DNA of 64,000 nt. Origin: Bdellovibrionales bacterium (GTDB lineage: Bacteria; Bdellovibrionota; UBA1018). The notes under the pieces are model-generated. The model was given only the letters and a program-made list of their open reading frames with translations. It was not told where the DNA came from and did not search any database. The DNA is taken from positions 13,786-77,785 of the forward strand of contig JAEUWC010000021.1 of the NCBI GenBank assembly GCA_016786465.1, in the 5' to 3' direction. Positions within the stretch are counted from its first letter, which is position 1. Each line of letters opens with the position of its first letter. A program made the translations under genes and the position numbers. Below, piece after piece: positions 1-64,000 of this stretch.

Positions 1-587
1 AACATATCGGTCGTCAAGCGAAGCGCGCCGTTGGGTGGGTAAATATAATTTCCCCGCGCAATATATTCTTTCAGGACGTCGTTCTGGGTTGTTCCGCGAA
101 GTTCGGACACCTTTGCGCCTTTTTCTTCAGCGACCGCAACATAAAGCGAAAGCAGGACACTGGCAGTCGCATTGATGGTCATCGACGTAGAAACTTTCGC
201 CAGATCAATCCCCTGAAAAAGGGTTCGCATGTCGTCCAGATTCGAAATCGAAACACCGACTTTGCCGACTTCCCCTTTTGAACGGGCGTGGTCGGGATCG
301 TAACCCAATTGCGTAGGAAGATCGAACGCCACCGAAAGCCCCATCGTCCCTTGCGAAAGAAGGTAGTGGTAGCGCTTATTGGATTCTTCGGCCGTACCGA
401 ATCCCGCGTACTGGCGCATGGTCCAAAGTCGACCCCGGTACATGTCCTTTTGAACGCCTCGGGTAAACGGATATTCGCCAGGCTTTCCGACGTCTGGGCC
501 ATCGTACGAAGTGTAAAGCTGTTCCACCGGAATGCCGGATCGGGTCTCAAGAAACTTGGGTTCCGGGCTTTTCGGTGTTTTGCTCAT
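1..587 (-). CDS. Methylmalonyl-CoA mutase (large subunit / N-terminal catalytic domain), 5' part only; continues beyond the window start
   Basis: Reverse-complement translation from the ATG at 587..585 reads [27 protein letters not shown]...[44 protein letters not shown]...[17 protein letters not shown]. This contains the hallmark B12-mutase motifs ([26 protein letters not shown]-like). A GGAG SD overlaps the upstream stop. The gene is not in the ORF track because it is open at the window edge. Confidence 0.8.
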
Positions 588-592
588 CCGGG

Positions 593-1144
593 TTACTCCA
601 AAAGAAGAAGGTCGGCGCCCGATTCGACGGCCTGGTTTTCTTGAACCTTCACTTCTTTAATCGTGCCCGCCGAAGCCGCGCGGATTTCGTTTTCCATCTT
701 CATCGCTTCCATCACCAAAAGCGGTTGATCTTTTGAAACGGCTTGCCCGGCCTTAACTAAAACGCGAACGATCTTTCCAGGCATCTGCGCGCGAACACGC
801 ATCGCTTTTTTCTTCCCGCCGGATTCCGAAGCCGTGGTTTCTTCGCCGGCACGAAGGTGTTGAACCCCGGTCCAAATCGCATTGGATCCGCGTTCTGCGA
901 TCGTGAATTCCAGCCCACCTGATTCACCACGGGTTCCGTCTAGATCGTAACCGCGAACTTGATCTTCGAATTCCACCCAGATTCCATCGGCATCTTTCTT
1001 CCAACGAACGTCTTGAAGCGCGCCCCAATCTTTTTCGCCCACTTTGCGCGCGCGAACCCGGGCCAGCCCCGTCGCGCCCTTGGGAACCGTGACCCATTCC
1101 AATTCAAACGATCCGACTTTCGCAACGATACCCTGTTTCGTCAT
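593..1144 (-). CDS. Biotin carboxyl carrier (biotinyl/lipoyl) domain protein, C-terminal part of an acyl-CoA carboxylase alpha subunit encoded separately
   Basis: The C-terminus has the biotinylation motif EAMKMENEI within a ~70 aa biotinyl domain. The start ATG at 1144..1142 overlaps the TGA of the upstream biotin carboxylase (ATGA coupling). Confidence 0.7.
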
Positions 1145-2703
1145 CGGCCAGCCCCCCGAAGAACGCCTTCTTCCCGAGAAACCTTCAGCCAAGTCGAACC
1201 CACCCCCTGCGCCGGTGCTGCGCTTTGGGTTTCAGATTCAGCCGTGATTTGAAAAAGGGATAGGGCAATCGCCGCACTGAGCGAAACGTCCGAAGATTCG
1301 GGGGCCGTCAGACTGGGATCTGCCGCGATCAGATCGGTCGTCGTATCGCCAGAAATCGCGCGCGATTGGCGAACCAGGCGCTTCAGAAACGAAAGGTTCG
1401 TCTTCAAAGAACCCTGGCGTTCACCTTCCAAGGTTTTGGGGGGCTCGACGCGAACTTCATCCAATGCAACGCGAAGACGCGAAACGGCTTCGTCACGATC
1501 GGCTCCCCAGACGGAAATTTTCGCGATCATCGGATCATAGAAGCGGCTGACTTCTCCGCGCTCGGTGAAAGCTGCATCGGATCTTAAGAAAGGTCCCTGC
1601 GGCATTTGAATCAGTCCCAGTTTTCCGGGTGCGGGCAAAAAATGATGAGGATCTTCAGCGTAAAAACGCACTTCGATCGAAGAACCCTGACGTTTTGGGA
1701 TTTCGGGAAGCTTCCACTGTCCCGCCGCTAAAAGAAGCTGCCAAGCGACCAGGTCCACACCGGTCACCCATTCGGTCACAGGATGTTCGACCTGAAGTCG
1801 GGTGTTCATTTCCAGGAAGTAAAAATTTCCTTTTCCATCCACGATGAATTCCAAAGTTCCTGCGCCGGCGTACTTCACATGACGAACGACCCGAAGCGCC
1901 GCTTCGAACATCGCTTCACGCGTCTTGGGGTACTTATTTAAAATCGGTGCCGGACTTTCTTCCCAAACCTTTTGGTGTCGACGCTGAATGGAACATTCGC
2001 GTTCACCCAAGTGGATCGCACCGCCTTTTCCGTCGCCAAAGACCTGGATTTCGACGTGATGAGGTTCCAAGATGAACTTTTCCAGATACATCGACCCATC
2101 GCCAAACGCGCTTAAGGCTTCGCGCGAAGCGCCTTCAAAGGCGGCTTTCAAATCCGAAGCATGGTCCACACGGCGCATGCCTTTGCCGCCACCGCCAGCC
2201 GTCGCTTTCAACAAGACTGGATACCCAAATTGATCTGCAAACTGGGCGGCTTCTTCAGCGGATTTCACCGCACCGGGGCTTCCCGGAACGCCTGAAACAT
2301 CCACTTGCGCGACCGTATTTCGCGCCGTGATCTTGTCGCCCATCAGCCGCATGCTTTCGGCAGTCGGGCCCACAAAAATCAGTCCCGCTTTTTCACAAGC
2401 TTCGACAAAGTGCGGGCGTTCGGACAAAAATCCGAAACCAGGGTGAACAAACCGCGCGCCTGTCTTCTTGGCCGCCGCGACGACTTTTTCTGCGTCTAGG
2501 TAACTTTGCTTGGGTTCCGAACCGCCGATGTAAACCGCTTGGTCGCAGATTCGCACGTGTTCTGAAAATCGATCGGCGTCTGAATAGACTGCCACCGTTC
2601 CAAACCCCAGGCGTTTTGCGGTTCGCGCGATGCGAATCGCGATTTCGCCGCGGTTTGCAATCAGGACAGAAGGCTTTTCGGAAGAAGTCTTGTTCGGCGC
2701 CAT
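1141..2703 (-). CDS. Biotin carboxylase (acetyl/propionyl-CoA carboxylase alpha subunit, BC domain plus linker)
   Basis: N-terminal KVLIANRGEIAIRI-type motif (SVLIANRGEIAIRIARTA), an ATP-grasp core and 520 aa. Sits directly downstream of a carboxyltransferase gene. Confidence 0.85.
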   Translation of the reverse strand: MAPNKTSSEKPSVLIANRGEIAIRIARTAKRLGFGTVAVYSDADRFSEHVRICDQAVYIGGSEPKQSYLDAEKVVAAAKKTGARFVHPGFGFLSERPHFVEACEKAGLIFVGPTAESMRLMGDKITARNTVAQVDVSGVPGSPGAVKSAEEAAQFADQFGYPVLLKATAGGGGKGMRRVDHASDLKAAFEGASREALSAFGDGSMYLEKFILEPHHVEIQVFGDGKGGAIHLGERECSIQRRHQKVWEESPAPILNKYPKTREAMFEAALRVVRHVKYAGAGTLEFIVDGKGNFYFLEMNTRLQVEHPVTEWVTGVDLVAWQLLLAAGQWKLPEIPKRQGSSIEVRFYAEDPHHFLPAPGKLGLIQMPQGPFLRSDAAFTERGEVSRFYDPMIAKISVWGADRDEAVSRLRVALDEVRVEPPKTLEGERQGSLKTNLSFLKRLVRQSRAISGDTTTDLIAADPSLTAPESSDVSLSAAIALSLFQITAESETQSAAPAQGVGSTWLKVSREEGVLRGAGR

Positions 2704-2705
2704 GC

Positions 2706-4280
2706 TTAAAGTGGAATGTTTCCGTGTTTTCGGTTCGGACCCTTTTCGCGCTTGGTCTGAAGCACGCGAAGACCCCGGATCAAGCGCCGACGTGTTTCTT
2801 CTGGAGCGATGACTTCGTCGATGTAACCCAATTCGGCCGCCTTATACGGATTGGCGAAGGTTTGGCGATAATGGTCGGCCAAGCGGGCTCGCTCTTCAGC
2901 AACCTTGCCCTTCTTTTCGGCATCCACCAATTCTTTGCGATAAAGAATATTGATCGCACCTTCAGGACCCATGACGGCAATTTCAGCGGATGGGTAAGCG
3001 AAGTTCAAATCCGCGCGAACGTGCTTGGATGACATGACGTCATAAGCACCGCCATAAGCTTTTCGCGTGATGACGGCTAGTTTTGGCACCGTCGCTTCGG
3101 CGTATGCATACAGAAGCTTTGCGCCGTGCTTGATGATTCCGCCGTGTTCTTGCTTGGTTCCAGGCAAAAACCCCGGAACATCGACAAAGGTCACCAAAGG
3201 GATTCCGAATGCATCACAAAAACGTACGAAACGCGCAGCCTTGGTCGACGCATTAATATCCAAGCAACCCGCAAGGTGTGCAGGTTGATTGCCGATCACG
3301 CCAACCGACATGCCCCCCATTCGCGCAAATCCCACCACAATATTTGCGGCGTATCCGGGTTGAACTTCAAAATATTCACCGTCATCCACCACATCACGAA
3401 TCAGGTCGCGCATGTCGTAGGGCTTAGCCGACGAATCAGGAAGCGTTTTTGAAATCTTCAGGCAATCGCGATCGGTTGGGTCACCATTGCCTTCGCCCAT
3501 CGATGAAACCATCGGCGCAGAATCCAGATTGTTTGACGGCAAGAAGCTCATCAGCTTGCGCACGGATTGAAGGCAGGCCTTTTCACTAGGCGCCATAAAG
3601 TGGGCGACGCCACTTTTTTCCATATGCGCTTCGGCCCCACCCAAAGCTTCTTTGGTGACTTCTTCATGAGTCACCGTCTTGATCACGTCTGGCCCAGTGA
3701 CGAACATGTACGAACTTTGGTCGACCATGAATATGAAATCGGTGATCGCAGGACTGTAGACTGCTCCGCCTGCGCATGGTCCCAAGATCACACTGATCTG
3801 CGGTATCACTCCGCTGGCCTGCGTGTTTCGCCAAAAAATTTCGGCGTACCCGCCTAGACTTTCCACACCTTCTTGAATCCGTGCGCCGCCTGAATCGTTC
3901 AGCCCAATCACAGGCATTCCCGTTTTCAAAGCCATGTCCATGACTTTGCAGATCTTCGAAGCATGCGCTGAACTTAGACTTCCGCCGAAAACGGTGAAGT
4001 CTTGAGAAAAAACGGCAACCGAACGACCGCCGATAGTTCCGTATCCGGTCACGACCCCGTCGCCCAAAAATTTCTGATCGGACATTTCAAAGTCCGTGCA
4101 CCGATGGGTGACGAACTTGTCCATTTCGACGAAACTTCCCGGATCCAGAAGAAGCCCGATCCGTTCGCGCGCCGTCAATTTTCCGGCCGCGTGTTGTTTT
4201 GCAATTCGTTCCTCGCCCCCGCCTAGCTCGGCCAGTTTCTCCCGGCGAGCCAATTCCTGAAGCTGATCCAGATATGGCAT
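2706..4280 (-). CDS. pccB: Propionyl-CoA carboxylase beta subunit / methylmalonyl-CoA carboxyltransferase
   Basis: 524 aa carboxyltransferase with GGARIQEG and the two crotonase-like CT halves. Lies 2 nt upstream of the BC gene. Confidence 0.85.
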
Positions 4281-4361
4281 AGGTTCATTGCATACACTCC
4301 CAGCACACCGGTGTCATAAAGAACTTTCATTAACGCAATGTGTCGATATAGAATTGAAGGG

Positions 4362-5024
4362 ATGTTCTTGTTGAACAAAACCCAGAAACTTTTACCTCTT
4401 TTGGTACTTCTAGGAATCGCGCTCCCAGACCGGGTTCGCGCGGACGGACGGATCCTTTGGGAATTCGGCGCAGGGCTTAGCTTTCAGAATACAGCGTCCC
4501 CTTTTTACAACACCACGCAACCGAATTTGGACATGGGAACCGCCATGGTGTCTTCGGTTCTTTTTCAACTGACCCGCCCGTATTCGCGCCTTCGCATTTT
4601 CTTTGGCCCCAGCATTCGATACGGCACGGGGTCAGACGCCACCAACTATTTCGGAATGACGAATGCGCACTTAATGCTGCGTTTTGCTTTGCCCGGACTT
4701 TACCTGGGCGCCGGCTACGCTCCTTGGGTTTATCGGCGCGACAGCACCGCACAGGGGTTGACCGGGTTTCAGAAAGTCGCCGGCGTTTCGGCGTACATGG
4801 CTGAAGCCGGAATCGAAGTCATTGTAAATCCTGAAGCGTCGTTAGGCATCGCTGCCAGCATTCAAGCAGTCAATAACGGCGGACTGCAAAGCCCAAAGTA
4901 CGCGATCGACGGAACGGCGTATGTCAGAATTTATTTTATGGCGACCCGGGACACGGGTTCCGATTCCGAAGACTTCAGCGGTGGCTGGCGCTATCCGTTT
5001 GGTCTTGAAAAGAAGAAATACTGA
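4362..5024 (+). CDS. Hypothetical exported protein (signal peptide), possible outer-membrane protein
   Basis: MFLLNKTQKLLPLLVLLGIALP signal-like N-terminus and a GAAGGG SD. No recognisable catalytic motif. Confidence 0.45.
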   Translation: MFLLNKTQKLLPLLVLLGIALPDRVRADGRILWEFGAGLSFQNTASPFYNTTQPNLDMGTAMVSSVLFQLTRPYSRLRIFFGPSIRYGTGSDATNYFGMTNAHLMLRFALPGLYLGAGYAPWVYRRDSTAQGLTGFQKVAGVSAYMAEAGIEVIVNPEASLGIAASIQAVNNGGLQSPKYAIDGTAYVRIYFMATRDTGSDSEDFSGGWRYPFGLEKKKY

Positions 5025-6179
5025 TCACTCGACGCCAGTGATCGTATGAAAGTGGACGGTCCTTGGAGCGTCCCCCACATCGACCGACTGCCCGGTTGAC
5101 GTCAGACTTCCGGTGGATGAATCAATAGTGAACAAGCCCAAGATTTTTTCACCCGCAAATGCGACCGCAAGCGCCGATCCCGTAGTTGGTTCAACCGCAA
5201 GACCATAGGGCTGTGTATTCGATCCATAACTGAACGGAGACCCCGAAACGGCCGTAAGATTTCCCGTGGATGAATTCACGCTCAAGACTGAAATATTGTT
5301 TGAAGTGTTGTTCGAAACGAAAAGAAAAGTACCTGTTGGGTTCCCCACCATTCGAACGGGCCCCGTCCCCCCTGGAGTAAAGGTCGCCGGAGTCGTCGCA
5401 GTCAACTGGCCTGTTGACGAATTGATCGTGAAGCCCGAAATCGACCCGGCGGTTTCGTTCAAGACATGCAGAAACCGACCCTGCGGATCCATGACTAACG
5501 ATCGTGACCCCGCTGCCGCAGCGTAAGTGCCCACCAAGGTCAGGTCGCCGGTTGATGAACTGATAGAAAAGGCCGTGACATTGTTGGAACCAAAATTGGA
5601 AACATAAAGGTAAGAACCCGACGGGTCGATCACGGCCATCGCTGGATTGACACCAGCGGGTCTGGCACCCACGGTTGAAATCGCACCGGACGATGAATCA
5701 ATTGACCGAATTGAAACGTTGTTTCCAGCTTGGTTGTAGTTTGGAACATAGACGTAATTGGACGTCGGATGAATCGCGATCCCCGACGCCCCCGCGCCTG
5801 TCGAATACGCAAAAGTCGGACTGATTGCCGATAATGCCCCCGCATATTCCGACTGAAGGTCTGAAATCGAATAGACCGAAATATTCCCAGAAATGAAGTT
5901 CGCAGACAGCAGAAAGGGAAGCCCTGACCTTGATGTCAGAAAGTTGGGATTTGAAGTGCCGCCACCTGTCGCAGTGGTGGTTGCGGCACGTGATAATGTT
6001 CCGTCTTCAAGCCGAAACACAGAAACCGTGCTTGAACTGTAGTTCCCCACATAAACGTAAGATTCCGTTTTTTGCTGACCGATCAATGCAAACCCGTCCG
6101 CCACACCACAGGAACTGATCCATGGAAAAATCGGCAAGAGCGCTAGCAGATATCGATTCATTCTTCTTCTTTCCATCAA
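5025..6179 (-). CDS. Lipoprotein with beta-propeller (lactonase/YVTN-type) repeats
   Basis: Lipobox ISSC after a signal peptide. Repeated ~45 aa units with YVYV.N/YLYVSN/FLHVLN/FLFVSN, S/T/G-rich. Confidence 0.6.
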   Translation of the reverse strand: MMERRRMNRYLLALLPIFPWISSCGVADGFALIGQQKTESYVYVGNYSSSTVSVFRLEDGTLSRAATTTATGGGTSNPNFLTSRSGLPFLLSANFISGNISVYSISDLQSEYAGALSAISPTFAYSTGAGASGIAIHPTSNYVYVPNYNQAGNNVSIRSIDSSSGAISTVGARPAGVNPAMAVIDPSGSYLYVSNFGSNNVTAFSISSSTGDLTLVGTYAAAAGSRSLVMDPQGRFLHVLNETAGSISGFTINSSTGQLTATTPATFTPGGTGPVRMVGNPTGTFLFVSNNTSNNISVLSVNSSTGNLTAVSGSPFSYGSNTQPYGLAVEPTTGSALAVAFAGEKILGLFTIDSSTGSLTSTGQSVDVGDAPRTVHFHTITGVE

Positions 6180-6763
6180 AACGGGTACGTCAACCCCAGT
6201 CCATAGTTAGTCAGCACCACAGGAATCTGTGTCGAAGTCGGCGTTCCATCCAGCGCCTGATTCGAAAATTTTACGGATTCATAGTACAAGACCGGCTTAA
6301 ACTTGAACTTCCATCCAATCATCATTTCGGCGCGAAAACCCGATGCTTTTTGGTAGGACAGCTTTTGTCCTGTAGCCGTCGTGTTCTGCATCGTATAGCT
6401 ACCCAAGATGTGAAGAATCCCTTTCACAGAAATCATTTTGTATTCGAAACCTAGTAGCGGCGAAACATAGGTCAGCGAACCGCCGCGTCGGTTTCCCACG
6501 GTGGGATCGTAATCCGAAAACTGGGTCACGAATCGATAGTCCACACTCATTCCCACCAGAAATTTGGACTTGATTCGAATTCCAAGCGTTGTTCCGATAT
6601 TCGTTGCTCCGACCGAAGTTTGCGACGTGTCGGCGGTCGAAACTGAACTTCCGTAGCCGGCAAGCAAGTGCGGATGAAACCACGCCACTTTCTTGGCCTG
6701 CTGCGCGGATGCAGGGGCTGCGATCAGGATCCCAAAGATCAGTATTAAAAAACTTCGAACCAT
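6176..6763 (-). CDS. Outer-membrane beta-barrel protein
   Basis: Signal peptide MVRSFLILIFGILIAAPASA. Alternating amphipathic strands and a C-terminal ...GLTYPF aromatic terminus typical of OMPs. Confidence 0.55.
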   Translation of the reverse strand: MVRSFLILIFGILIAAPASAQQAKKVAWFHPHLLAGYGSSVSTADTSQTSVGATNIGTTLGIRIKSKFLVGMSVDYRFVTQFSDYDPTVGNRRGGSLTYVSPLLGFEYKMISVKGILHILGSYTMQNTTATGQKLSYQKASGFRAEMMIGWKFKFKPVLYYESVKFSNQALDGTPTSTQIPVVLTNYGLGLTYPF

Positions 6764-6773
6764 TTTTACCCCG

Positions 6774-8180
6774 TTAATACGTGATTGCGATGATGTCTGG
6801 ACCCACACCGATCGAAGACGTCACCGCTCCTGATAAAAGCCCTGTACCTAAATCCCGACTAAACACCGTGACCGAAGTTCCCGTTCTGTTGGCAGTCACC
6901 ACCAAATTTCCCAAAGACTGGATTCGAACGTCGTTTGGCCCACCACCCGTCGCCCAGTTTCCAAGCGCCGTCAAAGTCCCGTTGGATGGATTGATTGTAT
7001 AGCCGTAAACACGATTTGCTGAATAGGCCGTGATGTATAAGTGCGACCCACTGGGGTCCGTGATGACGCCTGATCCGCTAGACGCGTTGGCCCCGTGGTT
7101 TTCAACGTCGATTTCAGTCAGTGTGCCGTCACTTGAATTCACTGAAAACGCCACTGCGTACCCAGGATTCGAAGCCCCAGCTGCATAGACGTACTGCCCC
7201 GATGGGTGAACGCAGATTCCGTCTGGGCTTGTGGCCACCGAAGTCGCCAAGGTCTGAGGATTCGATAGCGAAAACGACGGTGAAGTATTCACCACGTACT
7301 TGGTCACGCTTGAACTGCCGTTGTCCGCGCTGAAAACAAAGCGACCCAGTGGATCAGCAGCGACCAAACTGACCAGCGATCCAGCAGTATAGTCCGCAAG
7401 CCAAGTCAGTGCACCCGTCACGCTATCCATGCTGTAAGCTTGAATTCTTCCGGTGGCTTCATAAACGCCAGTAAACGCATAGCCCCCGACCGGGCTCACT
7501 GCGATACCCGCAAGCTGCCGGTTGTTCGCCGTGACTTGATTCACGAAGGTTAGATTTCCGGTCGCGTGATCGATGGAAAACCAGTGGACTCGTTTTCCGG
7601 TACCCGAATTGTTGTAGCAAGCGACGTAGACAAACTGGTTGGTTGGATCCACGTCCACTCCATAGGGGTAATCGCAGGTGGCCAAAAAAGGCGTGGTCGT
7701 TGCCGAAACCGCCTTAGTTCCAGAATCGACGACAAAAGAATAGATCCGATCCGTCGATCCCGCAGTGGCGTAAAGGAATGCGTTGTACTTGAATCCGTTC
7801 ACCAGGGTACCCGTCTGACCATCGGGATTCGTTGCAACCACATCCACCACTGCCGCCCCGTGATACGAAATCACGCAGGTCAAGCTGGTCGAACTGACAA
7901 AGGAAACAGATCCGCAAGTCGATCCACCCAATGAAACCGTGGTCGAAGAAGTAAAATTCGTTCCGGTCAAAGTGACCGTGGCGCCGCCGCGAACACCATA
8001 ACTGGAAGGACTGATATTGGTCACCGTGGGAGCAGGCCCAAGATCTTCGACGACCGTTTTGCGCGTCGGCATAGTCTGGCTCTTAAGATTGCAACCGGTT
8101 GCAAAACTTAAGGTCATCGCCAAGCTCACTAGTGCGAATGAACGACTGAAAAAGATGCGCACACGCCTTCCCTTCCCCAA
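6774..8180 (-). CDS. Lipoprotein with N-terminal IPT/TIG-like domain plus beta-propeller repeats (paralog of 5025..6179)
   Basis: Lipobox ATGC. TVTLTGTNFTSSTTVSLGGSTCGSV is IPT-like, followed by YVAC/YVYAAG/LYITAY propeller blades. Confidence 0.6.
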   Translation of the reverse strand: MGKGRRVRIFFSRSFALVSLAMTLSFATGCNLKSQTMPTRKTVVEDLGPAPTVTNISPSSYGVRGGATVTLTGTNFTSSTTVSLGGSTCGSVSFVSSTSLTCVISYHGAAVVDVVATNPDGQTGTLVNGFKYNAFLYATAGSTDRIYSFVVDSGTKAVSATTTPFLATCDYPYGVDVDPTNQFVYVACYNNSGTGKRVHWFSIDHATGNLTFVNQVTANNRQLAGIAVSPVGGYAFTGVYEATGRIQAYSMDSVTGALTWLADYTAGSLVSLVAADPLGRFVFSADNGSSSVTKYVVNTSPSFSLSNPQTLATSVATSPDGICVHPSGQYVYAAGASNPGYAVAFSVNSSDGTLTEIDVENHGANASSGSGVITDPSGSHLYITAYSANRVYGYTINPSNGTLTALGNWATGGGPNDVRIQSLGNLVVTANRTGTSVTVFSRDLGTGLLSGAVTSSIGVGPDIIAITY

Positions 8181-8295
8181 ACTTCATTTTACATGGGAAT
8201 TGGTGCGCCGACAGCGACAATTTTCAGCAAATATTAAGGTCGGATGTCATTGATTTGACGGAAAAATTCAATGGCACCCGTTTAAAAAATGAAGA

Positions 8296-9876
8296 TTAAG
8301 CGGCTTCTTCGCCCGACCGAGCTAGCTTGCGCTTATCCAATCCGTATTTTTCGACCTTCATGATCAGACCCGCTCTGGAAATTCCAAGCTCTTTTGCAAG
8401 CCGGCTTTTATTCCAGTTGGTCCGCTTCAAGCCTTCACGGATCATCGTCTTTTCAAGTTCTTCCAAAGCATCCTTCAGTTTGCCTGCAACGCGAACGCCC
8501 TGAACCTTTGTTGCTTCACCGAACTCGCGAATTCTTGGCGAAAGAAGTTCGGCTGCGACTTTGTCTTCATCACCCGAAAGAACAATCAGACGTTCGATTT
8601 CGTTCTGAAGTTCGCGGATGTTACCTGGCCATGGATAATCCAGGATCTTTTCCATCGCGCGTTTTGCCAGAATCTTTGGCTTCACCTTTTTTTCCTTACA
8701 ACCTTCGGCGACGAAGTGATCGACCAAGATCGGAATGTCTTCTTTGCGGTTACGCAGCGAAGGCACGACCAAGTTGATGACGTTGATGCGGTAATAAAGA
8801 TCTTCACGGAACTGACCTTGTTCGATCATTTCTTTCAGATCTTTGTTGGTTGCAGCGACCACCCGCACGTCGACTTTGATCTGTCCCGTTCCACCGACAG
8901 GAAGAAGCGTTCCTTCTTGAAGAACGCGAAGCAGCTTCACCTGCATCGTCAGCGTCATATCGCCGATTTCATCCAAAAACAGGGTTCCCTTGTTTGCGGC
9001 TTCGAAAAGACCCTTCTTGTCCTTGATCGCGCCCGTAAACGCGCCCTTCACGTGACCGAAAAGTTCGCTATCCAGCAAGTTTTCGTTGAACGCCGAACAG
9101 TTCACGGTGACGAATGGCAGGTCTTTTCGCGCAGAATTATAGTGAATTGCGCGCGCAATCAATTCCTTACCGGTTCCGTTTTCACCTTGGACCAGAACCG
9201 TCGAATCCGAATTCTTGATCTTGTCCAACATCCCGTAAAGTTCTTGCATCGGCTTCGACTTACCGATCATTTGGTCATAGCGATAGCGATGACCCAATTC
9301 CGTATTCAATGCCGTGATGCGCTCTTCGCGCTTTGAAATTTCCGTGTGGAAAGTCACGATTTCCTGCGCGACCAGATCGACCAGCTCGTAGAAGTACTTG
9401 CGCTCTCCACCGCTCAAAACTTTCAATTTACCCAAGGCAGCTGCGAAAGCTTCGCCGTCCAGCCCCAACGCTTCGATCTTTGCGATCGCTTTTGCACGAG
9501 CGTCAGCAGGGATATCTTTTTCGATGATCGAATAAGCGATCACGCTTCCAAAAAAATCGTTTCCAATGGCGATCCTGGAAACGACGACTTGCTCGGCGCC
9601 GCTCGGACCAGGGATGACCAAATGCGCTTGGTCGCTTCCGAAAATCTTTTCATTCGCTTCTTTCATGAAGTTCAAGATCAGTTCACGGCCCTTTTCTTTT
9701 GGAAGCAAGGTTGCCGAAATAGGGTTCTTGAATTCGCGCTGGCGATCTAATGGATCGAAGTTGCGAACCTGTCCGCGTTCATCGACAAAAAAGATTTCAG
9801 TGCTAAACCACTGAGCCAGAATCTCTTCTAGTTTACGAATGACGTGAATGTGCTTCAGCTCTTCCCAATTGATCAT
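8296..9876 (-). CDS. Sigma-54-dependent transcriptional activator (AAA+ EBP with Fis-type HTH) and a non-receiver N-terminal sensory domain
   Basis: Walker [16 protein letters not shown] (GAFTGA-region), C-terminal [19 protein letters not shown]. The ~200 aa N-terminal domain is not a REC domain. Confidence 0.85.
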
Positions 9877-10020
9877 AAGTGCGTCTCCAAGAAGCTCTTC
9901 GGCAGTTTCTGACCAATAGTTAAGCAGTGCTTGCTATTTTTTTGACAACCCTGCGTAAATCATTTGGGCATCAATAGGTTGTACACTTTTACCAGCGCGC
10001 TAATTGTTAAGACCCTGATA

Positions 10021-10578
10021 TTATTGGCGACGGCCTTCAACCGCGTTGGCCACCTGGGTGAAAAGTTCGGACATTGCCGATGATCCCCATTCTTGGGGGC
10101 CAACCCATTTCGAAAGGATGCGCCGATCCGGCGCAATCAAATAGGTTTCGGGAAACTGAAAGGACCCAAAAAGTTCCGGCACCCGGCTTTCCGAATCCAG
10201 CACAGACACCACGTTTTTAGGCGTTTTTTCTGGTTTTAGGAATTCTTCAGCTTTCGCCCAGGACTTGTCTAGGCTGACTGCAACAAAACGAATCGGACGC
10301 CCTTCAAAGCGCCGCGCCATTTCAACCCATTCAGGAAGTTCTTCCAGACAGGGCGCACACCAAGTTGCCCAAAAGTGAAGCACGACGATTTCGCCCTTTG
10401 AACTGTCTAAGGAATAGATAGTGCCGTCTTTTCGGGGAAGCTTGAACGAAGGCGCGTCGATCAATCGCAATTTGCCCGACTGTTCTTGATCCCTGAAAAA
10501 GAAGACGCCTGCAACCAACAGGATACCAAGAACCAGAATCGCCATTTTTTTGGCGTTTTTTCGCAGAAAAACGTTCAT
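10021..10578 (-). CDS. TlpA/ResA-like thiol:disulfide oxidoreductase (thioredoxin fold, membrane-anchored)
   Basis: N-terminal TM helix and a WATWCAPCLEE CxxC motif. Confidence 0.75.
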   Translation of the reverse strand: MNVFLRKNAKKMAILVLGILLVAGVFFFRDQEQSGKLRLIDAPSFKLPRKDGTIYSLDSSKGEIVVLHFWATWCAPCLEELPEWVEMARRFEGRPIRFVAVSLDKSWAKAEEFLKPEKTPKNVVSVLDSESRVPELFGSFQFPETYLIAPDRRILSKWVGPQEWGSSAMSELFTQVANAVEGRRQ

Positions 10579-10610
10579 GAAGCCCTAAATTACCGACCAA
10601 AACCCTCGAG

Positions 10611-10640
10611 TTGCAAGGCCTTTTCTATTTCCGCTATACT
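10611..10640 (+). promoter_or_regulatory. Sigma-70-type promoter TTGCAA-N18-TATACT upstream of the HNH-sigma-anti-sigma operon
   Basis: TTGCAA at 10611-10616 and TATACT at 10635-10640, then a GGGAGGAAG SD and the ATG at 10660. Confidence 0.5.
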
Positions 10641-10659
10641 CAATGAAGGGAGGAAGATC

Positions 10660-11256
10660 ATGTCTCACGCGTTAGTTCTCAACGCGAGTTTTGAACCACT
10701 CCACATTGTGACTTGGCAACGTGCCATGCAACTTCTCTTCCAGGGAAAAGTTGAGGTGATCGAAGAGTCCGATCACGAAGTTCACACCGTCCGACTCACG
10801 ATCCGCGTTCCAGCAGTGCTGCGGCTTCTGAGCTACGTTCCTCTGACCCGAAAAAAACAAATCGTAAGATTTTCCCGCGCGAATATTTTCATACGCGACC
10901 GTAACGCCTGCCAGTATTGCGGAAAAGTTTTTCCAAAAAGCCATCTGACTTTGGATCACGTCGTGCCCATCGTTCAGGGCGGACCCAAGTCCTGGGAAAA
11001 TATCGTAACGGCCTGCAAGCCCTGCAATCAGAAAAAGGGCGGACGCACGCCGACCCAAGCCGGAATGTCTTTGGTTCGAAAGCCCAAGCAGCCCCGTTGG
11101 CTGCCGGCAACTTCCTTCCGAATGGGCGTATCCATTACTCCGGAACGCTGGAAAATTTATCTCAAACTAGAACGGGGCTCCGCCTACGGTCCAGACAATC
11201 CTCTTGATGATCCAACTGACATAGACCTTTCGGACCCGAGCGATGGCGACCGCTAA
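10660..11256 (+). CDS. HNH endonuclease family protein
   Basis: CQYCG...LTLDHVVPIVQGGPKSWENIVTACKPCNQKKG is an HNH/His-Me finger with zinc cysteines. Strong SD. Confidence 0.8.
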   Translation: MSHALVLNASFEPLHIVTWQRAMQLLFQGKVEVIEESDHEVHTVRLTIRVPAVLRLLSYVPLTRKKQIVRFSRANIFIRDRNACQYCGKVFPKSHLTLDHVVPIVQGGPKSWENIVTACKPCNQKKGGRTPTQAGMSLVRKPKQPRWLPATSFRMGVSITPERWKIYLKLERGSAYGPDNPLDDPTDIDLSDPSDGDR

Positions 11257-11803
11257 AAAAGACATTGCGAATCTGACTACTGGCGTAGCTCGTGAAGCGG
11301 CGGCGAAACTAAAACCCCTGACTTTTAAGGGGAAGAACGATTTCTACAAACGGATCACCGATACCTACGGGGATCTGATCTTTGATCTTAGCCAATCTGT
11401 CCTTTGGTCTCGGCCCAATGCACAGATCGCGTTTCGAAGGGTTCTGAAAACACTTTACCGAAGCAGTCTTTTGGGCCGCTATGCGCGTTACGAAAAAATC
11501 TGGGTCATTCGCGCGACGGTGAATTGTTTAATGGAAATGGCACCACGTTACGGTCGGACCCTTAGTTCCGCTGAAAGGATGATGCTGGACGGCAGTTTCG
11601 ACGCTGAAGGACGGATTCGACAAATTGATTCGTATTTCCATCGTCTGAATCACGAAGACCAAATTCTATTGATCCTTCGAGACAAGTACGAACTGAGCTT
11701 CGAAGATGTTTCTGCCTGCATGAACCTTCCGGTGGGATCTTTAAAGCTGAAGCGGGCACAAGCGCTCAAGGCGCTGGATGAAATGATTTGGGATCACGCA
11801 TGA
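11243..11803 (+). CDS. ECF-type sigma-70 family sigma factor (divergent)
   Basis: Region-2-like FYKRITDTYGDLIFDLSQSVLWSRPNAQIAFRRV and region-4 HTH QILLILRDKYELSFEDVSACMNLPVGSLKLKRAQALKAL. Overlaps the HNH gene by 14 nt. Confidence 0.65.
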   Translation: MATAKKDIANLTTGVAREAAAKLKPLTFKGKNDFYKRITDTYGDLIFDLSQSVLWSRPNAQIAFRRVLKTLYRSSLLGRYARYEKIWVIRATVNCLMEMAPRYGRTLSSAERMMLDGSFDAEGRIRQIDSYFHRLNHEDQILLILRDKYELSFEDVSACMNLPVGSLKLKRAQALKALDEMIWDHA

Positions 11804-12762
11804 CCGATTGCTTTCACTTCACGCAATCCATCACTGACTTCATGGATGGCAAGCTAGCTGCGCCCGAACAGAAAAGTTATTCCAACCACCTCGATTCCTG
11901 CGCGAGCTGTAAAGAACGCTTGGATCATTTCAAGAAAATCACGGCTGCCCTGAAGACTCTCCCTAAGATTCCACTGCCCGCAACCGTGCGTTCTTCGCCG
12001 ATGAGCCAGCAACCGGTTCGCGCCGAAGCCGGCGGCCCCCGACTGGATCCCAATGCAAAACCCGGCTCGAAGAATTGGATCAAGACTCCTTGGTACATCC
12101 GAAGCGGGATGGAAGGGATTGGAATAGCGATTGTCGTGCTTTTGATTGTTGGTGCCGTTCCTCGACTTCGAACCTGGTATGAAACCAGCCTGGAAAAAAG
12201 ACTAGAAAGCTTTAACTTGGCGGACTTTATCAGCAGCCAGTTCGATTCAGACGATTCATCTGCCGACGCAGATCATAAGATGTCGCGAGGTAAAACAGCG
12301 ACTGCCGCGGCCACAGCCGACGGAACTGCTTCAGAAACCCAAGATGAATTTTCAGGTGAAGAAGACGAAGAAGAAGCACAGCCCAAAGGGCGAAAGGACC
12401 GCCCCCTTCGCCTGGGAAATTCCGAAGTCCTTCGTTTCAACGTTTCGACCGACCAGCCTTTGGAATTTCGCTCGAAAGTGATCCAAATTCTCAAAGATTT
12501 GGGCGTTCCTGGGGAAACTCAGGGTATTGGCGGTGTTCAGGCTCCTGGCGGAATTCAATTTGATCTAGTCATCAATAATTCAATCGCTCAGCAGCTTCAA
12601 AAGCAGCTTCAAAAGTTGGCCAGCACCATGCCCAAACAGACCATGTCCAGAAATGGTGTTGAAACCACAACGCGCGAACCGTTTACCTGGTACAAAGTCC
12701 GCTCGCGTAGAAACATCCCGCCCGGAAAAATCCGCGTCGTCATCTGGCTGTTCCAGTACTAG
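11800..12762 (+). CDS. Zinc-binding (ZAS-like) transmembrane anti-sigma factor
   Basis: ATGA overlap with the sigma gene. HLDSCASCKERLDHF (H-x3-C-x2-C) near the N-terminus, one TM helix GIGIAIVVLLIVGAV, an acidic linker and a periplasmic C-terminal domain. Confidence 0.55.
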   Translation: MTDCFHFTQSITDFMDGKLAAPEQKSYSNHLDSCASCKERLDHFKKITAALKTLPKIPLPATVRSSPMSQQPVRAEAGGPRLDPNAKPGSKNWIKTPWYIRSGMEGIGIAIVVLLIVGAVPRLRTWYETSLEKRLESFNLADFISSQFDSDDSSADADHKMSRGKTATAAATADGTASETQDEFSGEEDEEEAQPKGRKDRPLRLGNSEVLRFNVSTDQPLEFRSKVIQILKDLGVPGETQGIGGVQAPGGIQFDLVINNSIAQQLQKQLQKLASTMPKQTMSRNGVETTTREPFTWYKVRSRRNIPPGKIRVVIWLFQY

Positions 12763-13896
12763 TTACATTCTTTGAATTTCGCGAACGAAGCTGATGTCGC
12801 GCTGAATGGTTTGATCCGGAAGATAAACGGGGGTCGACATTTTTGAATTCAGAAGCGCACGCTGCTTCTGATCATTTTCTTCCATCGAATGCTGTGCGTT
12901 TGACGTGGTGGTGGAAGAAATTCGTGCTCCGCCCATGCCTTGATCAGCTGCAGACAAGTACTGACCCCGGGCAGTTTCATAGGCGTCCACCACTTCAACT
13001 TCAACTGCGTATTGATTCGCAAGTGCCTGGTGGGTAGGTGATGACGAAGCATTCCCCGCAGGTGCGCTTCCCGGAACTGGAAGCGCCGATGCCGCCTGAA
13101 GTCCGGCGACCTGCCGTTTCTGATTCAATCCGTTGGCCGACCCTTGCATTCCCTGAATCAAATTGCGGTAGTCCGAAACTGCAGAAAGGTACGCGGCTTC
13201 GTCCAACTTTGCAGTTCCATCGGGGTTTCGATCCACAACGGTAATGTTCCCATGGTCCGGGTGGTCTGGATTTCTCAAAACTTCTTTGAACTTTGGAAAG
13301 TCTTCAGGCTTAGGAAAAGCGTGTCCCAATGCCTGAAAATCCGATGTCTTTCGAATTTCCGAAAGGCCATTCTTGGTGGCCACCTTCAATAGGTCATCGG
13401 TCGAAGGAATTGCCGCGGTCAAAACTTCTTGCGCGCGTTCTTCGGTCTTAAAGATTCGAACCAAGCTATCGGCACCCGCTTGTCCCGTCTTTTTCGCGTA
13501 GTCGACATGAAATTGGGCGGCCGTGTCCTGAGCCCTTCCGATTTCAACACGATTCTGGTTCAGGCGACTTTGAACCAGATTCAAATAATTTTTCTTACAG
13601 TCGGCGTCGGATTCTCCGGGAGCACAAAAGCTTTTCACGGACTTGGGTAACGCCGTGGATGATCCGACTTTCTTCGCTTGGTTGGCCAGATAAACTTCTT
13701 CTACCGACAGCAGACCCTTGGCTTGCTCATGCAAACAGCCCAGTCCACATTCCTTATCGTCGACCGACTTCTTTAGCGCTTGCGCGTAGTTTCCGACCGG
13801 CGCCGCCGATGGCGACGCAGCCAAACCTGACAAAGGGATCAGACCCAGCGCCAGCACTGCGATTGCGATTTTTTTCAGGTGCAAACCAAACGTCAT
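12763..13896 (-). CDS. Hypothetical secreted protein (signal peptide), Cys-containing N-terminal region
   Basis: MTFGLHLKKIAIAVLALGLIPLSGLAASP signal peptide, 377 aa. Convergent with the anti-sigma gene. Confidence 0.5.
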   Translation of the reverse strand: MTFGLHLKKIAIAVLALGLIPLSGLAASPSAAPVGNYAQALKKSVDDKECGLGCLHEQAKGLLSVEEVYLANQAKKVGSSTALPKSVKSFCAPGESDADCKKNYLNLVQSRLNQNRVEIGRAQDTAAQFHVDYAKKTGQAGADSLVRIFKTEERAQEVLTAAIPSTDDLLKVATKNGLSEIRKTSDFQALGHAFPKPEDFPKFKEVLRNPDHPDHGNITVVDRNPDGTAKLDEAAYLSAVSDYRNLIQGMQGSANGLNQKRQVAGLQAASALPVPGSAPAGNASSSPTHQALANQYAVEVEVVDAYETARGQYLSAADQGMGGARISSTTTSNAQHSMEENDQKQRALLNSKMSTPVYLPDQTIQRDISFVREIQRM

Positions 13897-14168
13897 TGCT
13901 ATCTGTCATGACCAAGCACTGCTGGGCAGGAATCATCACTTCCGTTCACCCACGCTTTTCGCTTGGCTCTCCTCTACCCTGAATAGATAGCAAACCCGGG
14001 GCCATGCCCCACGTTTTAGCTGGCTCGCGTGCGACAGCACCGCGAAGTCCTAGTGTCTAAGATTTTGACAGCCGACCACAAAAAATGACGAAATCGCAGA
14101 AACCAATCTGCTCTTTAGCGGTATCCTTGAGGATGCCACCGGGCATGGCAATTGCTCCAAGTAGCCTC

Positions 14169-14657
14169 ATGAAACTACCTTTAGCCGCACTTGTCCTTTT
14201 AGCCGCATGGTCTTCGAATCTTTCGTACGCTCAGCAGTTGTCAGAAGGGCTGAATCTGAGCGTGACCCGAATGGCTAGCAATCCAAAAGTTTCCGACTGG
14301 AGCCAAATGGATGAAGAGAATGTTCGTGATCACTTTGAAGCATTGACGAAGAAGAAGATCGAACAAATGGGCTTCAAAGTTCAGGAAGGGAACACCCCGC
14401 TTTTCTTGAAAGCGGATTTAGTCAAGAAGACGACAGTCAAGGGTAGCTTTTGGTTCTACGAGTACAGCCTGACTGCCAACCTAATCCCTACCGGGCAAAT
14501 GGATCCCGTCGTCGTTCACACCGCGACCTACCAAATCCCAGGTACAAAGTTCTATTCCGAATTGGACTTTCAAGATGCGGCAAAGGCCCTGTCCAGCTCA
14601 CTGACCCATGATGTGACCTTCTGGCTGGCCGTCGAACGAAAGCTGAACTCAAAATAA
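14169..14657 (+). CDS. Hypothetical secreted protein
   Basis: MKLPLAALVLLAAWSSNLSYAQQ signal peptide. Followed by a terminator. Confidence 0.45.
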   Translation: MKLPLAALVLLAAWSSNLSYAQQLSEGLNLSVTRMASNPKVSDWSQMDEENVRDHFEALTKKKIEQMGFKVQEGNTPLFLKADLVKKTTVKGSFWFYEYSLTANLIPTGQMDPVVVHTATYQIPGTKFYSELDFQDAAKALSSSLTHDVTFWLAVERKLNSK

Positions 14658-14697
14658 AAAAGGCCCGGAACGATCCGTTCCGAGCCTTCTTCTTTGG
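14652..14697. terminator. Bidirectional intrinsic terminator between the convergent genes (secreted protein and rplQ)
   Basis: AAAATAAAAAAGGCCCGGAACGATCCGTTCCGAGCCTTCTTCTTT: a perfect 7-bp stem cggaacg/cgttccg flanked by an A-run and a T-run. Confidence 0.7.
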
Positions 14698-14740
14698 GCA
14701 AGCCCTTTCAGGCTGCCCGAACTTCATGAGATTCAACCGA

Positions 14741-15334
14741 TCAGCTGCTGCCGCCGGACTTCCCGCCGCCGCTTGCAGCCGGAGTTTTGCGAGCTGCGCC
14801 GCCCGTACGAGCTGCTTTTGCAGCCTTTGGAGCCTTAGCGCCGCCTTTTCCTTGATCGCGGAAAAGCTTGCGGAAGCGGTTGAAAGGATCAGCGCTTTGG
14901 TTCGCCGGAGCTGCTGCTTGAGCACCTTCTGCGCCTTCAGCCTGAGCCTTGACCTTCTTCTTGCGATCGATCACTGGATGGTCGACCAATTCCAAAACGG
15001 CCATTTCAGCCGAATCGCCCCAACGGCGGTCTGCTAGCTTCAGAACTCGGGTGTATCCACCCGCGCGCTTTGCGTAGCGTTCAGCCAAGGTGCCGAAAAG
15101 CTTCTTCACGACCGCATCGCTGCGAGTCCGATCGAAAGCCAAGCGGCGCGAAGCCAAGGTTCCCGACTTGCCCAGGGTGATCAAGCGATCCACCACACGG
15201 CGAATTTCCTTCGCCTTGTGAAGGGTCGTGATGATCTGTTCTTTTTCAATCACCGCATTAGCCATGTTCTTAAACATTGCGCGGCGGTGTGAAGTGTTAC
15301 GGCCAAACTTCCGGCCATCTACTGCGTGTCTCAT
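14741..15334 (-). CDS. rplQ: 50S ribosomal protein L17 with long Ala/Lys/Gly-rich C-terminal extension
   Basis: N-terminal 120 aa matches the L17 consensus ([21 protein letters not shown]...). ~75 aa low-complexity tail. Confidence 0.9.
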
Positions 15335-15339
15335 ACTTC

Positions 15340-16431
<1,092 letters not shown>

Positions 16432-16553
16432 TCTCTCTCTACCTTTCTGTCACCCCTCGGCGGACGTCCTAGACCACCCATGCGGAGTATTCAGATTGCC
16501 GTCCGAATCATTTCGAACGTTTGAACCGGCCATCCTGGCCCAGTTCTTAACTA

Positions 16554-17180
16554 TTACTTCGAATACAATTCGACGACCATGCGTTCTTCCATTGGTGCAG
16601 TGATATCATCACGTGCTGGAAGGTCGCGGATCTTCGAAGTGAAACCAGCGGCATCCAATTCGATCCACTGTGGAATTTCACGACGCTTCACAGATTCCAA
16701 GGCGCCGGCGATGCGGGTCATCGGGCGGCTCTTTTCGCGAATCGCGACGATGTCACCTTTGTCGACCATGAACGAAGGAATGTTCACTTTTTTGCCGTTC
16801 ACGGTGAAGTGGCCGTGGCGAACCAACTGGCGTGCTTCCGAACGGCTGTTTGCGAAACCTGCGCGATAAGCGACATTGTCCAAACGGCGCTCAAGCATTG
16901 TCAAAAGATTCGAGCCGGTAATGCCCTTGCGGCGTTCGGCTTCTTCGAACAATGAACGGAATTGTCTTTCAAGCATTCCGTACATGCGCTTGATCTTCTG
17001 CTTCTCGCGAAGCTGCAGACCATATTCCGAAAACTTAATGCGGCCTTGGCCGTGCTGCCCAGGTGGGTAACCGCGGCGCTCAAACGCGCATTTTTCGGTG
17101 AAACAACGATCGCCTTTCAAGAACAACTTCTGGTTCTCGCGGCGGCAGATACGACAAACTGATCCATTAAAACGTGCCAT
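16554..17180 (-). CDS. rpsD: 30S ribosomal protein S4
   Basis: [26 protein letters not shown] zinc-ribbon S4 N-terminus. Start at an internal Met of the listed ORF. Confidence 0.9.
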
Positions 17181-17197
17181 GACTAATAAACCCTTCT

Positions 17198-17665
17198 TTA
17201 GACTCTGCGCTTTTTCGGAGGACGGCATCCGTTGTGTGGAATCGGAGTGACATCTTCAATGTAAGTGACCCGTAGACCTACGGAGGAAAGTGCACGAAGT
17301 GCAGATTCACGTCCTGCACCTGGTCCGCTTACGAAAACCTGAACGGAACGCATTCCGTTTTCAACGGCTTTGCGGCCGCAATCTTCGGCGGCGACCTGAG
17401 CAGCGAAAGGAGTGTTCTTACGCGATCCGCGGAACCCTTTGCCACCGGCGCTCGACCAGCAGATGGCGTTGCCCATTGCGTCGGTGATCGTGACGACCGT
17501 GTTATTGAAGGTTGAAAGAACGTATGCGTTTCCGTTGGAAACGCTTTTCTTGCCCTTCTTGATACGCTTGACTGCCGGCGCTGCTGCGCCTTCAGTTCCA
17601 GCGGCAGCGGCTGCTGGAGCTGCTGCGGTTGCTTCTTTTTTTACTTCAGTTTTTTGCTCGCTCAT
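17198..17665 (-). CDS. rpsK: 30S ribosomal protein S11 with Ala-rich N-terminal extension
   Basis: Conserved S11 core ...[28 protein letters not shown]... Confidence 0.9.
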
Positions 17666-17674
17666 TTTCTACCC

Positions 17675-18058
17675 TTACTTCATTGCCTTAACGGACTTCT
17701 TACCAGCAATTGCAACTGCTGGTCCCTTACGGGTGCGCGCGTTCGAGTGCGTACGCTGACCACGAACTGGCAATCCTTTACGATGGCGGGTTCCGCGGTA
17801 GCAGCCCAAGTCAACCAGGCGCTTAATGTTCAACGCGGTTTCACGGCGAAGATCGCCTTCCACACGGTAAGATTTTTCCAAAATTTCACGAATCTTTGCG
17901 ACTTCGGATTCCGTTAGATCATCCGTAAGTCTGCTGAAATCCACTTTTGCTTCGGTCAAAATTGCCTTAGCGGTCGGCTTCCCAATCCCAAAAATATAGG
18001 TGAGAGCCACTTCCATCCTCTTGCTGCGCGGGAGATCGACTCCTGCTAGACGTGCCAC
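17675..18058 (-). CDS. rpsM: 30S ribosomal protein S13 (GTG start)
   Basis: [25 protein letters not shown] consensus. Confidence 0.9.
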
Positions 18059-18109
18059 GATTTACCCCTTTCGAACGGCTCGGCCGTTCAGTTCCTTCTT
18101 AGTTTTTGA

Positions 18110-18223
18110 TTATCCCTGACGTTGCTTATGGCGGGGGTTTTCGCAAATCACCCGAACCACGCCGCGACGGCGAATCAATTTACACTTGTCACAAATCTTT
18201 TTAACCGATGCTCGAACTTTCAT
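18110..18223 (-). CDS. rpmJ: 50S ribosomal protein L36
   Basis: Hand translation of the minus strand gives [37 protein letters not shown]. Not in the ORF track because it is under 60 aa. Confidence 0.9.
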
Positions 18224-18243
18224 TTGATCTCCAACTCAACTCT

Positions 18244-18462
18244 CTACTTCACCCGATATGTGATCCGACCGCGGGTCAGATCGTAAGGTGACATTTCAAC
18301 CGTAACCTTATCTCCTGGAAGAATCTTGATGTAATGCATTCTCATTTTTCCCGAGATGTGCGCCAAGATCTTGTGACCGTTCGGCAGCTCCACTCGAAAC
18401 ATGGCGTTCGGAAGCGGTTCTAACACCGTCCCTTCCACCTGAATTGCATCTTCCTTAGACAT
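18244..18462 (-). CDS. infA: Translation initiation factor IF-1
   Basis: 72 aa S1-like OB fold, [13 protein letters not shown]... Confidence 0.9.
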
Positions 18463-18495
18463 CCATCTTCTCCAGCACCTTTCAACAATCCCTAT

Positions 18496-19254
18496 TTAAT
18501 CAGCAGGCCATGCTGTTAAAATCTCAGGTCCCGTAGGCAGAATCGCTACGGTGTGCTCGAAATGCGCTGAAAGAGAGCGATCTGCCGTGACCGCGGTCCA
18601 TCCATCGCTCAGTACCCTAACGCCGGCTTTCCCCGCATTAATCATGGGTTCAATCGCAAGCACCATTCCAGCTTTCAGCTGCGGTCCTTTTCCTTTCGGA
18701 CCATAGTTTGGAACTTGAGGATCTTCGTGAAGAGCGCGGCCAATTCCATGTCCGACAAACTCTCGCACGACACTAAACCCCTGCGCTTCGGCGTGATTTT
18801 GAACGGCATGACCGATATCAAAAACACGATTTCCGTCGCGACACTGGTCAATTCCCTTCAAAAGGCTTTCCAAAGTCACTTTCATGAGCTTCTCTGCCTC
18901 TGAAGACACTTGACCAACAGCTACTGTTCGAGCCGAGTCTCCATACCACCCTTCGTAGCTAACTCCAAAATCAATTCCTACGATATCGCCCTTTTTTAGA
19001 ATGCGTTTATTCGAAGGAATTCCATGCACAACCTCGTCATTAACAGAAATACAGACGCTGGCTGGAAAGCCCTGATAGCCCTTAAAAACGGGGATAACAC
19101 CTAGTTCTTTGCACCGAAGTTCAGCGAAACGGTCCAGTTCGCCGGTTGATACCCCGGGGGCGACCCTTTGGATCATTTCGTGAAGAATTTGGGCCACCGC
19201 GCGGCCTGCTTTGCGCATGTATTCGAGCTCGCGGTCAGTCTTTAAAATAATCAT
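18496..19254 (-). CDS. map: Methionine aminopeptidase type I
   Basis: M24A consensus with metal ligands D/D/H/E/E. Confidence 0.9.
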   Translation of the reverse strand: MIILKTDRELEYMRKAGRAVAQILHEMIQRVAPGVSTGELDRFAELRCKELGVIPVFKGYQGFPASVCISVNDEVVHGIPSNKRILKKGDIVGIDFGVSYEGWYGDSARTVAVGQVSSEAEKLMKVTLESLLKGIDQCRDGNRVFDIGHAVQNHAEAQGFSVVREFVGHGIGRALHEDPQVPNYGPKGKGPQLKAGMVLAIEPMINAGKAGVRVLSDGWTAVTADRSLSAHFEHTVAILPTGPEILTAWPAD

Positions 19255-19272
19255 CTGAAAATACCAAACCGC

Positions 19273-19917
19273 CTATTTTAAAGCCTTTTTAAGCGCGTCC
19301 GTGACCTTTTCAGGGGCGTCTAGGGCATTGATCGATCGTAGCTTCTTTTGTTGGGTATAAAAGCCCACCAGGGGTGCCGTCTGCTTGTGGTACACCGCCA
19401 GGCGGTCCTGGATCACCTTAGGCTGATCGTCGGTTCGTTGAATCAAGCCTTGGGTGCCACATTGGTCGCAAACCCCGTCCTTGGCCGGTTTCTGGGTCAC
19501 CACGTGGTACATGGCACTGCATTTGGGGCAGGTTCTACGGCCCGAAAGGCGGCTCACCAGCTCTTGATCGTCGATCTTGAATTCCACTACACGATCAACC
19601 GAACGGCCTAGGCCGCTGAGCATCCTATCCAGGGCTTCTGCCTGAGGGATCGTCCTAGGGAAGCCATCCAAAATAAAGCCCGGCTTGCAGTCCGAAGCGC
19701 CGATTCGCTCTTGAATCAGCCCAATCACGACAGAATCCGGCACCAAGTCACCCTTGTCCATGAAGGCTTTGGCCTTCATCCCAAGTTCGGTTCCCGCTGC
19801 AATTCCCGCACGAAGCATGTCGCCCGTCGAAAGCTGAGGAATCGACATTTCTTTGATCAAGCGTTTCGCCTGGGTTCCTTTGCCGGATCCGGGCGGGCCC
19901 AAGAAAATCAAAATCAT
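19273..19917 (-). CDS. adk: Adenylate kinase (zinc-lid type)
   Basis: P-loop GPPGSGKGT. Lid CPKC...CDQC. Confidence 0.9.
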   Translation of the reverse strand: MILIFLGPPGSGKGTQAKRLIKEMSIPQLSTGDMLRAGIAAGTELGMKAKAFMDKGDLVPDSVVIGLIQERIGASDCKPGFILDGFPRTIPQAEALDRMLSGLGRSVDRVVEFKIDDQELVSRLSGRRTCPKCSAMYHVVTQKPAKDGVCDQCGTQGLIQRTDDQPKVIQDRLAVYHKQTAPLVGFYTQQKKLRSINALDAPEKVTDALKKALK

Positions 19918-21197
19918 GAGTAGGCGGCCCGGCCTTTCAAGCGAGTGTGCTTCATGAAGCCTTCGTAGTTGCGCGACAACAAGAAGGTTTCAATTTGTGC
20001 GGTCGTATCCAACGCAACACCCACCAAGATCAGAACGCTCGTTCCACCGAAGTAGAAAGGAACTTTCATGGTCTGAGTGAAAAGCGTCGGAAGAACGCAA
20101 ATTGATGAAATATAGACTGCGCCACCCAAGGTGATGCGAGCCAAAACATAATCAATGTACTGTGCGGTAGGCTGGCCTGGGCGAATCCCGGGGATGAACC
20201 CACCGTACTTCTTTAAGTTTTCTGCAACGTCATCGGTCTTGAATGTGACCGCCGTATAGAAATACGCAAAGAAAACGATCAAGCCAACGAAAAGAATTTC
20301 GTAAAGCAATGCGCCGGGCTGAAGTTGTGCCGAAATGTTCTTCACGATTTCAGACGGAAAAAACGCGGCGAAAGTTGCCGGGAACATGATCAATGAAGAT
20401 GCGAAAATCGGAGGAATGACTCCCGAAGTGTTCACCTTCAAAGGAAGATGGCTGTTCTGACCGCCATAAACTTTTCGTCCCACGATTCGCTTCGCGTACT
20501 GGACCGGAATCCGCCGCGCTCCACGTTCAAAGAAAATAATAACGAAGAAGGTGGCAAGGATCACTCCGACAATCATCAAGATCTTGAAGAAGCTCATTTC
20601 GCCCGTGCGATACAAGCTTAAGGTTGAACCGATTCCGTTTGGGATCCCGGCTGCGATACCGGAATAAATCAAAAGCGAAATACCGTTTCCGATTCCACGT
20701 TCAGAAATCTGTTCGCCAACCCACATTAAGAAAATGGTGCCCGTACAAAGAGTGATCATGGTCATCACACGAAATGCGATGCCCACGTGCAAGCTTTCCA
20801 AGACTGTAGAAATTCCGTAGCCCTGAACCAACGCCAAAAGCACGGTTCCATAGCGGGTGTACTGGGTGATTTTTTTGCGACCTTGATCGCCTTCTTTTTG
20901 CAGTTCAGCCAAGTAAGGCCACACCACCGTCAGAAGCTGGAAAATAATCGAGCTTGAAATGTAAGGTGCCACGCCCAATGCGAAAATACTGAAACGTTCT
21001 AGGGCGCCGCCGCTGAAAAGGTTGAACCAAGAAAAGATGGTTCCCTTCATCGTCGCAAAAACTTTTTGAAGTGCGGCTGCATCAACACCCGGAACCGGAA
21101 TGTGAACGCCGATTCGGTAAACAGCGAGCATGATCAAAGTAAAAACGATTCTTTTTCTGAGCTCGGAAACTTTGACGAGACCTTCAATACCGGACAT
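19914..21197 (-). CDS. secY: Preprotein translocase subunit SecY
   Basis: 10 TM helices and SecY consensus. ATGA overlap with adk. Confidence 0.9.
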   Translation of the reverse strand: MSGIEGLVKVSELRKRIVFTLIMLAVYRIGVHIPVPGVDAAALQKVFATMKGTIFSWFNLFSGGALERFSIFALGVAPYISSSIIFQLLTVVWPYLAELQKEGDQGRKKITQYTRYGTVLLALVQGYGISTVLESLHVGIAFRVMTMITLCTGTIFLMWVGEQISERGIGNGISLLIYSGIAAGIPNGIGSTLSLYRTGEMSFFKILMIVGVILATFFVIIFFERGARRIPVQYAKRIVGRKVYGGQNSHLPLKVNTSGVIPPIFASSLIMFPATFAAFFPSEIVKNISAQLQPGALLYEILFVGLIVFFAYFYTAVTFKTDDVAENLKKYGGFIPGIRPGQPTAQYIDYVLARITLGGAVYISSICVLPTLFTQTMKVPFYFGGTSVLILVGVALDTTAQIETFLLSRNYEGFMKHTRLKGRAAYS

Positions 21198-21249
21198 GAG
21201 CGAAGCCTTTCAGATGATGAATACTACTTATGAACTTTGGGTGATCAGA

Positions 21250-21290
21250 CGTAAAAAGGCCTGACCAGATAACTCCAGTCAGGCCCTTTT
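21250..21290. other. Stable hairpin with flanking U/T runs between rplO and secY (terminator/attenuator-like)
   Basis: Stem ggcctgac/gtcaggcc with a 12-nt loop. TTTT follows on the plus strand and TTTTTACG on the minus-strand transcript. Confidence 0.4.
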
Positions 21291-21306
21291 AATTGAATCA
21301 TGAAAA

Positions 21307-21804
21307 TCAATTCTTTGCCTTGGCTGCAGTCTTTTTCTTGTTCTTAATCTGCTTACCAGGGATCTTAATCAATTCAACTTTTCCGCCGGCCTTCTCGATC
21401 TTTTCTTTCGCAGAAGCGCTAACGCGGTGAGCCTTGAAGGTGAATCCACCTTTGATTTCGCCGGTGCCCAAGATCGCCAAACGGTCGAATTGACCCTTGA
21501 TGATTCCACCTTCCAACAAAGTGGCCAAGGTGACTTCTTTGGCTTTGAAGCCTTCCAATTGCGAAAGATTGACTTCAGCAATGGCGCGGCGATGTACGTT
21601 GGTGAAACCTTTCTTCGGCAAACGACGGTACAAAGGCATCTGACCGCCTTCGAATCCAGGGCGGGTGGTTCCGCCGCTGCGGGCCAACTGACCCTTGTCG
21701 CCTTTGCCGGCGGTTTGGCCCAATCCGGATCCGGATCCGCGGCCTAGTCTTTTTCTTTTTTGGGTCGCACCTGGAAGAGCGCGAATCGTATTCAACTGCA
21801 ACAT
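21307..21804 (-). CDS. rplO: 50S ribosomal protein L15
   Basis: L15 consensus with a Gly/Arg-rich N-terminus. Confidence 0.9.
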   Translation of the reverse strand: MLQLNTIRALPGATQKRKRLGRGSGSGLGQTAGKGDKGQLARSGGTTRPGFEGGQMPLYRRLPKKGFTNVHRRAIAEVNLSQLEGFKAKEVTLATLLEGGIIKGQFDRLAILGTGEIKGGFTFKAHRVSASAKEKIEKAGGKVELIKIPGKQIKNKKKTAAKAKN

Positions 21805-21964
21805 GTCTATTCCTAACGGGCGATGGTTTCGCCCTGCTTTGGATTCATCGGTTTGGCATCCCGCCTTACCTTAGTCCGGTCATCTTCAGCCCCTTATTTT
21901 CAATCTCGGGACGGCTTCACCGTCCCTGATCATCGATCCTTGGGCGTCTCGACGAAAATCGGAA

Positions 21965-22162
21965 TTACTTTTCCGAAACCACTTCAACCAAGTGCAAGAC
22001 CTTCTTGATCATCCCACGAACTGCTGGGGTGTTTTCCAAGGTCTTAACTTGTTCACGACGCTTCAATCCCAAACCATTCACGCAAGCGCGTTGATTCGGA
22101 GGGCAAGCGATCGTGCCTTTTTTCAGGCGAATCGTAATCGTTCTTTTTGCTGTTCCTGCCAT
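21965..22162 (-). CDS. rpmD: 50S ribosomal protein L30
   Basis: 65 aa, KTITIRLKKG..NGLGL consensus. Confidence 0.85.
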   Translation of the reverse strand: MAGTAKRTITIRLKKGTIACPPNQRACVNGLGLKRREQVKTLENTPAVRGMIKKVLHLVEVVSEK

Positions 22163-22188
22163 AAGTCACCTATTGGTTGGATTCCGCC

Positions 22189-22701
22189 TTATTGAAGGTC
22201 GGACAATTCCTTGCCGCGAGCACGAGCGATGTCTTGGAAGCTACGAAGGCCTTTCAGAGCATCGAAAGTCGCGCGAACGACGTTGTGTGGGTTGTCCCGG
22301 CGAATCGACTTCGTCAGGATGTTCTTGATTCCGGCGACTTCCAAAATCGCGCGAACTGAAGAACTGGCAATGATCCCAGTTCCTTCCGGAGCCGGCTTCA
22401 TCAACACGCGGCTTGCGCCCCAGTGCCCAAGAATTTCGTGAGGAATCGTGCTGCCGGTCATAGGGACCTTCACCAGATTCTTCTTCGCTTGCTTGCCGGC
22501 TTTCTTGATCGCTTCGGGAACTTCCCCAGCTTTACCCAGACCGACTCCGACTTGGCCCTTCTTGTCGCCGACGACGACGATCGCAGCGAAGCTGAAACGG
22601 CGTCCGCCTTTCACGACCTTTGCACATCGATTGATGTGAATGACCTTGTCTTCGAACTCTTGATCTTCCTGCTGACGTCCCATTTGAGAACCGATTGCCA
22701 T
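22189..22701 (-). CDS. rpsE: 30S ribosomal protein S5
   Basis: S5 dsRBD plus C-terminal domain consensus. Confidence 0.9.
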
Positions 22702-22714
22702 GAACTTTCTCCCT

Positions 22715-23092
22715 TTAGAATTTCAATCCTGCTTCGCGAGCCGCGTCGGCAACTGCCTTGATGCGACCGTGGTACAAGTACCCACTGCGATCGAAAACGA
22801 CTTTTGAAAAGTTTTTTGCCAAAGCGCGCTTCGCGATCATTTCGCCCACGCTCTTTGCTCCCTTAATGCTTCCATTCAGCTTTTCGCGAACATCGGATTC
22901 CGACGTCGAAGCGGCAACCAAAGTATGCCCTTTCACGTCATCCACCAACTGAGCGTACATGTGCTGGTTCGAACGGAATACCATCAAACGAGGACGTTCC
23001 GACGTTCCCAAAACTTTGCCGCGAATGCGCGCCTTGCGCTTGAAACGGATCTTCTGTTTTTCGCTCGTCGTACGACGAATCTTAGTAGCCAT
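22715..23092 (-). CDS. rplR: 50S ribosomal protein L18
   Basis: L18 consensus. Confidence 0.9.
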
Positions 23093-23128
23093 AATTCACT
23101 TCTTCCCTTTTTCAGAATGGAGCAGGCG

Positions 23129-23671
23129 TTATTTAGCGCCGGCTGCTTTACCTTCCTTACGGATGATTCTTTCGTTCGTGTAGCGAACGCCTTTGCCTTG
23201 ATACGGTTCTGGTTTCTTGAATCCGCGGATCTTCGCTGCGACCATTCCTACCAATTCCTTGTCAGCACCGGTCACGGTGACGTGAGTGTTGTTATCCACT
23301 TTTGCCGTGATGCCTGCTGGCAGGGTGTAATCAACTGGGTGCGAGTACCCCAAGGTCATCGAAAGAACCTGGCCCTTTGTCGATGCGCGGTAACCGACGC
23401 CGACGATGTCCAATTCCTTAGAGAACCCAGTAGCCACGCCGTGAACCATGTTATGGATCAGGGTGCGGGTCAAACCATGAAGAGCCGAAGCGTTAGGTAC
23501 TTTGTCGTCGCGGGTGATCAAGATTGCTCCTGAATCAACTTTGGCGGTGATCCCTTCCGGAATGCGGTGGCTCAATTTGCCTTTTGGGCCTTCCACCTTG
23601 ATCAAGCCGTCTTTGATTTCAACTTTTACGCCCTGAGTAATCTTTACGGGCATCTTTCCGATACGCGACAT
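23129..23671 (-). CDS. rplF: 50S ribosomal protein L6
   Basis: MSRIGKMPV... L6 consensus. Confidence 0.9.
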   Translation of the reverse strand: MSRIGKMPVKITQGVKVEIKDGLIKVEGPKGKLSHRIPEGITAKVDSGAILITRDDKVPNASALHGLTRTLIHNMVHGVATGFSKELDIVGVGYRASTKGQVLSMTLGYSHPVDYTLPAGITAKVDNNTHVTVTGADKELVGMVAAKIRGFKKPEPYQGKGVRYTNERIIRKEGKAAGAK

Positions 23672-23674
23672 AAA

Positions 23675-24073
23675 TCACCAAACCTCGCAAAGAATCTCGC
23701 CGCCGATTTTCGCCGTGCGAGCTTTGTTTCCAGTCATGACCCCTTTCGAGGTCGAAACGATTGCCACGCCTGCACCGCTCAATGGGCGAGGCATTTCTTC
23801 GTACCCAGCGTAACGGCGAAGACCGGGACGGCTGATGCGGCGAATGCCACGGATCACGCTTTCTCCGGAATCAGCGTACTTCAGGAAAACCTTAATCATA
23901 GGTTTTCCTTCGTCGCGGTGAAGACGAAAATTCTTGATGTAACCTTCTTCTTTCAAGACGCGAACGACGTTCGCCTTCAAGCGCGAAGCTGGGATTTCCA
24001 CTTTATCGTGGCTTTCCTTAGCTGCGTTTCTGATTCTCGTAAGAAGATCTGCAATTGGATCAGTCATGCTCAT
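23675..24073 (-). CDS. rpsH: 30S ribosomal protein S8
   Basis: MSMTDPIADLLTRIRNA consensus. Confidence 0.9.
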   Translation of the reverse strand: MSMTDPIADLLTRIRNAAKESHDKVEIPASRLKANVVRVLKEEGYIKNFRLHRDEGKPMIKVFLKYADSGESVIRGIRRISRPGLRRYAGYEEMPRPLSGAGVAIVSTSKGVMTGNKARTAKIGGEILCEVW

Positions 24074-24090
24074 GATTCGTTACCTCAAAC

Positions 24091-24798
24091 CTATTTTTTG
24101 AACGGCATTCCCATTGCCGCTAGAACTGCCCGTGCTTGTTCGTTGGTTCTTGCACTGGTCTGGATCGTGATGGTCATTCCGCGAACCTTATCGACCTGGT
24201 CATAGTTAATTTCCGGGAAAATGATCTGTTCACGAATTCCCAGAGAATAGTTTCCACGTCCGTCAAACGACTTGTTGTTCACGCCTTTGAAGTCGCGAAC
24301 GCGAGGCAAAGCAAAGTTCACCAAGCGGTCGTAGAATTCGTACATACGTGCGCGACGAAGAGTCATCGTGACGCCGACTGGGTTGCCTGCGCGAACTTTA
24401 AAGGCAGCGATTGCCTTACGTGCGCGGGTCAAAACCGGTTTCTGTCCAGTGATGGCCATTAAATCGTCCATCGTGTTATCCAAAACCTTTGGATTCGCAA
24501 CGGCGTCTTTCACGGCGCAGTTGATCACGATTTTTTGAATCCGAGGAACTTCCATTGGGTTCTTCAGTCCCAGTTCCTTCATCAATTGAGGAACGACTTT
24601 AGCCTTATAGAAAGTGGCCAAGCGTGGCTCTTTCTCGGGCGAAGCTTTCGTGTCGCCGTCAGCAGCAATTTTCACCGCACCGGTGCCTGCTCCTGCTTTG
24701 CGGCTTTTCTTAGCGCCATCGGGCTTCTTTGCAGCAGCTGCGGCGCCTTCCGGCTTCTTCGCTTCTGCTCCTGCTTCCTTCTTCTTTTCGTCGGCCAT
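24091..24798 (-). CDS. rplE: 50S ribosomal protein L5 with ~55 aa Lys/Ala/Glu-rich N-terminal extension
   Basis: Core ...[33 protein letters not shown]... is L5. No L24 gene lies between it and rplN, and no S14 gene between it and rpsH. Confidence 0.9.
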
Positions 24799-24824
24799 AA
24801 ATACCTCTTCTTAATCCTTCTTAC

Positions 24825-25193
24825 TTACAGAACTTCCGGTGCCAGCGAGATGATCTTCGTGAATGCTTTTGCACGAAGTTCCCGAGCAACGGGTCCAAAG
24901 ATACGGGTTCCGATCGGTTCGTTCTGAGCGTTGATCAAAACGGCCGAGTTCGTGTCGAAACGGATGTAGCTTCCGTCGTTACGATTCACTTCTTTTTTGG
25001 TGCGAACGATGACGGCCTTCAGGACCTCACCTTTCTTAACCTTGGCGTTTGGAATCGCATCCTTCACGGTGACAACGATCACGTCGCCCACGCTTGCGTA
25101 CTTGCGCTTCGATCCGCCCAGGACCTTGATGCACATCACGGACTTCGCGCCCGAGTTGTCTGCCACATCCAGCCTAGTTCTCATTTGAATCAT
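24825..25193 (-). CDS. rplN: 50S ribosomal protein L14
   Basis: [17 protein letters not shown]... consensus. Confidence 0.9.
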
Positions 25194-25226
25194 AAATTCT
25201 CTCCAATCCTTTACCGGTAGCGCGTC

Positions 25227-25625
25227 TTAGACGTTCGCTTCTGGCGCCTGTCCGTTCTTACGAATGATCGACTTCAGAACCCAGCGCTTGTCCGAGCTCA
25301 TTGGGCGAGATTCAACGATTTCAACCAAGTCGCCGATCTTAGCCGTATTCTTTTCATCGTGCGCTTTGAAACGACGCGATTTCGTGACGTACTTCATGTA
25401 CATGCCGTGACGGACGTTACGATCGATCGTGACCACGATGGTCTTCTTCATTTTGTCGCTGACCACGGTTCCGACTAGGACGCGACGTCCGGCCAAACCG
25501 CGGCTGACTTGCTTCGAGATCACCGCTTTTGCTTCGGTCGCTTCAGGCTTCGCAGCTTTTTTCGGAGCTGCTGCAGCTTTCTTCGGAGCCGATGCTTTCT
25601 TTTCAGTCTTCTTTTCTGGTGCCAT
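25227..25625 (-). CDS. rpsQ: 30S ribosomal protein S17 with Lys/Ala-rich N-terminal extension
   Basis: S17 OB-fold core RRVLVGTVVSDKMKKTIVV. Confidence 0.85.
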   Translation of the reverse strand: MAPEKKTEKKASAPKKAAAAPKKAAKPEATEAKAVISKQVSRGLAGRRVLVGTVVSDKMKKTIVVTIDRNVRHGMYMKYVTKSRRFKAHDEKNTAKIGDLVEIVESRPMSSDKRWVLKSIIRKNGQAPEANV

Positions 25626-25640
25626 GACTACTTCCTATCC

Positions 25641-25847
25641 TTACTTAGTGGCCTTCGCCTTTTCGGTTGAAAGGCTCAGAACTCGGGCCAATTCTTTGCG
25701 CGTCTTCCAGACCAAAGCAGTGTTCTGCAATTGACCGGTTGCTTTTTCGATCTTCAGACCGAAAAGCTTTTCGCGAAGCTCACGAGCCTTAGCGCTCAAT
25801 TCGTCTTTCGAAAGACCCTTCAGACTTTTGAAACTTTTGATTGCCAT
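25641..25847 (-). CDS. rpmC: 50S ribosomal protein L29
   Basis: 68 aa helical protein, LSAKARELREKLFGLK. Confidence 0.8.
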   Translation of the reverse strand: MAIKSFKSLKGLSKDELSAKARELREKLFGLKIEKATGQLQNTALVWKTRKELARVLSLSTEKAKATK

Positions 25848-25849
25848 GA

Positions 25850-26347
25850 CTACCTCTTTCCTGCCGAAGCTGCCGCTGCAGCTTTCTTATCGGCTTTTGC
25901 CTTACGGGCCGCTTCGCGCGAAGCCAAAGCCAAAGCTTCGGACTTACGGCTGATCGGCTTGCACTTCACAGGCAGCTTGTGGCTGGCCAGGCGTAGTGCT
26001 TCGAAAGCTTCCGTCTGCGAAATACCGGACATTTCATAAAGAATACGCCCTGGCTTGATCACGCATGCCCATTCTTCGACGTTTCCTTTTCCGGAACCCA
26101 TCCGAGTTTCAGCAGCTTTCTTCGTGATCGCCTTGTCCGGGAAAATCCGAATCCAGATTTTGCCACCGCGCTTCACGTAACGGGTCATCGCGACCCGTGA
26201 AGATTCGATCTGGCGCGAATTAATGCGTCCGCACTGTGTCGCTTGAAGACCGAATTCTCCGAAAAACAAGGTACCGCCACGATCTGCACGACCGCGCATT
26301 TTACCTTTCTGCATTTTCCGCCATTTGACTCGTTTAGGAGACAACAT
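25850..26347 (-). CDS. rplP: 50S ribosomal protein L16 with Ala/Lys-rich C-terminal extension
   Basis: [19 protein letters not shown] consensus. Confidence 0.9.
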
Positions 26348-26375
26348 GATTCACCTCTGTATTCCTATTCCCCGC

Positions 26376-27053
26376 TTACTCGCGGGCAGCTTGGTTGGCT
26401 TTCGCTTCAACCGCAGCCTGTTTCTTCAAAGTCGCGACTTCGCCGTGGTAAACCCAAGCTTTGACGCCGATGACTCCGTACGTCGTGCGAGCTTCGGCAG
26501 TGCCGTAGTCCACGTTTGCGCGAAGGGTGTGCAGAGGCACGCTGTCTTCGCTGTACCATTCGGTACGTGCGATTTCGGCTCCGCCCAAGCGACCCGAAAC
26601 GCGAATTTTGATTCCTTTGATTCCCTGCTTGAAAGCAGCGGTCATGCACTTCTTCATCGCGCGGCGGAAAGCGACCCGCTTTTCCAGCTGCGAAGCGACG
26701 TTCTCGGCGATCAAGGTAGCGTTGGCTTCTGGCTTCTTGACTTCGATGATGTTCAAAAGAACTTCGTTCTTCGAAAGCTTTTGCACTTCGGCCTTCAGCT
26801 GTTCAACGCCGGCGCCCTTCTTACCGATCACGATGCCAGGACGAGCCGTGTGCACGTTGATCTTCACTTTGTTCGCTGCGCGCTCGATTTCGATGCGTGC
26901 AATGCCTGCCGTGAAAAGCTTTTCTTTCAGAAACTGGCGAAGTTTCAGATCTTCGTGAAGAAGCTTGCCGAATTCGCGCTTAGCGTACCAGCGGCTGTCC
27001 CAGGTACGAGTGATTCCGAGGCGGAAACCGATTGGATTAACTTTTTGACCCAT
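26376..27053 (-). CDS. rpsC: 30S ribosomal protein S3
   Basis: [14 protein letters not shown] consensus with a KH domain. Confidence 0.9.
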
Positions 27054-27066
27054 TGTTCTATTCCTT

Positions 27067-27402
27067 TTATTTCTCGGCCAAAATCACTGAAATGTGACTG
27101 GTTTTCTTGTTGATCTTGAAAGCAGACCCTTTTGCACGAGGACGGAACCTTTTCAGGGTCATTCCTTGTCCAACCAGAATCGTCTTCACGAAAAGTTTAT
27201 CGACATCGATCGTTCCCTTTTGGGTCGCGTTGGCGACTGCCGACTTCAAAAGAGTTTCGATGATCCCTGCCGTGCGACGGCGAGGCGAAAACTTCAAGTA
27301 CGTCAACGCGGTGTTGATGTCCTTGCCACGAACCGCATCCACAAGAAGTCCCATCTTGCGGGGTGTGATTCTTACAAAGCTAACTTTTGCTTTTACTTCC
27401 AT
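27067..27402 (-). CDS. rplV: 50S ribosomal protein L22
   Basis: L22 consensus. Confidence 0.9.
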
Positions 27403-27421
27403 GGTCTAATTCCTTTCGCCC

Positions 27422-27769
27422 TTACTTAGCCGCAGGCTTGGCTGCCGCCGCTGCCGGAGCTGCTGCTCCTGCCGCTGCTGCTGGTGCGCCTTCTGCTGCT
27501 GCCTTCTTGTCCGCTGGGGTGTGGCCAGAGAACTGACGGGTTCCGGCGAATTCGCCGAGTTTGTGTCCGACCATGTTTTCCGTGACGTACACCGGAACGA
27601 ACTTCTTGCCGTTGTGAACAGCAAGGGTCAGTCCGACAAAGTCAGGAAGAATAGTAGAACGGCGTGACCAGGTCTTGATCACTTTACGGTCTTGGGTTTG
27701 ACGAGCCGCCGTGACCTTCTTCAGAAGATGGTCATCGATGAACGGGCCTTTTTTAATGGATCTCGCCAC
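27422..27769 (-). CDS. rpsS: 30S ribosomal protein S19 with poly-Ala C-terminal tail
   Basis: [12 protein letters not shown] consensus. The tail is [26 protein letters not shown]. Confidence 0.9.
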
Positions 27770-27783
27770 AGTGTGCTCCTTTT

Positions 27784-28617
27784 TTACCTACGACGCTTTA
27801 CGATGAAAGCGTCGGTACGTTTATTGTTTCGAGTCTTATAGCCTTTAGTTGGAACGCCCCATGGGGTGCGCGGATGACCGCCGCCCGAAGACTTTCCTTC
27901 ACCACCACCGTGTGGGTGGTCGATTGGGTTCATGGAAACACCGCGGTTAGTCGGGCGAACGCCCATCCAACGAGCGCGGCCGGCTTTGCCGATTGCAATG
28001 TTTTCATGGTCCGTATTCGAAAGTTGGCCGATCGAAGCTTTGCAACGTGAGTGGATCAAACGGATTTCGCCGCTTGGCATCTTCACTTGGCAATATTCGC
28101 CTTCTTTAGCCATCAACTGTCCGTAGCCACCTGCCGAGCGAGCCAACTTGCCGCCGCGTCCAGGAATGACTTCGATGTTGTGAATCAGGGTACCGACCGG
28201 AATCGCTGAAAGCGAAAGGTTGTTGCCTGGCTTAATGTCAGCGGTGTCACTGGCCAAAACGGCGTCGCCGACGTTCAGGTTCAGAGGAGCGATAATGTAG
28301 CGCTTTTCGCCGTCTGCGTAGTTCAGTAGAGCAATGTAAGCCGTACGGTTTGGATCGTATTCCAACGAAACGACTTTCGCTGGAATTTCACGCTTAGAAC
28401 GTAGGAAATCGATCAAACGATACTTGCGCTTGTGTCCGCCGCCGATGTGGCGAACGGTCATTTTTCCGAAAACGTTGCGTCCACCGGTCTTGTTCAATGC
28501 CGAGACCAATTTACGAGGCTTCTTCGGCTGCTCTTTACGAGGAGTCAGGATCGAAAAATCTGCGACGTTCTTGAATCGCTGGCCTGGAGTAACAGGTTTA
28601 AATGATTTGATTGCCAT
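27784..28617 (-). CDS. rplB: 50S ribosomal protein L2
   Basis: L2 consensus, 277 aa. Confidence 0.9.
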
Positions 28618-28625
28618 GTTTCACC

Positions 28626-28913
28626 TTACTTCTTGAAGAAGTCGATCTTCTGACCTTCACCGAGGGTCACGATCGCCTTTTTCCAGTTAGCGCGCTTAAC
28701 CGGTCCACGACCGATACGCTTCCACTTGCCGTGCATGATCATCGTGCGGACTTCCCGAACATTGACCTTGAAAAGCTTTTCAACAGCAGTGCGAATTTCC
28801 TGTTTGTTCGCTTTAACATCGACTTCGAAGGCATACTTCCCTGCGATTTCTGCCAGGGCCGTGCTTTTCTCGCTGATGATCGGGCGACGAATAGTACTGA
28901 ATAGGTTTTCCAT
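28626..28913 (-). CDS. rplW: 50S ribosomal protein L23
   Basis: L23 consensus. Confidence 0.85.
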   Translation of the reverse strand: MENLFSTIRRPIISEKSTALAEIAGKYAFEVDVKANKQEIRTAVEKLFKVNVREVRTMIMHGKWKRIGRGPVKRANWKKAIVTLGEGQKIDFFKK

Positions 28914-28916
28914 AAA

Positions 28917-29549
28917 TTACTCCGCCTTCTTTCCAAGTCGCGTCTCAAGCGCTTCAATCGCACGCTTGCTGATGACCAGGTTTTGAAAACGAACGATGTC
29001 GTAAACGTTGATACCTTCGGTGCGAAGAACACGAACCAATGGGATGTTTCCAGCCGCTTGTTCTAGGTTCTTGTTCGCTTCGTCGATGATCAAGACTTTG
29101 CTCAACTTCAAAGCGTTCTTCAGCGTGGTCGCGAAAGGTTTCGTCTTGCCGTTGGCCAGCTTGATATCGTCGATGACAAAAAGCTTCTTCGAATTGAAAC
29201 GATCGGACAGAGCGCTACGAAGAGCTCCGCGGACCATTTCTTTCGGAGTGCGTTGAGCATACGAACGAGGTTGTGGACCGAAGTTCTGACCGCCGCCCAC
29301 TTTCAGAGGCGAGCGACTTGAGCCTTGGCGAGCATTACCTGTGCCTTTTTGCTTGAACGGCTTCTTACCGCCACCGCGCACTTCGCTTTTGACTTTCGTC
29401 TTAGCGGTGCCTTGGCGACGATCAGCAAGCTGAGCTTTGATCACTTGGTGAACCAACGGATAGTTGATTTCAGATCCGAAAACGGTGTCACTTAAAGTGA
29501 CCGTTCCGACTTTTTTATTTTCCAGATTAATGACGTCTAATGTCGGCAT
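28917..29549 (-). CDS. rplD: 50S ribosomal protein L4
   Basis: L4 consensus. Confidence 0.9.
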   Translation of the reverse strand: MPTLDVINLENKKVGTVTLSDTVFGSEINYPLVHQVIKAQLADRRQGTAKTKVKSEVRGGGKKPFKQKGTGNARQGSSRSPLKVGGGQNFGPQPRSYAQRTPKEMVRGALRSALSDRFNSKKLFVIDDIKLANGKTKPFATTLKNALKLSKVLIIDEANKNLEQAAGNIPLVRVLRTEGINVYDIVRFQNLVISKRAIEALETRLGKKAE

Positions 29550-29557
29550 AATTCACC

Positions 29558-30271
29558 TTATCCCTTGATCGCCTTGCGGACAGTGACGATCCCGCTCTTC
29601 GGTCCTGGAACGCTTCCATGGACCAGAAGAATCTGGTTTTCTTTGTCCACACCCACAACCTTGATGTTCTGGACCGTGCGCTTCACGTTCCCCATCTGTC
29701 CGGGCATTTTCTTGTTTTTGAAACATTTTGCGGGATCAGCGCGGTTACCGATCGATCCCAGCTGGCGGTGCGAAAGCGATGCACCGTGCGACTTAAAGCC
29801 CCCAGCCATGTGGAAGCGCTTAACGCCCCCCTGGAAGCCTTTGCCTTTGCTGATTGCGGTCAGGTCGACAAAATCGCCTTCTTTCAAGAAGTCGATTGAA
29901 AGCGTCTTACCTGCAGTCAAGCCGTCCAACTTATCGTTGTCAGCCAAACGGATTTCTTTACGAACGTAGAAACCAGGTGACGAAATTTTCTTATAGTGGC
30001 CCTGTTCGGCTTTGTTCGCGGCTTTGGCTTTCTTTTCAAGAATGCCCAGCTGAATCGCGTTGTAACCGTCGGTGGCCTTGGTCTTCACTTGCGTGATGAC
30101 GTTGGGTTTCAGGTCGATGACGGTCACAGCAATGACGTCGCCGTCTGCGCTGTAAACCTGGGTCATCCCCGCCTTAACGCCGTAAATAGCAGCCGACTTT
30201 GCATTCAAAGCGACAGCTTCACGAGCGCCTGTTTGTGCCGTAGCGTTTTGCTCCATACTCTCTTTCTCCAA
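29558..30271 (-). CDS. rplC: 50S ribosomal protein L3 (N-terminal ~25 aa extension; exact start uncertain)
   Basis: GVKAGMTQVYSADG... L3 core. Confidence 0.85.
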   Translation of the reverse strand: MEKESMEQNATAQTGAREAVALNAKSAAIYGVKAGMTQVYSADGDVIAVTVIDLKPNVITQVKTKATDGYNAIQLGILEKKAKAANKAEQGHYKKISSPGFYVRKEIRLADNDKLDGLTAGKTLSIDFLKEGDFVDLTAISKGKGFQGGVKRFHMAGGFKSHGASLSHRQLGSIGNRADPAKCFKNKKMPGQMGNVKRTVQNIKVVGVDKENQILLVHGSVPGPKSGIVTVRKAIKG

Positions 30272-30516
30272 GACAAGAAGATCAAAGGGCCCTAACCCCG
30301 AAAAAAATCTTCTTTTCTAAAAAAGCATCGATTTGATCGATGTCTCCAACACAGCATCACCGGGAAGCTGCTTAGCTTTCGCCAAAGCCGCCGGATGCTT
30401 TCATGATGAAGTCTTTGAACCCTTCGACTTTCTTTTTGGGAACCCTTCCGGCTCACGCCGACCGGGGCAAAAAGGAGTTTCGAACTGATTCGCAAAAAGC
30501 CGAAATCGCGAAGCGA

Positions 30517-30831
30517 TTACGACTTGATTTCAACATCCACACCCGCAGACAGATCCAGTTTCATCAAAGAATCAACGGTCTGTTGCGTCGGCTCGAGGAT
30601 ATCCAAGAGCCGCTTATGAGTCCGAACTTCGAACTGCTCACGGGACTTCTTGTCGATGTGCGGAGAGCGAAGAACGCAATACTTGTTGATCACAGTTGGC
30701 AATGGGATCGGACCACGAACCGTGGCGCCCGTTCTTTTTGCCGTGTTCACGATTTCCCAAACCGATTGGTCCAGGACGCGGTGATCGAAAGCTTTCAACT
30801 TGATGCGAATTTTGTGTTCTTGCACTGACAT
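30517..30831 (-). CDS. rpsJ: 30S ribosomal protein S10
   Basis: S10 consensus. Strong AAGGAAGGGAAG SD. Confidence 0.9.
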
Positions 30832-30858
30832 GACTTAACTTCCCTTCCTTTTGAATTA

Positions 30859-30897
30859 TTTCTTGAAATCACCCTTAAAACCCTAGTGATTTCAAGA
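30859..30897 (-). promoter_or_regulatory. Perfect 12-bp inverted repeat (leader stem-loop) immediately upstream of the rpsJ SD
   Basis: ttcttgaaatca-N15-tgatttcaagaa. Candidate S10-leader regulatory hairpin. Confidence 0.45.
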
Positions 30898-31045
30898 ACT
30901 TCGAGAGTTCCCCAGACCGAAAAAGGTATCGATTTGGCAATCTTCCCAAAGACTTGAACGTAATAAGTTCGCCGTGTTTACTGTGAATGGCCAAAAACCA
31001 CAAGGGCTTTTCGCAACAAATTCAGACGTATTTTTAAGGGGTTTC

Positions 31046-33184
31046 CTAGACAGACTCGGGTCCGACAGCATCGGGCCGGGGGGGTAAAATCACGCCCGAG
31101 CGCACCTTGATGTCATGGGCAATGGCTGGCGGAACGGGTTCGTAATGGGAAAATTCCATCGTGAAAGTTGCGCGACCCTGCGAAGACGACCTGACCGCCG
31201 TCGAATACCCAAACATCGTCGCCAAAGGCACTTCGGCGTCGACGACCTGCATTCCATGCCTAGGATTCATTCCCAGGATCTTCCCACGTCGGCTGTTCAG
31301 GTCCCCGATCACTCCGCCCACATAATCGTCGGGGCAGATGATTTCACACTTCATCATGGGTTCCAGAATCTGGGGGTCACCCTTCATACCCCCATCGCGA
31401 AATGCCATCGAAGCCGCAATCTTGTAGGCCACTTCGGTTGAATCGGTTTCGCTAAACGACCCACCCAAAAGCGTGCACTTCAGATCGACGACCGGATAAC
31501 CCGCGACGATACCGCCGAGCATCGTTTCTTGAAGGCTTTTTTCAATCGCCGGGATGAATTGTTTCGGAATTGCTTCAGGCGGGCACTTGTTTTCAAACGC
31601 AAAACCTTTGCCGCGTTCCAGGGGTTCCATTTTTACGATCACGTGGCCGAACTGATTTTTCGTGCCGATTTGCCGCATGAATTTCGCTTCAACCTGCGCG
31701 GGTTTGGCGATCGTTTCTTTGTAGGCGACTTGCGGCTGCCCCACGTTTCCATCGACTTTGAATTCGCGCTTCATGCGATCCACGATGATTTCTAGGTGCA
31801 ATTCGCCCATTCCGCTGATCAGCGTCTGGCCGGTTTCTTCATTGATTGAAATTCGGAAAGAGGGATCTTCCATCGCCAGTCGGCTTAGCGCCTGGGCCAA
31901 CTTTTCTTGGTCGGCTTTAGTCTTGGGTTCAATCGCAATGGAAATGACGGGTTCCGGAAATTCCATCTTTTCAAGCAAAATGGGCTTTCCTTCGTTGCAA
32001 AGCGTGTCACCCGTGATGGTGAAGCGAAGTCCTACCGCTGCCGCAATATCGCCCGCGGAAACTTCGTTCACGTCTTCACGTTTATTGGCATGCATCCGAA
32101 GCAGTCGACCGATGCGTTCGCGTTTTCCTTTGCCCGCATTCAAAACGTTGTCGCCGGTTGCGACTTTTCCAGAATAAACCCGGAAAAACACCAATTGCCC
32201 AACGAACGAATCGTTCATCAGCTTGAAAGCCAGCGCTGAAAAAGGTTCTTCTGGGCTTGCAGGCCGGTTCAAAGTTTTTTCTTCGTCCTTCAAATCCTTT
32301 CCTTCGACAGGACGAATATCCAAAGGCGAAGGCAAGTAAGCGACGATTGAATCCAAAAGCGGCTGAACGCCTTTGTTCTTGAAGCTTGCGCCGCAAATCA
32401 CAGGAATCAGCTGAATGGAAATACACCCTTTGCGAAGTGCCGCGCGAATTCGATCAGAAGAAATCGGTTTTTCTTCCAGAAAATCATTCATCAAAGATTC
32501 ATCTTGGTCCGCGACAGCTTCCAAAAGTTTCTGGCGGTATTCCGTTGCCTGATCTTGAAGTTCTTCCGGAATTTCGACAGTCGTCGCGTTGGCACCTTGA
32601 CCGTCTCCCACCCATTTCATCGCCTTCATTTCGATCAGATCGACGACTCCCTGGAAGCTGTCTTCAGCACCCCAAGGAATCTGAAGCGCCACCGGATTCG
32701 CTTTCAGGCGGTCCTTGATCTGCTTCAAAACGTCAAAGAAGTCCGCACCTACGCGGTCCATCTTGTTGACGAAAGCAATCCTGGGAACATGGTACTTGTT
32801 GGCTTGGCGCCAAACGGTTTCGCTTTGGGGTTCAACACCGCCAACCGCGCAGAAAACACCCACAGCACCATCCAACACACGCAGGGAACGTTCGACTTCG
32901 ATGGTGAAGTCGACGTGCCCTGGCGTGTCGATGATGTTGATTTTCTGATCCTTCCAATAACAAGTGGTCGCGGCCGACGTGATCGTGATTCCGCGTTCTT
33001 GTTCTTGAGGCATCCAGTCCATGATGGTTGTGCCTTCATGGACTTCACCCATCTTGTGCGTTTTGCCGGTGTAGAACAGGATCCGCTCGGTCGTCGTGGT
33101 CTTACCCGCGTCGATGTGAGCCATGATCCCGATATTTCGGGTGGCCAGGAGCGCTTGGCGCGCCTGGGGTGTCATTTCTGCCAT
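31046..33184 (-). CDS. fusA: Elongation factor G
   Basis: [26 protein letters not shown]-domain plus domains II-V. Start taken at the internal Met (MAEMTPQ) because the upstream part of the listed ORF overlaps the Hcp-like gene. No tuf follows. Confidence 0.9.
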
Positions 33185-33188
33185 AGAA

Positions 33189-33719
33189 TTAGGGAGTCGT
33201 TGTCCAAGTGTCGGAAGCAACCGTCTTAGACGGTACGTGTTCAATTTCGATGCTCTGGTAAGCAAAGGAAACTTCTTCAGCAAGAACGCTGACACCACCG
33301 CGAACGATAGTCGCCGCTTTTTGAGAAGCGACCCCGGCATTGGTCAACTTGATCGTGTAAGTAATCTGTTCCTGCCCGGTTCGTTGATCAATGGATGTGA
33401 ATTCCAAACTGACCGTCTTTAGGTTTTCTCCGGTCGCCAAAGCCAAGAAGAACTGAGGCGAAGCGGAACCGACGTCACGAATCACGGTCAACGGCTTGTG
33501 CTGGCGGCGGCCGGTTGCCAACCCAGTTTGGCTGTCACGAGGCGAAACAACTTCGTGGGATACTGAGGAAACATTCAAGCGATCTTTGAAAAACTTACTG
33601 GTCGATTCCCCCTTGAACTTTCCCTGGCGAGTTCCTTCAACCGAAAGGTAGATTTCAGCGTTGGCCAATGCAGGTACAAACGCAGTCAGAGCCAAAAGCG
33701 AAAAAACAAACTTCTTCAT
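33189..33719 (-). CDS. Hcp-family (type VI secretion tube protein-like) protein carrying a Sec signal peptide
   Basis: [21 protein letters not shown] signal peptide with AXA cleavage. The mature part aligns by eye with Hcp/EvpC: IYL.V.G...[45 protein letters not shown] (TGxxTGxRxHxPfxfxKxxDxSSPxLxxAxxTGE pattern), [25 protein letters not shown] and SDTW near the C-terminus. Strong GGGGAG SD. Confidence 0.75.
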
Positions 33720-33730
33720 AGATTTCTCCC

Positions 33731-33773
33731 CGTTAAAAATAAAAAACGCCTCAAGCCGTTAGGCCTGAGGCGT
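33731..33773 (-). terminator. Intrinsic terminator/attenuator between rpsG and the Hcp-like gene
   Basis: The minus-strand transcript ACGCCUCAGGCCUAACGGCUUGAGGCGUUUUUUAUUUUU has an ~11-bp stem and a 4-nt loop, followed by a U-run. Confidence 0.65.
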
Positions 33774-33794
33774 CTGTATCAACTTTGACTGAAA

Positions 33795-34265
33795 TTACCA
33801 GCGATAGTGTGCAAACGCTTTGTTTGCATCGGCCATCTTGTGAACGTCTTCACGCTTTTTCATCGCTGAACCGCGACCGTTCGCAGCTTCGATGAATTCG
33901 GCAGCCAGGCGTTCAGCCATCGAGTGTTCAGGGCGACCCGAAGCAGCTTCGATGATCCAGCGAGAAGCCAACGATTGGCGACGAGCAGGCTTCACTTCGA
34001 CAGGAACTTGGTAAGTCGCACCACCGACGCGGCGGGATTTGACTTCCAAAAGTGGCTTCACGTTTTCCAGACCTTTTTTGAAAGTCTTGATGCCTTCGTC
34101 ATTGGTCTTTTCTTGAACCACGTCCATCGCACGGTAGAAGATTCCTTCAGCAACGGCTTTTTTTCCGCTGCGAAGAAGACTGTTGATGAACTTCGCAACG
34201 ACGACGTCGTGGAACTTCGGATCAGGCAGGATTTCACGTTTACGAACAAAACTCTTACGACCCAT
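33795..34265 (-). CDS. rpsG: 30S ribosomal protein S7
   Basis: S7 consensus. Confidence 0.9.
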
Positions 34266-34281
34266 TTGATGATTCCCTTAC

Positions 34282-34689
34282 TTATTTTGCGGCTGGAGCT
34301 GCAGCAGCTGCACCGCCGCCACCTGCGCGTTTTGCGCCGTATTTTGAACGGCTTTGTTTACGATTGGCGACGCCTTGGGTGTCCAAGGTTCCGCGAATGG
34401 TGTGATAACGAACGCCTGGAAGGTCCTTCACCCGGCCACCGCGGATCAGAACGATCGAGTGTTCTTGAAGGTTGTGCCCAATTCCTGGGATGTAAGAAGT
34501 GACTTCGAATCCGTTCGAAAGACGGACGCGGCAAACTTTGCGAAGCGCTGAATTCGGCTTCTTCGGAGTCGTCGTATAAACACGGGTGCAAACTCCGCGG
34601 CGCTGAGGACAGCTTTCCAACGCTGGAGACTTGGTCTTCCAGAGTTTGTTGGAGCGCCCTTGGCGAATAAGCTGGTTAATCGTAGGCAT
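34282..34689 (-). CDS. rpsL: 30S ribosomal protein S12 with Gly/Ala-rich C-terminal tail
   Basis: [12 protein letters not shown] consensus, followed by ...[18 protein letters not shown]. Confidence 0.9.
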
Positions 34690-34725
34690 GAAACACTAAT
34701 TCCTTTCCTGTTCGGTAGGCCGTGG

Positions 34726-34754
34726 AAAATAGACGAGCGCCATACACCGGTCAA
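34726..34754 (-). promoter_or_regulatory. Sigma-70 promoter for the str operon (TTGACC-N17-TATTTT on the minus strand)
   Basis: Read as the reverse complement: TTGACCggtgtatggcgctcgtcTATTTT, about 35 nt upstream of the rpsL SD. Confidence 0.5.
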
Positions 34755-34777
34755 GGGAATCCTTTCACGCAGATAGA

Positions 34778-34813
34778 CAAAAAAAGCCCCTGGATCCACC
34801 GAACCCAGGGGCT
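34778..34813 (-). terminator. Intrinsic terminator downstream of lon
   Basis: agcccctgg-N11-ccaggggct stem followed by a U7 run on the minus-strand transcript. Confidence 0.7.
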
Positions 34814-34844
34814 TTAGTTGACTATTTACCTTTGAATCGCGCGA

Positions 34845-37370
34845 TTAGTGGCGAACTGCTCCGCTGGTACCGCCTGTTTTGCTCTTTTTCGAGCTTTCGG
34901 CGGCAAATACCAGGGCTTCCGGCCGAATCGCGAAATCGTCTGATCCTTTACGGACCAAGAAGGTATCGGGATTTTCCAGTTCCAATGCCAAGCGCAAGAC
35001 TTGATCGACGTGATCGACCGGAATGATCTTCATCCCAGAAATGATGTCTTTTGGGATTTTCTTCATGTCCGGAACGTTGCCTTTTGGAATCAAGACCGTC
35101 TTGATGTTCCCAATTTTTGCAGCCAGAAGCTTTTCCTTCAGGCCGCCAATCGGAAGCACACGTCCACGCAAAGTGATTTCGCCGGTCATCGCTACATCGC
35201 GCTTCACGGGAATCTTCAAAAGCGCGCTGGTGATCGCCGTGCACATCGTGATGCCTGCCGAAGGTCCGTCCTTAGGAACAGCGCCTTCTGGCACGTGCAA
35301 GTGGATGTCGATATTCTGGTAAAAGTCCTTGTCCAGACCCATCAGTTCAGCTCGCGAACGAACATAGCTCATCGCGGTCTGAGCAGATTCTTGCATGACA
35401 TCGCCCAGTTTTCCGGTGATCTTCACGCCACCTTTGCCCGACACCGTGCTGACTTCGATCTGCAAAAGATCGCCGCCGACTTCGGTGTAAGCCAAACCAT
35501 TGGTCAAGCCGATTTCGTTTTTTTCTTCGGCCTTTCCTTGGGTGTAGCGTGGTGGTCCCAGCATTTCTTCCAGGTCTTCGGTCGTGACTTGAATCGCTTC
35601 AAGCGATGCCGACTTAGTCGCCGTGCGAAGATCGACGATCTTCTTAGCGACTTTACGGCAAACGGTTGCAACCATTCTTTCCAGGTTACGCACACCCGCT
35701 TCGCGAGTGTAGTTACGAATCAGGAAGTTCACTGCTTCTTCGTCCATGACGAAGTCGCCTTCCTTCAATCCGTGCTGTTCCATTTGCTTAGTCAGCAAGT
35801 ACTTGCGAACGATGTTGTACTTTTCGATTTCGGTGTAGCCCGTGATCGTAATCACTTCCATCCGGTCCAACAAAGGACGTGGGATGTTGTGAAGCGAGTT
35901 CGCCGTCAGAACGAACATGACCTTGGATAGGTCATAGTCGACTTCCATGTAGTGGTCGCCGAAGCTATTGTTCTGTTCTGGGTCCAAGACTTCCAAAAGC
36001 GCCGATGATGGGTCGCCGCGGAAATCCATGCTCATCTTGTCGACTTCGTCCAACAAGAAGACAGGGTTCGAAGAACCGGCCTTCTTCAGAGACTGAATGA
36101 TCTTTCCAGGCAATGCACCGACATAGGTACGGCGGTGACCGCGGATTTCGGCTTCGTCGCGAACCCCACCCAGCGAGCAGCGAACAAATTTCTTGTTCAA
36201 CGACTTGGCGATGGATTTCGCAAGCGAGGTCTTACCCACCCCCGGAGGTCCAGCAAAGCAAAGGATCTGACCTTTCGAATTCTGGGTCAAAGTGCGAACG
36301 GCCAGATATTCCAAGATCCGTTCTTTCACTTCTTCCAGTCCGTAGTGATCTTCTTCCAGGGTTTCTTCGGCGACGACCAGGTCGTGACGATCGGTCGTGT
36401 ATTCACCCCATGGAAGCGAAATGATCCAGTCGATGTAGTTGCGGACGACGGTCGCTTCTGCGGACATCGGCGACATCATCTTCAACTTCTTCAATTCCTT
36501 GTTGGCCTTTTCTTTGGCTTCTTTGCTCATCGCTTTTGCGCGAATCTGCTTTTCCAAGGCTTGAAGTTCGGCTTTGAATTCGTCTTTTTCGCCCAATTCC
36601 TTCTGAATCGCCTGCATCTGTTCGTTCAGGTAGTATTCCTTTTGCGAACGTTCCATCTGCTTCTTCACGCGCGTACGAATACGGCGTTCGACTTGAAGGA
36701 TCTCGATTTCTCCCTGCATCAGCTGAAGCAGTTTTTCCAAACGCTTCATCGGATCGGCAGTTTCAAGAATGTCCTGCTTGTCTTCCAGCTTCAGATTCAA
36801 ATGCGCGACGATCAAGTCGGCCAAGCGTGAAGGTTCTTCCAAAGTATTCACGCTCATCAGCATTTCCGGAGGAATGCGCTTGTTGAGCTTGACGTAGTTT
36901 TCGAAGGTCGCCTTCAGCGAACGAACCATGGCTTCAAGTTCGACGGACCCAGAAGAAACTTCTGGAACTTCTTCGACAACAGCTTCGATCATCCGATCGG
37001 TTTCTTGATAGCTAAGAATCTTGGCGCGGCGTTTTCCTTCGATCAGGACCTTCACCGTGTTGTCGGGAAGGCGAAGAATCTGAAGAATCTGCCCCAGTGT
37101 TCCGATTTCGAAAATGTCCTTTTCACCCGGACTGACCGTGGTTGCTTGTCTTTGAGCGACCAAGAAAAGTTCGGTCTTTTTAGCAACGCATTCTTCCAGC
37201 GCATTGATGGACTTTTCTCGACCAACGAAAAGCGGAACCACCATATGCGGAAAGATGATCGCATCTCGAAGAGGAAGTAACGGTACCTTGATGCTTCCTG
37301 CGGGTTGACCTGACGTCTGAGACTGACTGCTTGATTTTTTGGATTCTTTGGACACGGGAGGAGCCTCCAT
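34845..37370 (-). CDS. lon: ATP-dependent Lon protease (start probably the GTG at 37355, which has a GGAGG SD)
   Basis: LON N-domain, AAA+ GPPGVGKTS, and the protease serine motif [11 protein letters not shown]. Confidence 0.9.
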
Positions 37371-37595
37371 TCTCGACTGATCGGGCGAGCCGAAACGCGC
37401 TTGCCCGCATTCTAGAAGCGGTCATCAATGACCGCCTGTAATTCAATTAGAGCACGATGGTGAAAGGAATCAACTGGGTAAAATAGGACCGCCGGCTGGC
37501 GTGTCAAAGGCCGAGCCGGCGGTAGAGATGGGACACCGAAATACTTCAGTACCCTTTCCGGACTGAATAAATTCAGCCCAGGAAATCAGATGGAC

Positions 37596-38888
37596 CTAGG
37601 CGCTTTCCGCGTTTTCCTTGGCCTTTTGGGCGTCAGCCGCGTCGGCATGAACCATGACGGGACGTTCGCCCTTAAGAATCGTGTTCTTGGTCACAATGCA
37701 CTTCTTGACATCAGTTCGAGCAGGAAGGTCGTACATGACTTCCAGCATCGACTGTTCGAGAATGGCGCGAAGACCCCGGGCACCGGTGCCGCGTTTAATC
37801 GCTTCCCGAGCCACTGCGTCCAAAGCATCTTCTTCAAATTCAAGCTGGATGCCGTCGTATTCAAAAAGCTTTTGATACTGCTTGGTCAAAGCGTTCTTTG
37901 GGCGCTTCAAGATGTCGATCAGGGCCTTTTCATCCAGTTCTTCCAAAGTCGCGATGACGGGAAGACGACCAATGAATTCTGGGATCAAACCGAATTTGAC
38001 CAGATCTTCGGGCTCGACCTGAGCGAAAAGTTCGCTGAGCGTTTCAGCTTTTTTCGAACCCACGTCGGCATGAAGACCCAAGCTTCGCTTTCCGCGACGG
38101 GAAGCGACGACTTTATCCAGTCCCACGAATGCTCCGCCGCAAATAAACAGAATGTTCGAAGTATCCACTTGGACGAATTCCTGCTGCGGGTGTTTACGAC
38201 CCCCCTTAGGTGGAACGTTTGCAATCGTGCCTTCGATGATCTTCAGAAGCGCTTGCTGAACGCCTTCGCCGCTGACGTCGCGGGTGATCGAAGGGTTTTC
38301 GCTTTTGCGCGAAATCTTATCGACTTCGTCGACGTAAACGATGCCTTTTTGCGCGCGTTCGACGTTATTATCGCAAGCCTGCAATAGATTCAGGATGATA
38401 TTTTCGACGTCTTCGCCGACGTAACCCGCTTCGGTCAACGTCGTTGCATCCGCCATTGCGAAAGGGACGTTTAGAAGACGGGCCAGGGTCTGCGCCAAAA
38501 GGGTCTTTCCTGTTCCGGTCGGTCCAATCAAAAGAATGTTGGACTTCGAAAGTTCGACTTGTTCCTTGGCCTTCTTATCGGCGGCATGCGTGATGCGCTT
38601 GTAATGGTTGTAGACCGCAACCGACATCACGCGCTTGGCGCGTTCTTGTCCGATGACGTATTCATCCAAGATCGCCTTGATCTCGTTGGGCTTAGGCAGC
38701 TTGTCGTTTGAACGTGCTGGTCCTTCTTTTTGACCTTCTTCAGCGATGATGTCGTTACAAAGTTCGATACATTCATCGCAGATATAAACTGTTGGGCCCG
38801 CAATCAGCTTTTTGACTTCGCGCTGATTCTTTCCGCAGAACGAGCAACACAGATTACCAAAACCATCTCCGTATTTTTTTGTGTCCAT
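37596..38888 (-). CDS. clpX: ATP-dependent Clp protease ATP-binding subunit ClpX
   Basis: Zinc-binding CSFCGK...C.ECI N-terminus, Walker A GPTGTGKT, and IGF-like LGF loop. Confidence 0.9.
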
Positions 38889-38913
38889 TCTATTTCCTTG
38901 TCCTGCCTTCCGT

Positions 38914-39591
38914 TCAGCCCTTGTGCTTTTCGATCACTTTATCGATCAAGCCATATTCAACTGCTTCGATCGCTGACAGGTAGTTGTCCCGATCCGTATC
39001 TTTCGCGACCTGTTCCATCGAACGGCCTGAATGCTTGGCCATGATCCCGTTCAATTTTTCTTTCAGGTACAAGATTTCCTTGGCCTGGATTTCGATATCC
39101 GAAGCTTGTCCACGCGCACCGCCCAGGGGCTGGTGAATCATGATTCGGCTGTGGGGCAAGCTGTGACGTTTGCCTTTTGCTCCGGCTGTTAGCAAAAGTG
39201 CGCCCATCGAAGCGGCCATGCCGACGCAATAAGTGGCCACATCGGGCTTCACCAATTGCATGACGTCGTAAATTCCTAGTCCTGCCGTGACGGATCCGCC
39301 TGGCGAATTAATATAAAGGTGAATGTCTTTATCGGGGTCGTTGGATTCCAAGAAGAACAACTGAGCCATCAAAAGATTCGCGACAGTGTCGTTCACTTCT
39401 GTTCCCAGAAAAATAATTCGATCCAAAAGAAGGCGCGAATAGATGTCGTACTGACGCTCGCCGCGCGCTGTCTGTTCGATCACGATCGGATTCGGGATGT
39501 ACCCTTCCGCGCGAAAGCCGACGAGCTCGGGTTGAACGAGTTTTTCTGGAATGCTCCCTTGCGGGGTCGAAATCATCGAACGAATCAACAT
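38914..39591 (-). CDS. clpP: ATP-dependent Clp protease proteolytic subunit ClpP (with N-terminal extension)
   Basis: ClpP core with the Ser-His-Asp triad region [16 protein letters not shown]. Confidence 0.9.
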
Positions 39592-39708
39592 GGTGTATTC
39601 TCCTCACCCTATGGAGACCTTTCGGTAAAAAGGCTCTTAAAAGAGAGTATAACCACGAGGAATCTAACGTTGCACCGGGCTATCTTTTTTTTGTTCGAAC
39701 TAAAACCG

Positions 39709-40086
39709 TCAAACGATTGGCAGTGCGTGAGGTATTTCGTGGGGACTTCTTGGGCTTTCAGCGACGGCGTCAGGGACGACCGAATTCAAGACAAACTCGG
39801 TGGCGTCCAGACTTTCTGAGTCGACTGATCCGGAAGGAATCAGAGAGTCTTCTTGAAGAGACTCGTGAGTGGATTCTAAATACTGCAACATGACTTGACG
39901 CAAGCGGTCCAAAGTCAAAGATTCTTTCGAGTGTCCCGTTCCTTCGAGTAGCGCTTCGAGTTCAGAAGAAACGAGTTGGGACGGGAGACCTGTCGAGTTC
40001 AGAAGCGTTTCCACGAGAAGATGACCTTCAAGTGTTTCTGTTTCTGAAAGATTCACATTCGCTGGTGACTGACTTCCCTGTTCCAT
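39709..40086 (-). CDS. Hypothetical acidic Ser/Glu/Leu-rich protein (weak call)
   Basis: ORF only. Sits where tig is usually found upstream of clpP. Confidence 0.3.
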   Translation of the reverse strand: MEQGSQSPANVNLSETETLEGHLLVETLLNSTGLPSQLVSSELEALLEGTGHSKESLTLDRLRQVMLQYLESTHESLQEDSLIPSGSVDSESLDATEFVLNSVVPDAVAESPRSPHEIPHALPIV

Positions 40087-40204
40087 GGTCTGCCCTTGAT
40101 TGAGATTTCCTTAGATATTCTTATATCTAAGCGCAAGGAAGGACCCAATCCCCCCTCACGCGATCAAGTATAGAAACGTGATTTTTCTGCGCGCAAGTCT
40201 TTTT

Positions 40205-41176
40205 TTACTTTCCAGACCGGGAAGAGAGGAACGCCGCGGCAATGATCAAAGCACTTCCGACCCATTGAACGGGATCCAAAGTTTCGCGAAGAAGAACGTA
40301 GGCGAACAAAGACCCGAAAATGGGCTGTAAATAGAGGGTCAACGTCATTGCGCTGACGGGAAATTTTTCGAGGTTCACCACCCAGTAGCCGAAAGTCAGA
40401 GCAGTTCCCACGGGTCCGACCCAAAGAAGCGCCAGGATCGTTCTTAAATGCATTGTGCCAATTCGAGGAAAGGAGTGCCCCCACCCATGGCTAAATCCCA
40501 GGATCAGGGTCAAAACGACGGCCCCAACCCAGGTTGTTCCCCAAAAAACAGCAAGGCCTCTCCACCCTTCGTCCACCGCTTTTCGACAAACAATGCTGAA
40601 AACACCGTCGCAAGTGGCACCCAAAAGCATCCAGAAAAACGGGACCCGGTGCATTTCCGTGAAAGTACCCGCTTCAAACGCCTTTGCGAAAAGCAGAAAC
40701 CCAAGCGTCGCTAGCGCAAACGACAACCATCGCATTCGACCGATCTTTTCGCCCAAAAAAACGGCCGCCAGAAAGAAAAGAATCACGGGTTCCAAGACCA
40801 CCACCCAAGTGGCTTCGACCGCTTTTCCTTCGACCAGCGAAAAAGCGTAAAAAACCGGGGATCCGACAAAAGTCAAAAGGCCGCCCGCGATAACCCATTT
40901 CAAAGTGCCCGACTTTGAAAATCGCGGCATCGCCTGCTGAAAAAGGCTTTGCGCACGAATCAGCCGAAAAGCGAAGATTCCCAGAATCATGGACGCTGCC
41001 GTGGACGCTGTTCTAAGCCAAGCGGCTTGAAGCCAGTCGTACTGGTCCAGAATGATCTTGGCCGCTACGGAATTTCCGGCCCAGAACAGGTTGCAAAGAA
41101 GAAGCAGGATCCAGGTGCGGGTCGTGAGATTTGCATCCATCCCGCAGATCTGCCATCGTAGAAAGAACCATGTCAA
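40205..41176 (-). CDS. EamA/DMT-family transporter (10 TM)
   Basis: Two EamA-like halves of hydrophobic helices. Confidence 0.7.
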   Translation of the reverse strand: MTWFFLRWQICGMDANLTTRTWILLLLCNLFWAGNSVAAKIILDQYDWLQAAWLRTASTAASMILGIFAFRLIRAQSLFQQAMPRFSKSGTLKWVIAGGLLTFVGSPVFYAFSLVEGKAVEATWVVVLEPVILFFLAAVFLGEKIGRMRWLSFALATLGFLLFAKAFEAGTFTEMHRVPFFWMLLGATCDGVFSIVCRKAVDEGWRGLAVFWGTTWVGAVVLTLILGFSHGWGHSFPRIGTMHLRTILALLWVGPVGTALTFGYWVVNLEKFPVSAMTLTLYLQPIFGSLFAYVLLRETLDPVQWVGSALIIAAAFLSSRSGK

Positions 41177-41217
41177 AGACTCTTCCTGGAAAATCCCCGC
41201 AAGTATCGGCTACCACG

Positions 41218-41667
41218 ATGACCGAGATCGTTTTGCCATCCGACGCAAACGCCCTGGGCACGATCTTCGGCGGAAAGATCATGGCTTGGATCGATATCGC
41301 CGGCGCAATCGCAGCAGGTCGTCACGCTCGACGGGTGGTCGTGACGGCTTCAATCGATGCCCTTCATTTCGTTGCTCCGGTGAAGGTCGGTCACAACGTT
41401 CACATCAAGGCGATGGTCAACTTTGCCGGAAAAACTTCGATGGAAGTCGGCGTTCGCGTCGATTCTGAAAATCCGATCACGGGCGACCTAAGTCACACGG
41501 CGACTGCTTATCTGACCTTCGTGGGCCTAGACGACCACGGCAGGCCTTCACCGGTTCCTCCGGTGCTTCCGGAAACCCCGGAAGAAAAAAGACGGTTTGA
41601 AGACGCTAAGAAGCGCCGGGAATCCCGGATGCGTTTGGCCGAAGAACTGCGCGCCAGCAAAGTTTAA
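41218..41667 (+). CDS. Acyl-CoA thioesterase (hotdog fold, YciA-like); start uncertain (41170 or 41218)
   Basis: SDANALGTIFGGKIMAWIDIAG...ASIDALHFVAPVKVGHNV is a YciA/BFIT consensus. Confidence 0.65.
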   Translation: MTEIVLPSDANALGTIFGGKIMAWIDIAGAIAAGRHARRVVVTASIDALHFVAPVKVGHNVHIKAMVNFAGKTSMEVGVRVDSENPITGDLSHTATAYLTFVGLDDHGRPSPVPPVLPETPEEKRRFEDAKKRRESRMRLAEELRASKV

Positions 41668-42239
41668 TCGTCCAATTCCCCAACGTCGTCGCCTTCTTCA
41701 GGCGCCCAGTAACGTGCGTATTCTTCGGTGAATGCCAACGGGGTTTTGCCAGGTTCGTTTTTTAGGCGGTCAATGAAGAGCGTCCCCTGAAGGTGATCCA
41801 ATTCATGCTGGATGACCGTGGCCAGGAATCCTTCCGCAACGATTTTTTGGGGCTTGGCTTTTTCATCCAGGAATTCGACCTGAACCTTGCGGGGCCGATA
41901 GACCAGACCGCGAAGTTCGGGGACCGAAAGACAGCCTTCCCAGAAACCTTGTTCCTGGGTGTCCAAAATCGTGATCTTGGGATTGATGAAAACCGTCAAG
42001 CCCTGAGCCCCCATTCCCGGGTATCGATCTGAATCTTCGCCAAATTCGATGATCGCTAGCTGCAGTGATTCGTGGATCTGCGGCGCCGCAAGTCCGATTC
42101 CTTCGTATTCGATCATGGTTTCGTGCATGTCGACGATCAGGCGCTGGATTTCTTCGGATTTGATTTCTTTTTCAGTCAGGGTCTTTCCGATTTTTCTTAA
42201 AACCGGGTGACCCATCCGTGCTACTTTTCGAATGGCCAT
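41664..42239 (-). CDS. def: Peptide deformylase
   Basis: GIGLAAPQI, EGCLSVPE and HELDHL motifs. Start at an internal Met (MAIRKVARMGHPVLRK). Confidence 0.8.
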   Translation of the reverse strand: MAIRKVARMGHPVLRKIGKTLTEKEIKSEEIQRLIVDMHETMIEYEGIGLAAPQIHESLQLAIIEFGEDSDRYPGMGAQGLTVFINPKITILDTQEQGFWEGCLSVPELRGLVYRPRKVQVEFLDEKAKPQKIVAEGFLATVIQHELDHLQGTLFIDRLKNEPGKTPLAFTEEYARYWAPEEGDDVGELDD

Positions 42240-42915
42240 GGCTAGCATCCTATATCCAAAACATCCCGTGCGCCTGATTTTCTTTCGACACGGGCAGACC
42301 GACTGGAACGCATCGGGAAGAATCCAAGGGCACCTGGATGTTCCTTTAAATGATGTGGGACGCGCGCAGGCCGGGCGCCTATTGGAACCCTTGCGACGCT
42401 GGGGGGTCGATTCTTTTTTATCCAGCGATCTTTCACGAGCGTCTGAGACCGCTGAAATCGCCGCGGCTGAAACCGGAATTCCCGTTGCCAAAGACCCAGG
42501 CCTTCGCGAAATTTTCCTGGGAAAACTTCAAGGCCTGACCCGCGACGAAATCGCTGCCGCATACGGGGACGAATTTTCCACACGACTTCGCCACGAACCG
42601 CTGACCGACGAAGACATCGTCGCGTTGGGATCAGAATCGACCGAACAGGTGATGGCGCGGGTCTTTGGGGCGTTGCAAAGGTTTTTGGCCGCAAACCCAG
42701 GCGCTTTGACCGTCGGGGTCTGCACCCACGGTGGCGTCATTCGGCGCGTGATTCAAAGCACGCTACCGAAGAATGTTTTTCCGCCGCCCACCCCCAACAC
42801 CGTTTTGTATCCGTTTGAATGGACGGGCGACCTTCACGACGCGGATTCTAGCTCGGCGGAGCAGGGCCGCCCATCCTTCGTCCGACTTATTCACCAATCG
42901 CCTTGGCAGTTTTAA
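42238..42915 (+). CDS. Histidine phosphatase family protein (phosphoglycerate mutase-like)
   Basis: RHGQTDWN catalytic motif. Its start is divergent from def and overlaps it. Confidence 0.65.
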   Translation: MASILYPKHPVRLIFFRHGQTDWNASGRIQGHLDVPLNDVGRAQAGRLLEPLRRWGVDSFLSSDLSRASETAEIAAAETGIPVAKDPGLREIFLGKLQGLTRDEIAAAYGDEFSTRLRHEPLTDEDIVALGSESTEQVMARVFGALQRFLAANPGALTVGVCTHGGVIRRVIQSTLPKNVFPPPTPNTVLYPFEWTGDLHDADSSSAEQGRPSFVRLIHQSPWQF

Positions 42916-43104
42916 AGCGCGCGAGGCAATTCGAGAGCTTATTGAAGACAGGGGCCGACTCGAACAGAAAGATTCCCAAAAGGGTCCGCGATTCGGCAGA
43001 TCATGTTTCCGCTTTCAATTTCTAGGGGCCCGCAATGAAGGGTGGTTCCCGACTCTATTCTTTATCCAATTGACATCGCTGAAACAGTGAACGATAAAAC
43101 CAGC

Positions 43105-43623
43105 ATGGCCCGGCAACCATACCTTCCAGACTTCGAAAAGTTGCGCATTAAAGATTTCGGCGGTTCCGCAATCAAAGGAAACGCGCGGGAAGCAAGGCCC
43201 CTTTCCACACGAAGACCGCTGCACCTAGTCCTACGATCGTCCCTGGCAAAAGCGGATCGATCTTTTCTTCACCAAAAACACCGCAAAACCATTAACGCGC
43301 TAATTCATGACGCCGGAAAAAAATCGGGGGTGAGGATTTACCGCTTCGCTAACAGCGGAAATCACCTACATTTGGTGATTTTGCCAACTTCCCGAAGCGC
43401 TTACCTTCGATTCATTCGGTCTTTGACCGGACGAATTGCAAGGCGGGTACTGGGCGCTGAACGGGGGCGCGCATTGGGTGTGAAGTTCTGGGATGCCCTT
43501 CCCTTCACCCGAATTCTGGAATGGGGTCGAGACTACCGCGTGGCCTGTTCCTACCTTCGACAGAATGTCTTGGAAGCGTTAGGGTTTATTCCTTACAGGC
43601 CGCGCAAACCGAATCCCGGCTAG
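43105..43623 (+). CDS. IS200/IS605-type Y1 (HUH) transposase, RAYT-like, apparently solitary
   Basis: HUH motif GNHLHLVILP. C-terminal catalytic Tyr helix RVACSYLRQNV (YxxNQ-like). ~170 aa. Confidence 0.6.
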   Translation: MARQPYLPDFEKLRIKDFGGSAIKGNAREARPLSTRRPLHLVLRSSLAKADRSFLHQKHRKTINALIHDAGKKSGVRIYRFANSGNHLHLVILPTSRSAYLRFIRSLTGRIARRVLGAERGRALGVKFWDALPFTRILEWGRDYRVACSYLRQNVLEALGFIPYRPRKPNPG

Positions 43624-43657
43624 GCATGAAGATCGGAAGAGCGAATTGAACGAAACT

Positions 43658-44137
43658 ATGCAGTTCAGAAAGGCGCGTCCCGGTGAACACGACACGATCT
43701 ACTTGATGGGATACGACACATGGGGCGTCGGTCAATCCATCGAAACCCATTTGCGGGAATGCCGAGAATCCGAAAAGTACAAAATGGGAATCTGGTACGT
43801 CATCAGCGACGCCGATGACGTTCTCTATTCTTCTCTGATTCACTACGACCTTGGATCGGACAGTTGCGGAATCGGATCGATTGCGACCGCGCCCGACTTT
43901 AGAAAAAAAGGGCACGCGTCTAGCCTGATTCAAGCCGCGCTAGAACGCTTCAACCATGACGGATTCTCGAAAGTCTTTTTGTTTTCAGACATTGATCCCA
44001 GATTCTACGAAAAGTTTGGATTCAGGGCACTTTCATCTAGCCACCAAGCCCACAAGAAGGCTGTGTGCATGGTTTGGGGGACTGATCCACAAGATCTGGA
44101 AAACCAACCTGGCTTTAAACTACCCGACTATTTTTGA
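43658..44137 (+). CDS. GNAT-family N-acetyltransferase
   Basis: IGSIATAPDFRKKGHASSLI acetyl-CoA-binding motif. Confidence 0.6.
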   Translation: MQFRKARPGEHDTIYLMGYDTWGVGQSIETHLRECRESEKYKMGIWYVISDADDVLYSSLIHYDLGSDSCGIGSIATAPDFRKKGHASSLIQAALERFNHDGFSKVFLFSDIDPRFYEKFGFRALSSSHQAHKKAVCMVWGTDPQDLENQPGFKLPDYF

Positions 44138-44221
44138 TCGACAGAATCCACCATAGGTCCATCAAGGAATGGGCTGATTTGGGGCAAAGGCGCCGCATTC
44201 CTTGATGGACAGGGTCCCACG

Positions 44222-45274
44222 TCAGCTGACTTTCTGAAATTCAACTGACGGTTCGATCACAGCTAAGATTCCAGTGTTTCCGGGAATCAACTTTTTTGAA
44301 ACCACCCAAACTTCACCGCCCTTTCCGGCTACCGCTTCGGAAAGATCGTCATACAAGTCATCGTCACGGGTATCCCGCTGATTCCCATGGAATATGATCT
44401 TCCCACTTTTTCGATTCAGCTTTCCAAAGAACCTTTGGTCCTTCGATACGACCAAGGTCTTGATCTGACCTTGGACAGCTAGATTCGCAATTTTTTCAAT
44501 GTCGGTTTCGGTTCGAAATCCGTTCCATTTCAATTCCGTCAGCAACTGGTTCATCAACAAAACTTCGCGGTTTCGCTTTTGACGATGCAACCAATCCTTG
44601 AATCGTAACTCGAGCTGGCCCAGCGCCAACTTAGATATAAAGCCGGAAAGAGTTTCTTCGATGATATTGGGGTGGAGTTTTGCTTTTTTTGCGAACCGAA
44701 TCGCGTTTTCGTCGCCAGCTAGTACGACACGGGTCTGTCGATCCCTGATTCCGGTTTCAAGCATTTGCTTCACTTCATAGAAAAATTCAGAATTCTTACG
44801 AGTTTTCATGGGCGCAATCACTGTGTCATGGCAAACCAGCTGACGATCGCTGCCGAATGCAAGCGTTGCTCCACTTTCATGGAACCAAAGCACTGCCGTT
44901 CTTTGCAGATTCTGCTGATAAGCCAGTAAAGGCTTGATGTGGAAGCTATCTGCAACGACAACAAATGAACCAGGATCTTCTGTCATTTGTACCCACCAAA
45001 ACGAATCGCGAGTCCGAAATACTGCCAATCCCGCTAAATCTGGAAGGGGGTCTTTGATCTTGGCAGTCACATTAAAAATAGGCTCAAGATAGGTTTGCAG
45101 CACAGGTCCATCGAGTTCTTCTTTAAGGAGTGCCCGTGCTTGCTTGATCAGGTCAAAAAGCCGTTCGCGATTGGAAGTACTGGGTTTAGACCAATCCCAA
45201 CTGAGATACAGCGAGGTCGCCGGAAGCTGGTCAGATTTAATCGGCACTACAAAATTTTCGATAACAGGTTTCAT
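44222..45274 (-). CDS. Hypothetical protein; C-terminus resembles the eRF1/Pelota (Dom34) domain-3 fold
   Basis: The C-terminal ...AVAGKGGEVWVVSKKLIPGNTGILAVIE echoes the Pelota/eRF1 C-terminal GA.V.IIS....G..L..LGGIAAILRY pattern. No other motif recognised. Confidence 0.45.
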   Translation of the reverse strand: MKPVIENFVVPIKSDQLPATSLYLSWDWSKPSTSNRERLFDLIKQARALLKEELDGPVLQTYLEPIFNVTAKIKDPLPDLAGLAVFRTRDSFWWVQMTEDPGSFVVVADSFHIKPLLAYQQNLQRTAVLWFHESGATLAFGSDRQLVCHDTVIAPMKTRKNSEFFYEVKQMLETGIRDRQTRVVLAGDENAIRFAKKAKLHPNIIEETLSGFISKLALGQLELRFKDWLHRQKRNREVLLMNQLLTELKWNGFRTETDIEKIANLAVQGQIKTLVVSKDQRFFGKLNRKSGKIIFHGNQRDTRDDDLYDDLSEAVAGKGGEVWVVSKKLIPGNTGILAVIEPSVEFQKVS

Positions 45275-45300
45275 ATTTTTCTCCTTCCAATGGGTTGATG

Positions 45301-45615
45301 TCAGAACTTCAAAATCAATAGGCCGCCTTCTGGGCGTTGTTCGGCGATTTGATCAATGGATGACTCGCCATGAGGTTCAAGCGGTCTAAGATGTCGGTGA
45401 ACAGACAGCCCCATGACTTTCGCCGGACGGGGGTCTTCGCTTTTGAACTGGGTCAATTGACGGCTAAAACTCCAGTCCGTGCCATAAACATTTGCAGTGA
45501 TTGCAAAAAGACCAGCAACTCCGAAATGCCACATAAGCGCCTCCTTGATGATCCAAGGATCGGCGACGTCGACCAGAATGTGAATCTTTCGAACGGTATA
45601 TTGGTCAAAAACCAA
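45301..45615 (-). CDS. Hypothetical protein
   Basis: ORF in an operon-like position between the regulator and the 44222 gene. No motif. Confidence 0.3.
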   Translation of the reverse strand: MVFDQYTVRKIHILVDVADPWIIKEALMWHFGVAGLFAITANVYGTDWSFSRQLTQFKSEDPRPAKVMGLSVHRHLRPLEPHGESSIDQIAEQRPEGGLLILKF

Positions 45616-45634
45616 TTTTCCAATTTTATTGGGT

Positions 45635-46195
45635 CTAGGTCGAATACAAGTGTAGTTTAAAAAACTGGGCGGTGCCTGGTCCTACTTTAGAAAGCGAATG
45701 AGCTTCATCACCTCGGAAAAGGCAGCTAGAATTCTTTTCAATCAAATACTTATTGCCGTCCAGGTGAACTGCCAGTTTTCCCGACACACAGAAAATCAGT
45801 TTACGCCCACCGTGTCGCTGAACGGCACCCGGCATAGCTCCACTTCCTGATATTTCCCCAAAATACAGGTCAATACCCTCAAAAGGATCCGGGACGACTC
45901 GAATGATTCTTCCAAGCCCCGGAACTGACTTAATCACGGGCATTTCTGCGGCCGATCGAATTTCAAACTTCCGATCAGGTTCGGACATCAGTTCTTCAAG
46001 ACTGATCGAAAGTCCCAACGCAATTTTTTCGACCGCGTCAACTGACGGGCTGCTCGCGCCCGATTCGATATGATTGATCGTCGACTTAGGCAACCCCGCC
46101 ATTTTTCCAACCTGTTCTTGGCTCAGATTCCGCGAACGGCGAATTGCTCTTAGGTTCTTGGCGACTCGAAGTGAAGCCCTTTTGATTTGAGTCAT
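45635..46195 (-). CDS. XRE-family HTH transcriptional regulator with C-terminal cupin domain
   Basis: N-terminal HTH_3 (LRAIRRSRNLSQEQVGKMAGLPKSTINHIESG) plus a cupin-like C-terminus. Confidence 0.7.
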   Translation of the reverse strand: MTQIKRASLRVAKNLRAIRRSRNLSQEQVGKMAGLPKSTINHIESGASSPSVDAVEKIALGLSISLEELMSEPDRKFEIRSAAEMPVIKSVPGLGRIIRVVPDPFEGIDLYFGEISGSGAMPGAVQRHGGRKLIFCVSGKLAVHLDGNKYLIEKNSSCLFRGDEAHSLSKVGPGTAQFFKLHLYST

Positions 46196-46205
46196 TTCGG
46201 AGCCT

Positions 46206-47069
46206 TTAGACCTTTTCCAAATAGGTCCGCGCTTCCCAAAGACTTGGAAAAGCCTTTTTGGTTGTTGTCGACTTTAAGTAAGAAACGCCACTGGATCCGC
46301 CCGTTCCTTGCTTGAAGCCAATCACGCGTTCCACCACATTGATGTGGTGAATGCGCCAAAGCCCTAGGTATTCATCCAGTTCCACCAGTTTTTCGGTCAA
46401 AAGATAGAGCGGCAGATTGTCGTCAGGACGCTGATAAATCGAAAGCAGCGCGCGAATCGTGGGTTCGCGATCGCCAGGATTCTGCGATCTTTCGGTTTCA
46501 GCAGCGTTCTTGGGGATCTTGAAGCCATTCGCGCGAAGCAGATCGAAATACACGTCACGAAGATCAGGCGCCGCAAGTCTTTCTTTCAGCGCGGCCAAGG
46601 CTTTGGGTTCGTTGTCGAAAAAAACCAGGTACTTTTCGTCTTTTAGGCCTGCTACGAATTCCAATTCGCGAAACTGCGAAGACTGAAATCCACTGGCTGG
46701 CATCAAGCGGTCACGGAATTCTAGAAATTCAACTGGCGTCATCGTTTCCAAAATGTGGATTTGCTGAACCAAAAGCTTCATCACTTCCACACACCTTTTC
46801 ACGAAGTGATGTGCGCGAAGAACTTCGTTCTTCTTCATATGGTCCATTGCGACCTTGATTTCGCCCAAAATCAGTTTGAACCAAAGTTCGTAGGCCTGGT
46901 GGATGACGATGAAAAGCATTTCGTCATGATGGGGCGGTTCGCTTTGCAACTTTTGAAGCGAAGTCAGTTCTTCAATCTTCAAATACGTGTTGTAGGTAAT
47001 ATCGGATCGCCCGTAGGGCTTCAGTGCCGGCCCGGAAGGATCGTGCTTTCCTGAATAGGGGCAGCTCAT
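46206..47069 (-). CDS. kynA: Tryptophan 2,3-dioxygenase
   Basis: Matches the TDO consensus (heme His region, FQSSQFRELE, ...GTGGSSG). Confidence 0.8.
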   Translation of the reverse strand: MSCPYSGKHDPSGPALKPYGRSDITYNTYLKIEELTSLQKLQSEPPHHDEMLFIVIHQAYELWFKLILGEIKVAMDHMKKNEVLRAHHFVKRCVEVMKLLVQQIHILETMTPVEFLEFRDRLMPASGFQSSQFRELEFVAGLKDEKYLVFFDNEPKALAALKERLAAPDLRDVYFDLLRANGFKIPKNAAETERSQNPGDREPTIRALLSIYQRPDDNLPLYLLTEKLVELDEYLGLWRIHHINVVERVIGFKQGTGGSSGVSYLKSTTTKKAFPSLWEARTYLEKV

Positions 47070-47659
47070 TTCTTCAAGGCCCCAAAAATATCGCTCAGGT
47101 TCTTGCTGGACTGGGCTTCGATATCCTTGTGTAGCGAATTGCCGTGCGCATCGATGGTGACGACGACCGGAAAATCTTCCACGCGAAGTTCCCAGATCGC
47201 TTCGGGGCTACCGAATTTTTCAAGACCAAAAACGCCCTGAACTTCCTTGATGCTTTCGGCCAAAACTTGCGCGGCCCCCCCGACGGCGTGCATGTAAACG
47301 CAGCCGAACTTTTCACAGGCTAGGCGCGTCTTTTCACCCATTCCACCTTTACCGATCACGGCGCGCACACCGTGTTTTTCAATGATGCCAGCCTGATAAG
47401 GTTCTTCGCGGCTGGAAGTCGTTGGCCCGGCCGCTGTGACCACCCACTTGGCTCTTCCTTTTTCCTTCTTTTGCATCACCACCGGCCCGCAGTGGTAGAT
47501 GATCGAGTCCTTCAAGGACATCGGCGGCATATTGCCTTCGTGAAGCCATTTGTGAACGGCGTCGCGGCCCGTGAAAACGATGCCCGTTATTTCAACCATG
47601 TCGCCGACTTTCAGTCCGCGGATTTTTTCTTCAGTAAACGGTGCGCTGAGCTTGATCAT
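47066..47659 (-). CDS. Fe-S hydro-lyase beta subunit (class I fumarate hydratase C-terminal domain / tartrate dehydratase beta)
   Basis: GIVFTGRDAVHKWL...GKGGMG... matches the FumA C-terminal/TtdB family. Confidence 0.75.
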   Translation of the reverse strand: MIKLSAPFTEEKIRGLKVGDMVEITGIVFTGRDAVHKWLHEGNMPPMSLKDSIIYHCGPVVMQKKEKGRAKWVVTAAGPTTSSREEPYQAGIIEKHGVRAVIGKGGMGEKTRLACEKFGCVYMHAVGGAAQVLAESIKEVQGVFGLEKFGSPEAIWELRVEDFPVVVTIDAHGNSLHKDIEAQSSKNLSDIFGALKK

Positions 47660-47709
47660 TGTATTCCCGTCCGAGCGCATTTCGGCTCGGCCCCTTTTCA
47701 TTTTTCTCT

Positions 47710-48603
47710 TTAATAAAGCCATTTCTTAATTTCGCCGGCACCGCTGACCACGGCACCTTGACGGCGATAAGCCCAACACATGTAGCTGACGCTGACAAAG
47801 AACGAAGCCGGCAGACGATTCAAAGCGCCGATCTTCACACCCATCAAAGTGGTCTTGCCGCCAAAGCCCATTGGGCCGATGCCCAGTTTGTTTGCTTCTT
47901 CGACACATTCTTTTTCAAGCTTCGCCAGATCTGGATTTGGGTTCTTGTCTTCCATCTTGCGAAGAAACTGTTCTTTGGTCGCAAGATATCCCGTTGCACG
48001 GTCGCCGCCGACGATGACACCCAGGACGCCGGGTCCACAGCCTTTTCCTTGCGCCTGTTGCACGCAATCCAAGATGCATTTCTTCACGCCCGTCAGATCA
48101 CGGCCTGCACCAATCCTAGAATCGGGAAGGCTGTACTGAGCGCCGACGTTTTCGCATCCTCCGCCCTTCAAAATCAGACGGATATCGTAGCTGTCTTTTT
48201 TCCAAGGTTCTAGATGCAAAGTCGGTGAACCCGGGCCGACGTTCGTTCCGTTGTTCACACCCGTCAGCGAATCCACGCTGTTCTGGCGCAGATACCCCTT
48301 CTTGGTCGCGGCCATGACGGCCTTTTTGAAAAGTTTTTGAAGCACGTCGTAGTCGTGTTTGTGCGGGTAATGAACAAAGAAAAGAATACTGCCTGTGTCC
48401 TGACAAAGCGGTGCCGACTTCACTTTCGCCAGATCGATGTTCTTGCAAATGATATCCATCGCGTACTTACCGCGAGACGCATCCGCTTCCTGCTTGCGAC
48501 CTGCCTGTACGGCGTCGATCACGTCTTTCGGAAGTTCAGCAGACGTCTTTCGGATGATTTCGATGAAGCTATCCAAGAGCTTTTTCTGAAGTGCGGCTTT
48601 CAT
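47710..48603 (-). CDS. Fe-S hydro-lyase alpha subunit (class I fumarate hydratase N-terminal domain / TtdA)
   Basis: ...APLCQDTG... Cys-ligand region. Confidence 0.8.
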   Translation of the reverse strand: MKAALQKKLLDSFIEIIRKTSAELPKDVIDAVQAGRKQEADASRGKYAMDIICKNIDLAKVKSAPLCQDTGSILFFVHYPHKHDYDVLQKLFKKAVMAATKKGYLRQNSVDSLTGVNNGTNVGPGSPTLHLEPWKKDSYDIRLILKGGGCENVGAQYSLPDSRIGAGRDLTGVKKCILDCVQQAQGKGCGPGVLGVIVGGDRATGYLATKEQFLRKMEDKNPNPDLAKLEKECVEEANKLGIGPMGFGGKTTLMGVKIGALNRLPASFFVSVSYMCWAYRRQGAVVSGAGEIKKWLY

Positions 48604-48681
48604 AGTGGCTAGACGGTATCGCGCCCGGGTCTGCGGTTCAATTCCCTTTTCGAACTGGGCATTTAGGGTTACGAAAGGCGC

Positions 48682-48948
48682 ATGAATCAGACTCAGACCG
48701 TCATTCGGGACATCGAATTGCTTCTGGAAGAACTGCTTTCACAGCAGAACCGAAAGGTTCTGAACCACGCAAGGATGCACATCCCGCACCTGACGGCAGA
48801 TGATATCTTGAACCCTCACGACTACCCGCAGCTGATGGCGGACCCCGTCTTCAATTATGAAGAAGGCTTGGCCGCTGGCTTGATGGCAGCACAGGTCGCC
48901 CTTCGCGCCCGGGTCTTTCGCCCCTTGGAATCCCCCGCCCAGCAATGA
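48682..48948 (+). CDS. Hypothetical small protein
   Basis: ORF, translationally coupled (ATGA) to the next gene. Confidence 0.35.
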   Translation: MNQTQTVIRDIELLLEELLSQQNRKVLNHARMHIPHLTADDILNPHDYPQLMADPVFNYEEGLAAGLMAAQVALRARVFRPLESPAQQ

Positions 48949-49403
48949 CATCAAACGCCCCCTTCTTCGTGGATAACGAAGTCATCGTCATTCTGAAAAA
49001 CGGAACCTGGATGGCGGACGGGATGGAAATCAGTCACGAGCCCACCCGCAAACTGTTTGCAAAGAGCCTTTTCAGGGATGAACAAGGCTACATTCTGAAA
49101 ATTGGTCGAGAGACCAAGCGCATCGAAGTCGAAGACACAGCCTATTTTGTTCATCGGATCGATCACGAAAATGACGGGGCCGTCCGAGTTTGGGTGAACG
49201 ACGAAGTTCAAGAAATTCTGGATCCGTCCACACTGAAGTACCAACCCGGTCGACTGACCTGCCAGATTGAACGGCACAGCCGGACTGAAGAAGCGAAGTT
49301 TCTTTCTGCGGCATACTTTGACTTGCTATCGGATCTGAAAGAAAGCCCTGAAGGGTACTGGCTAGAAATTCAGGGTCGAAAAGTAACCCTTTTAAGAAAG
49401 TAG
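48945..49403 (+). CDS. Hypothetical protein
   Basis: 152 aa, coupled to the upstream ORF. No motif recognised. Confidence 0.4.
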   Translation: MTSNAPFFVDNEVIVILKNGTWMADGMEISHEPTRKLFAKSLFRDEQGYILKIGRETKRIEVEDTAYFVHRIDHENDGAVRVWVNDEVQEILDPSTLKYQPGRLTCQIERHSRTEEAKFLSAAYFDLLSDLKESPEGYWLEIQGRKVTLLRK

Positions 49404-49474
49404 ACGGTTTCGACGGGCTGCGTCTTTCGGTTTTTGCCTTGGCCGTCAGCTGCAGCCGGTGCTAACCCAAACGC

Positions 49475-50380
49475 ATGACGACGCAAGATTCAGCCCAAGC
49501 GGACCGAATGTTTTTTCAATTCGTTGGCCATTCCAAATCAGGAAGCCCGACCGAAGTGCAGACGAACCTGCTAGGTGAACTTCGCGAGTACTTCAAAATC
49601 CCGACCGAAGTCACCGACACAGCCATCTTGGATCGATGCAGGAATGCAACCCAGTCACTGACCGACGAATGGCGCGGCTGGGCCAAGCCGCTTGAAAGCG
49701 AAGGCGAAATCACCCAGTTTTATCGAACCACACATCAGTACTGCTACGAATTGGTGGGTCTGGATATCGCTTCCAGCGCGCACCGACGTCAGCAGCTTTT
49801 CGAATTTCAGGCGCTGCTGAAGGAAAAAGGAAAAGTCAAAGGACTGGATTACGGATCGGGTGTGGGGTCGACCGGGTTGTACTTGCGGGGTTGCGGATTT
49901 GAAGTCGATTATGCAGACGTTTCAAAAACGAATCTGGGCTTCATTCAGTTGCGATCCAAGAATCGGGGATTTGGATGCACGACCTATGATCTGGTTGAAC
50001 AATCGATTCCCGAAAGCACTTATGATTTCATTTTGGCCATGGACGTTTTGGAACACGTCCCTGATCCATTGAAGACCTTGAATGACTTGCATCGCTACTT
50101 GAAGCCCGATGGCCTGCTTTTTTTCAATCTGATCGTGAACCACAACGATCACGACGGCGACCCACTTCACTTGCTTCAAGACCCGTATTTGATTCGTAAG
50201 AACATCCGAAAAACGGGATTCGCACGCGTGGGTTCTGTCGGAGAATTTAAGATCTATCAGCGGTCAGGTCTTCCCAAACCGCTACGAACCCTTTTTGGTT
50301 CCTTCGACCATGCGTTCTGGGCTTTTCGCCAGAAGTACGATGGGATCCGAGCGCAGTTGAAGTCGAAACAGTCCCACTAG
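49475..50380 (+). CDS. Class I SAM-dependent methyltransferase
   Basis: Motif I LDYGSGVGSTGLYL. Post-I acidic residue. ILAMDVLEHVPDP. Confidence 0.7.
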   Translation: MTTQDSAQADRMFFQFVGHSKSGSPTEVQTNLLGELREYFKIPTEVTDTAILDRCRNATQSLTDEWRGWAKPLESEGEITQFYRTTHQYCYELVGLDIASSAHRRQQLFEFQALLKEKGKVKGLDYGSGVGSTGLYLRGCGFEVDYADVSKTNLGFIQLRSKNRGFGCTTYDLVEQSIPESTYDFILAMDVLEHVPDPLKTLNDLHRYLKPDGLLFFNLIVNHNDHDGDPLHLLQDPYLIRKNIRKTGFARVGSVGEFKIYQRSGLPKPLRTLFGSFDHAFWAFRQKYDGIRAQLKSKQSH

Positions 50381-50394
50381 CGATTCGGCGACGG

Positions 50395-51192
50395 ATGCGA
50401 CTTCTTCCTGCTGAAATCTTAAAGCTGTACGACGCTGAATTCGATCGATTCAAATCTTCTGATTATGATTCGACCCGATACGAAGAAACACCTTGGGGCA
50501 CAAGAGCATTGGGCGAAACATCCGATGCCTTTTCCAACTTCTTTGAACTGAAATCACCGACATGGTCGCCGAAACTGATCCAAGACGAGATTGATTATTT
50601 CAGAAATTTGCAACGCGAGTTCATTTGGAAAGTCCGATCCGATCGAGATCCTGCGGGGCTACGAAAGGCGCTGATTGAAAACGGCTTTCTGCTTCATGAA
50701 TCAGGAACCCTAGTGGTCTTTGATCTTTCGGGCGGCTTACCTAGGGCCCATGAAAGTTCAACTGACCTATTCGTTCGGGAAGTAGGCGTCGAAGCGATTC
50801 CTGCGATGATGAAGGTACAGGCCGAAGTTTGGAAGGATCACTTTGACAATGCCACTTTTGGAAAATTATTGGCCGAGCGAAAGAGCGCGAACCCGAACGA
50901 CCTAAGACTTTTTGCGACCTACTTCCGTGAAACTATGATTGCCTGCGCATGGATGAAAACTACGAACGAATCGCAGTTTGTGCATCTGAACGGCGGGACA
51001 ACCCTGCCTGACTTCAGAAAGCGAGGGGCCTATTCACTGCTGGTGTCAGCCCGAGCTAGTCTAGCGCGCGACCTGGGCAAACGATTTCTGATGATCGAGG
51101 CCGGGCCCATGAGCAAGCCCATTGCCGAAAAATCTGGTTTTATCGCGGTCTGCGACTATTGGGAATTCAGCCGCCGCTGCGACGCAAAATAA
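50395..51192 (+). CDS. GNAT-family acetyltransferase (C-terminal GNAT fold)
   Basis: LPDFRKRGAYSLLVSARASLA acetyl-CoA-binding segment. Confidence 0.55.
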   Translation: MRLLPAEILKLYDAEFDRFKSSDYDSTRYEETPWGTRALGETSDAFSNFFELKSPTWSPKLIQDEIDYFRNLQREFIWKVRSDRDPAGLRKALIENGFLLHESGTLVVFDLSGGLPRAHESSTDLFVREVGVEAIPAMMKVQAEVWKDHFDNATFGKLLAERKSANPNDLRLFATYFRETMIACAWMKTTNESQFVHLNGGTTLPDFRKRGAYSLLVSARASLARDLGKRFLMIEAGPMSKPIAEKSGFIAVCDYWEFSRRCDAK

Positions 51193-51484
51193 CCTTAGGA
51201 GTGCTGGGACTAATCGGCTTCTGCACGGTCTGTGGTTTTTCTTCAACCGGCGGCTTTGCGCGCGGAAATGGATCAAATTCTTCAGATTCGTTCTTGGGCG
51301 CTTTTCGTTCTTCGGCCCAGGATTCACGGTGACGTGCTTCTGGAAGATGCGCATCCCAGCAAGTGACACTACAAAAAACCAGGCCCACGCGTTTCCGGTT
51401 GCAGGTCGAAACATTGCAAACCCAAACGTCAGACCCGTAGTTCAAGGGTTTCTTACAAATGTTACAGGGCTTCCAGACGCTCAT
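51167..51484 (-). CDS. Small zinc-ribbon (Cys-rich) protein
   Basis: CNICKK...C.....C and C....C..H pairs. ATGA coupling with the upstream hydroxylase. Confidence 0.45.
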   Translation of the reverse strand: MSVWKPCNICKKPLNYGSDVWVCNVSTCNRKRVGLVFCSVTCWDAHLPEARHRESWAEERKAPKNESEEFDPFPRAKPPVEEKPQTVQKPISPSTPKVILRRSGG

Positions 51485-52260
51485 GATTTCAGTTTAGCGG
51501 AATCTTGAGAATCGTGGGTTCCGAACCAGTAATCCCACCAAGTGAAGTAAAGGCCGTAGTTATATCGAACCCTAGAGTGATGCAGGTGGTGATTCGATGC
51601 GCTAATCAAGAACCGATTTCCTGGCATTCGAAAGAACCAGCGTGGGTAAATTTCGTAGCCCAGATGATTGATCACACCCAAAAACGTCATCGTCGTCAGG
51701 AAGATGACCAAGATCGCGGGATGGACCGGGACGATCAGAATCAACGCCGGCAAAATGGCTGCTTCCAAAATCGCTTCAGCCCAATGAAATGAAAATGCCG
51801 CCCAAGGCGATGGATTCTTGGATTCATGGTGCACTCGGTGGATCCTGCGAAAAATCTTCGGCACGTGCATCAATCGATGTACCCAGTAAAAGTACGCATC
51901 GTGAAGGAACATCAGAAGGGCAAGGCTGAACCAAGGGTACAATGCCCCGTACTGATTCCAGTCCAAGTAAACCCGGGTAAAACCTTTTTCCCAAAGGATG
52001 AAGCCGGCCGATCCGAAGACCCCAAAGATCAAAGAAGAAAGCGCCGACCACGCAAATTCGTAACGAAGGGTTTCCGGCGGGGGTGTCGCTTTTTCAATCT
52101 TTCGCGCAAAACCAGGCGTCCATTTCCAGATCAGGACGTAAAAACCACCTGCGATCAAAACGTAGCGAAGAAATACAGCGACCGAAAGAAATCCCGAAAG
52201 AAACCCAAAAAGAACCCAAGGATTCTGGGTTGCCTGAAGCAAATCAGCGTAGCCGTTCAC
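51481..52260 (-). CDS. Fatty acid hydroxylase / sterol desaturase superfamily membrane protein
   Basis: His boxes HRLMH, HRVHH and HHLHH with multiple TM helices. Confidence 0.75.
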   Translation of the reverse strand: MNGYADLLQATQNPWVLFGFLSGFLSVAVFLRYVLIAGGFYVLIWKWTPGFARKIEKATPPPETLRYEFAWSALSSLIFGVFGSAGFILWEKGFTRVYLDWNQYGALYPWFSLALLMFLHDAYFYWVHRLMHVPKIFRRIHRVHHESKNPSPWAAFSFHWAEAILEAAILPALILIVPVHPAILVIFLTTMTFLGVINHLGYEIYPRWFFRMPGNRFLISASNHHLHHSRVRYNYGLYFTWWDYWFGTHDSQDSAKLKS

Positions 52261-53273
52261 CCGTGCCCGCCCATCAAGAAAGGCTGACTTAAGAAACGCA
52301 TGTCGCGTTCAGCAGTTCGAATACGAAAAAATTCTTCGGCTTCTTGCCAAAGCGTTTCTGGATTCGGATTTGAAAAAAGCTTCTTGCGAAATTCGTGACA
52401 GCCCGGAAAACCCCATGTGTACCAACCCAAAAACTTTCGTGCATGAATCATCGAAGTTCTTTCGTTGAAATCCGCTTCTAAAAGCTTCTTCTGTTCCAGC
52501 ATCAGCTGAATGTAATCTTCAGCCACCGGATGCGTGTACGACTTGCCTTCCCAAAGGCGCGCAGCTTGTTCAAAAATAAATGGATTCCGAAGCGCACCCC
52601 GACCAATCAAAACGGCATCGACGCCGTACTTCTTCATTTTTTCAACGGCCATTTCAGGCGTCTGGATGTCGCCGTTTCCAATGATCGGCAAAGGGCTTTT
52701 TGCTTTGACGTCAGCGATGAATTCCCAATCAGCCTGGCCGCTGTAACCTTGTGCGCGCGTGCGTCCATGTATCGCAACCCACGCCACGCCGGCGTCAGCA
52801 GCAGCTTTGACCACTTCAACCGCGTTACGAGAACTTTGGTCCCAGCCCGTTCGAATCTTGATCGTGACGGGAATTTTCACGGCCTTGACCATTGCTGAAA
52901 GGATTTGTCCCAGCTGTGCGGGGTTTCTGCACATGGCGCTGCCCGCGCCTTTACTGACTACTTTTGGAACCGGGCATCCCAAGTTCAGATCCACAAAATC
53001 TGCGCCTAATTTTTGAACAAATTCGGCCCCGCGAACCAAACGGCCTTCGTCTTCGCCAAAGATTTGAAGCCCGACGATTCTTTCTTCTTCATGGAACTTC
53101 AAAAGATCGATCGTTTTCTGGCCGCCGTATTCGATGCCGTTAGCCGAAACCAATTCGGAAACGACCAATGAACTTTTCATCCGGCGCATCAGGCGTCGGA
53201 ACGGAGAATTCGTGATCCCCGCCATCGGCGCCAGAATAAAGGGATGCTCGATTTCAAACGGCCCTAACTTCAT
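52257..53273 (-). CDS. tRNA-dihydrouridine synthase
   Basis: LAPMAGITNSPFRRL, GCP and FMN-binding consensus. Confidence 0.85.
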   Translation of the reverse strand: MKLGPFEIEHPFILAPMAGITNSPFRRLMRRMKSSLVVSELVSANGIEYGGQKTIDLLKFHEEERIVGLQIFGEDEGRLVRGAEFVQKLGADFVDLNLGCPVPKVVSKGAGSAMCRNPAQLGQILSAMVKAVKIPVTIKIRTGWDQSSRNAVEVVKAAADAGVAWVAIHGRTRAQGYSGQADWEFIADVKAKSPLPIIGNGDIQTPEMAVEKMKKYGVDAVLIGRGALRNPFIFEQAARLWEGKSYTHPVAEDYIQLMLEQKKLLEADFNERTSMIHARKFLGWYTWGFPGCHEFRKKLFSNPNPETLWQEAEEFFRIRTAERDMRFLSQPFLMGGHG

Positions 53274-53296
53274 ACGGGTACTGCTTCCAAGCGGGG

Positions 53297-54619
53297 CTAA
53301 TAAGCGGCCGCGCGGATCCTTTCGATTTCTTCGCGATCTTTCGGAACGTCTTTTGTCAAAACTTCGCAGCCGTTGTCGGTGACCAAAATATCGTCTTCGA
53401 TTCGAATGCCGATGTTCCGAAACGCAGCTGGTGCGTCTTTGTCGGTTGGCTGAACATAGAAACCCGGTTCGATCGTAAAGACCATTCCGGCTTCCAAGCG
53501 GCGAGGTTCGCCGTTCAACTGGTACAGTCCCAGATCATGAACGTCCATTCCCAGCCAGTGACTGGTGCGATGTGGATAAAAGCGCTGGTATTCGTTGGAA
53601 CGCAGAATTTCTTCCGCGTTACCCTTCAATAGTCCAAGCGAAAGGCAGCCTTCGATCAGAATTTCGCAGACCCTGCGGTGAATGTCCGTCATGCGAACCC
53701 CAGGCTGGGTCATCGCGATCGCTTCTTTCTGGGATTTCAAAACCAAGTCGTACGCCTTGGCCTGAGCATCCGTGAATTTTTTCCCCACCGGAAAGGTGCG
53801 GGTGATGTCGGCCGTATAGTAATCCAGTTCACCTCCTGCATCGATCAAAAGAAGGTCGCCGTCTTTCAGAACTTCGTTATTCGAACGGTAGTGAAGACAA
53901 GTCGAATTGCGACCACCGGCGACGATGCTCCCGTAGCCGACGCGCTGACACCCCTGCTTGCGGAACTGATAGTCGATCAAGGCTTCGACTTCGAATTCGT
54001 TCATACCCGGGCGCGTTTGCTTCATGGCTTCCAAATGCGCCATTGCTGAATAATGTCCCGCCTTGCGCATGATCTGGGCTTCTTCAGGGCGCTTGAAGAG
54101 TCGCATTTCGCCAATCGCGGACGAAGGATCCAGAATCGGAGCCAATCCAGTTCCGCTTCGGCCTTGGCTTCTGCGCCAGGTTTCCAGCGCCGAAAGCATT
54201 CGACGGTCTTGCGATTCGTTCAGACCCATTCGGTAATAGACTTTCTCGCAGTTCTTCAAAATTCCGGGAAGGCGCTGATCCAATTCGCTGATCAGGTAGG
54301 CTTCATCGGCGCCAAAAACCTTCAAAGCGCCGTCGATTCCGTAGCGCTCTCCGTCCCACATTTCGCGTTCTTGATCGCGCTTGCGGACAAAAAGGATGGT
54401 CTTAAACGAATTTCCTTCGGGCGCTAGAACCAGGCAGCTTTCGGGTTCTTCAAAGCCAGACAGATAGAAAAAATTGCTTTCTTGGCGGAATGGAAACGGA
54501 ACGTCGGGGTTACGAAGAACTTCTTCGGCGGAAGGAAGAATGAAGCCCGCCGTAGGGTGGGATTTCATCAATTTTTGGCGGCGTTCTTTGAATTGGGGTC
54601 CGACGGATTGAAGAAGCAT
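53297..54619 (-). CDS. pepP: Xaa-Pro aminopeptidase (M24B)
   Basis: M24B consensus metal ligands, HWLGMDVHD. Confidence 0.85.
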   Translation of the reverse strand: MLLQSVGPQFKERRQKLMKSHPTAGFILPSAEEVLRNPDVPFPFRQESNFFYLSGFEEPESCLVLAPEGNSFKTILFVRKRDQEREMWDGERYGIDGALKVFGADEAYLISELDQRLPGILKNCEKVYYRMGLNESQDRRMLSALETWRRSQGRSGTGLAPILDPSSAIGEMRLFKRPEEAQIMRKAGHYSAMAHLEAMKQTRPGMNEFEVEALIDYQFRKQGCQRVGYGSIVAGGRNSTCLHYRSNNEVLKDGDLLLIDAGGELDYYTADITRTFPVGKKFTDAQAKAYDLVLKSQKEAIAMTQPGVRMTDIHRRVCEILIEGCLSLGLLKGNAEEILRSNEYQRFYPHRTSHWLGMDVHDLGLYQLNGEPRRLEAGMVFTIEPGFYVQPTDKDAPAAFRNIGIRIEDDILVTDNGCEVLTKDVPKDREEIERIRAAAY

Positions 54620-54651
54620 CGCCCTGATTTAGCGAAAAAGCGGTGTTATTT

Positions 54652-54690
54652 CAAGCTGTTCCAAATACAGGAACAGCTTGTTCCAAATCC
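54652..54690. promoter_or_regulatory. Perfect 11-bp inverted repeat plus direct repeat in the divergent pepP / HTH-gene intergenic region (putative operator)
   Basis: caagctgttcc-aaataca-ggaacagcttg, then gttccaaatcc repeating gttccaaatac. Confidence 0.45.
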
Positions 54691-54727
54691 CGTTGAAGGC
54701 CAAGGATCATTCTGCGATAAGAATTCT

Positions 54728-55537
54728 GTGCAAACGCCCTCAAACACGAACGAAACCATTGGAAGCGTCAAAGAATTTCTAGCCGAAGAGCTGGATCGAC
54801 GTGTGCGCTTAAATCCCCGATATTCGCTTCGCGCTTTTTCGCGCGACATCGGCCTAAGCCCCGGCGAGCTTTCCGAGATTCTGAATGGTAAGCGCCGCGC
54901 GACCGCCAAGGCCATCATCAAGATTTCTAAGAAGCTAGGATTAAGCCTAGCCGAAACCCAAAGACTTTTGGGATCGACCGCAATTCAGGAAATGGCCATT
55001 CGTAGCCAGATCGATTCAGCCGCGCCCCCGGAACAAGAACTGAGCCTGGACCTTTTTCGAATCGTTTCAGATTGGTACTGCTTTGCGATTTTGAACTTGG
55101 CTGAAACCCGCGATTTTCGCTTTGATCCCCAGTGGATCGCTGCCCGATTAGAAATTGGAACGACCGAAGCCAAGCTAGCGATCGACCGTTTGGAACGGGT
55201 CGGACTGGTTCATCGCGTAAATGGGCAGCTGCAACCCGACCCATCTTTTGTCATGTCGCCTTCTGGGATCCCATCCGATGCGATCCGAAGCTACCATCGC
55301 CAGATTTTGGAAAAAGCGATTCGCGCGCTGGAAACTCAGCCCGTTGAAGAACGTGACATCACGGGCGTGACCTTGGCGTTGGATCCGCGTGACATCCCGA
55401 ACGTGAAACAAGACATCCTGAAATTTCAGAACCAGATCGCCGAGCGCTATTCGAAGGGAAGAAAAACCGAAGTTTACCAAATCGAAACCGCTTTTTTCCG
55501 ACTGACCAAAGCTTCGGCTGCGAAAGGAAACACATGA
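54728..55537 (+). CDS. HTH-domain protein of the TIGR02147 (Fibrobacter/Bdellovibrio paralogous) type; GTG start inferred
   Basis: LRAFSRDIGLSPGELSEILNGKRRATAKAIIKISKKLGLS HTH. ~270 aa. ATGA-coupled to the next gene. Confidence 0.5.
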   Translation: MQTPSNTNETIGSVKEFLAEELDRRVRLNPRYSLRAFSRDIGLSPGELSEILNGKRRATAKAIIKISKKLGLSLAETQRLLGSTAIQEMAIRSQIDSAAPPEQELSLDLFRIVSDWYCFAILNLAETRDFRFDPQWIAARLEIGTTEAKLAIDRLERVGLVHRVNGQLQPDPSFVMSPSGIPSDAIRSYHRQILEKAIRALETQPVEERDITGVTLALDPRDIPNVKQDILKFQNQIAERYSKGRKTEVYQIETAFFRLTKASAAKGNT

Positions 55538-56952
55538 AGAATTTAAAGGTGCCTGCTACTTTCTTAGTCCGAATTTCGGTCGCCGTCCTAGTGGCCCTTC
55601 CGCAGACGGGCTTGGCTATCACCCGGGTCGGCAACGGTGACGACGGAAGCGACCTAGAAGGTTTCGAAGCGTTGACGTCGGGAAAGATTGTCGATTCGCG
55701 CGCCAAGGCGGTCGAATACTTGAAAAGTATGGGAACCCCTGGAATTCGCGGCTTGGGAAAACTTCTTCCCGAAGTAGAAAAAACCAGCCTGTACATAGCC
55801 AAGAAGGATTCGGGGAAAAAGCTGGAAGCGGATCAGGGAACCTTTCACGCCGATATGCGGGGACAGGTTTACGCGCGAACTTTTGCCGAAAGCCACGCGT
55901 CGACGCGTTTTTTTCCCGTGGCCGAAAAGCTGGATGAAGACCAACTGATTGCGCTTCATATTCATGAAGGGCTGCATCGTGCCCTTCACCCCAGTGTTCG
56001 CGAAAACGAATCCGTCGTTTCGGAAATGACGCTTTCGATTGTGAACCCCGACACTTCATACGATCAGATTGCAAGCACGGCAAATCGCCTGCTTCCCAAA
56101 GCCGCTGAATTCGATGCTGCCCCACAGATCTTGATCGCTGCGCAAGGAATGCAGGAAGCACCGGTCGCACCGGCGCCAGCGGGATCCCTGGCGGCGCAGC
56201 CTTCTGTCGTTTCGTACGAACATCGTTTCTACGACAATTCGCAATCCGGAAACGACCGATCGCTGGTCAACAGCATGCACCTGATTCAGGCGCATCTGTA
56301 TCCGTTTGGAAACCTTCGCGATTCATTTGGTCTTGGCCTAGATGCATCGATTGCAAAGCAAGAACGCGGATCGTTCATGGGTCCCCTAGGACTTTCCGCA
56401 AGGTATCGCCTTTGGTCGGGACGCGGGTTTGATGTCGCCGGCTTTGGTGCTCTTTCACTGAACATGCTTTCGCCTGACGAATTAAAAATGACCCGCTTCG
56501 GTCGTGACGTTGCAACCTTGGGGATCAGCATGCGCAAGGATCTTCCAAACAGTTACGTGTCGCTGGACCTGGGCTACATGCTTCCAGGCACTTCGGAAGA
56601 AAGAATCAGCAAAACGACCTACCAGTACGAATACGGCGGGGTTGTAACGACTTCCCTTCGCGTGGGAACACGAATTGGAAAAATTGAACTGGGCGGATTC
56701 GCGGACATCTTCTTGGCGGACTACGTTCGAAACAAAAGCGGTTCTGAAGTTTATTACGACACCGGAAGGTTTCGTATTATGTCTGTCGGTCCTGAAATCA
56801 CTGCCCGGATCAACGAATTTTTCGTCACGGGCTACGGTCGCTTTATCGCAAACGTTTCGCAAACCGATATCGACTTTAAAGATTTGGGTAACCTTCTTTC
56901 GGTCGGATCCGGACAAAGCACTGTCGGCGTTCGCGTCGGCCTGAGGTTCTAG
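55534..56952 (+). CDS. Exported protein with N-terminal HExxH (zincin-like) motif and C-terminal outer-membrane beta-barrel
   Basis: Signal peptide. ALHIHEGLHRALH contains HEGLH. C-terminal amphipathic strands ending ...VGLRF. Confidence 0.5.
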   Translation: MKNLKVPATFLVRISVAVLVALPQTGLAITRVGNGDDGSDLEGFEALTSGKIVDSRAKAVEYLKSMGTPGIRGLGKLLPEVEKTSLYIAKKDSGKKLEADQGTFHADMRGQVYARTFAESHASTRFFPVAEKLDEDQLIALHIHEGLHRALHPSVRENESVVSEMTLSIVNPDTSYDQIASTANRLLPKAAEFDAAPQILIAAQGMQEAPVAPAPAGSLAAQPSVVSYEHRFYDNSQSGNDRSLVNSMHLIQAHLYPFGNLRDSFGLGLDASIAKQERGSFMGPLGLSARYRLWSGRGFDVAGFGALSLNMLSPDELKMTRFGRDVATLGISMRKDLPNSYVSLDLGYMLPGTSEERISKTTYQYEYGGVVTTSLRVGTRIGKIELGGFADIFLADYVRNKSGSEVYYDTGRFRIMSVGPEITARINEFFVTGYGRFIANVSQTDIDFKDLGNLLSVGSGQSTVGVRVGLRF

Positions 56953-56954
56953 TC

Positions 56955-57608
56955 ATGAAAAACTTTTCGAAGATCATCATTTTGGTTTTTTCATACTTAA
57001 GTCTTTCGGCTTGCGAATTCGTCAGCGGAAGTTCGGGCAAAACCGTCACCGATAGCCAACAGTCACGCGAATTCGACGGAATTAAGATGATTGCAGAACA
57101 CATCACTGACCCGATTGACCCAGTATCCATCGATCGCGACATCATGGACGTGGGCCCTAGCAGTCATGTTCTGGTTCGTTACATGGAACTGATGTCGATC
57201 GAATCTGACTTCAGAACTGAATCCGGTCACAAAGTCGAATTGACTTTGGGGACGAATCAAAAGCCCGAAGAAGTCATCAAGACCCTCAAGGCCTGCCCGA
57301 TCACCCAGCTTTGGAATATGCGTGCAACCTGGAACCATCCTTTCGGGTTTCGAAAACAGGGATGGACGCCGGGCGGTGCCTTGGACACCGGAATGTGCGC
57401 AACCGCCACTTTGGTTAAGACTTCGTCTGGGGTTGCGACGGGCGAAATCAGTTTCGACATTACTCCGTGGCTGTTGAACTACGTTCGCGCAAAGCGAATC
57501 AACTATGGCCTTGCGCTGATTTCTGATCTTTCAGTAACTGTTTACGGAAACCAAGACAGCACGCGTTCCCCGCGTATTAAATGGATTAAAACGACGACTA
57601 GCCGCTAG
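56955..57608 (+). CDS. Lipoprotein, hypothetical
   Basis: Lipobox LSAC after a signal peptide. Confidence 0.5.
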   Translation: MKNFSKIIILVFSYLSLSACEFVSGSSGKTVTDSQQSREFDGIKMIAEHITDPIDPVSIDRDIMDVGPSSHVLVRYMELMSIESDFRTESGHKVELTLGTNQKPEEVIKTLKACPITQLWNMRATWNHPFGFRKQGWTPGGALDTGMCATATLVKTSSGVATGEISFDITPWLLNYVRAKRINYGLALISDLSVTVYGNQDSTRSPRIKWIKTTTSR

Positions 57609-57705
57609 TGCGGGTCATTCACGACACATCTATTCGACCCGAGGAAATCCCGTCATCATTGAAACTGTGCCGTACCTGTTTAGTTCGGACGGCCCAGGGG
57701 GAGTC

Positions 57706-58350
57706 ATGAAGGTTTATCGTACATTGGTAGTGGGTCTGACCGTGTTCGGCCTAGGTTCAGTCGTGATCGCGGAAAAGAACGCGGACGCATTTTTAGGTCG
57801 GAAAGCATTCCAAAAATGGAAGGCCAAGCGCGCCGAACGTAAAGCGGCCGGAAAGCCAGTCCTTTTTGGTAAACTGGGTGAACGCTTGAAACAGCGCCGC
57901 GCGGACCGAAGCGCGGCAAAGGACCAGTGCAAAGATCAGAAGGGTTTTGCCAAAATCCGATGCGTGCAGCAAACCGTTCGCGGAATGCGCCAGGATCGCC
58001 GCGCCGAAAACGGTGGCGGTGCTTTTGCGAATTTCCGAAACGGCCAACGCATGCTTGGGCGTGGAATTCAAAACGGAAACATCACGGCGCAGGAACAAGC
58101 TGATCTACAGGCCTTTCGAAATGCCAACAACACTCAGCGCCAGGACCTGCGCCAGCAATACATGTCTGACGGTAGAATGTCGGTCCAAGAGCGGATCGCC
58201 TTTCAAAAGCAGATGTACCAAAACAACAAAGCGTACCGCCATCGCGTTCGAGACGCCTATCGTTCACCAGCTGGACAACTTCAAAGTGTTCCTGTGACTA
58301 GCCAGGGCACGACGAGCAACGTCGGCACCGGTGGCCAGGATGGCGGCTGA
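57706..58350 (+). CDS. Secreted basic Gln/Arg-rich hypothetical protein
   Basis: Signal peptide MKVYRTLVVGLTVFGLGSVVIA. Confidence 0.45.
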   Translation: MKVYRTLVVGLTVFGLGSVVIAEKNADAFLGRKAFQKWKAKRAERKAAGKPVLFGKLGERLKQRRADRSAAKDQCKDQKGFAKIRCVQQTVRGMRQDRRAENGGGAFANFRNGQRMLGRGIQNGNITAQEQADLQAFRNANNTQRQDLRQQYMSDGRMSVQERIAFQKQMYQNNKAYRHRVRDAYRSPAGQLQSVPVTSQGTTSNVGTGGQDGG

Positions 58351-58360
58351 TTTTTCTAAA

Positions 58361-59467
58361 TTAGCTTGAAGCGCTGAGAACGCCTCGACGAACTTGGTCG
58401 CGTTCGATTGCTTCGAAAAGCGCTTTGAAATTGCCTTCGCCAAATCCTTTGTTCCCTTTTCTTTGAATGAATTCAAAGAAGAAAGGCCCTAGAATTTCTT
58501 CAGAAAAGATCTGAAGCAGGTAACCTTCGCCTTCGCCATCCAGCAAAATGCCCAGGTCTTCCAATTGGTTCAGGTCTTCGGTGACGCCCGGAACGCGGGT
58601 CGGTACCACTTCGTAATAAGAATGCGGAACGGTTAGAAACTTAAAGCCATTGGCGCGCAACTTAGAAAGCGTGTCGATGATTCCGGTAGTCAGAAACGCC
58701 AGGTGTTGTACGCCAGGGCCTTTCAAACGTTCGACGAATTCCTGAACCTGGCTTGCCGGTTCGGTAGCTTCGTTGATCGGTACAGTGATCTTGAAATCGC
58801 GCGACTGAACCACATCAGAAATCAGACCCGTACGACCGGTGGTGATATTGAAATGACGAGTGACGGTGAAATCAAAGACCTTCTTGTAGAATTCAACCCA
58901 CTTCTTCATTTCGCCAATCGATACGTTATTCGTCAGGTGGTCGATCACGCGGATGCCAAATGGCGACGGGCTTTCTAGACGCGAAACGATCAGGTCTTCG
59001 TCAAACAAGAACCCAGACGTCAGCGATTTCGAACTTTTTCTTTCAATGAAAGCATAGCGAAGATTTCCCGGGGTCCAGATTTCTGCACGAACCAGGCGGC
59101 CTTCTGTCGTTTCAATCGTTTTCGGTTCCATGGCCGAACGAGCCCCGTTCGCCAATGTCGCTTGGTAAGCGGCCTTGGCATCGGACACGTCGACTGCCAA
59201 AACGCAAACACCTTCGTCTTGGGCGTCCAGGAACTGAACGGCTTTGTCGGACTTGGACTGCGGAAGCCCCAGCGATTCAGTCAGAAGAATACGCACGTAC
59301 CCTTGGGCATAAACCACCGTGCGGGTGCCGCGATTTTCTGAACGCCTTTCACCGATTTTCTCAAAGCCCATGCGTGTGTAAACGCCTTCGCGTTCACTGA
59401 TCTTTCGAACGATGAATTCGACGTGATCAAACCCTTGGTTTTGAATTTTAAATTCGGCGGCGGACAT
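58361..59467 (-). CDS. hppD: 4-hydroxyphenylpyruvate dioxygenase
   Basis: Two VOC/glyoxalase-like domains. C-terminal ...FFEFIQRKG..GFGEGNFKALFEAIE consensus. Confidence 0.85.
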   Translation of the reverse strand: MSAAEFKIQNQGFDHVEFIVRKISEREGVYTRMGFEKIGERRSENRGTRTVVYAQGYVRILLTESLGLPQSKSDKAVQFLDAQDEGVCVLAVDVSDAKAAYQATLANGARSAMEPKTIETTEGRLVRAEIWTPGNLRYAFIERKSSKSLTSGFLFDEDLIVSRLESPSPFGIRVIDHLTNNVSIGEMKKWVEFYKKVFDFTVTRHFNITTGRTGLISDVVQSRDFKITVPINEATEPASQVQEFVERLKGPGVQHLAFLTTGIIDTLSKLRANGFKFLTVPHSYYEVVPTRVPGVTEDLNQLEDLGILLDGEGEGYLLQIFSEEILGPFFFEFIQRKGNKGFGEGNFKALFEAIERDQVRRGVLSASS

Positions 59468-59526
59468 CAGAAATCCTCTTAAAATCTGGCCAAGCGCATT
59501 TTGGCTCGGCCAATACTTTCCTTCAA

Positions 59527-61554
59527 TTAATGCGTCATCCGGGTTGTGCCGGATTCAGTTGGGTTTTCACCTGTTCCAGGCGGCTGCGTGACCAAGCCCT
59601 GACGAGCCGTCACTTCTTCAATCGACTGTTGCAAGTGTTTCGACTGGCGATCCATGTCCATGTAAGTGTAACCGTGCAGAACTTCTTCGTAGAAGTTTTG
59701 AAGATCGACACCTTCACGGGGCTTGATTGCTCCTTCGCGAACTTTGGTATCGATTTGTTCCTTCATGCGTTTAGCAAGATCGGTCGAACTGTACTGAATC
59801 CAGGACAGAACGCCTGCGATGTTGTTCCCCTTGATGACTTCTTCAATGTAGTAGCCACCCGGTTCGGTTTCGTCCAAGAAGACGTGAACTTCATTCACAC
59901 GACCGAATAGGTTGTGAAGGTCGCCCATGATGTCCTGGTACGCGCCCATCAGGAAGAACCCCAAGTAGTAGGGTTCGTTTGCTTTCAATGCATGAAGCGG
60001 AAGAGTGTCCTTGATGTCGCGAAGGTCGATGAACTTATTCACCTTGCCGTCGGAATCACAGGTGATGTCGACCAACGTCGTCGTCCGCGCGGGTTCTTCA
60101 TCCAGACGATGAATCGGAACAATCGGGAACAACTGCTGAATCGCCCAGTGATCCGGCATCGACTGAAAGATCGAAAAGTTACACAGGAACTGATCGGCCA
60201 GGTGCTTGTTCAATGCTTCAACTTCATCTGGGACGTACTTTAGGCCCGACGCATTCTTGTACAGAACTTTGCAGATCTGCCAAAAAAGGTATTCAACCTT
60301 GGCTTTGTCTTCCAAAGACAGAATGCCCAGCTTGAACATCGACAGCGCTTCTTCTTTTCGTTGAAGAGCATCGTGATAATGTTCCAGCAAGTTCTTTTGG
60401 GTCAGGTTGTGCATCAGATAACGCATTTCCTTGACCACATCTTCTTCATCTGGACTTTCGTCCAAACCAATCGGCGTTGCACCGACTTCGATCGAACCGA
60501 AAACGTTTACGATCAAAGCCGAATGGTGCGCGACAATTGCGCGACCACTTTCGGTGACGATGTTCGGTTCTGGAACTTCTTCAGCCTGACAAATTTCCAG
60601 GATCGAATACACGACGTCGCTGACGTATTCCGATAGCGAGTAGTTGATCGAGCTATCGAAGTTCGTACGAGATCCGTCGTAATCGACGCCCAATCCGCCG
60701 CCGACATCCAAGAATTCCAGATTCAAGCCCATTTTGCGAAGCTTCGAATAGATCCGGGTTCCTTCTTTAACGGCGTCCTTGATCGACTTGATGTTGGTGA
60801 TTTGTGAACCGATGTGGAAGTGCAGAAGTTTGAAGCTGTCTTGCAATCCTTCTTGGCGAAGGATGTTCACGGCTTGCAGAAGTTCTGGGGTGGTCAGGCC
60901 GAATTTCGCGAATTCGCCGCCGGAAGTTTCCCACTTGCCGCTGCCTTTGGAATAAAGCTTCGTGCGAATGCCGATCAAAGGCGTCACACCGACTTCCTTT
61001 GCAACGGTAATGACCTGGTAAAGTTCGCTGAGCTTTTCAACGACTACGATCACGCGCTTGCCCAGCTTGATCCCCATCATCGCCGTTTTGATGAAAGCGT
61101 AGTCCTTGAAGCCGTTACAGATGATCAAGGAATTTGGCGTGGTCGGCATCGAAATCACGGCCGTCAATTCGGCCTTCGATCCGGCTTCCAAGCCGTAGTC
61201 ATAAGGGCGTCCAGCGTCTAGGATTTCTTCGACGACTTCGCGCATCTGGTTCACCTTGATCGGGTAAACGCCTTGGTATTTTCCTTTGTAGCCGTGTTCC
61301 GCGATGGACTTGCGGAAAGCTTCGTTCAAAGTCACCACCCGGTGGCGGATGATGTCCTGGAATCGGATCAGGACTGGAAGCCCTAACCCCTGTGATCGGA
61401 CTTCTTCGATCACGGAAAGAAGATCAATCCCTGGGCCTTCGCCTCGACGCGGGTGAACGGTCATGTCGCCGGCCGGGTTGATACTGAAATACTGGTCCCC
61501 CCAGCCCTCGATATTAAACAGCTTTAAAGAATCGGAGACTCCCCAACTTCTCAT
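59527..61554 (-). CDS. speA: Biosynthetic arginine decarboxylase
   Basis: 675 aa. PLP-dependent Orn/DAP/Arg decarboxylase family with the SpeA-specific N- and C-terminal regions. Confidence 0.85.
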   Translation of the reverse strand: MRSWGVSDSLKLFNIEGWGDQYFSINPAGDMTVHPRRGEGPGIDLLSVIEEVRSQGLGLPVLIRFQDIIRHRVVTLNEAFRKSIAEHGYKGKYQGVYPIKVNQMREVVEEILDAGRPYDYGLEAGSKAELTAVISMPTTPNSLIICNGFKDYAFIKTAMMGIKLGKRVIVVVEKLSELYQVITVAKEVGVTPLIGIRTKLYSKGSGKWETSGGEFAKFGLTTPELLQAVNILRQEGLQDSFKLLHFHIGSQITNIKSIKDAVKEGTRIYSKLRKMGLNLEFLDVGGGLGVDYDGSRTNFDSSINYSLSEYVSDVVYSILEICQAEEVPEPNIVTESGRAIVAHHSALIVNVFGSIEVGATPIGLDESPDEEDVVKEMRYLMHNLTQKNLLEHYHDALQRKEEALSMFKLGILSLEDKAKVEYLFWQICKVLYKNASGLKYVPDEVEALNKHLADQFLCNFSIFQSMPDHWAIQQLFPIVPIHRLDEEPARTTTLVDITCDSDGKVNKFIDLRDIKDTLPLHALKANEPYYLGFFLMGAYQDIMGDLHNLFGRVNEVHVFLDETEPGGYYIEEVIKGNNIAGVLSWIQYSSTDLAKRMKEQIDTKVREGAIKPREGVDLQNFYEEVLHGYTYMDMDRQSKHLQQSIEEVTARQGLVTQPPGTGENPTESGTTRMTH

Positions 61555-61698
61555 CCTTTGTATCCCTCTGAGCTCGCTACTATCCTGATTACCGCGTCAC
61601 ACCTATCACCCAGGGTAGACCCCGAAAAGCGAAAAGGTCGGGTTGCCCAAAAATGTCCGGGCCTTTGGGACCAGCCGAAGACCTGGTATCGTAAAAGA

Positions 61699-62514
61699 AT
61701 GCCTCAGACCGTCTTAGTCACCGGAGCCACCGATGGAATTGGACTAGAAACCGCGAAGCAGCTGGCTAGGCGCGGGTTTCGGGTGATGGTCCACGGCCGA
61801 AATCCAAAGCGTCTTGAAACCTGCCTTCACGAAATCCGGTCGGCTGCTCCCGGAACCGAACTGGAACCCTGGCTGGCCGACTTCGGAAGTCTGGATCAAG
61901 TCCGGAAAATGGGTGAATCAATCGTTCAATCGGGTTCAAAACTGGATGCAGTCATTCACAACGCCGGCGTCTTCATGAATCAGTACGAAGAAACGCAAGA
62001 CGGCTTTGAAACGACCTTCCAGGTGAATCATCTGGCCCCTTTCCTACTGACCTGCGCGCTTCGCGAAAGCCTGAACCCCACCGCGCGAATCATTGTGGTC
62101 AGTTCAATCGCCCATTGGCGGGGACAAATGAACTGGAAAGACTTGAACCTAAAAAATGGCTTCACCGCATACGGCGCTTACGCGGCATCCAAGCTATGCA
62201 ATGTTCTATTTGTAAATGAACTTCATAGAAGAAATCAGGGTACCCCGCTTCAAGCCTATTCGCTTCACCCCGGCGTGATTTCGACCAAGCTTCTTCGCGC
62301 GGGCTTCAGCGTCGTTGGATCCCGGGTCGAAGAAGGAGCGCAAACCAGCGTCTACCTGGCGTCGGAAAACTTAGATCCTGCTTGGAATGGTGAATACTTT
62401 GTCGACAGCAAAGTCGCTGAAAAAAGCCCGAATGCTCAAAGTCCCGAGTTTGCCGAGCGCCTTTGGGAAAAATCAGTTTCGTTGACGGGCGCTGATTGGC
62501 CGCCAAAATCATGA
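61699..62514 (+). CDS. Short-chain dehydrogenase/reductase (retinol-dehydrogenase-like)
   Basis: TGATDGIG Rossmann motif. Catalytic YAASK. Confidence 0.75.
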   Translation: MPQTVLVTGATDGIGLETAKQLARRGFRVMVHGRNPKRLETCLHEIRSAAPGTELEPWLADFGSLDQVRKMGESIVQSGSKLDAVIHNAGVFMNQYEETQDGFETTFQVNHLAPFLLTCALRESLNPTARIIVVSSIAHWRGQMNWKDLNLKNGFTAYGAYAASKLCNVLFVNELHRRNQGTPLQAYSLHPGVISTKLLRAGFSVVGSRVEEGAQTSVYLASENLDPAWNGEYFVDSKVAEKSPNAQSPEFAERLWEKSVSLTGADWPPKS

Positions 62515-62619
62515 CTGTTGCGCCGCATTGAAAATCTGTCATTCTCTTTTCCGTGCTGCTCGTCTGGATCTATTGGTGCATCATTTAAATACAAACCGAA
62601 AAAGGTCTGGAGGCCACTC

Positions 62620-63498
62620 ATGAAGAGTTTCATCTCGTTCGTCGTGTTTTTTGTTTTGGGTTCAAGCGCGTGGGCGCAAGGCGTTCGCGCTGTAGCTGGT
62701 GGAAATTACAGTCACACTTTGATGACTGGCTTAGGTGTCGCGCACCCTTCAGCGACTACAGCCATCGGCACAAACCCTGCCGGTCTGATCTATAACAATG
62801 GGATGCGTCTTTCGCATACGTCTGCGATCGACGATACGCGCTCGGGTGTCATTGGCCAGCAAGGTCTTTTGGTGGGTGGAAACGGCTTCTTTGGCGCAGC
62901 CCTTGGAATTTCGGATTACGAAAACTTGGCGGCAGATAAAAGCGGTTTCCCTTCAGTCGGCGTAGGCACGCTGGCCCAAGCCGGTTGGGCAGGACATATT
63001 CAAAAGTCCCGTTTCGCATTCGGCATGAGCATTGTAGCCCCACTGACGGGTAGCCGCATGATCGTCAACAGCGGAAGTTCGACCGTCAACCAGCCCTTGC
63101 CTTCCTATTCCGATCGCGGCGCAAGCGTGAATGCCGGAGTGATTTTTGATCCGATGGGGTCAACCCGTTTCGGATTCACGGCATACCAATTCGGGGACAA
63201 GTTCGAAAGCTTCGGTCTAGGGTTTGCGCACGACATGTTGGATAACTTCACTTTCGTGGTCGACATCAGCTATTCGAAAGCTTCGAAAACAGCTGAAGTT
63301 GTGCCTGGAATCAACTTTTCTACTCCTTACTTTTCGTTGGCTGCTGCGTACGGTTCGAAGTTCATGGGCGAAGGCTGGGGATATGCTCGGGATGGATTCA
63401 GCGGTGGTATCGGTTTCACGATGTTGAAAGAACTGAGCATCACGGCGTCTTATCACCAAGTGCAGGCCTTCACTTTGGGCCTGACCGCGCAGATGTAA
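62620..63498 (+). CDS. Outer-membrane beta-barrel protein, hypothetical
   Basis: Signal peptide MKSFISFVVFFVLGSSAWAQG. GGAGG SD. Gly/aromatic-rich strands. Confidence 0.5.
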   Translation: MKSFISFVVFFVLGSSAWAQGVRAVAGGNYSHTLMTGLGVAHPSATTAIGTNPAGLIYNNGMRLSHTSAIDDTRSGVIGQQGLLVGGNGFFGAALGISDYENLAADKSGFPSVGVGTLAQAGWAGHIQKSRFAFGMSIVAPLTGSRMIVNSGSSTVNQPLPSYSDRGASVNAGVIFDPMGSTRFGFTAYQFGDKFESFGLGFAHDMLDNFTFVVDISYSKASKTAEVVPGINFSTPYFSLAAAYGSKFMGEGWGYARDGFSGGIGFTMLKELSITASYHQVQAFTLGLTAQM

Positions 63499-63550
63499 GT
63501 GAGTTAGTCACTTAGTTAATGAATTAAACAATCTCTGTTGATCTTTTCGG

Positions 63551-63592
63551 CCCCGCGTTTCGTCAAAAAACGAACGCGGGGTTTCTTTTTTT
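63551..63592 (+). terminator. Intrinsic terminator
   Basis: ccccgcgtttcg-tcaaaaaa-cgaacgcgggg followed by TTTCTTTTTTT. Confidence 0.75.
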
Positions 63593-63744
63593 GCCTACCG
63601 GCATCCCAATTACCGAATCCAATTGATCCGCCTTAATGCAATTCTGACCTAGTCCTGACGGCAAATCATTCAGTCTTGGCCTGATCCTAGGAACATCAGA
63701 AACTGGTGTTCTGAGCAGTACTTGTCTTAACGAAAGGATTCGAC

Positions 63745-64000
63745 ATGAAGAAGCTATGGATTGGCTTTGTGGTAACGGCGAATATTGCGATTGGCTTGGT
63801 TGACCTTCCAGCGGAAGCTGCGGGCGCCCGCCGAAAAATTTCATTCGAAGAACTTTCGAAATATCTGACCCGTGAATCGGACGGGGTCGTTCAACAAAAC
63901 CCGGCTTTGGTCCAAGCTTGCAAATCAAAGAACAGTGCCTGCGCGAACTTTGAAAGCAAGAAAAAGCCCTGGGGCAGCCATTGGGATTCTGAAAAGGCGA
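63745..64000 (+). CDS. Hypothetical secreted protein, 5' part (continues past the window end)
   Basis: AAAGGA SD. Signal peptide MKKLWIGFVVTANIAIGLV. Confidence 0.4.
   Translation, partial: MKKLWIGFVVTANIAIGLVDLPAEAAGARRKISFEELSKYLTRESDGVVQQNPALVQACKSKNSACANFESKKKPWGSHWDSEKA

Follow-up and report, generated by a model that had tools for sequence, protein, structure and literature searches.

The HNH nuclease gene and its surroundings

The window, i.e., the whole 64,000-nt stretch of DNA that was analysed, carries three overlapping genes on its forward strand: an HNH nuclease gene (10660..11256; ATG 10660, TAA 11254-11256, 198 aa), the gene of a predicted sigma factor (11243..11803; ATG 11243, TGA 11801-11803, 186 aa) and that of a predicted anti-sigma factor (11800..12762; ATG 11800, TAG 12760-12762, 320 aa). 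The ORF calls agreed with the original prediction, which had described a 198-aa HNH protein, a 14-nt overlap of the 3′ end of its gene with the 5′ end of the sigma gene, and an ATGA overlap of 4 nt between the sigma and anti-sigma genes. The intergenic region 5′ of the HNH gene measures only 81 nt. Beyond it lies, as the divergent neighbor of the block and listed here as context only, a ResA/TlpA-like gene for a membrane thiol-disulfide oxidoreductase (10021..10578, reverse strand; Pfam AhpC-TSA/Redoxin, NCBIfam ResA subfamily).

The HNH protein consists of a predicted N-terminal beta/alpha domain (residues 1-56; 10660-10827), a beta-beta-alpha-metal domain with a Cys4 zinc site (residues ~73-137; 10876-11070), and a C-terminal part in which a conserved helix (residues 162-174) is followed by an acidic tail without conservation. 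It was matched by Pfam HNH with 61 bits (cutoff 21.4; 1.2e-16) and by HNH_5 at 2.5e-16. Across 56 family members, H100, N114, C84, C87, and C119 were invariant and D99, C122, and N123 were conserved in at least 90%; the catalytic His, the Asn/Asn pair, the Cys4 zinc ligands and the HNH fold of the superfamily are all present, the last in an AF2 model with a pLDDT of 86. From its sequence, the nuclease is predicted to be catalytically intact. Orthologues from other species could be aligned from residue 1, and the analysis corrected the start codon of the gene. With 313 cluster representatives recovered at E<=1e-30 and 5070 at <=1e-10 (Leptospirillum included), the family is broad; its members are 170-200 aa long, and this widespread, slowly evolving group of small HNH proteins has no known role. 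PADLOC returned only generic HNH-core matches (PtuB, Cas9) for the HNH protein and none for the sigma or anti-sigma factor; a reading as a defense system was rejected on these grounds.

A Foldseek search with the HNH model, dominated by the HNH core, placed the Gme HNH nickase 4h9d at the top, followed by HNH domains of the Cas9d/IscB type. With the single query 4h9d was the best match in both sequence and fold, while the family profile ranked TbaIscB first and 4h9d second. The window protein shares an HNH_5-type core and the Cys4 zinc site with Gmet_0936 (PDB 4h9d, a Mn-dependent HNH nicking endonuclease) and with the HNH domains of IscB/Cas9d. Unlike these, it is extended by a beta/alpha domain of 60 aa at the N-terminus and by a helix at the C-terminus, and it has neither a RuvC domain nor a guide RNA.

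A TTGCAA-N18-TATACT promoter and a Shine-Dalgarno (SD) sequence had also been proposed for the HNH gene, and both were borne out. The predicted sigma70-type promoter (10611..10640, forward strand; consensus scan and phylogenetic footprinting) comprises TTGCAA at 10611-10616, an 18-nt spacer and TATACT at 10635-10640, and the sequence GGGAGG (10648..10653) lies 6 nt before the ATG at 10660. Taken by itself, the consensus match did not exceed chance level (2 sites found, 2.4 expected); the promoter was validated because TTGCnn-N18-TATAAT is kept in 39 of the 42 sequences compared (the window and 41 orthologous upstream regions), with a spacer of 18 nt in 38 of those 39. Transcription is predicted to start at ~10647, giving a leader of ~13 nt. 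In most relatives the upstream region of the HNH gene has neither leader nor SD, and the HNH mRNA is therefore predicted to be leaderless there. Judging from its conserved elements, the promoter is of the sigma70/housekeeping and not of the ECF type. The conserved non-consensus -35 element (TTGC) and the fixed 18-nt spacer are oddities of this promoter.

The predicted sigma factor and its membrane partner

The 186-aa protein is made up of a sigma2-like region (residues ~35-105) and a sigma4 region (residues ~120-183). Pfam r4_2 gave 17.1 bits for the window protein, below the cutoff of 25.7, and Sigma70_r2 was not detected in it. Among 27 family members, r4_2 was detected in 25 (best E 3.2e-10) and Sigma70_r2 reached an E of 0.12 in one. 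Many NCBIfam ECF models matched the window protein below threshold, several of them spanning residues ~34 to 181. When the family profile was aligned to SigW with hhalign, 134 columns across sigma2 and sigma4 were paired (87.5%, E 3.6e-6), and a search of the PDB with hmmsearch recovered SigW 5wuq at full length (E 8e-4); the sigma4 part matched sigma4 of SigD, SigE, and SigH. A sigma2 helix pattern of the WxLxIA type is conserved in the family. The protein has 186 aa in the window and 142-210 aa across the family, and since the SigW alignment leaves no room for sigma3, regions 1.1 and 3 are missing, in line with the ECF family, whose members measure about 160-220 aa. These profile data class the 186-aa protein as a putative, very divergent ECF-type (group 4) sigma factor. 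The claim of an ECF sigma factor holds at the level of profiles: taken alone, the window protein fails the Pfam r2 and r4 models, the very outcome that the original prediction had named as speaking against it, but the profile evidence (the SigW alignment and r4 in 25/27) rescues the assignment.

The downstream protein begins with a predicted cytoplasmic helical domain (residues 1-55; 11800-11964) containing C4, H30, C34, and C37, followed by a TM helix (hydrophobic core at residues 104-122; 12109-12165), a disordered acidic linker (residues 146-204) and a conserved periplasmic alpha/beta domain (residues 205-320; 12412-12759). The ZAS ligands are C4 and H30-x3-C34-x2-C37; across 43 orthologues H30 never varies, and each of the three Cys is kept in at least 90%. 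The Pfam model zf-HC2 scored 21.0 bits (cutoff 22.2), the RsrA model of NCBIfam gave an E of 1e-5, below the model cutoff, and PGAP names the orthologues “zf-HC2 domain-containing protein.” AF2 predicted a helical N-domain (pLDDT ~90), one TM helix and a folded C-terminal domain. Foldseek aligned the N-domain with RslA (3hug_L) at a TMt of 0.61, but with an E of 2.6, and the C-terminal periplasmic domain had no significant match in the PDB and none in Pfam. The 43 orthologues and the model uphold the proposed membrane anti-sigma factor with an HxxxCxxC motif and a periplasmic domain, and the 320-aa protein is best described as a putative single-pass ZAS anti-sigma factor.

In at least 26 loci, the start codon of the anti-sigma gene lies exactly 4 nt ahead of the sigma stop. 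In one group of loci (L056-L058, at least 14 contigs) the two proteins are fused in a single 478-aa ORF, and L028, where they are in frame, represents a second lineage with a fusion. A triple fusion including the HNH protein was considered for L028 and rejected, as a stop codon follows the HNH reading frame and only sigma and anti-sigma are in frame. The 4-nt overlaps and the fusions suggest that the sigma and anti-sigma factors are true partners.

In at least 12 relatives the sigma gene has a separate promoter located inside the 3′ end of the HNH gene. Its sequence, TTGACC-N17-TAGCCT, occurred 12 times in 393 kb (both strands), and all 12 occurrences lay directly 5′ of a sigma start. A TAnnnT motif was present 3-13 nt before the sigma gene in 21/43 loci, compared to a background of 8.6%. 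This promoter of the relatives is sigma70-like and predicts a leaderless mRNA; both the separate promoter and the TAnnnT motif are absent from the window.

The sigma family resembles the pairs SigW-RsiW, SigR-RsrA, and SigL-RslA in its two-domain sigma factor (sigma2, sigma4) of less than 200 aa, in the overlapping downstream anti-sigma factor, whose helical N-domain carries an HxxxCxxC zinc motif, and in the single TM helix followed by an extracytoplasmic C-terminal domain. It differs from them in that sigma2 has diverged beyond recognition by Pfam r2, in that the periplasmic domain is without a Pfam or PDB match, and in that no ECF-type (AAC...CGT) autoregulatory promoter was seen, the sigma promoter of the relatives being TTGACC-N17-TAGCCT. 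The fused forms in L056-L058 and L028 have the same one-polypeptide architecture (sigma, ZAS, TM, periplasmic) as IutY/ECF243 and ECF48/52/53 (PMC8999054), for which activation by proteolysis is assumed. In contrast to these groups, the window proteins are separate, and fusions are sporadic within the family and do not define it.

A different identity of the two proteins, namely a sigma4-like HTH regulator or degenerate sigma relic followed by a membrane protein whose zinc finger is unrelated, would agree with the failure of Sigma70_r2 in the window protein and its E of 0.12 in only one of 27 relatives, with zf-HC2 falling slightly under its cutoff, and with the annotations, which read “hypothetical” for the window protein and “sigma factor-like helix-turn-helix DNA-binding protein” for one orthologue. 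However, the SigW alignment and the NCBIfam ECF models extend over sigma2 as well as sigma4, the sigma2 pattern is kept, the partner combines the conserved C/H/C/C with an RslA-like helical N-domain and a TM helix, and overlap and natural fusions fit the known fused architectures of IutY and ECF48/52/53 (PMC8999054). We consider this identity very unlikely.

A small RpoE-like sigma factor co-transcribed with an upstream gene and a downstream “orphan” gene has been described in Bdellovibrio bacteriovorus HD100, which belongs to the same phylum as the window (bd0880-bd0881-bd0882; PMC3464611). As a counterpart of the present locus this operon was rejected: the residues of Bd0881 given in Table 1 of that study (F at RpoE R149; PxGTxKSRxSLxR) do not fit the invariant LRDKY and PEGSLK of our family, and scanning the metagenome contigs for the exact primers gave no match to bd0880-0882. 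Bd0881 is probably a different ECF from the window sigma factor, as far as these residues tell. Our literature search retrieved no paper in which an HNH endonuclease is combined with ECF, sigma factor and anti-sigma, and neither HNH nor Bdellovibrio is mentioned in the ECF reclassification paper.

Gene order among relatives

Among 45 informative species loci of Bdellovibrionota, 42 have the HNH gene directly 5′ of the sigma gene, at distances ranging from an overlap to ~80 nt, and the sigma pair accompanies three of three close HNH orthologues that were picked from the HNH side. The three-gene order thus persisted in the gene-neighborhood comparison that had been suggested with the original prediction. 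As the loci were mostly collected via the sigma factor, genomes with the HNH gene but without the sigma gene are under-sampled in these counts; the HNH-side sample comprised 3 close and 7 distant homologues only. The link is broken in three loci: in L016 the HNH gene is missing and the ResA-like gene adjoins the sigma gene, in L030 the gene overlapping the sigma start is thiI, with the sigma promoter retained, and in L040 two genes are inserted. None of the 7 distant HNH homologues, which come from other phyla, has a Sigma70 Pfam match or a member of the present sigma/anti-sigma family as its neighbor; a 172-aa ORF 3′ of one of them (L052) was examined as a candidate sigma factor and rejected as unrelated.

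The ResA-like gene adjoins the HNH gene in every locus with enough flank. Since this gene and the nearby rplQ/rpoA are conserved equally well, the arrangement is one of block synteny. Between species, the HNH proteins are 61-82% identical, which is near the values for RplQ (58-77%), compared to 27-49% for the sigma and 27-40% for the anti-sigma factor.

How the nuclease may relate to the sigma pair

In the window, the three genes share one strand, overlap by 14 and 4 nt and follow the conserved promoter at 10611-10640, and the internal promoter motif is absent; a single HNH-sigma-anti-sigma transcription unit is plausible on this basis. The sigma start is without an evident SD and lies within the 14-nt overlap, so that translational coupling to the HNH gene is inferred. 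We think it probable that the locus is a lineage-specific operon in which a housekeeping-like nuclease and a new, divergent ECF/ZAS pair are functionally separate parts. A stand-alone HNH nuclease would be expressed from its strongly conserved housekeeping-type promoter and most likely does an unrelated housekeeping job on DNA. The window pair, without a promoter of its own, would depend on read-through from the HNH promoter for its transcription and on coupling via both overlaps for its translation; because of this dependence the HNH gene would supply constitutive basal expression of sigma and anti-sigma factor. The ZAS domain of the anti-sigma factor would hold the sigma factor at the membrane until a signal at the periplasmic alpha/beta domain, acting via regulated proteolysis, or oxidation of the zinc-thiol center releases it, and the freed sigma factor would direct RNA polymerase to a regulon.

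The nuclease could instead be a functional component of the sigma/anti-sigma module, either as an effector that envelope or oxidative stress induces together with the sigma factor (e.g., to repair DNA, break down prey DNA or control self-DNA) or as a partner that modulates the activity of sigma or anti-sigma factor. The 42/45 adjacency, spacing that never exceeds ~80 nt and leaves no room for a terminator, and the pair beside all three close HNH-side orthologues argue for this reading, as does the sigma promoter embedded in the HNH coding sequence of relatives, which makes the two genes co-evolve physically. Against it, the HNH promoter is conserved and of the sigma70 type, the homologues from other phyla are solitary genes in housekeeping surroundings, three natural genomes uncouple the HNH gene from the pair, the evolutionary rates of HNH and sigma/anti-sigma proteins are very different, and the HNH protein was never found fused to either factor, whereas sigma and anti-sigma are fused in two lineages. 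As the synteny of the ResA-like gene and rplQ/rpoA is equally conserved, adjacency of HNH and sigma genes alone is not specific. Overall, the evidence is better explained by inheritance of the gene order and by shared transcription than by a new machine of nuclease and regulator, and we regard the module as rather unlikely. The proposals made for the nuclease in the original prediction, expression under control of envelope stress or domestication as a regulatory partner, are not supported in view of the sigma70-type HNH promoter, the dedicated sigma promoter of many relatives, the 7 distant contexts lacking a sigma neighbor, the breaks in L016, L030, and L040, the equal synteny of the ResA-like gene and the lack of HNH fusions. 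Some observations nevertheless weigh against separate parts. Adjacency in ~93% of species despite a sigma identity of 35-49% is more than many unrelated neighbors retain, functionally linked operons typically show such tight spacing and overlaps, and there may be sigma-dependent input on the HNH gene. That the nuclease is a genuine third component, i.e., a dosage-tied effector or a protein acting on sigma, anti-sigma or sigma-dependent promoters within a nuclease-coupled ECF module with a new periplasmic sensor domain, seems unlikely to us.

Insertion of a mobile or selfish element 5′ of the sigma operon, be it a homing endonuclease or the remnant of an IshB-type OMEGA/IS200-IS605 element, is a highly improbable origin of the HNH gene. 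Its HNH domain is most similar to those of IscB/Cas9d, and its size and two-domain layout recall the IshB class (~180 aa, PLMP + HNH; PMC11610941, PMC10734217). However, the gene occupies the same orthologous position in 43 species at 61-82% identity and with a conserved promoter, GC content is uniform, and neither terminal repeats nor an Rfam/omega-RNA match were found, so that the setting of an IshB/OMEGA transposon is not given. An IshB/PLMP identity of the N-terminal domain found no support in sequence comparisons: no match to PDB IscB/IsrB chains was detectable, and hhalign gave a probability of only 4.5% against an approximate IscB N-terminus. Present-day mobility of the HNH gene is largely refuted.

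If the nuclease and the pair are indeed separate parts, the value of the locus is mostly descriptive. It would represent a new, highly divergent family of ECF sigma and ZAS anti-sigma factors that is easily missed, the window protein being annotated as “hypothetical,” and that is restricted to predatory bacteria of the Bdellovibrionota type. Traits of this family are a periplasmic sensor domain that is uncharacterised, occasional natural sigma-anti-sigma fusions, and unusually well-conserved promoters predicting leaderless mRNAs. A functional tie between nuclease and pair, if there is one, would make the nuclease a novel kind of ECF output or partner and could bear on how predators couple envelope signals to DNA processing.

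Layout of the locus and the HNH protein

In the window, which derives from a Bdellovibrionales MAG, three co-oriented genes overlap: one for a 198-aa HNH protein (10660–11256), one for a 186-aa sigma-like protein (11243–11803, sharing 14 nt with the HNH gene) and one for a 320-aa anti-sigma factor (11800–12762), which overlaps the sigma stop through ATGA. A TTGCAA-N18-TATACT promoter (10611–10640) and a GGGAGG Shine-Dalgarno (SD) sequence (10648–10653) precede the HNH gene. When ORFs, overlaps, promoter and SD were re-checked, all coordinates of the original prediction proved correct. Divergent from the HNH gene lies a gene for a ResA/TlpA-like thiol-disulfide oxidoreductase (10021–10578), with a sigma54 activator beyond it upstream (8296–10578 for the two). 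At the other end an unannotated gene for a secreted-looking 377-aa protein (12763–13896, minus strand) converges on the anti-sigma gene and abuts its stop, and rplQ and rpoA (14741–16431) follow beyond it. Not a single intergenic base separates the convergent genes (TAG then TTA, 12760–12765). The 377-aa product has a signal-peptide-like N-terminus and no match in Pfam or NCBIfam; it is weakly conserved in some relatives (21–33% identity across most of its length), and the 55% identity seen in the related locus L012 concerns a short stretch of 49 residues.

The HNH protein scored far over threshold with the Pfam models HNH and HNH_5. Across 56 family members, catalytic H100 and N114 and zinc-binding C84, C87, and C119 were invariant, and D99, C122, and N123 were conserved in at least 90%. 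The AF2 model (mean pLDDT 86) comprises an N-terminal beta-beta-alpha-beta-beta domain (residues 1–56), the HNH core and a C-terminal helix; the nearest solved structures were the Gmet_0936 nickase (4h9d) and the HNH domains of IscB and Cas9d. The NCBI annotation starts the gene at M23, giving 176 aa (P0028). Because orthologues found by tblastn with the window proteins align from residue 1 (61–82% identity), and because a conserved promoter and SD precede 10660, the deposited gene probably lacks its first 22 codons and 10660 is the true start. Starting at M23 (10660–10725 affected) cuts off part of the N-terminal domain. The protein is laid out like the described IshB, with an N-terminal domain not established as PLMP, and the gene does not qualify as an IshB transposon. 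Neither an Rfam match nor repeats were found at the locus, GC is uniform and the orthologous position is fixed; the gene thus appears not to be mobile.

The sigma-like protein and its anti-sigma partner

The sigma-like protein has the same sequence as JNL01_11400, annotated as ‘hypothetical’. Its predicted ECF identity stood at the level of the family, but not for the window protein by itself, which gave region 4 matches only, all sub-threshold. Sigma70_r4_2 was detected in 25 of the 27 family members, and region 2 in one of them (E = 0.12). Searched against the PDB, the family profile matched SigW over its full length (E = 8e-4), and hhalign aligned 134 columns across sigma2 and sigma4 with SigW (probability 87.5%, E = 3.6e-6). 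On the basis of these family-level matches we accept the 186-aa protein as a putative, highly divergent ECF-type sigma factor with an atypical sigma2.

In the anti-sigma factor, C4/H30-x3-C34-x2-C37 is kept in 43 orthologues, several of which are labelled zf-HC2 by PGAP; the zf-HC2 score was 1.2 bits below the Pfam cutoff, and the N-domain weakly matched an RslA-like structure in Foldseek. AF2 predicted a helical N-domain, a transmembrane helix, a disordered acidic linker and a C-terminal alpha/beta domain (residues 205–320, window 12412–12759) with pLDDT mostly 81–95 and one low 10-residue block. The latter carries the conserved motifs WRF..KTDSP, PGGIQFD, FTWY, and VVIWLSQ, and F213, P249-G250-G251, F254, W297, and W316 are invariant. 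As this periplasmic domain is confidently predicted, yet has no Pfam match and no significant PDB fold match in Foldseek, it could represent a sensor domain not yet described.

Conservation of gene order and promoters

The sigma alignment, run against a single genome for each GTDB species, yielded 47 loci, all of them in MAGs of Bdellovibrionota type or in genomes carrying the labels Bacteriovoracaceae, Oligoflexia, or Bdellovibrionia; the neighbours of these loci were identified by tblastn with the window proteins. Every contig that extends past sigma (45 loci) carries the anti-sigma gene downstream of it, and at least 26 loci have a start codon exactly 4 nt ahead of the sigma stop. The HNH gene directly precedes sigma in 42 of 45 informative loci, at spacings from overlap to a gap of about 80 nt, and sampling from the HNH side found the pair after 3/3 close orthologues; the predicted three-gene arrangement is therefore conserved across genomes. 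The exceptions are L016, where HNH is absent and the ResA-like gene abuts sigma; L030, where HNH and ResA are absent from 5 kb upstream and a 4-nt overlap joins thiI to the sigma start (L030:3808–4998); and L040, where two secreted/lipoprotein-like genes (296 and 272 aa) stand between HNH and sigma (L040:1189–2932), an insertion not present in its close relative L041. The conserved synteny is not specific to the three genes: wherever the contig reaches far enough, the ResA-like gene is adjacent, and most of the 47 species have sigma54 activator, ResA-like gene and rplQ-rpoA around the block. A thiol-disulfide oxidoreductase beside a zinc-thiol (ZAS) anti-sigma factor could hint at a redox theme; a shared promoter motif was not found.

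Upstream of HNH, TTGCnn-N18-TATAAT occurs in 39 of 42 sequences (the window and 41 orthologous upstream regions), with a non-consensus TTGC at -35 and a spacer of exactly 18 nt in 38/39. Judged from its sequence, this promoter is of housekeeping type, not ECF type. In 33 of the promoter-bearing sequences the -10 ends 5–9 nt before the ATG, and most relatives are accordingly expected to make a leaderless HNH mRNA; in the window, L005, L040/L041, and L046, by contrast, a short leader with an SD precedes the gene. A separate motif, TTGAC(C/T)-N16-18-TAGnnT, matched 12 times in 393 kb (both strands), always directly before the sigma start and in 12 species (loci L001, L002, L004, L007, L008, L010, L011, L019, L022, L024, L033, and L047). 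It mostly reads TTGACC-N17-TAGCCT and ends 6–11 nt before the start in 12/12; a TAnnnT motif precedes the sigma start by 3–13 nt in 21/43 loci (background 8.6%). The element lies inside the HNH 3′ end or stop, where the stop codon can coincide with the TAG of the -10 or with a TGA within the -35, and L030, which has no HNH, retains it. The motif is absent from the window, in which sigma is likely expressed by read-through from the HNH promoter and translational coupling.

Relation of the nuclease to the sigma system

The original prediction tied the nuclease functionally to the sigma pair, a coupling that we now regard as improbable. Several results argue that HNH is not part of the system: its promoter is housekeeping-type, sigma has a separate promoter in many relatives, and the HNH gene is apparently not mobile. 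The HNH family is also far wider than the sigma family, with 313 cluster representatives (50% identity) at E ≤ 1e-30 and 5070 at ≤ 1e-10, Leptospirillum included. Seven distant homologues lie in unrelated contexts (MurJ/S20/holA, DprA/TopA, UvrA, others), and these seven neighbourhoods contain no sigma/anti-sigma family member and no Sigma70 Pfam match. HNH (61–82% identity) evolves at a rate similar to RplQ (58–77%), and sigma (27–49%) and anti-sigma (27–40%) evolve fast. In L056–L058 a single 478-aa ORF encodes sigma fused to anti-sigma (L056:3548–4984, ZAS motif intact), an arrangement found on at least 14 metagenome contigs; in L028 (about 4930–6413) the two are likewise in frame, with a ZAS motif that looks degenerate. 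These fusions mirror known fused ECF sigma/anti-sigma proteins (PMC8999054). No fusion of HNH to either partner was seen.

In the mechanism that we propose, the conserved sigma70-type promoter would transcribe HNH constitutively and, in the window genome, also sigma and anti-sigma, because there is no room for a terminator; ribosomes would re-initiate at the overlapping start codons. The ZAS domain would sequester sigma at the inner membrane until a periplasmic cue at the C-terminal alpha/beta domain triggers proteolysis, a route shared with other anti-sigmas of single-pass or fused type, or, alternatively, until the zinc centre undergoes thiol oxidation. By either route, freed sigma would activate a regulon, and HNH would most probably work on its own, as a nicking or cleaving enzyme with a housekeeping role.

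Our literature search found no description of an HNH-ECF-ZAS operon. The pair resembles classical ECF/ZAS systems in its working, but differs in its degenerate sigma2, in a sensor domain without match to known domains and in sigma70-like, leaderless-type promoters; we rate the arrangement as a variation on this known type, of modest interest. A superficially similar precedent is the co-transcribed bd0880-bd0881(RpoE-like)-bd0882 operon of B. bacteriovorus HD100, where deletion of bd0881 lowers predation efficiency (PMC3464611). It is probably not the counterpart, as the published Bd0881 residues do not fit the sigma family (PMC3464611).

Follow-up and report, generated by a model that had tools for sequence, protein, structure and literature searches.

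A predicted Sec-exported Hcp-fold protein encoded between rpsG and fusA in a Bdellovibrionales str operon

Tail-tube proteins and the gap between rpsG and fusA

Hcp (TssD) is treated as a type VI secretion system (T6SS) hallmark, and annotation pipelines call every PF05638 protein a T6SS tube protein. The canonical Hcp tube, represented by structures of P. aeruginosa Hcp3 (3he1), V. cholerae Hcp (5mxn), and 6a2v, assembles in the cytoplasm, within the TssBC sheath, from subunits that carry no leader. Evolved or extended forms of Hcp ("Hcp-ET") have toxin domains at the C terminus. The tube proteins of phage tails and of extracellular contractile injection systems have the ancestral fold and the ring/tube architecture in common with Hcp; they too are assembled in the cytoplasm, and their genes adjoin those for a sheath and a baseplate. 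Regulatory elements near fusA also have precedents, as a terminator between rpsG and fusA has been predicted in streptococci and RNA elements have been predicted upstream of fusA in Pelagibacter (Naville and Gautheret 2010, PMC2965389).

In the 64-kb stretch of Bdellovibrionales DNA analyzed here (the window), the rpsL-rpsG-fusA order is broken. As the initial annotation had pointed out, a 176-amino-acid hcp-like open reading frame (ORF; 33189..33719) lies between rpsG and fusA, and its coordinates agree with the ORF list. All features described below are on the minus strand. Upstream of the ORF are rpsL (S12, 34282..34689; 135 amino acids with a Gly/Ala-rich C-terminal tail; TIGR00981 rpsL_bact, 232.8 bits) and rpsG (S7, 33795..34265; 156 amino acids), the latter with 97% identity to the gene called Ribosomal_S7 in a second genome that has the same gene order (L001). 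Downstream is fusA (EF-G, 31046..33184), which encodes 712 amino acids from MAEMTPQ and has 94% identity to an L001 gene with EF-G Pfam domains. The next gene, rpsJ (S10, 30517..30831), is the first of the S10 cluster; it follows fusA at a distance of 214 nt, no tuf gene lies in this interval, and the order is the same in L001.

The signals at both ends of the hcp-like ORF were found where they had first been annotated. A strong Shine-Dalgarno sequence, GGGGAG (33726..33731), is positioned 6 nt before the ATG, and AGGGGA occupies the same place in L001. At the other end, the TAA stop codon (33189-33191) is separated from the fusA ATG (33182-33184) by the 4-nt spacer TTCT (33185..33188), and the junction TCCCTAATTC(T/C)ATGGCAGAAAT is kept in L001 with the same 4-nt length. 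The rest of the window consists essentially of the S10/spc/alpha ribosomal genes together with lon, clpX, and clpP. No T6SS core genes (TssA to TssM, VgrG, and PAAR) were found in the window or in 7.6 kb of L001, and none of the ten largest unassigned ORFs of the window belongs to a T6SS family, in agreement with the earlier remark that no other T6SS genes are nearby; an hcp gene can, however, be unlinked from the rest of its system. Unlike the genes for phage and extracellular injection system tubes, the hcp-like gene has no sheath or baseplate genes near it, and unlike canonical hcp it sits inside the str operon.

Fold and N-terminal leader of the hcp-like protein

Profile searches bore out the assignment of the ORF product to the Hcp family. 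Pfam T6SS_HCP (PF05638) matched residues 24 to 161 over the full profile (positions 1 to 129 of 129) with 93.8 bits (cut-off, 23.5; E = 1.3e-26), TIGR03344 concurred with 99.4 bits (cut-off, 58.9; E = 2e-28), and a sequence match was obtained in the PDB to Hcp3 (3he1; E = 5.7e-15). The Hcp β-fold, which the initial annotation had left to structure prediction, was recovered as well. The AF2 model, a monomer prediction with a pLDDT of 87.8, has the β-barrel, the single flanking helix, and the extended hairpin of the Hcp fold; its best TM scores against Hcp crystal structures in Foldseek were 0.78 to 0.87, and the best 50 PDB matches listed were all Hcp-family chains or engineered Hcp fusions. 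The protein also has in common with canonical Hcp a strongly conserved hairpin motif, SPRD..(S/T)G..TG(R/K)RQHKP, and a C-terminal DxW. The 176-amino-acid ORF product is a genuine member of the Hcp/TssD family with an Hcp fold, and its mature domain corresponds to residues 22 to 176 (33192..33656), as supported by PF05638, TIGR03344, AF2, Foldseek, and dN/dS.

Ahead of this domain, codons 1 to 21 (33657..33719) encode a putative signal peptide of the Sec/signal peptidase I (SPase I) type, with an n/h/c layout that matches what had been annotated: MKK, a 15-residue hydrophobic core, and then ANA|E. The best 10-residue window of this leader has a mean hydropathy of 2.33, and there is no lipobox Cys and indeed no Cys at all. 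The segment lies outside both the PF05638 and the TIGR03344 matches, and model confidence is low there (pLDDT, 52 to 58). By inspection and a hydrophobicity heuristic, the leader has the charged n-region, the h-region of 10 to 15 residues, and the small residues at -3 and -1 that characterize Sec/SPase I substrates. The leader of the L001 orthologue, MKAFLSLVVTALTFGTSVAQA|D, differs in sequence and has the same design, ending in AQA|D. Judged from these sequence features, residues 1 to 21 appear to form an N-terminal Sec-type leader of the cleavable type, whereas canonical Hcp/TssD has no signal peptide. A protein exported to the periplasm could not serve a tube that is assembled in the cytoplasm.

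A different reading of the same N terminus is that the protein is an ordinary cytoplasmic tube subunit of a T6SS encoded elsewhere in the genome, with its real start internal and the apparent signal a translated leader or an annotation artefact. Codon 18 is TTG, and initiation there would give M-ANAEIYL, which is like the canonical MALNAYL N terminus; both orthologues have TTG or GTG at this codon, followed by Ala. At NCBI the protein is named "type VI secretion system tube protein Hcp," canonical tube proteins (Hcp3 and V. cholerae Hcp, for instance) match it best, and hcp genes are frequently located apart from their T6SS cluster. However, the strong GGGGAG precedes the first ATG, whereas no ribosome binding site precedes codon 18, and the 17 upstream codons have remained open and hydrophobic despite the divergence of the orthologue to a dS of 1.66. 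The lack of any T6SS gene in 64 kb also counts against a tube subunit, as does the distribution of leaders among relatives of the protein.

Relatives with signal-like N termini

Signal-like hydrophobic N termini were found in 102 of the 155 single-domain proteins among the closest homologues, where the start sites of metagenomic members are gene-caller choices, and these leaders usually have A-x-A at their end, with the first strand beginning a few residues later. When signal-bearing members at nine other sites (L002, L003, L005, L087, L088, L089, L090, L098, and L099; ten loci) were considered, none was near T6SS genes within 8 to 10 kb. This orphan context is not diagnostic of signal-bearing forms, because leaderless homologues are also far from T6SS genes: L006, L091, and L092, which are close leaderless homologues that served as a positive control and were expected in T6SS clusters, were not so placed. 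The contig of one signal-bearing site carries an archaeal-type uS12 (TIGR00982, 187.6 bits), and named relatives belong to Chloroflexota, Symbiobacteriaceae, and Chitinophagaceae. The frequency of leaders among the relatives and the occurrence of relatives on an archaeal-type contig and in Chloroflexota argue against a cytoplasmic tube subunit with an internal start, which we consider unlikely.

In some members, the leader and the Hcp domain are separated by chitin-binding-like or collagen-like modules, and these fusions point to a use outside the cytoplasm. The arrangement is reminiscent of Hcp-ET, in which an Hcp domain also gains a segment that alters the action of the protein. In Hcp-ET, however, the addition is a C-terminal toxin and the product is delivered by the T6SS, whereas the addition here is a predicted N-terminal export signal, to which the relatives add these modules. 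The suggestion that the protein represents an undescribed exported Hcp-like family fits both the number of relatives with signal-like N termini and a literature search, in which no description of an exported Hcp-like family was found. A large set of apparently exported Hcp relatives, to which the protein appears to belong, probably works without a T6SS. More tentatively, we think it possible, though short of probable, that Sec-exported Hcp-fold proteins form a large unrecognized, T6SS-independent family, distributed over several phyla of bacteria as well as at least one archaeon, in which the tail-tube fold has been reused as an extracytoplasmic ring, tube, or scaffold. Such a family would include giant secreted proteins with tandem Hcp hairpins, and one Bdellovibrionales member that has been wired to EF-G and whose synthesis keeps pace with that of the translation apparatus.

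Expression and history of the gene in the str operon

Downstream of rpsG is an intrinsic-terminator-like hairpin with a U-run, UUUUUUAUUUUU (33735..33775), for which a terminator scan, folding, and an inverted-repeat search (pair I6) agree on a GC-rich stem of 12 to 14 bp. The arms (33762-33773 and 33746-33757) enclose a loop at 33758-33761 and are followed by a U-run at 33746..33735; in the scan, the stem extends over 33775..33744 with 14 pairs (8 GC), a 4-nt loop, and the tail TTTATTTTTA. Folding likewise gave 14 consecutive pairs, with a centroid of -28.7 kcal/mol for a 111-nt fragment (z = -3.7 versus shuffles). There are 12 terminator-like sites in 4.8 kb versus 8.1 expected by chance, and only the post-rpsG and post-lon sites among them have at least 14 pairs. 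The L001 hairpin contains paired changes that keep the stem, and an equivalent post-rpsG hairpin and T-run are present in relatives that have no hcp gene (L007, L008, L009, L010, L011, and L020). Because most relatives without the gene already have it, the terminator is ancestral rather than brought by the insert. The original description of an Hcp gene behind an intrinsic terminator is thus correct as regards the hairpin, but the terminator did not arrive with the insertion. As with the terminator/attenuator predicted in streptococci, the rpsG-fusA gap of the str operon contains a terminator-type hairpin. In contrast to the streptococcal and Pelagibacter elements, however, we identified no alternative antiterminator fold or S7-binding element, and an Rfam search of 30300-35000 returned sub-threshold noise only; moreover, in this lineage a protein-coding gene lies between the terminator and fusA.

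A consensus scan placed a sigma-70-like promoter candidate, TTGACC-17-TATTTT (34726..34754; 9/12, a consensus match only), upstream of rpsL and downstream of the lon terminator (34815..34783). The scan found no promoter between the post-rpsG terminator and the hcp ATG, nor one for fusA in the 3' end of hcp. Promoters picked by eye, such as CCGACA-17-TAATTC, were rejected, as their position with respect to the ATG is wrong and the coding sequence accounts for them. The hcp-like gene is on the str operon strand, with 15 nt from the U-run to its ATG and 4 nt from its stop codon to the fusA ATG, which leaves no room for an independent transcription unit. Since no space for a promoter was found after the terminator, ahead of the ATG, and fusA follows without a gap, the hcp-like gene is most likely carried on the fusA mRNA. 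Either read-through of the rpsG terminator, which would then serve as an attenuator, or an unrecognized promoter would give rise to this mRNA. As to the initial suggestion that expression may be tied to growth rate via the str promoter, the presence of a strong terminator between that promoter and hcp argues for at most attenuated read-through, and a hairpin this strong may stop most transcripts, which would require a promoter that was not recognized. The codon adaptation of the hcp-like gene (0.69) is lower than that of every ribosomal gene (0.71 to 0.82) and ordinary for the window; this value is not elevated and gives no sign of very high expression.

Translation of fusA may be linked to that of the hcp-like ORF. 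The 25 nt that precede the fusA ATG contain no Shine-Dalgarno-like purine run, and fusA and rpsD are the only 2 of 17 translation-apparatus genes surveyed in which a purine-rich ribosome binding site is missing. Because fusA has no Shine-Dalgarno sequence and its start codon follows the hcp stop codon by 4 nt, part of EF-G translation is probably initiated by ribosomes coming straight from the end of the hcp-like ORF. If the two are coupled in this way, the exported protein would be constitutive, at a level comparable to that of a translation factor. On the other hand, relatives that have no insert often have no Shine-Dalgarno sequence before fusA either, so the EF-G start may be independent, on an unstructured leader. 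No conserved structure that masks the fusA start and could be opened by upstream translation was found.

Comparison of the two genomes indicates how the gene has evolved. The hcp-like protein is 60 to 62% identical between them, versus 94 to 100% for its neighbors, and its dN divergence is about ten times faster than theirs. Nevertheless, its dN/dS relative to L001 is 0.21, and neither the design of the signal peptide nor any Hcp core motif has been lost; on these sequence comparisons, the gene is kept under purifying selection. A less consequential role for the product has to be weighed against this, in which the ORF is kept mainly as a ribosome-delivering cistron for a fusA that has no Shine-Dalgarno sequence, or as a spacer after the terminator, and is domesticated foreign DNA with drifting coding capacity. 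Such a role is compatible with the low identity beside well-conserved flanking genes, with the conserved 4-nt junction and TCCCTAATTC, and with the start of fusA itself. The dN/dS value, however, shows selection on the protein, the retained motifs and leader design point the same way, and relatives express fusA without any such ORF, so that we regard a minor product as quite unlikely.

Relatives whose S7 identity is 82% or lower do not have the hcp-like gene in the str operon. In the rpsG-fusA synteny check proposed in the initial annotation, the ORF and junction are kept in L001 and the gene is absent from these relatives. Its GC content and GC3 match those of the neighboring genes, and no signs of a mobile element (flanking repeats or a composition shift) were seen at the gene. 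Searches that covered 5.8 billion proteins as well as two collections of contigs found the str operon arrangement in two genomes. A scan of genome contigs with the hcp-like protein gave no relative, and a scan of metagenome contigs, in which an alignment of the two orthologues was the query, turned up distant relatives only (37 to 45% identity) and no further str operon case. In L020, an ORF in the 549-nt rpsG-fusA spacer was considered as a signal-peptide-like gene and rejected, as its hydrophobic stretch is the terminator T-run read in frame and there is no start codon after the terminator. Because relatives with S7 identity of 82% or lower have no such gene, it is a recent arrival in the str operon and a feature of a narrow lineage. 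The insertion took place in the ancestor shared by the two Bdellovibrionales genomes, where an rpsG terminator was already present, and placed the gene between this terminator and the start of fusA.

We favor, with moderate confidence, the explanation that the hcp-like ORF encodes a real Hcp-fold protein outside a T6SS context, which is Sec exported, T6SS independent, and coexpressed with EF-G. The 176-amino-acid precursor would cross the inner membrane through the Sec pathway, SPase I would probably cut after Ala21 (ANA|E), and the mature β-barrel of about 155 amino acids would act in the periplasm or outside the cell. There it would most likely form Hcp-type rings or an oligomeric scaffold rather than a cytoplasmic T6SS tube. 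Export could also serve an interbacterial role, with the protein acting as a periplasmic decoy that would trap the Hcp-dependent effectors of T6SS attackers or as a predation factor that the organism would deliver to its prey. Hcp rings bind effectors in their lumen, the leader evidence predicts export, and the fast divergence of the protein is as expected for one that faces other organisms; the lineage name, Bdellovibrionales, is also suggestive. Yet the adjacent genes include none for effectors, immunity, or predation, homologues occur in many nonpredatory phyla, and constitutive linkage to fusA suits a housekeeping role in the envelope at least equally well. An interbacterial function is thus improbable in our assessment, and the T6SS-independent exported protein remains the explanation that we prefer.

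If a large proportion of environmental Hcp homologues are ordinary Sec substrates in T6SS-free organisms, their current annotations would be functionally wrong, with consequences also for T6SS surveys based on counts of hcp genes. There would, in addition, be a new role for the tail-tube fold outside the cytoplasm to study, for which the chitin-binding-like and collagen-like fusions and the giant hairpin-repeat proteins hint at structural or adhesive roles. In terms of operon evolution, the arrangement is a rare case of a nontranslation gene fixed in one of the most conserved gene strings of bacteria, and the locus provides a natural test of terminator read-through and of translational coupling for fusA.

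An Hcp-family gene in the str operon

The str operon of the window lies on the minus strand, beyond lon (34845..37370) and a terminator-like hairpin that follows lon (34815..34783). A promoter-like site (34754..34726) stands upstream of rpsL (34282..34689), and rpsL is followed by rpsG (33795..34265), a 176-amino-acid open reading frame (ORF; 33189..33719), fusA (31046..33184, starting MAEMTPQ), and rpsJ (30517..30831), with which the S10, spc, and alpha ribosomal clusters begin. The 75 nt from the rpsG stop to the start of the ORF read UAAUUUCAGUCAAAGUUGAUACAG-ACGCCUCAGGCC-UAAC-GGCUUGAGGCGU-UUUUUUAUUUUU-AAC-GGGGAG-AAAUCU-AUG; at the other end, the TAA stop (33189-33191) is followed by UUCU and the fusA AUG. 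No tuf gene follows fusA, and the 214-nt fusA-rpsJ spacer (30832-31045) yielded nothing significant by Rfam. The initial annotation described this ORF as a signal-bearing Hcp-family gene behind a terminator, and on rereading the window we found every coordinate and feature correct. Its interpretation, an exported Hcp-like protein to whose gene fusA expression may be tied, is supported in part: membership in the Hcp family holds, and export and the link to fusA are kept here as predictions.

The product of the ORF is established as an Hcp family member by both sequence and fold. Residues 24 to 161 match the entire 129-position Pfam profile T6SS_HCP (E = 1.3e-26; 93.8 bits against a cutoff of 23.5), and residues 21 to 174 match NCBIfam TIGR03344, or TssD (E = 2e-28; 99.4 bits against a cutoff of 58.9). 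The top sequence matches among solved structures were Pseudomonas aeruginosa Hcp3 (3he1; E = 5.7e-15) and Vibrio cholerae Hcp (5mxn). An AlphaFold2 model built from a 14-sequence alignment (mean pLDDT 87.8, pTM 0.78) was of low confidence only at residues 1 to 20 and the C-terminal end, and its strands and single helix (residues 87 to 96) follow the Hcp pattern. All 50 matches listed by Foldseek against the PDB were Hcp structures or engineered Hcp fusions, the best of those listed having TM scores of 0.78 to 0.87 and E values down to 4.6e-15.

In the protein database, an identical sequence is deposited as MBL7716094.1 ([quoted passage not shown]), along with one relative of 60% identity, P0002. 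The contig encoding P0002 (L001; Logan SRR29476912) has the same rpsL-rpsG-hcp-fusA-rpsJ order, again without tuf after fusA, and the same 4-nt hcp-fusA gap. The gene, leader design, terminator, and junction are all conserved in a second genome. Between the two, Hcp is 60 to 62% identical and the flanking proteins are 94 to 100% identical. By the Nei-Gojobori method, hcp has a dN of 0.35, a dS of 1.66, and a dN/dS of 0.21, compared with a dN/dS of 0.03 to 0.05 for rpsL, rpsG, and fusA; hcp is under purifying selection, with dN accumulating about 10 times faster than in its neighbors. Nothing in composition or flanking repeats marks hcp as a recent mobile insertion, as its GC content (0.50) and GC3 resemble those of the surrounding genes and neither repeats nor a composition break was found at its flanks.

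Ribosomal proteins of the window (minus strand) carry low-complexity Ala/Lys/Pro-rich tails, and the C-terminal end of S12 (34282-34689, minus) is a 13-residue stretch in such a tail. Three ribosomal-cluster ORFs (17198-17665, 24091-24798, and 25227-25625; minus) have N-terminal Ala/Lys/Pro/Glu-rich extensions of 30 to 40 residues. Separately, a 350-amino-acid protein (44222-45274, minus) has weak, subthreshold matches to bacterial archaeo-eukaryotic release-factor-like families (baeRF 3 and 7).

The N-terminal leader

Aligned with homologues whose starts resemble that of canonical Hcp (MALNAYL.. or MAYEFYV..), the window protein differs by the clean addition of an N-terminal leader. This leader comprises residues 1 to 21, ahead of the domain boundary in both profiles, and contains two lysines, a 15-residue hydrophobic core, alanine at -3 and -1, glutamate at +1, and no cysteine. 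We read this as the design of a protein handled by Sec and signal peptidase I rather than that of a lipoprotein, and the protein would accordingly be exported and its leader cleaved. The leader of the L001 orthologue (MKAFLSLVVTALTFGTSVAQA, followed by D) has another sequence and an unchanged design. A canonical tube subunit with a misassigned start would be conceivable, since initiation at the internal TTG of codon 18 could yield a canonical-looking M-ANAEIYL; sequence inspection revealed no ribosome binding site upstream of this TTG, the first ATG is preceded by GGGGAG at 6-nt spacing, and we consider a misassigned start less likely than an intact leader.

Age of the insertion and proposed coupling to fusA

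With S7 as a probe, we retrieved 80 genome loci, in all of which the positions of S12, S7, Hcp, and EF-G were then sought. The closest species representatives (L007 to L012; S7 67 to 82% identical) are Bdellovibrionales, Bacteriovoracaceae, or Oligoflexia metagenome-assembled genomes (MAGs). All lack an Hcp gene between rpsG and fusA, which are 67 to 171 nt apart where the locus includes fusA; this restricts the insertion to the lineage of the window and L001. A strong hairpin and T-run immediately follow rpsG in L007 to L011 and in L020, relatives without hcp, so the terminator predates the insertion; the hcp-like gene, which has a ribosome binding site of its own, replaced the former fusA leader. 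In the window, this hairpin has 14 pairs (8 GC) and a T-rich tail by scan; RNA folding reproduced it (centroid of the entire 111-nt fragment, -28.7 kcal/mol; z = -3.7 versus shuffles), and L001 keeps it by paired changes (..CAGGCC/GGCUUG.. versus ..CAAGCU/AGUUUG..). A terminator or attenuator predicted in the rpsG-fusA interval of streptococci (PMC2965389) provides a precedent for an internal stop signal in the str operon.

In L020 (Bacteriovoracaceae MAG CALFZE010000019.1), the rpsG terminator and fusA are about 549 nt apart (4469-5017), and this GC-rich spacer folds very strongly (-253 kcal/mol over 589 nt). It contains no convincing ORF; a signal-peptide-like candidate was rejected, being an in-frame reading of the terminator T-run.

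The U-run ends only 15 nt before the hcp AUG, with no promoter between them by scan, and hcp and fusA have neither a terminator nor a promoter between them. The most economical reading is that hcp and fusA would share one mRNA, arising by read-through or from an unrecognized promoter. A purine-rich site lies 5 to 12 nt upstream of nearly all of the 17 ribosomal, EF-G, and RpoA genes surveyed in the window and is missing only before fusA (CGACUCCCUAAUUCU-AUG) and rpsD. The hcp-fusA junction, UCCCUAAUUC(U/C)AUGGCAGAAAU, is kept in L001, and some EF-G initiation could come from ribosomes terminating 4 nt upstream, at the hcp stop. These features suggest cotranscription, partial translational coupling, and constitutive expression of hcp. 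As caveats, fusA lacks a Shine-Dalgarno sequence in several relatives without the insert as well, no start-masking structure is conserved, and the codon adaptation index of hcp (0.69) is ordinary for the window and below that of all ribosomal genes (0.71 to 0.82). That the ORF is a mere ribosome-delivery cistron would also account for the bare fusA start; the selection on the Hcp sequence makes this reading less likely than a functional protein.

Leader-bearing Hcp homologues elsewhere

When 1.84 billion cluster representatives were searched exhaustively with phmmer, relatives numbered 3203 at E <= 1e-3 and 1253 at E <= 1e-10. We aligned 155 retrieved single-domain homologues of 150 to 300 amino acids: 102 have an N-terminal extension with a hydrophobic core, closed in most cases by an A-x-A that stands no more than a few residues before the first strand; 37 begin with the short N terminus of canonical Hcp, and 16 have other extensions. 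The nearest neighbor shares the leader state in 106/139 cases (chance expectation, 61%), and at this resolution the trait is only loosely clustered. Between signal peptide and Hcp domain, P0006 and P0037 carry a chitin-binding-like module (CPxWVGQxAAYPVGT..), and P0020, P0127, P0147, and P0171 carry collagen-like Gly-Pro-Pro repeats.

No T6SS families occur within 8 to 10 kb of nine further leader-bearing sites (ten loci: L002, L003/L004, L005, L087, L088, L089, L090, L098, and L099). T6SS genes are just as far from three close leaderless relatives, so the argument for independence from the T6SS rests on leader and taxonomy, not on neighborhood. Leader-bearing relatives include Ferruginibacter and Symbiobacteriaceae; leaderless ones include Chloroflexota and Segetibacter. 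The hcp-like protein probably acts independently of the T6SS and is predicted to form rings. A specific anti-T6SS or predation factor, which a Bdellovibrionales host might bring to mind, is less likely against this taxonomic range.

In L087 (7284-9382; ENA ERZ25039499 contig_47615, AT-rich) and L088, Hcp homologues lie beside an archaeal-type S12. The L087 uS12 is of the archaeal/eukaryotic type (TIGR00982, 187.6 bits; cutoff, 140.2), and L087 is therefore most likely archaeal. Directly upstream of its S12 are a 182-amino-acid signal-bearing Hcp homologue and a 329-amino-acid Hcp-domain protein with a lipobox-like ITAC. Here, independently of the window, an exported Hcp gene again adjoins a gene of the str operon, which may be coincidence. 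The loci of leader-bearing P0255 and P0228 (L098 and L099) share a ketoacyl synthase, an SMC/AAA_23 protein, and an HATPase_c protein, with Ser/Thr kinases also close by in L099, which suggests that the Hcp gene keeps a stable place on the chromosome of that lineage as well. The giant proteins P0023 (3375 amino acids), P0024, P0025, P0027, P0030, P0031, and P0033, most with signal peptides, repeat a unit of about 37 to 45 amino acids, the Hcp β-hairpin motif HE(V/I)xSPRDAASG(L/M)(P/A)TGKR(M/Q)HKP, in 2 to 16 regex-matched copies and up to 26 HMMER stretches. Their Pfam matches to T6SS_HCP are only partial, and the hairpin seems to constitute an independent repeat module.

These data demonstrate a lineage-restricted hcp insertion behind an ancestral terminator and a large set of leader-bearing homologues. 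Our verdict is that an Hcp-family protein, probably rerouted to the Sec pathway, became fixed within the str operon in one narrow lineage of Bdellovibrionales. The homologues point to a broad group of exported Hcp proteins; no description of an Hcp family with a signal peptide was found in the full-text literature searched. Such a family, whose functional steps we infer, would come as a surprise to T6SS specialists and lends itself to direct testing.

Follow-up and report, generated by a model that had tools for sequence, protein, structure and literature searches.

A conserved candidate envelope operon of Bdellovibrionota couples a TIGR02147/DUF4423 regulator to a predicted outer-membrane HExxH barrel protein

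Introduction

The TIGR02147/DUF4423 proteins are a paralogous family of Fibrobacter and Bdellovibrio whose function is unknown, and for which our literature search turned up no operator, regulon or partner. The other described systems closest to the locus presented here come from several directions. Minimal gluzincins and M48 metallopeptidases carry HExxH on a helix and a Glu on the next helix. Among outer-membrane barrels, the nearest are FapF (the functional-amyloid secretion channel of Pseudomonas), the COG4313 channels and the type Va autotransporters, in which signal peptide, enzyme domain, linker and C-terminal barrel follow each other in this order. Translocators can be encoded next to their substrates, as in the Slam/TbpB and FapF/FapC gene pairs. 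The DNRLRE domain corresponds to CBM96, an alginate-binding module (PMC9971899). Here we analysed an operon within a 64-kb window, the whole stretch of DNA under study, in which features of these systems are combined.

Results

The HTH gene heads a three-gene cassette

The genes at the locus are as follows:

53297-54619, minus strand, pepP (M24), divergent from the operon
54728-55537, plus strand, TIGR02147/DUF4423 regulator, 269 aa from GTG 54728
55534-56952, plus strand, predicted outer-membrane HExxH barrel protein, 472 aa
56955-57608, plus strand, lipoprotein, 217 aa, lipobox LSAC, Cys20
57706-58350, plus strand, secreted K/R/Q-rich basic protein, 214 aa; the ORF as listed begins at GTG 57667

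The first-pass annotation, made from the sequence alone, had called the HTH protein TIGR02147-like. Indeed, it matches NCBIfam TIGR02147 with 107.7 bits (E 7e-31, profile positions 11-271 of 272) against a curated cut-off of 50 bits, and PF14394/DUF4423 with 148.1 bits (2.7e-43, 101-259 aa) against a cut-off of 30 bits. With both curated thresholds passed, the profiles identify the protein as a true TIGR02147/DUF4423 member. An Xre-type HTH occupies the N-terminal region (25-76 aa; PF01381/HTH_3, 33.6 bits, 4e-08, cut-off 23 bits), while the DUF4423 domain gives a weak winged-helix-like signal. The GTG start of the gene is conserved in locus L007.

The HTH gene was also said to be ATGA-coupled to a 472-aa exported protein, and the start of the barrel gene does overlap the HTH stop at 55534-55537. 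The barrel and lipoprotein genes are separated by 2 nt, and the basic gene follows after 97 nt, assuming a start at ATG 57706. In 11/11 independent loci (the window, L001, L003, L005, L007, L008, L009, with L019 on the same contig, L010, L012, L028 and L076) the barrel gene comes immediately after the HTH gene, generally overlapping it by 4 nt, and the genes flanking the cassette are unrelated between loci. The lipoprotein gene comes next in nine of the ten loci that are complete downstream, which makes the lipoprotein of the original module a conserved partner; L003 has a barrel gene without it. Concomitantly, the homologue lists of the barrel protein and the lipoprotein have at least 20 identical contig sizes in common. 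Judged by gene content and order, the core cassette consists of three genes, for the HTH regulator, the HExxH barrel protein and the lipoprotein, and it is known only from Bdellovibrio-like bacteria. Nothing was found that ties the operon to predation, a role suggested at first. A DUF4423 gene also immediately precedes the genes of two further proteins: one, at L073, is distant and barrel-less and shares the N-terminal domain, and the other, at L055, is a degenerate variant of this domain which the domain profile does not detect.

A three-half-site element precedes the cassette

The regulatory features upstream of the HTH gene are as follows:

54657-54662, plus strand, putative operator half-site 1 (TGTTCC), inside the left arm 54652-54662
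54670-54684, plus strand, putative core operator dyad GGAACA-GCT-TGTTCC (half-sites 2 and 3), N3 spacing invariant across loci
54693-54721, plus strand, putative promoter: -35-like TTGAAG (54693-54698), 17-nt spacer, -10-like GATAAG (54716-54721)

As annotated at first, the repeats sit in the divergent intergenic region between pepP, on the minus strand, and the operon, on the plus strand. The inverted repeat is made of two 11-nt arms, CAAGCTGTTCC (54652-54662) and GGAACAGCTTG (54670-54680), which are 100% complementary; the "perfect 11-bp palindrome" is thus perfect in its arms, but it is interrupted by a 7-nt spacer and not contiguous. Similarly, the direct repeat TGTTCCAAAT (at 54657 and 54679, spacing 22 nt) is real, but its copies are interleaved with the right arm of the inverted repeat and not strictly tandem. 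Both repeats form a single element of three TGTTCC half-sites in forward-reverse-forward order. The 15-bp core dyad reads GGAACAGCTTGTTCC and is directly followed by the A-rich tract AAAT, up to 54688. Within the 64-kb window, exact copies of the inverted repeat and of the dyad GGAACAnnnTGTTCC are each found a single time.

The element is found ahead of the cassette at 12 loci, of which 11 are independent and whose neighbouring genes are unrelated, and because of this conservation it is more than a chance repeat. The hexamers are invariant while spacers and flanks vary between loci; in the 82%-identical relative, the arms of the inverted repeat are perfectly conserved and the loop is different. 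Half-sites 1 and 2 are 4-8 nt apart depending on the locus, while half-sites 2 and 3 are always separated by N3. From this alignment, half-sites 2 and 3 form the operator's rigid dyad, and the 11-bp inverted repeat corresponds to half-sites 1 and 2 at variable spacing. In L076 all three half-sites have switched jointly to TGCTCC/GGAGCA, and a second operator lies just 25 nt upstream of the HTH start, which is at odds with one simple layout. A genome-wide search for exact operator matches in Bdellovibrionota-type genomes returned only sites preceding a DUF4423 operon (L010, L012, L019, L028, L055). The operator sequence alone is not diagnostic, as the same string is also found in repeats of Prevotella and Bathyarchaeota that are unrelated.

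The element is placed just upstream of a conserved -35/-10-like pair. By eye, the layout TTGnnn 8-9 nt past the dyad, about 17 nt, then (G/C)ATAA(G/A/C), was seen in the window, L007, L008, L009, L001, L055 and L012, and likewise at the first operator of L076. A sigma70 consensus scan of the region called no promoter, since the -10 lacks a T at its sixth position. The -10-like GATAAG ends 6 nt ahead of the GTG start (54728), and transcription from this putative promoter would therefore yield a leaderless or near-leaderless mRNA.

The 472-aa protein joins an HExxH domain to an outer-membrane barrel

Read from the sequence, the 472-aa protein displays a signal peptide (1-28 aa) with cleavage after GLA. 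An invariant VGNGDDGxDLE motif (32-42 aa, nt 55627-55659) lies at the mature N terminus of an HExxH domain of about 155 aa (approximately 33-188 aa). This domain is followed by a flexible Ala/Ser/Glu/Pro-rich linker (approximately 189-221 aa) and a C-terminal beta-barrel (approximately 222-472 aa) that ends in Phe. By homologue comparison, the protein founds an unannotated family restricted to Bdellovibrionota.

The full-length AlphaFold2 (AF2) model has a pLDDT of 88, mostly above 90 in the barrel region, and its secondary-structure string is compatible with 12 or 14 barrel strands. Foldseek returned 126 PDB matches to the barrel at E <= 0.001, and the best 50 of the 126 are all outer-membrane barrels. 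They include FapF (5o68; E 2e-10, TM 0.66-0.71 normalised to target), the COG4313 channel 4rl8 (E 5e-6, TM 0.68 normalised to target) and the autotransporter beta-domains of EspP, BrkA and AaaA (E 5e-7 to 1e-5). The C-terminal residue is F in 37/50 homologues and F, W or Y in 43/50. The barrel with an OMP-type terminal Phe noted at first is thus borne out, and signal peptide, barrel and aromatic C terminus together are those of an outer-membrane beta-barrel protein.

The first-pass annotation proposed a surface or secreted protease, which would amount to a minimal type Va autotransporter with the HExxH passenger threaded through its own 12-stranded barrel and then displayed or released. In agreement with this, the segments follow the type V order, the barrel matches EspP, BrkA and AaaA, and the C-terminal residue is aromatic. 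However, the FapF and COG4313 barrels match better, PF03797 (Autotransporter beta-domain) matches neither the window protein nor any family member, and AF2 predicts no pore-spanning alpha-helix before strand 1. Moreover, the linker (pLDDT 43-66) is not conserved and ranges from 10 to 45 aa among homologues (median 28), and the passenger is very small and not a beta-helix. We consider this reading unlikely. Given a linker that shrinks to 10 aa in some homologues and a pore that no predicted helix spans, an outer-membrane-tethered N-domain that faces the periplasm is likelier than a surface or secreted one, and the periplasmic side is its most likely location.

The HEGLH segment (144-148 aa, nt 55963-55977), picked out already on first reading, belongs to a set of residues (H144, E145, H148, R149, E159 and D177) that is invariant in 50/50 barrel-type homologues. 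The HExxH-x10-E arrangement, with E159 10 residues past H148, is invariant as well, and the spacing is also kept in the distant barrel-less subfamily. Among distant relatives, a His is lost in P0222 (EEALH), P0225 (HEALY) and L055 (HELLR). In the AF2 model of the N-domain (pLDDT 90.8, pTM 0.87), one helix and three short strands come before the long helix that holds HEGLH (135-150 aa, pLDDT >90), and the helix after it (159-170 aa) opens with E159. Foldseek gave no significant match to this domain (E >= 0.066, TM 0.2-0.4), the best being 3c37 in the PDB (E 0.35, TM 0.34) and a phage metallopeptidase (E 0.066, probability 0.80). The weak matches are enriched for zincins and are nearly all metallopeptidases: 3c37, IrrE (3dti), NleC, PepO, DPP III, myroilysin and phage metallopeptidases. 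Pfam and NCBIfam yielded 0 matches, and hence no curated peptidase family, for the window protein, 50 family members and 10 distant relatives, and an hmmsearch of the PDB with the domain retrieved designed repeat proteins only. The "zincin-like protease" first annotated is therefore weakly favoured by the helix/strand order, the invariant E159 and the metallopeptidase matches, but no structural or HMM match is significant. On the AF2 model a zincin fold is plausible, and we regard the N-domain as probably a zinc-enzyme domain, which may bind metal and act as a hydrolase.

A second alternative is that the HExxH domain is structural or binding rather than hydrolytic, and that the repeats are an RNA hairpin or the site of another, global, regulator. 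The lack of a significant zincin match and the three motifs with a lost His point in this direction, and the inverted repeat of the window would fold at -22.8 kcal/mol (z -4.2). In contrast, HExxH, E159 and D177 never vary in the barrel-type members, and the stems at other loci are only 6-9 bp long, with invariant hexamers and no co-variation outside them. A protein dyad would be expected to keep half-sites 2 and 3 at a fixed distance, and this is constant at 3 nt. The half-site change of L076 goes along with the cassette, and the predicted transcription start is downstream of the element. All this leaves the alternative quite improbable.

The lipoprotein is a conserved partner and the basic protein is not

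The LSAC lipobox has its Cys20 invariant in 36/36 family members, as befits a bacterial lipoprotein, and C114 and C148 are nearly invariant. The window protein matches NF033679 (DNRLRE) with 16.1 bits (E 0.009), below the cut-off of 34 bits, while 20/36 members match DNRLRE weakly (best E 2.6e-6). The lipoprotein is thus a possible, distantly DNRLRE/CBM96-like beta-sandwich candidate. That the barrel works as an export channel of the FapF or Slam type for the lipoprotein or another unfolded substrate, with the HExxH domain as a periplasmic processing or gating module, is very doubtful: FapF is the best structural match, the tight and conserved barrel-lipoprotein gene pair resembles translocator-substrate pairs by analogy, and the same operons hold variable accessory exported genes, but the protein is without a FapF-type coiled-coil or plug helix, the loci examined have no fap-type neighbours, an HMM search gave no Slam/DUF560 signal, L003 has the barrel without the lipoprotein, and the N-domain exists also without a barrel.

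The secreted Q/R-rich protein reported to follow is present and carries a signal peptide, but it is not a conserved member of the module, being found only in the 82%-identical relative. Its start is likely ATG 57706, which is preceded by GGGGGAG, rather than the listed GTG 57667. By its distribution, it is a lineage-specific accessory gene outside the conserved cassette. At other loci, too, variable accessory exported genes occur in the same operons.

Discussion

Altogether, we favour, with some reservation, the reading of this locus as an envelope operon that is conserved in Bdellovibrionota and self-contained, made of a regulator, its operator, an outer-membrane metal-enzyme barrel protein and a CBM-like lipoprotein. 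The observations behind it are the family memberships, the conservation of cassette and operator, the barrel fold and the invariant motifs. The regulator-controlled module of the first reading is retained here, with a dedicated TIGR02147 regulator, an apparent upstream operator and an exported outer-membrane protein whose gene is tightly coupled to that of the regulator.

In such an operon, the regulator, which has an Xre HTH and a DUF4423 domain, would bind TGTTCC-N6/7-GGAACA-N3-TGTTCC-AAA directly upstream of its own -35 and would thereby control its own synthesis and that of two translationally coupled downstream genes. Since the operator is upstream of the core promoter and not over it, repression is no more likely than activation or positive autoregulation. 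The 472-aa protein would pass through Sec and integrate into the outer membrane by its C-terminal barrel, leaving the N-domain on a flexible tether, most likely on the periplasmic side. There it may act as a minimal gluzincin-like metal enzyme, with H144, H148 and E159 as metal ligands and E145 as catalytic base. The lipoprotein, presumably a CBM-module-like beta-sandwich, could cooperate with the barrel protein, whether as its substrate, as a targeting subunit or as a regulator.

More speculatively, and with only a slim chance of being right, a DUF4423 regulator coupled to an exported GNG…HExxH-x10-E protein might be a general, previously unrecognised two-component-like envelope module, whose metal enzyme makes or destroys a signal sensed by the regulator. 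This idea draws on the occurrence of the domain with a barrel C terminus, with a non-barrel C terminus (L073) and as the degenerate L055 variant. If so, this envelope-derived signal could be, for instance, a fragment of peptide or glycan that the CBM-like lipoprotein helps to bind, its sensing by the cytoplasmic regulator would close a feedback loop, and in the barrel form the FapF-like pore might serve to export the product or the lipoprotein as well.

When compared to minimal gluzincins and M48 metallopeptidases (3c37; the outer-membrane or periplasmic BepA/LoiP type), the N-domain has in common HExxH on one helix and a Glu on the one that follows, the succession of backing helix, three strands and active-site helix, and the envelope location. 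It differs in its insignificant match to them, a His-Glu spacing of only 10 residues, the unique invariant VGNGDDGxDLE motif, and fusion to a beta-barrel instead of a lipid anchor or TPR domain. The closest barrels, FapF and the COG4313 channels, likewise bear a periplasmic N-terminal extension on a flexible linker, although sequence identity is about 10%. A FapF-type amyloid secretion channel was rejected despite the similar barrel, with no coiled-coil or plug helix in the protein and no fap genes in any locus. Type Va autotransporters (EstA, AaaA, EspP) also combine an N-terminal enzyme-like domain with a C-terminal barrel (barrel E ~1e-6), whereas here PF03797 and the pore helix are missing and a tiny passenger is joined by a short, variable linker. 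The juxtaposition of an Xre-type HTH gene and an HExxH gene recalls the Xre-HTH + ImmA/IrrE (COG2856, M78) and BlaI/BlaR1 pairs, and IrrE (3dti) is among the weak fold matches; gene order and translational coupling are different. An Xre-ImmA/IrrE repressor-protease pair was rejected, as there is no M78 or M56 HMM match and the partner is exported to the outer membrane: as its signal peptide is cleavable and it carries an outer-membrane barrel, it would be unable to reach a cytoplasmic repressor. Unlike DNRLRE/CBM96 modules of carbohydrate-active enzymes, the lipoprotein stands alone. Finally, the regulator has the same N-terminal HTH_3 as other TIGR02147/DUF4423 proteins, while our analysis predicts for it a specific operator of three half-sites and an obligatory secreted partner encoded downstream, and the conserved site offers a first testable target for this uncharacterised regulator family.

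A conserved operon headed by a DUF4423 regulator

The operon at 54620–58350 is real, conserved and uncharacterised, and its chief new feature is a candidate operator, read from the sequence, which makes an orphan regulator family testable. The repeats, genes and couplings listed by the first-pass annotation are all present at this locus, in a source genome that is a Bdellovibrionales MAG, and they are arranged as follows.

52257–53273, minus strand: tRNA-dihydrouridine synthase
53297–54619, minus strand: pepP (M24 Xaa-Pro aminopeptidase), divergent from the plus-strand operon
108-nt intergenic gap between pepP and the regulator gene: holds the repeats
54693–98, plus strand: putative −35-like TTGAAG
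54716–21, plus strand: putative −10-like GATAAG
GTG 54728 (most likely start), plus strand: regulator gene (DUF4423/TIGR02147, 269 aa), ending in an ATGA overlap with the next gene
55534–56952, plus strand: 472-codon barrel gene, ATGA-coupled to the regulator gene
55627–55659, plus strand: invariant VGNGDDGxDLE motif (aa 32–42 of the 472-aa protein), at the predicted mature N terminus
56955–57608, plus strand: 217-codon lipoprotein gene, 2 nt after the barrel gene
ATG 57706 (likely start, behind GGGGGAG), plus strand: fourth gene, encoding the basic protein, about 97 nt after the lipoprotein gene
58361–59467, minus strand: 4-hydroxyphenylpyruvate dioxygenase
59527–61554, minus strand: biosynthetic arginine decarboxylase

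No convincing terminator was found inside the operon with a σ70/terminator scanner, and the three cassette genes (regulator, barrel protein, lipoprotein) have no paralogues elsewhere in the 64-kb window. A defence or prophage origin was rejected, as the regulator gives only generic HTH matches in PADLOC and PHROGs; neither these scans nor base composition revealed a defence, phage or horizontal-transfer signal, recent acquisition included. The tRNA-dihydrouridine synthase and arginine decarboxylase genes are ordinary housekeeping neighbours, both syntenic in L007, an 82%-identical close relative. In distant genomes the cassette lies beside genes for tyrosine and phenylalanine breakdown: the dioxygenase gene at 58361–59467 adjoins it in the window and in L007, while genes for homogentisate dioxygenase and a biopterin-dependent hydroxylase (7457–8593 and 11799–13386) do so in locus L003, which could reflect residual synteny or coincidence. 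Carriers of the cassette are mostly uncultured organisms.

The assignment of the HTH protein to TIGR02147 was confirmed by HMM search, with 107.7 bits against a cut-off of 50, and the protein scores 148 bits against PF14394/DUF4423. It displays an Xre-type HTH at residues 25–76 and a faint winged-helix-like signal within DUF4423, and its sequence, on inspection, has neither a signal peptide nor a membrane segment. For TIGR02147/DUF4423, a large family of paralogous regulators, our literature search found no functional study, target or function, the one entry being Bd3700 of B. bacteriovorus in a proteome table.

In the 217-aa lipoprotein the lipobox cysteine is invariant (36/36 relatives) and C114 and C148 are nearly so. 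A homologue lies downstream of the barrel gene in nine of the ten loci that are complete downstream, and at least 20 homologues sit on contigs matching those of barrel homologues in size. Scans of the lipoprotein and the basic protein with Pfam, NCBIfam, PADLOC and PHROGs returned only a weak match to DNRLRE, an alginate-binding CBM96 (PMC9971899), seen in 20 of the 36 lipoprotein members (best E 2.6e-6); with 16 bits the window protein stays below the cut-off of 34. The first-pass annotation had also placed a secreted, basic Q/R-rich protein in the operon. It is not part of the conserved core, the K/R/Q-rich protein having a homologue only in L007. Other loci carry different exported accessory genes, mutually unrelated, and the fourth gene and the extra upstream genes of loci L005, L055 and L076 were likewise discarded as core components, not being mutually homologous.

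A three-half-site element precedes the regulator gene

The 11-bp palindrome reported earlier in the pepP/HTH gap is a real inverted repeat, but it is interrupted (11-nt arms at 54652–54662 and 54670–54680, 7-nt spacer) and corresponds to the less constrained pair of half-sites. The direct repeat TGTTCCAAAT lies at 54657 and 54679. Comparison of the regions upstream of related cassettes revealed that inverted and direct repeats form a single element with three half-sites (forward, reverse, forward), with the consensus TGTTCC, 6–7 nt, GGAACA, 3 nt, TGTTCC, AAA(A). It was found in the window and at L007, L008, L009, L001, L010, L012 and L028, it precedes the longer operon variants of L005 and L055, and L003 carries a degenerate form (TGTTTC/GAAACA/CGTTCC). 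The upstream neighbours are unrelated between loci (pepP, a catalase, a PIF1 helicase, a shikimate-kinase-like gene, an integrase region), and therefore the element travels with the cassette. Half-sites 2 and 3 are always 3 nt apart, and 4–8 nt separate 1 from 2; therefore the rigid core is the 15-bp dyad GGAACA-N3-TGTTCC (window 54670–54684). The 64 kb contain a single exact copy of the inverted repeat and a single one of the dyad GGAACAnnnTGTTCC.

The arms match perfectly in the 82%-identical relative, whose loop and flanks differ. At L076, which has the element twice (2514–2528 and 3200–3214), all three half-sites of each copy read TGCTCC/GGAGCA instead, a concerted change that a cognate regulator–operator pair would produce. 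One of these copies precedes an extra 183-aa lipoprotein gene with the usual −35/−10 layout, and the other lies only 25 nt ahead of the regulator's ATG.

An exact-motif scan of 185,579 species genomes returned 62 loci, the majority from unrelated repeats of Prevotella and Bathyarchaeota. All matches in Bdellovibrionota-type genomes precede a DUF4423 operon. The operator string is diagnostic only in combination with the downstream HTH gene. The same exact string, TGTTCC-N6/7-GGAACA-N3-TGTTCCAA, recurs in Prevotella/Prevotellaceae MAGs (L011, L017, L018, L042, L044, L047, L053, L062, L065, L067), as arrays with a 22-nt period, and in many Bathyarchaeota MAGs among L020–L069; these copies are probably lineage-specific repeat families unconnected with the operon.

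Folded as RNA, the window hairpin would be stable (−22.8 kcal/mol, z −4.2). We rejected an RNA hairpin or attenuator as the main explanation, given that the predicted start is downstream of the element and that its hexamers are invariant rather than co-varying, with stems of only 6–9 bp elsewhere; because of these last two features we treat the element as a putative protein-binding site.

A TTGnnn hexamer lies 8–9 nt past the dyad and [G/C]ATAA[G/A/C] about 17 nt further on, the latter ~3–9 nt from the start codon in the window (6 nt), L007, L008, L001 and L010. A consensus σ70 scanner called no promoter in this region, and GTG 54728 is preceded by no Shine-Dalgarno sequence. The −10-like GATAAG ends 6 nt before this GTG, which suggests that the regulator mRNA may be leaderless, and the same −10/start layout is present in several relatives. 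If the promoter assignment is right, the dyad would have its centre near −52, with half-site 1 near −72, placing the operator upstream of the core promoter and not over it, so that activation is as plausible as repression. An operator co-evolving with its cassette, together with a fixed promoter geometry, provides a concrete, directly testable target for the orphan TIGR02147/DUF4423 family.

The 472-aa protein couples an HExxH domain to a predicted outer-membrane barrel

The 472-aa protein has the same sequence as MBL7716120.1 (JNL01_11705), a 'hypothetical protein' entry. Its 125 homologues are nearly all 430–510 aa long, none has a Pfam domain or an informative name, and those named come from Bdellovibrionales or Bdellovibrionota MAGs; scans of the protein itself with Pfam, NCBIfam, PADLOC and PHROGs gave no matches. 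In a 50-sequence alignment N34, G38, D40, L41, R115, F126, Q137, H144, E145, H148, R149, E159 and D177 are invariant. The first four belong to the VGNGDDGxDLE motif, 3–4 residues past the predicted signal-peptide cleavage; this motif may act as a latency segment of Asp-switch-like type or as a Ca-binding turn. Two predicted proteins, P0182 (766 aa) and P0137 (621 aa), contain the DUF4423 regulator and the HExxH-barrel protein in one chain, with a signal peptide mid-protein; a frameshift or a gene-calling error at the ATGA overlap is the most likely cause.

The AF2 model built on this alignment (pLDDT 88) displays an α/β N-domain (about 44–188) and an all-β C-terminal half, joined by a low-confidence linker (194–208 below 50). 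With Foldseek against the PDB, the C-terminal half matches FapF (E 2e-10, TM 0.66–0.71 normalised to target), the EspP and BrkA autotransporter β-domains, a COG4313 channel and other outer-membrane barrels, and the C-terminal residue is F, W or Y in 43 of 50 members. The barrel resembles FapF, COG4313 and autotransporter barrels in predicted structure and is a member of none of these families. A periplasm-facing N-domain tethered to the barrel is the favoured model, because the linker is short and variable (10–45 aa, median 28, Ala/Ser/Glu/Pro-rich, unconserved) and AF2 predicts no helix before barrel strand 1, whereas a classical autotransporter requires a pore-spanning one.

Modelled alone, residues 33–197 reach pLDDT 90.8 and pTM 0.87, with a helix (51–66), a short helix (77–83), short strands (86–88, 114–116, 124–126), a long helix (135–150) bearing HEGLH and a further helix from E159. 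A minimal zincin consists of a backing helix, a sheet, an active-site helix and a glutamate helix, and the modelled order agrees with this general expectation. Foldseek gave no significant match for the N-domain in the PDB or BFVD. The best PDB match was 3c37, an M48-type putative Zn peptidase (E 0.35), followed, also non-significantly, by IrrE, NleC, PepO, DPP III, myroilysin and an HExxH oxygenase domain; the best in BFVD was a phage 'metallopeptidase domain' protein (E 0.066, probability 0.80), with others named metallopeptidase and SprT-like. Such enrichment in both structure libraries is suggestive of a zincin fold rather than proof of it. The earlier zincin-like reading of the segment fits the motif and the helix/strand order, but the metallopeptidase matches are all non-significant. 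In the N-domain, which resembles a minimal gluzincin, the motif is the one formal mark of membership found. PDB sequence searches with full-length and N-domain profiles retrieved designed helical repeats only, and a literature search on Bdellovibrio and HEXXH found nothing relevant.

Against 1.84 billion representatives the N-domain profile matched 135 proteins, 95 of them at better than E 1e-30, a set made up almost entirely of the barrel type. The weaker matches form two shorter, barrel-less subfamilies devoid of Pfam domains, which keep the N-terminal motif as GNGxG…LEG: one of 280–330 aa (GNGTG…LEGF…HEALHRALPxPMNxxE) and one of 345–381 aa (GNGDLDGIY…LIHEAxHRLEF). P0228 (L073), the only barrel-less protein with readable context, lies directly behind a DUF4423 gene and overlaps it. 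In a Pseudobdellovibrionaceae MAG a variant operon (L055, 2540–5046) comprises the operator, a 222-aa secreted protein, the DUF4423 regulator and, joined to it by an ATGA overlap, a secreted protein of 344 aa that carries GNGGD and a degenerate FHELLR lacking the second His. The putative relationship of the 344-aa protein is drawn from these motifs, since the N-domain profile does not match it; its C terminus shares a Cys-containing domain with the 222-aa protein (28% identity, E 9e-10). The conserved unit therefore appears to be the regulator plus an exported N-domain protein, the barrel being one of several C-terminal options. Local autoregulated co-expression is the simplest reading of this coupling.

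Significance and comparison with known systems

Three families lacking a Pfam or NCBIfam model are defined here, namely the HExxH N-domain, its barrel-fused form and the partner lipoprotein, and each offers clear invariant residues for mutagenesis. The suggested link to predation found no support in the analysis, and our searches showed no member of the 472-aa family under a cultured-Bdellovibrio name. The Bdellovibrionota are known for envelope-remodelling enzymes, and should the N-domain prove enzymatically active, this phylum would gain a new, outer-membrane-tethered minimal zincin lineage. The analogies with Xre–ImmA/IrrE and BlaI–BlaR1 fail, as the localisation of the HExxH partner differs.
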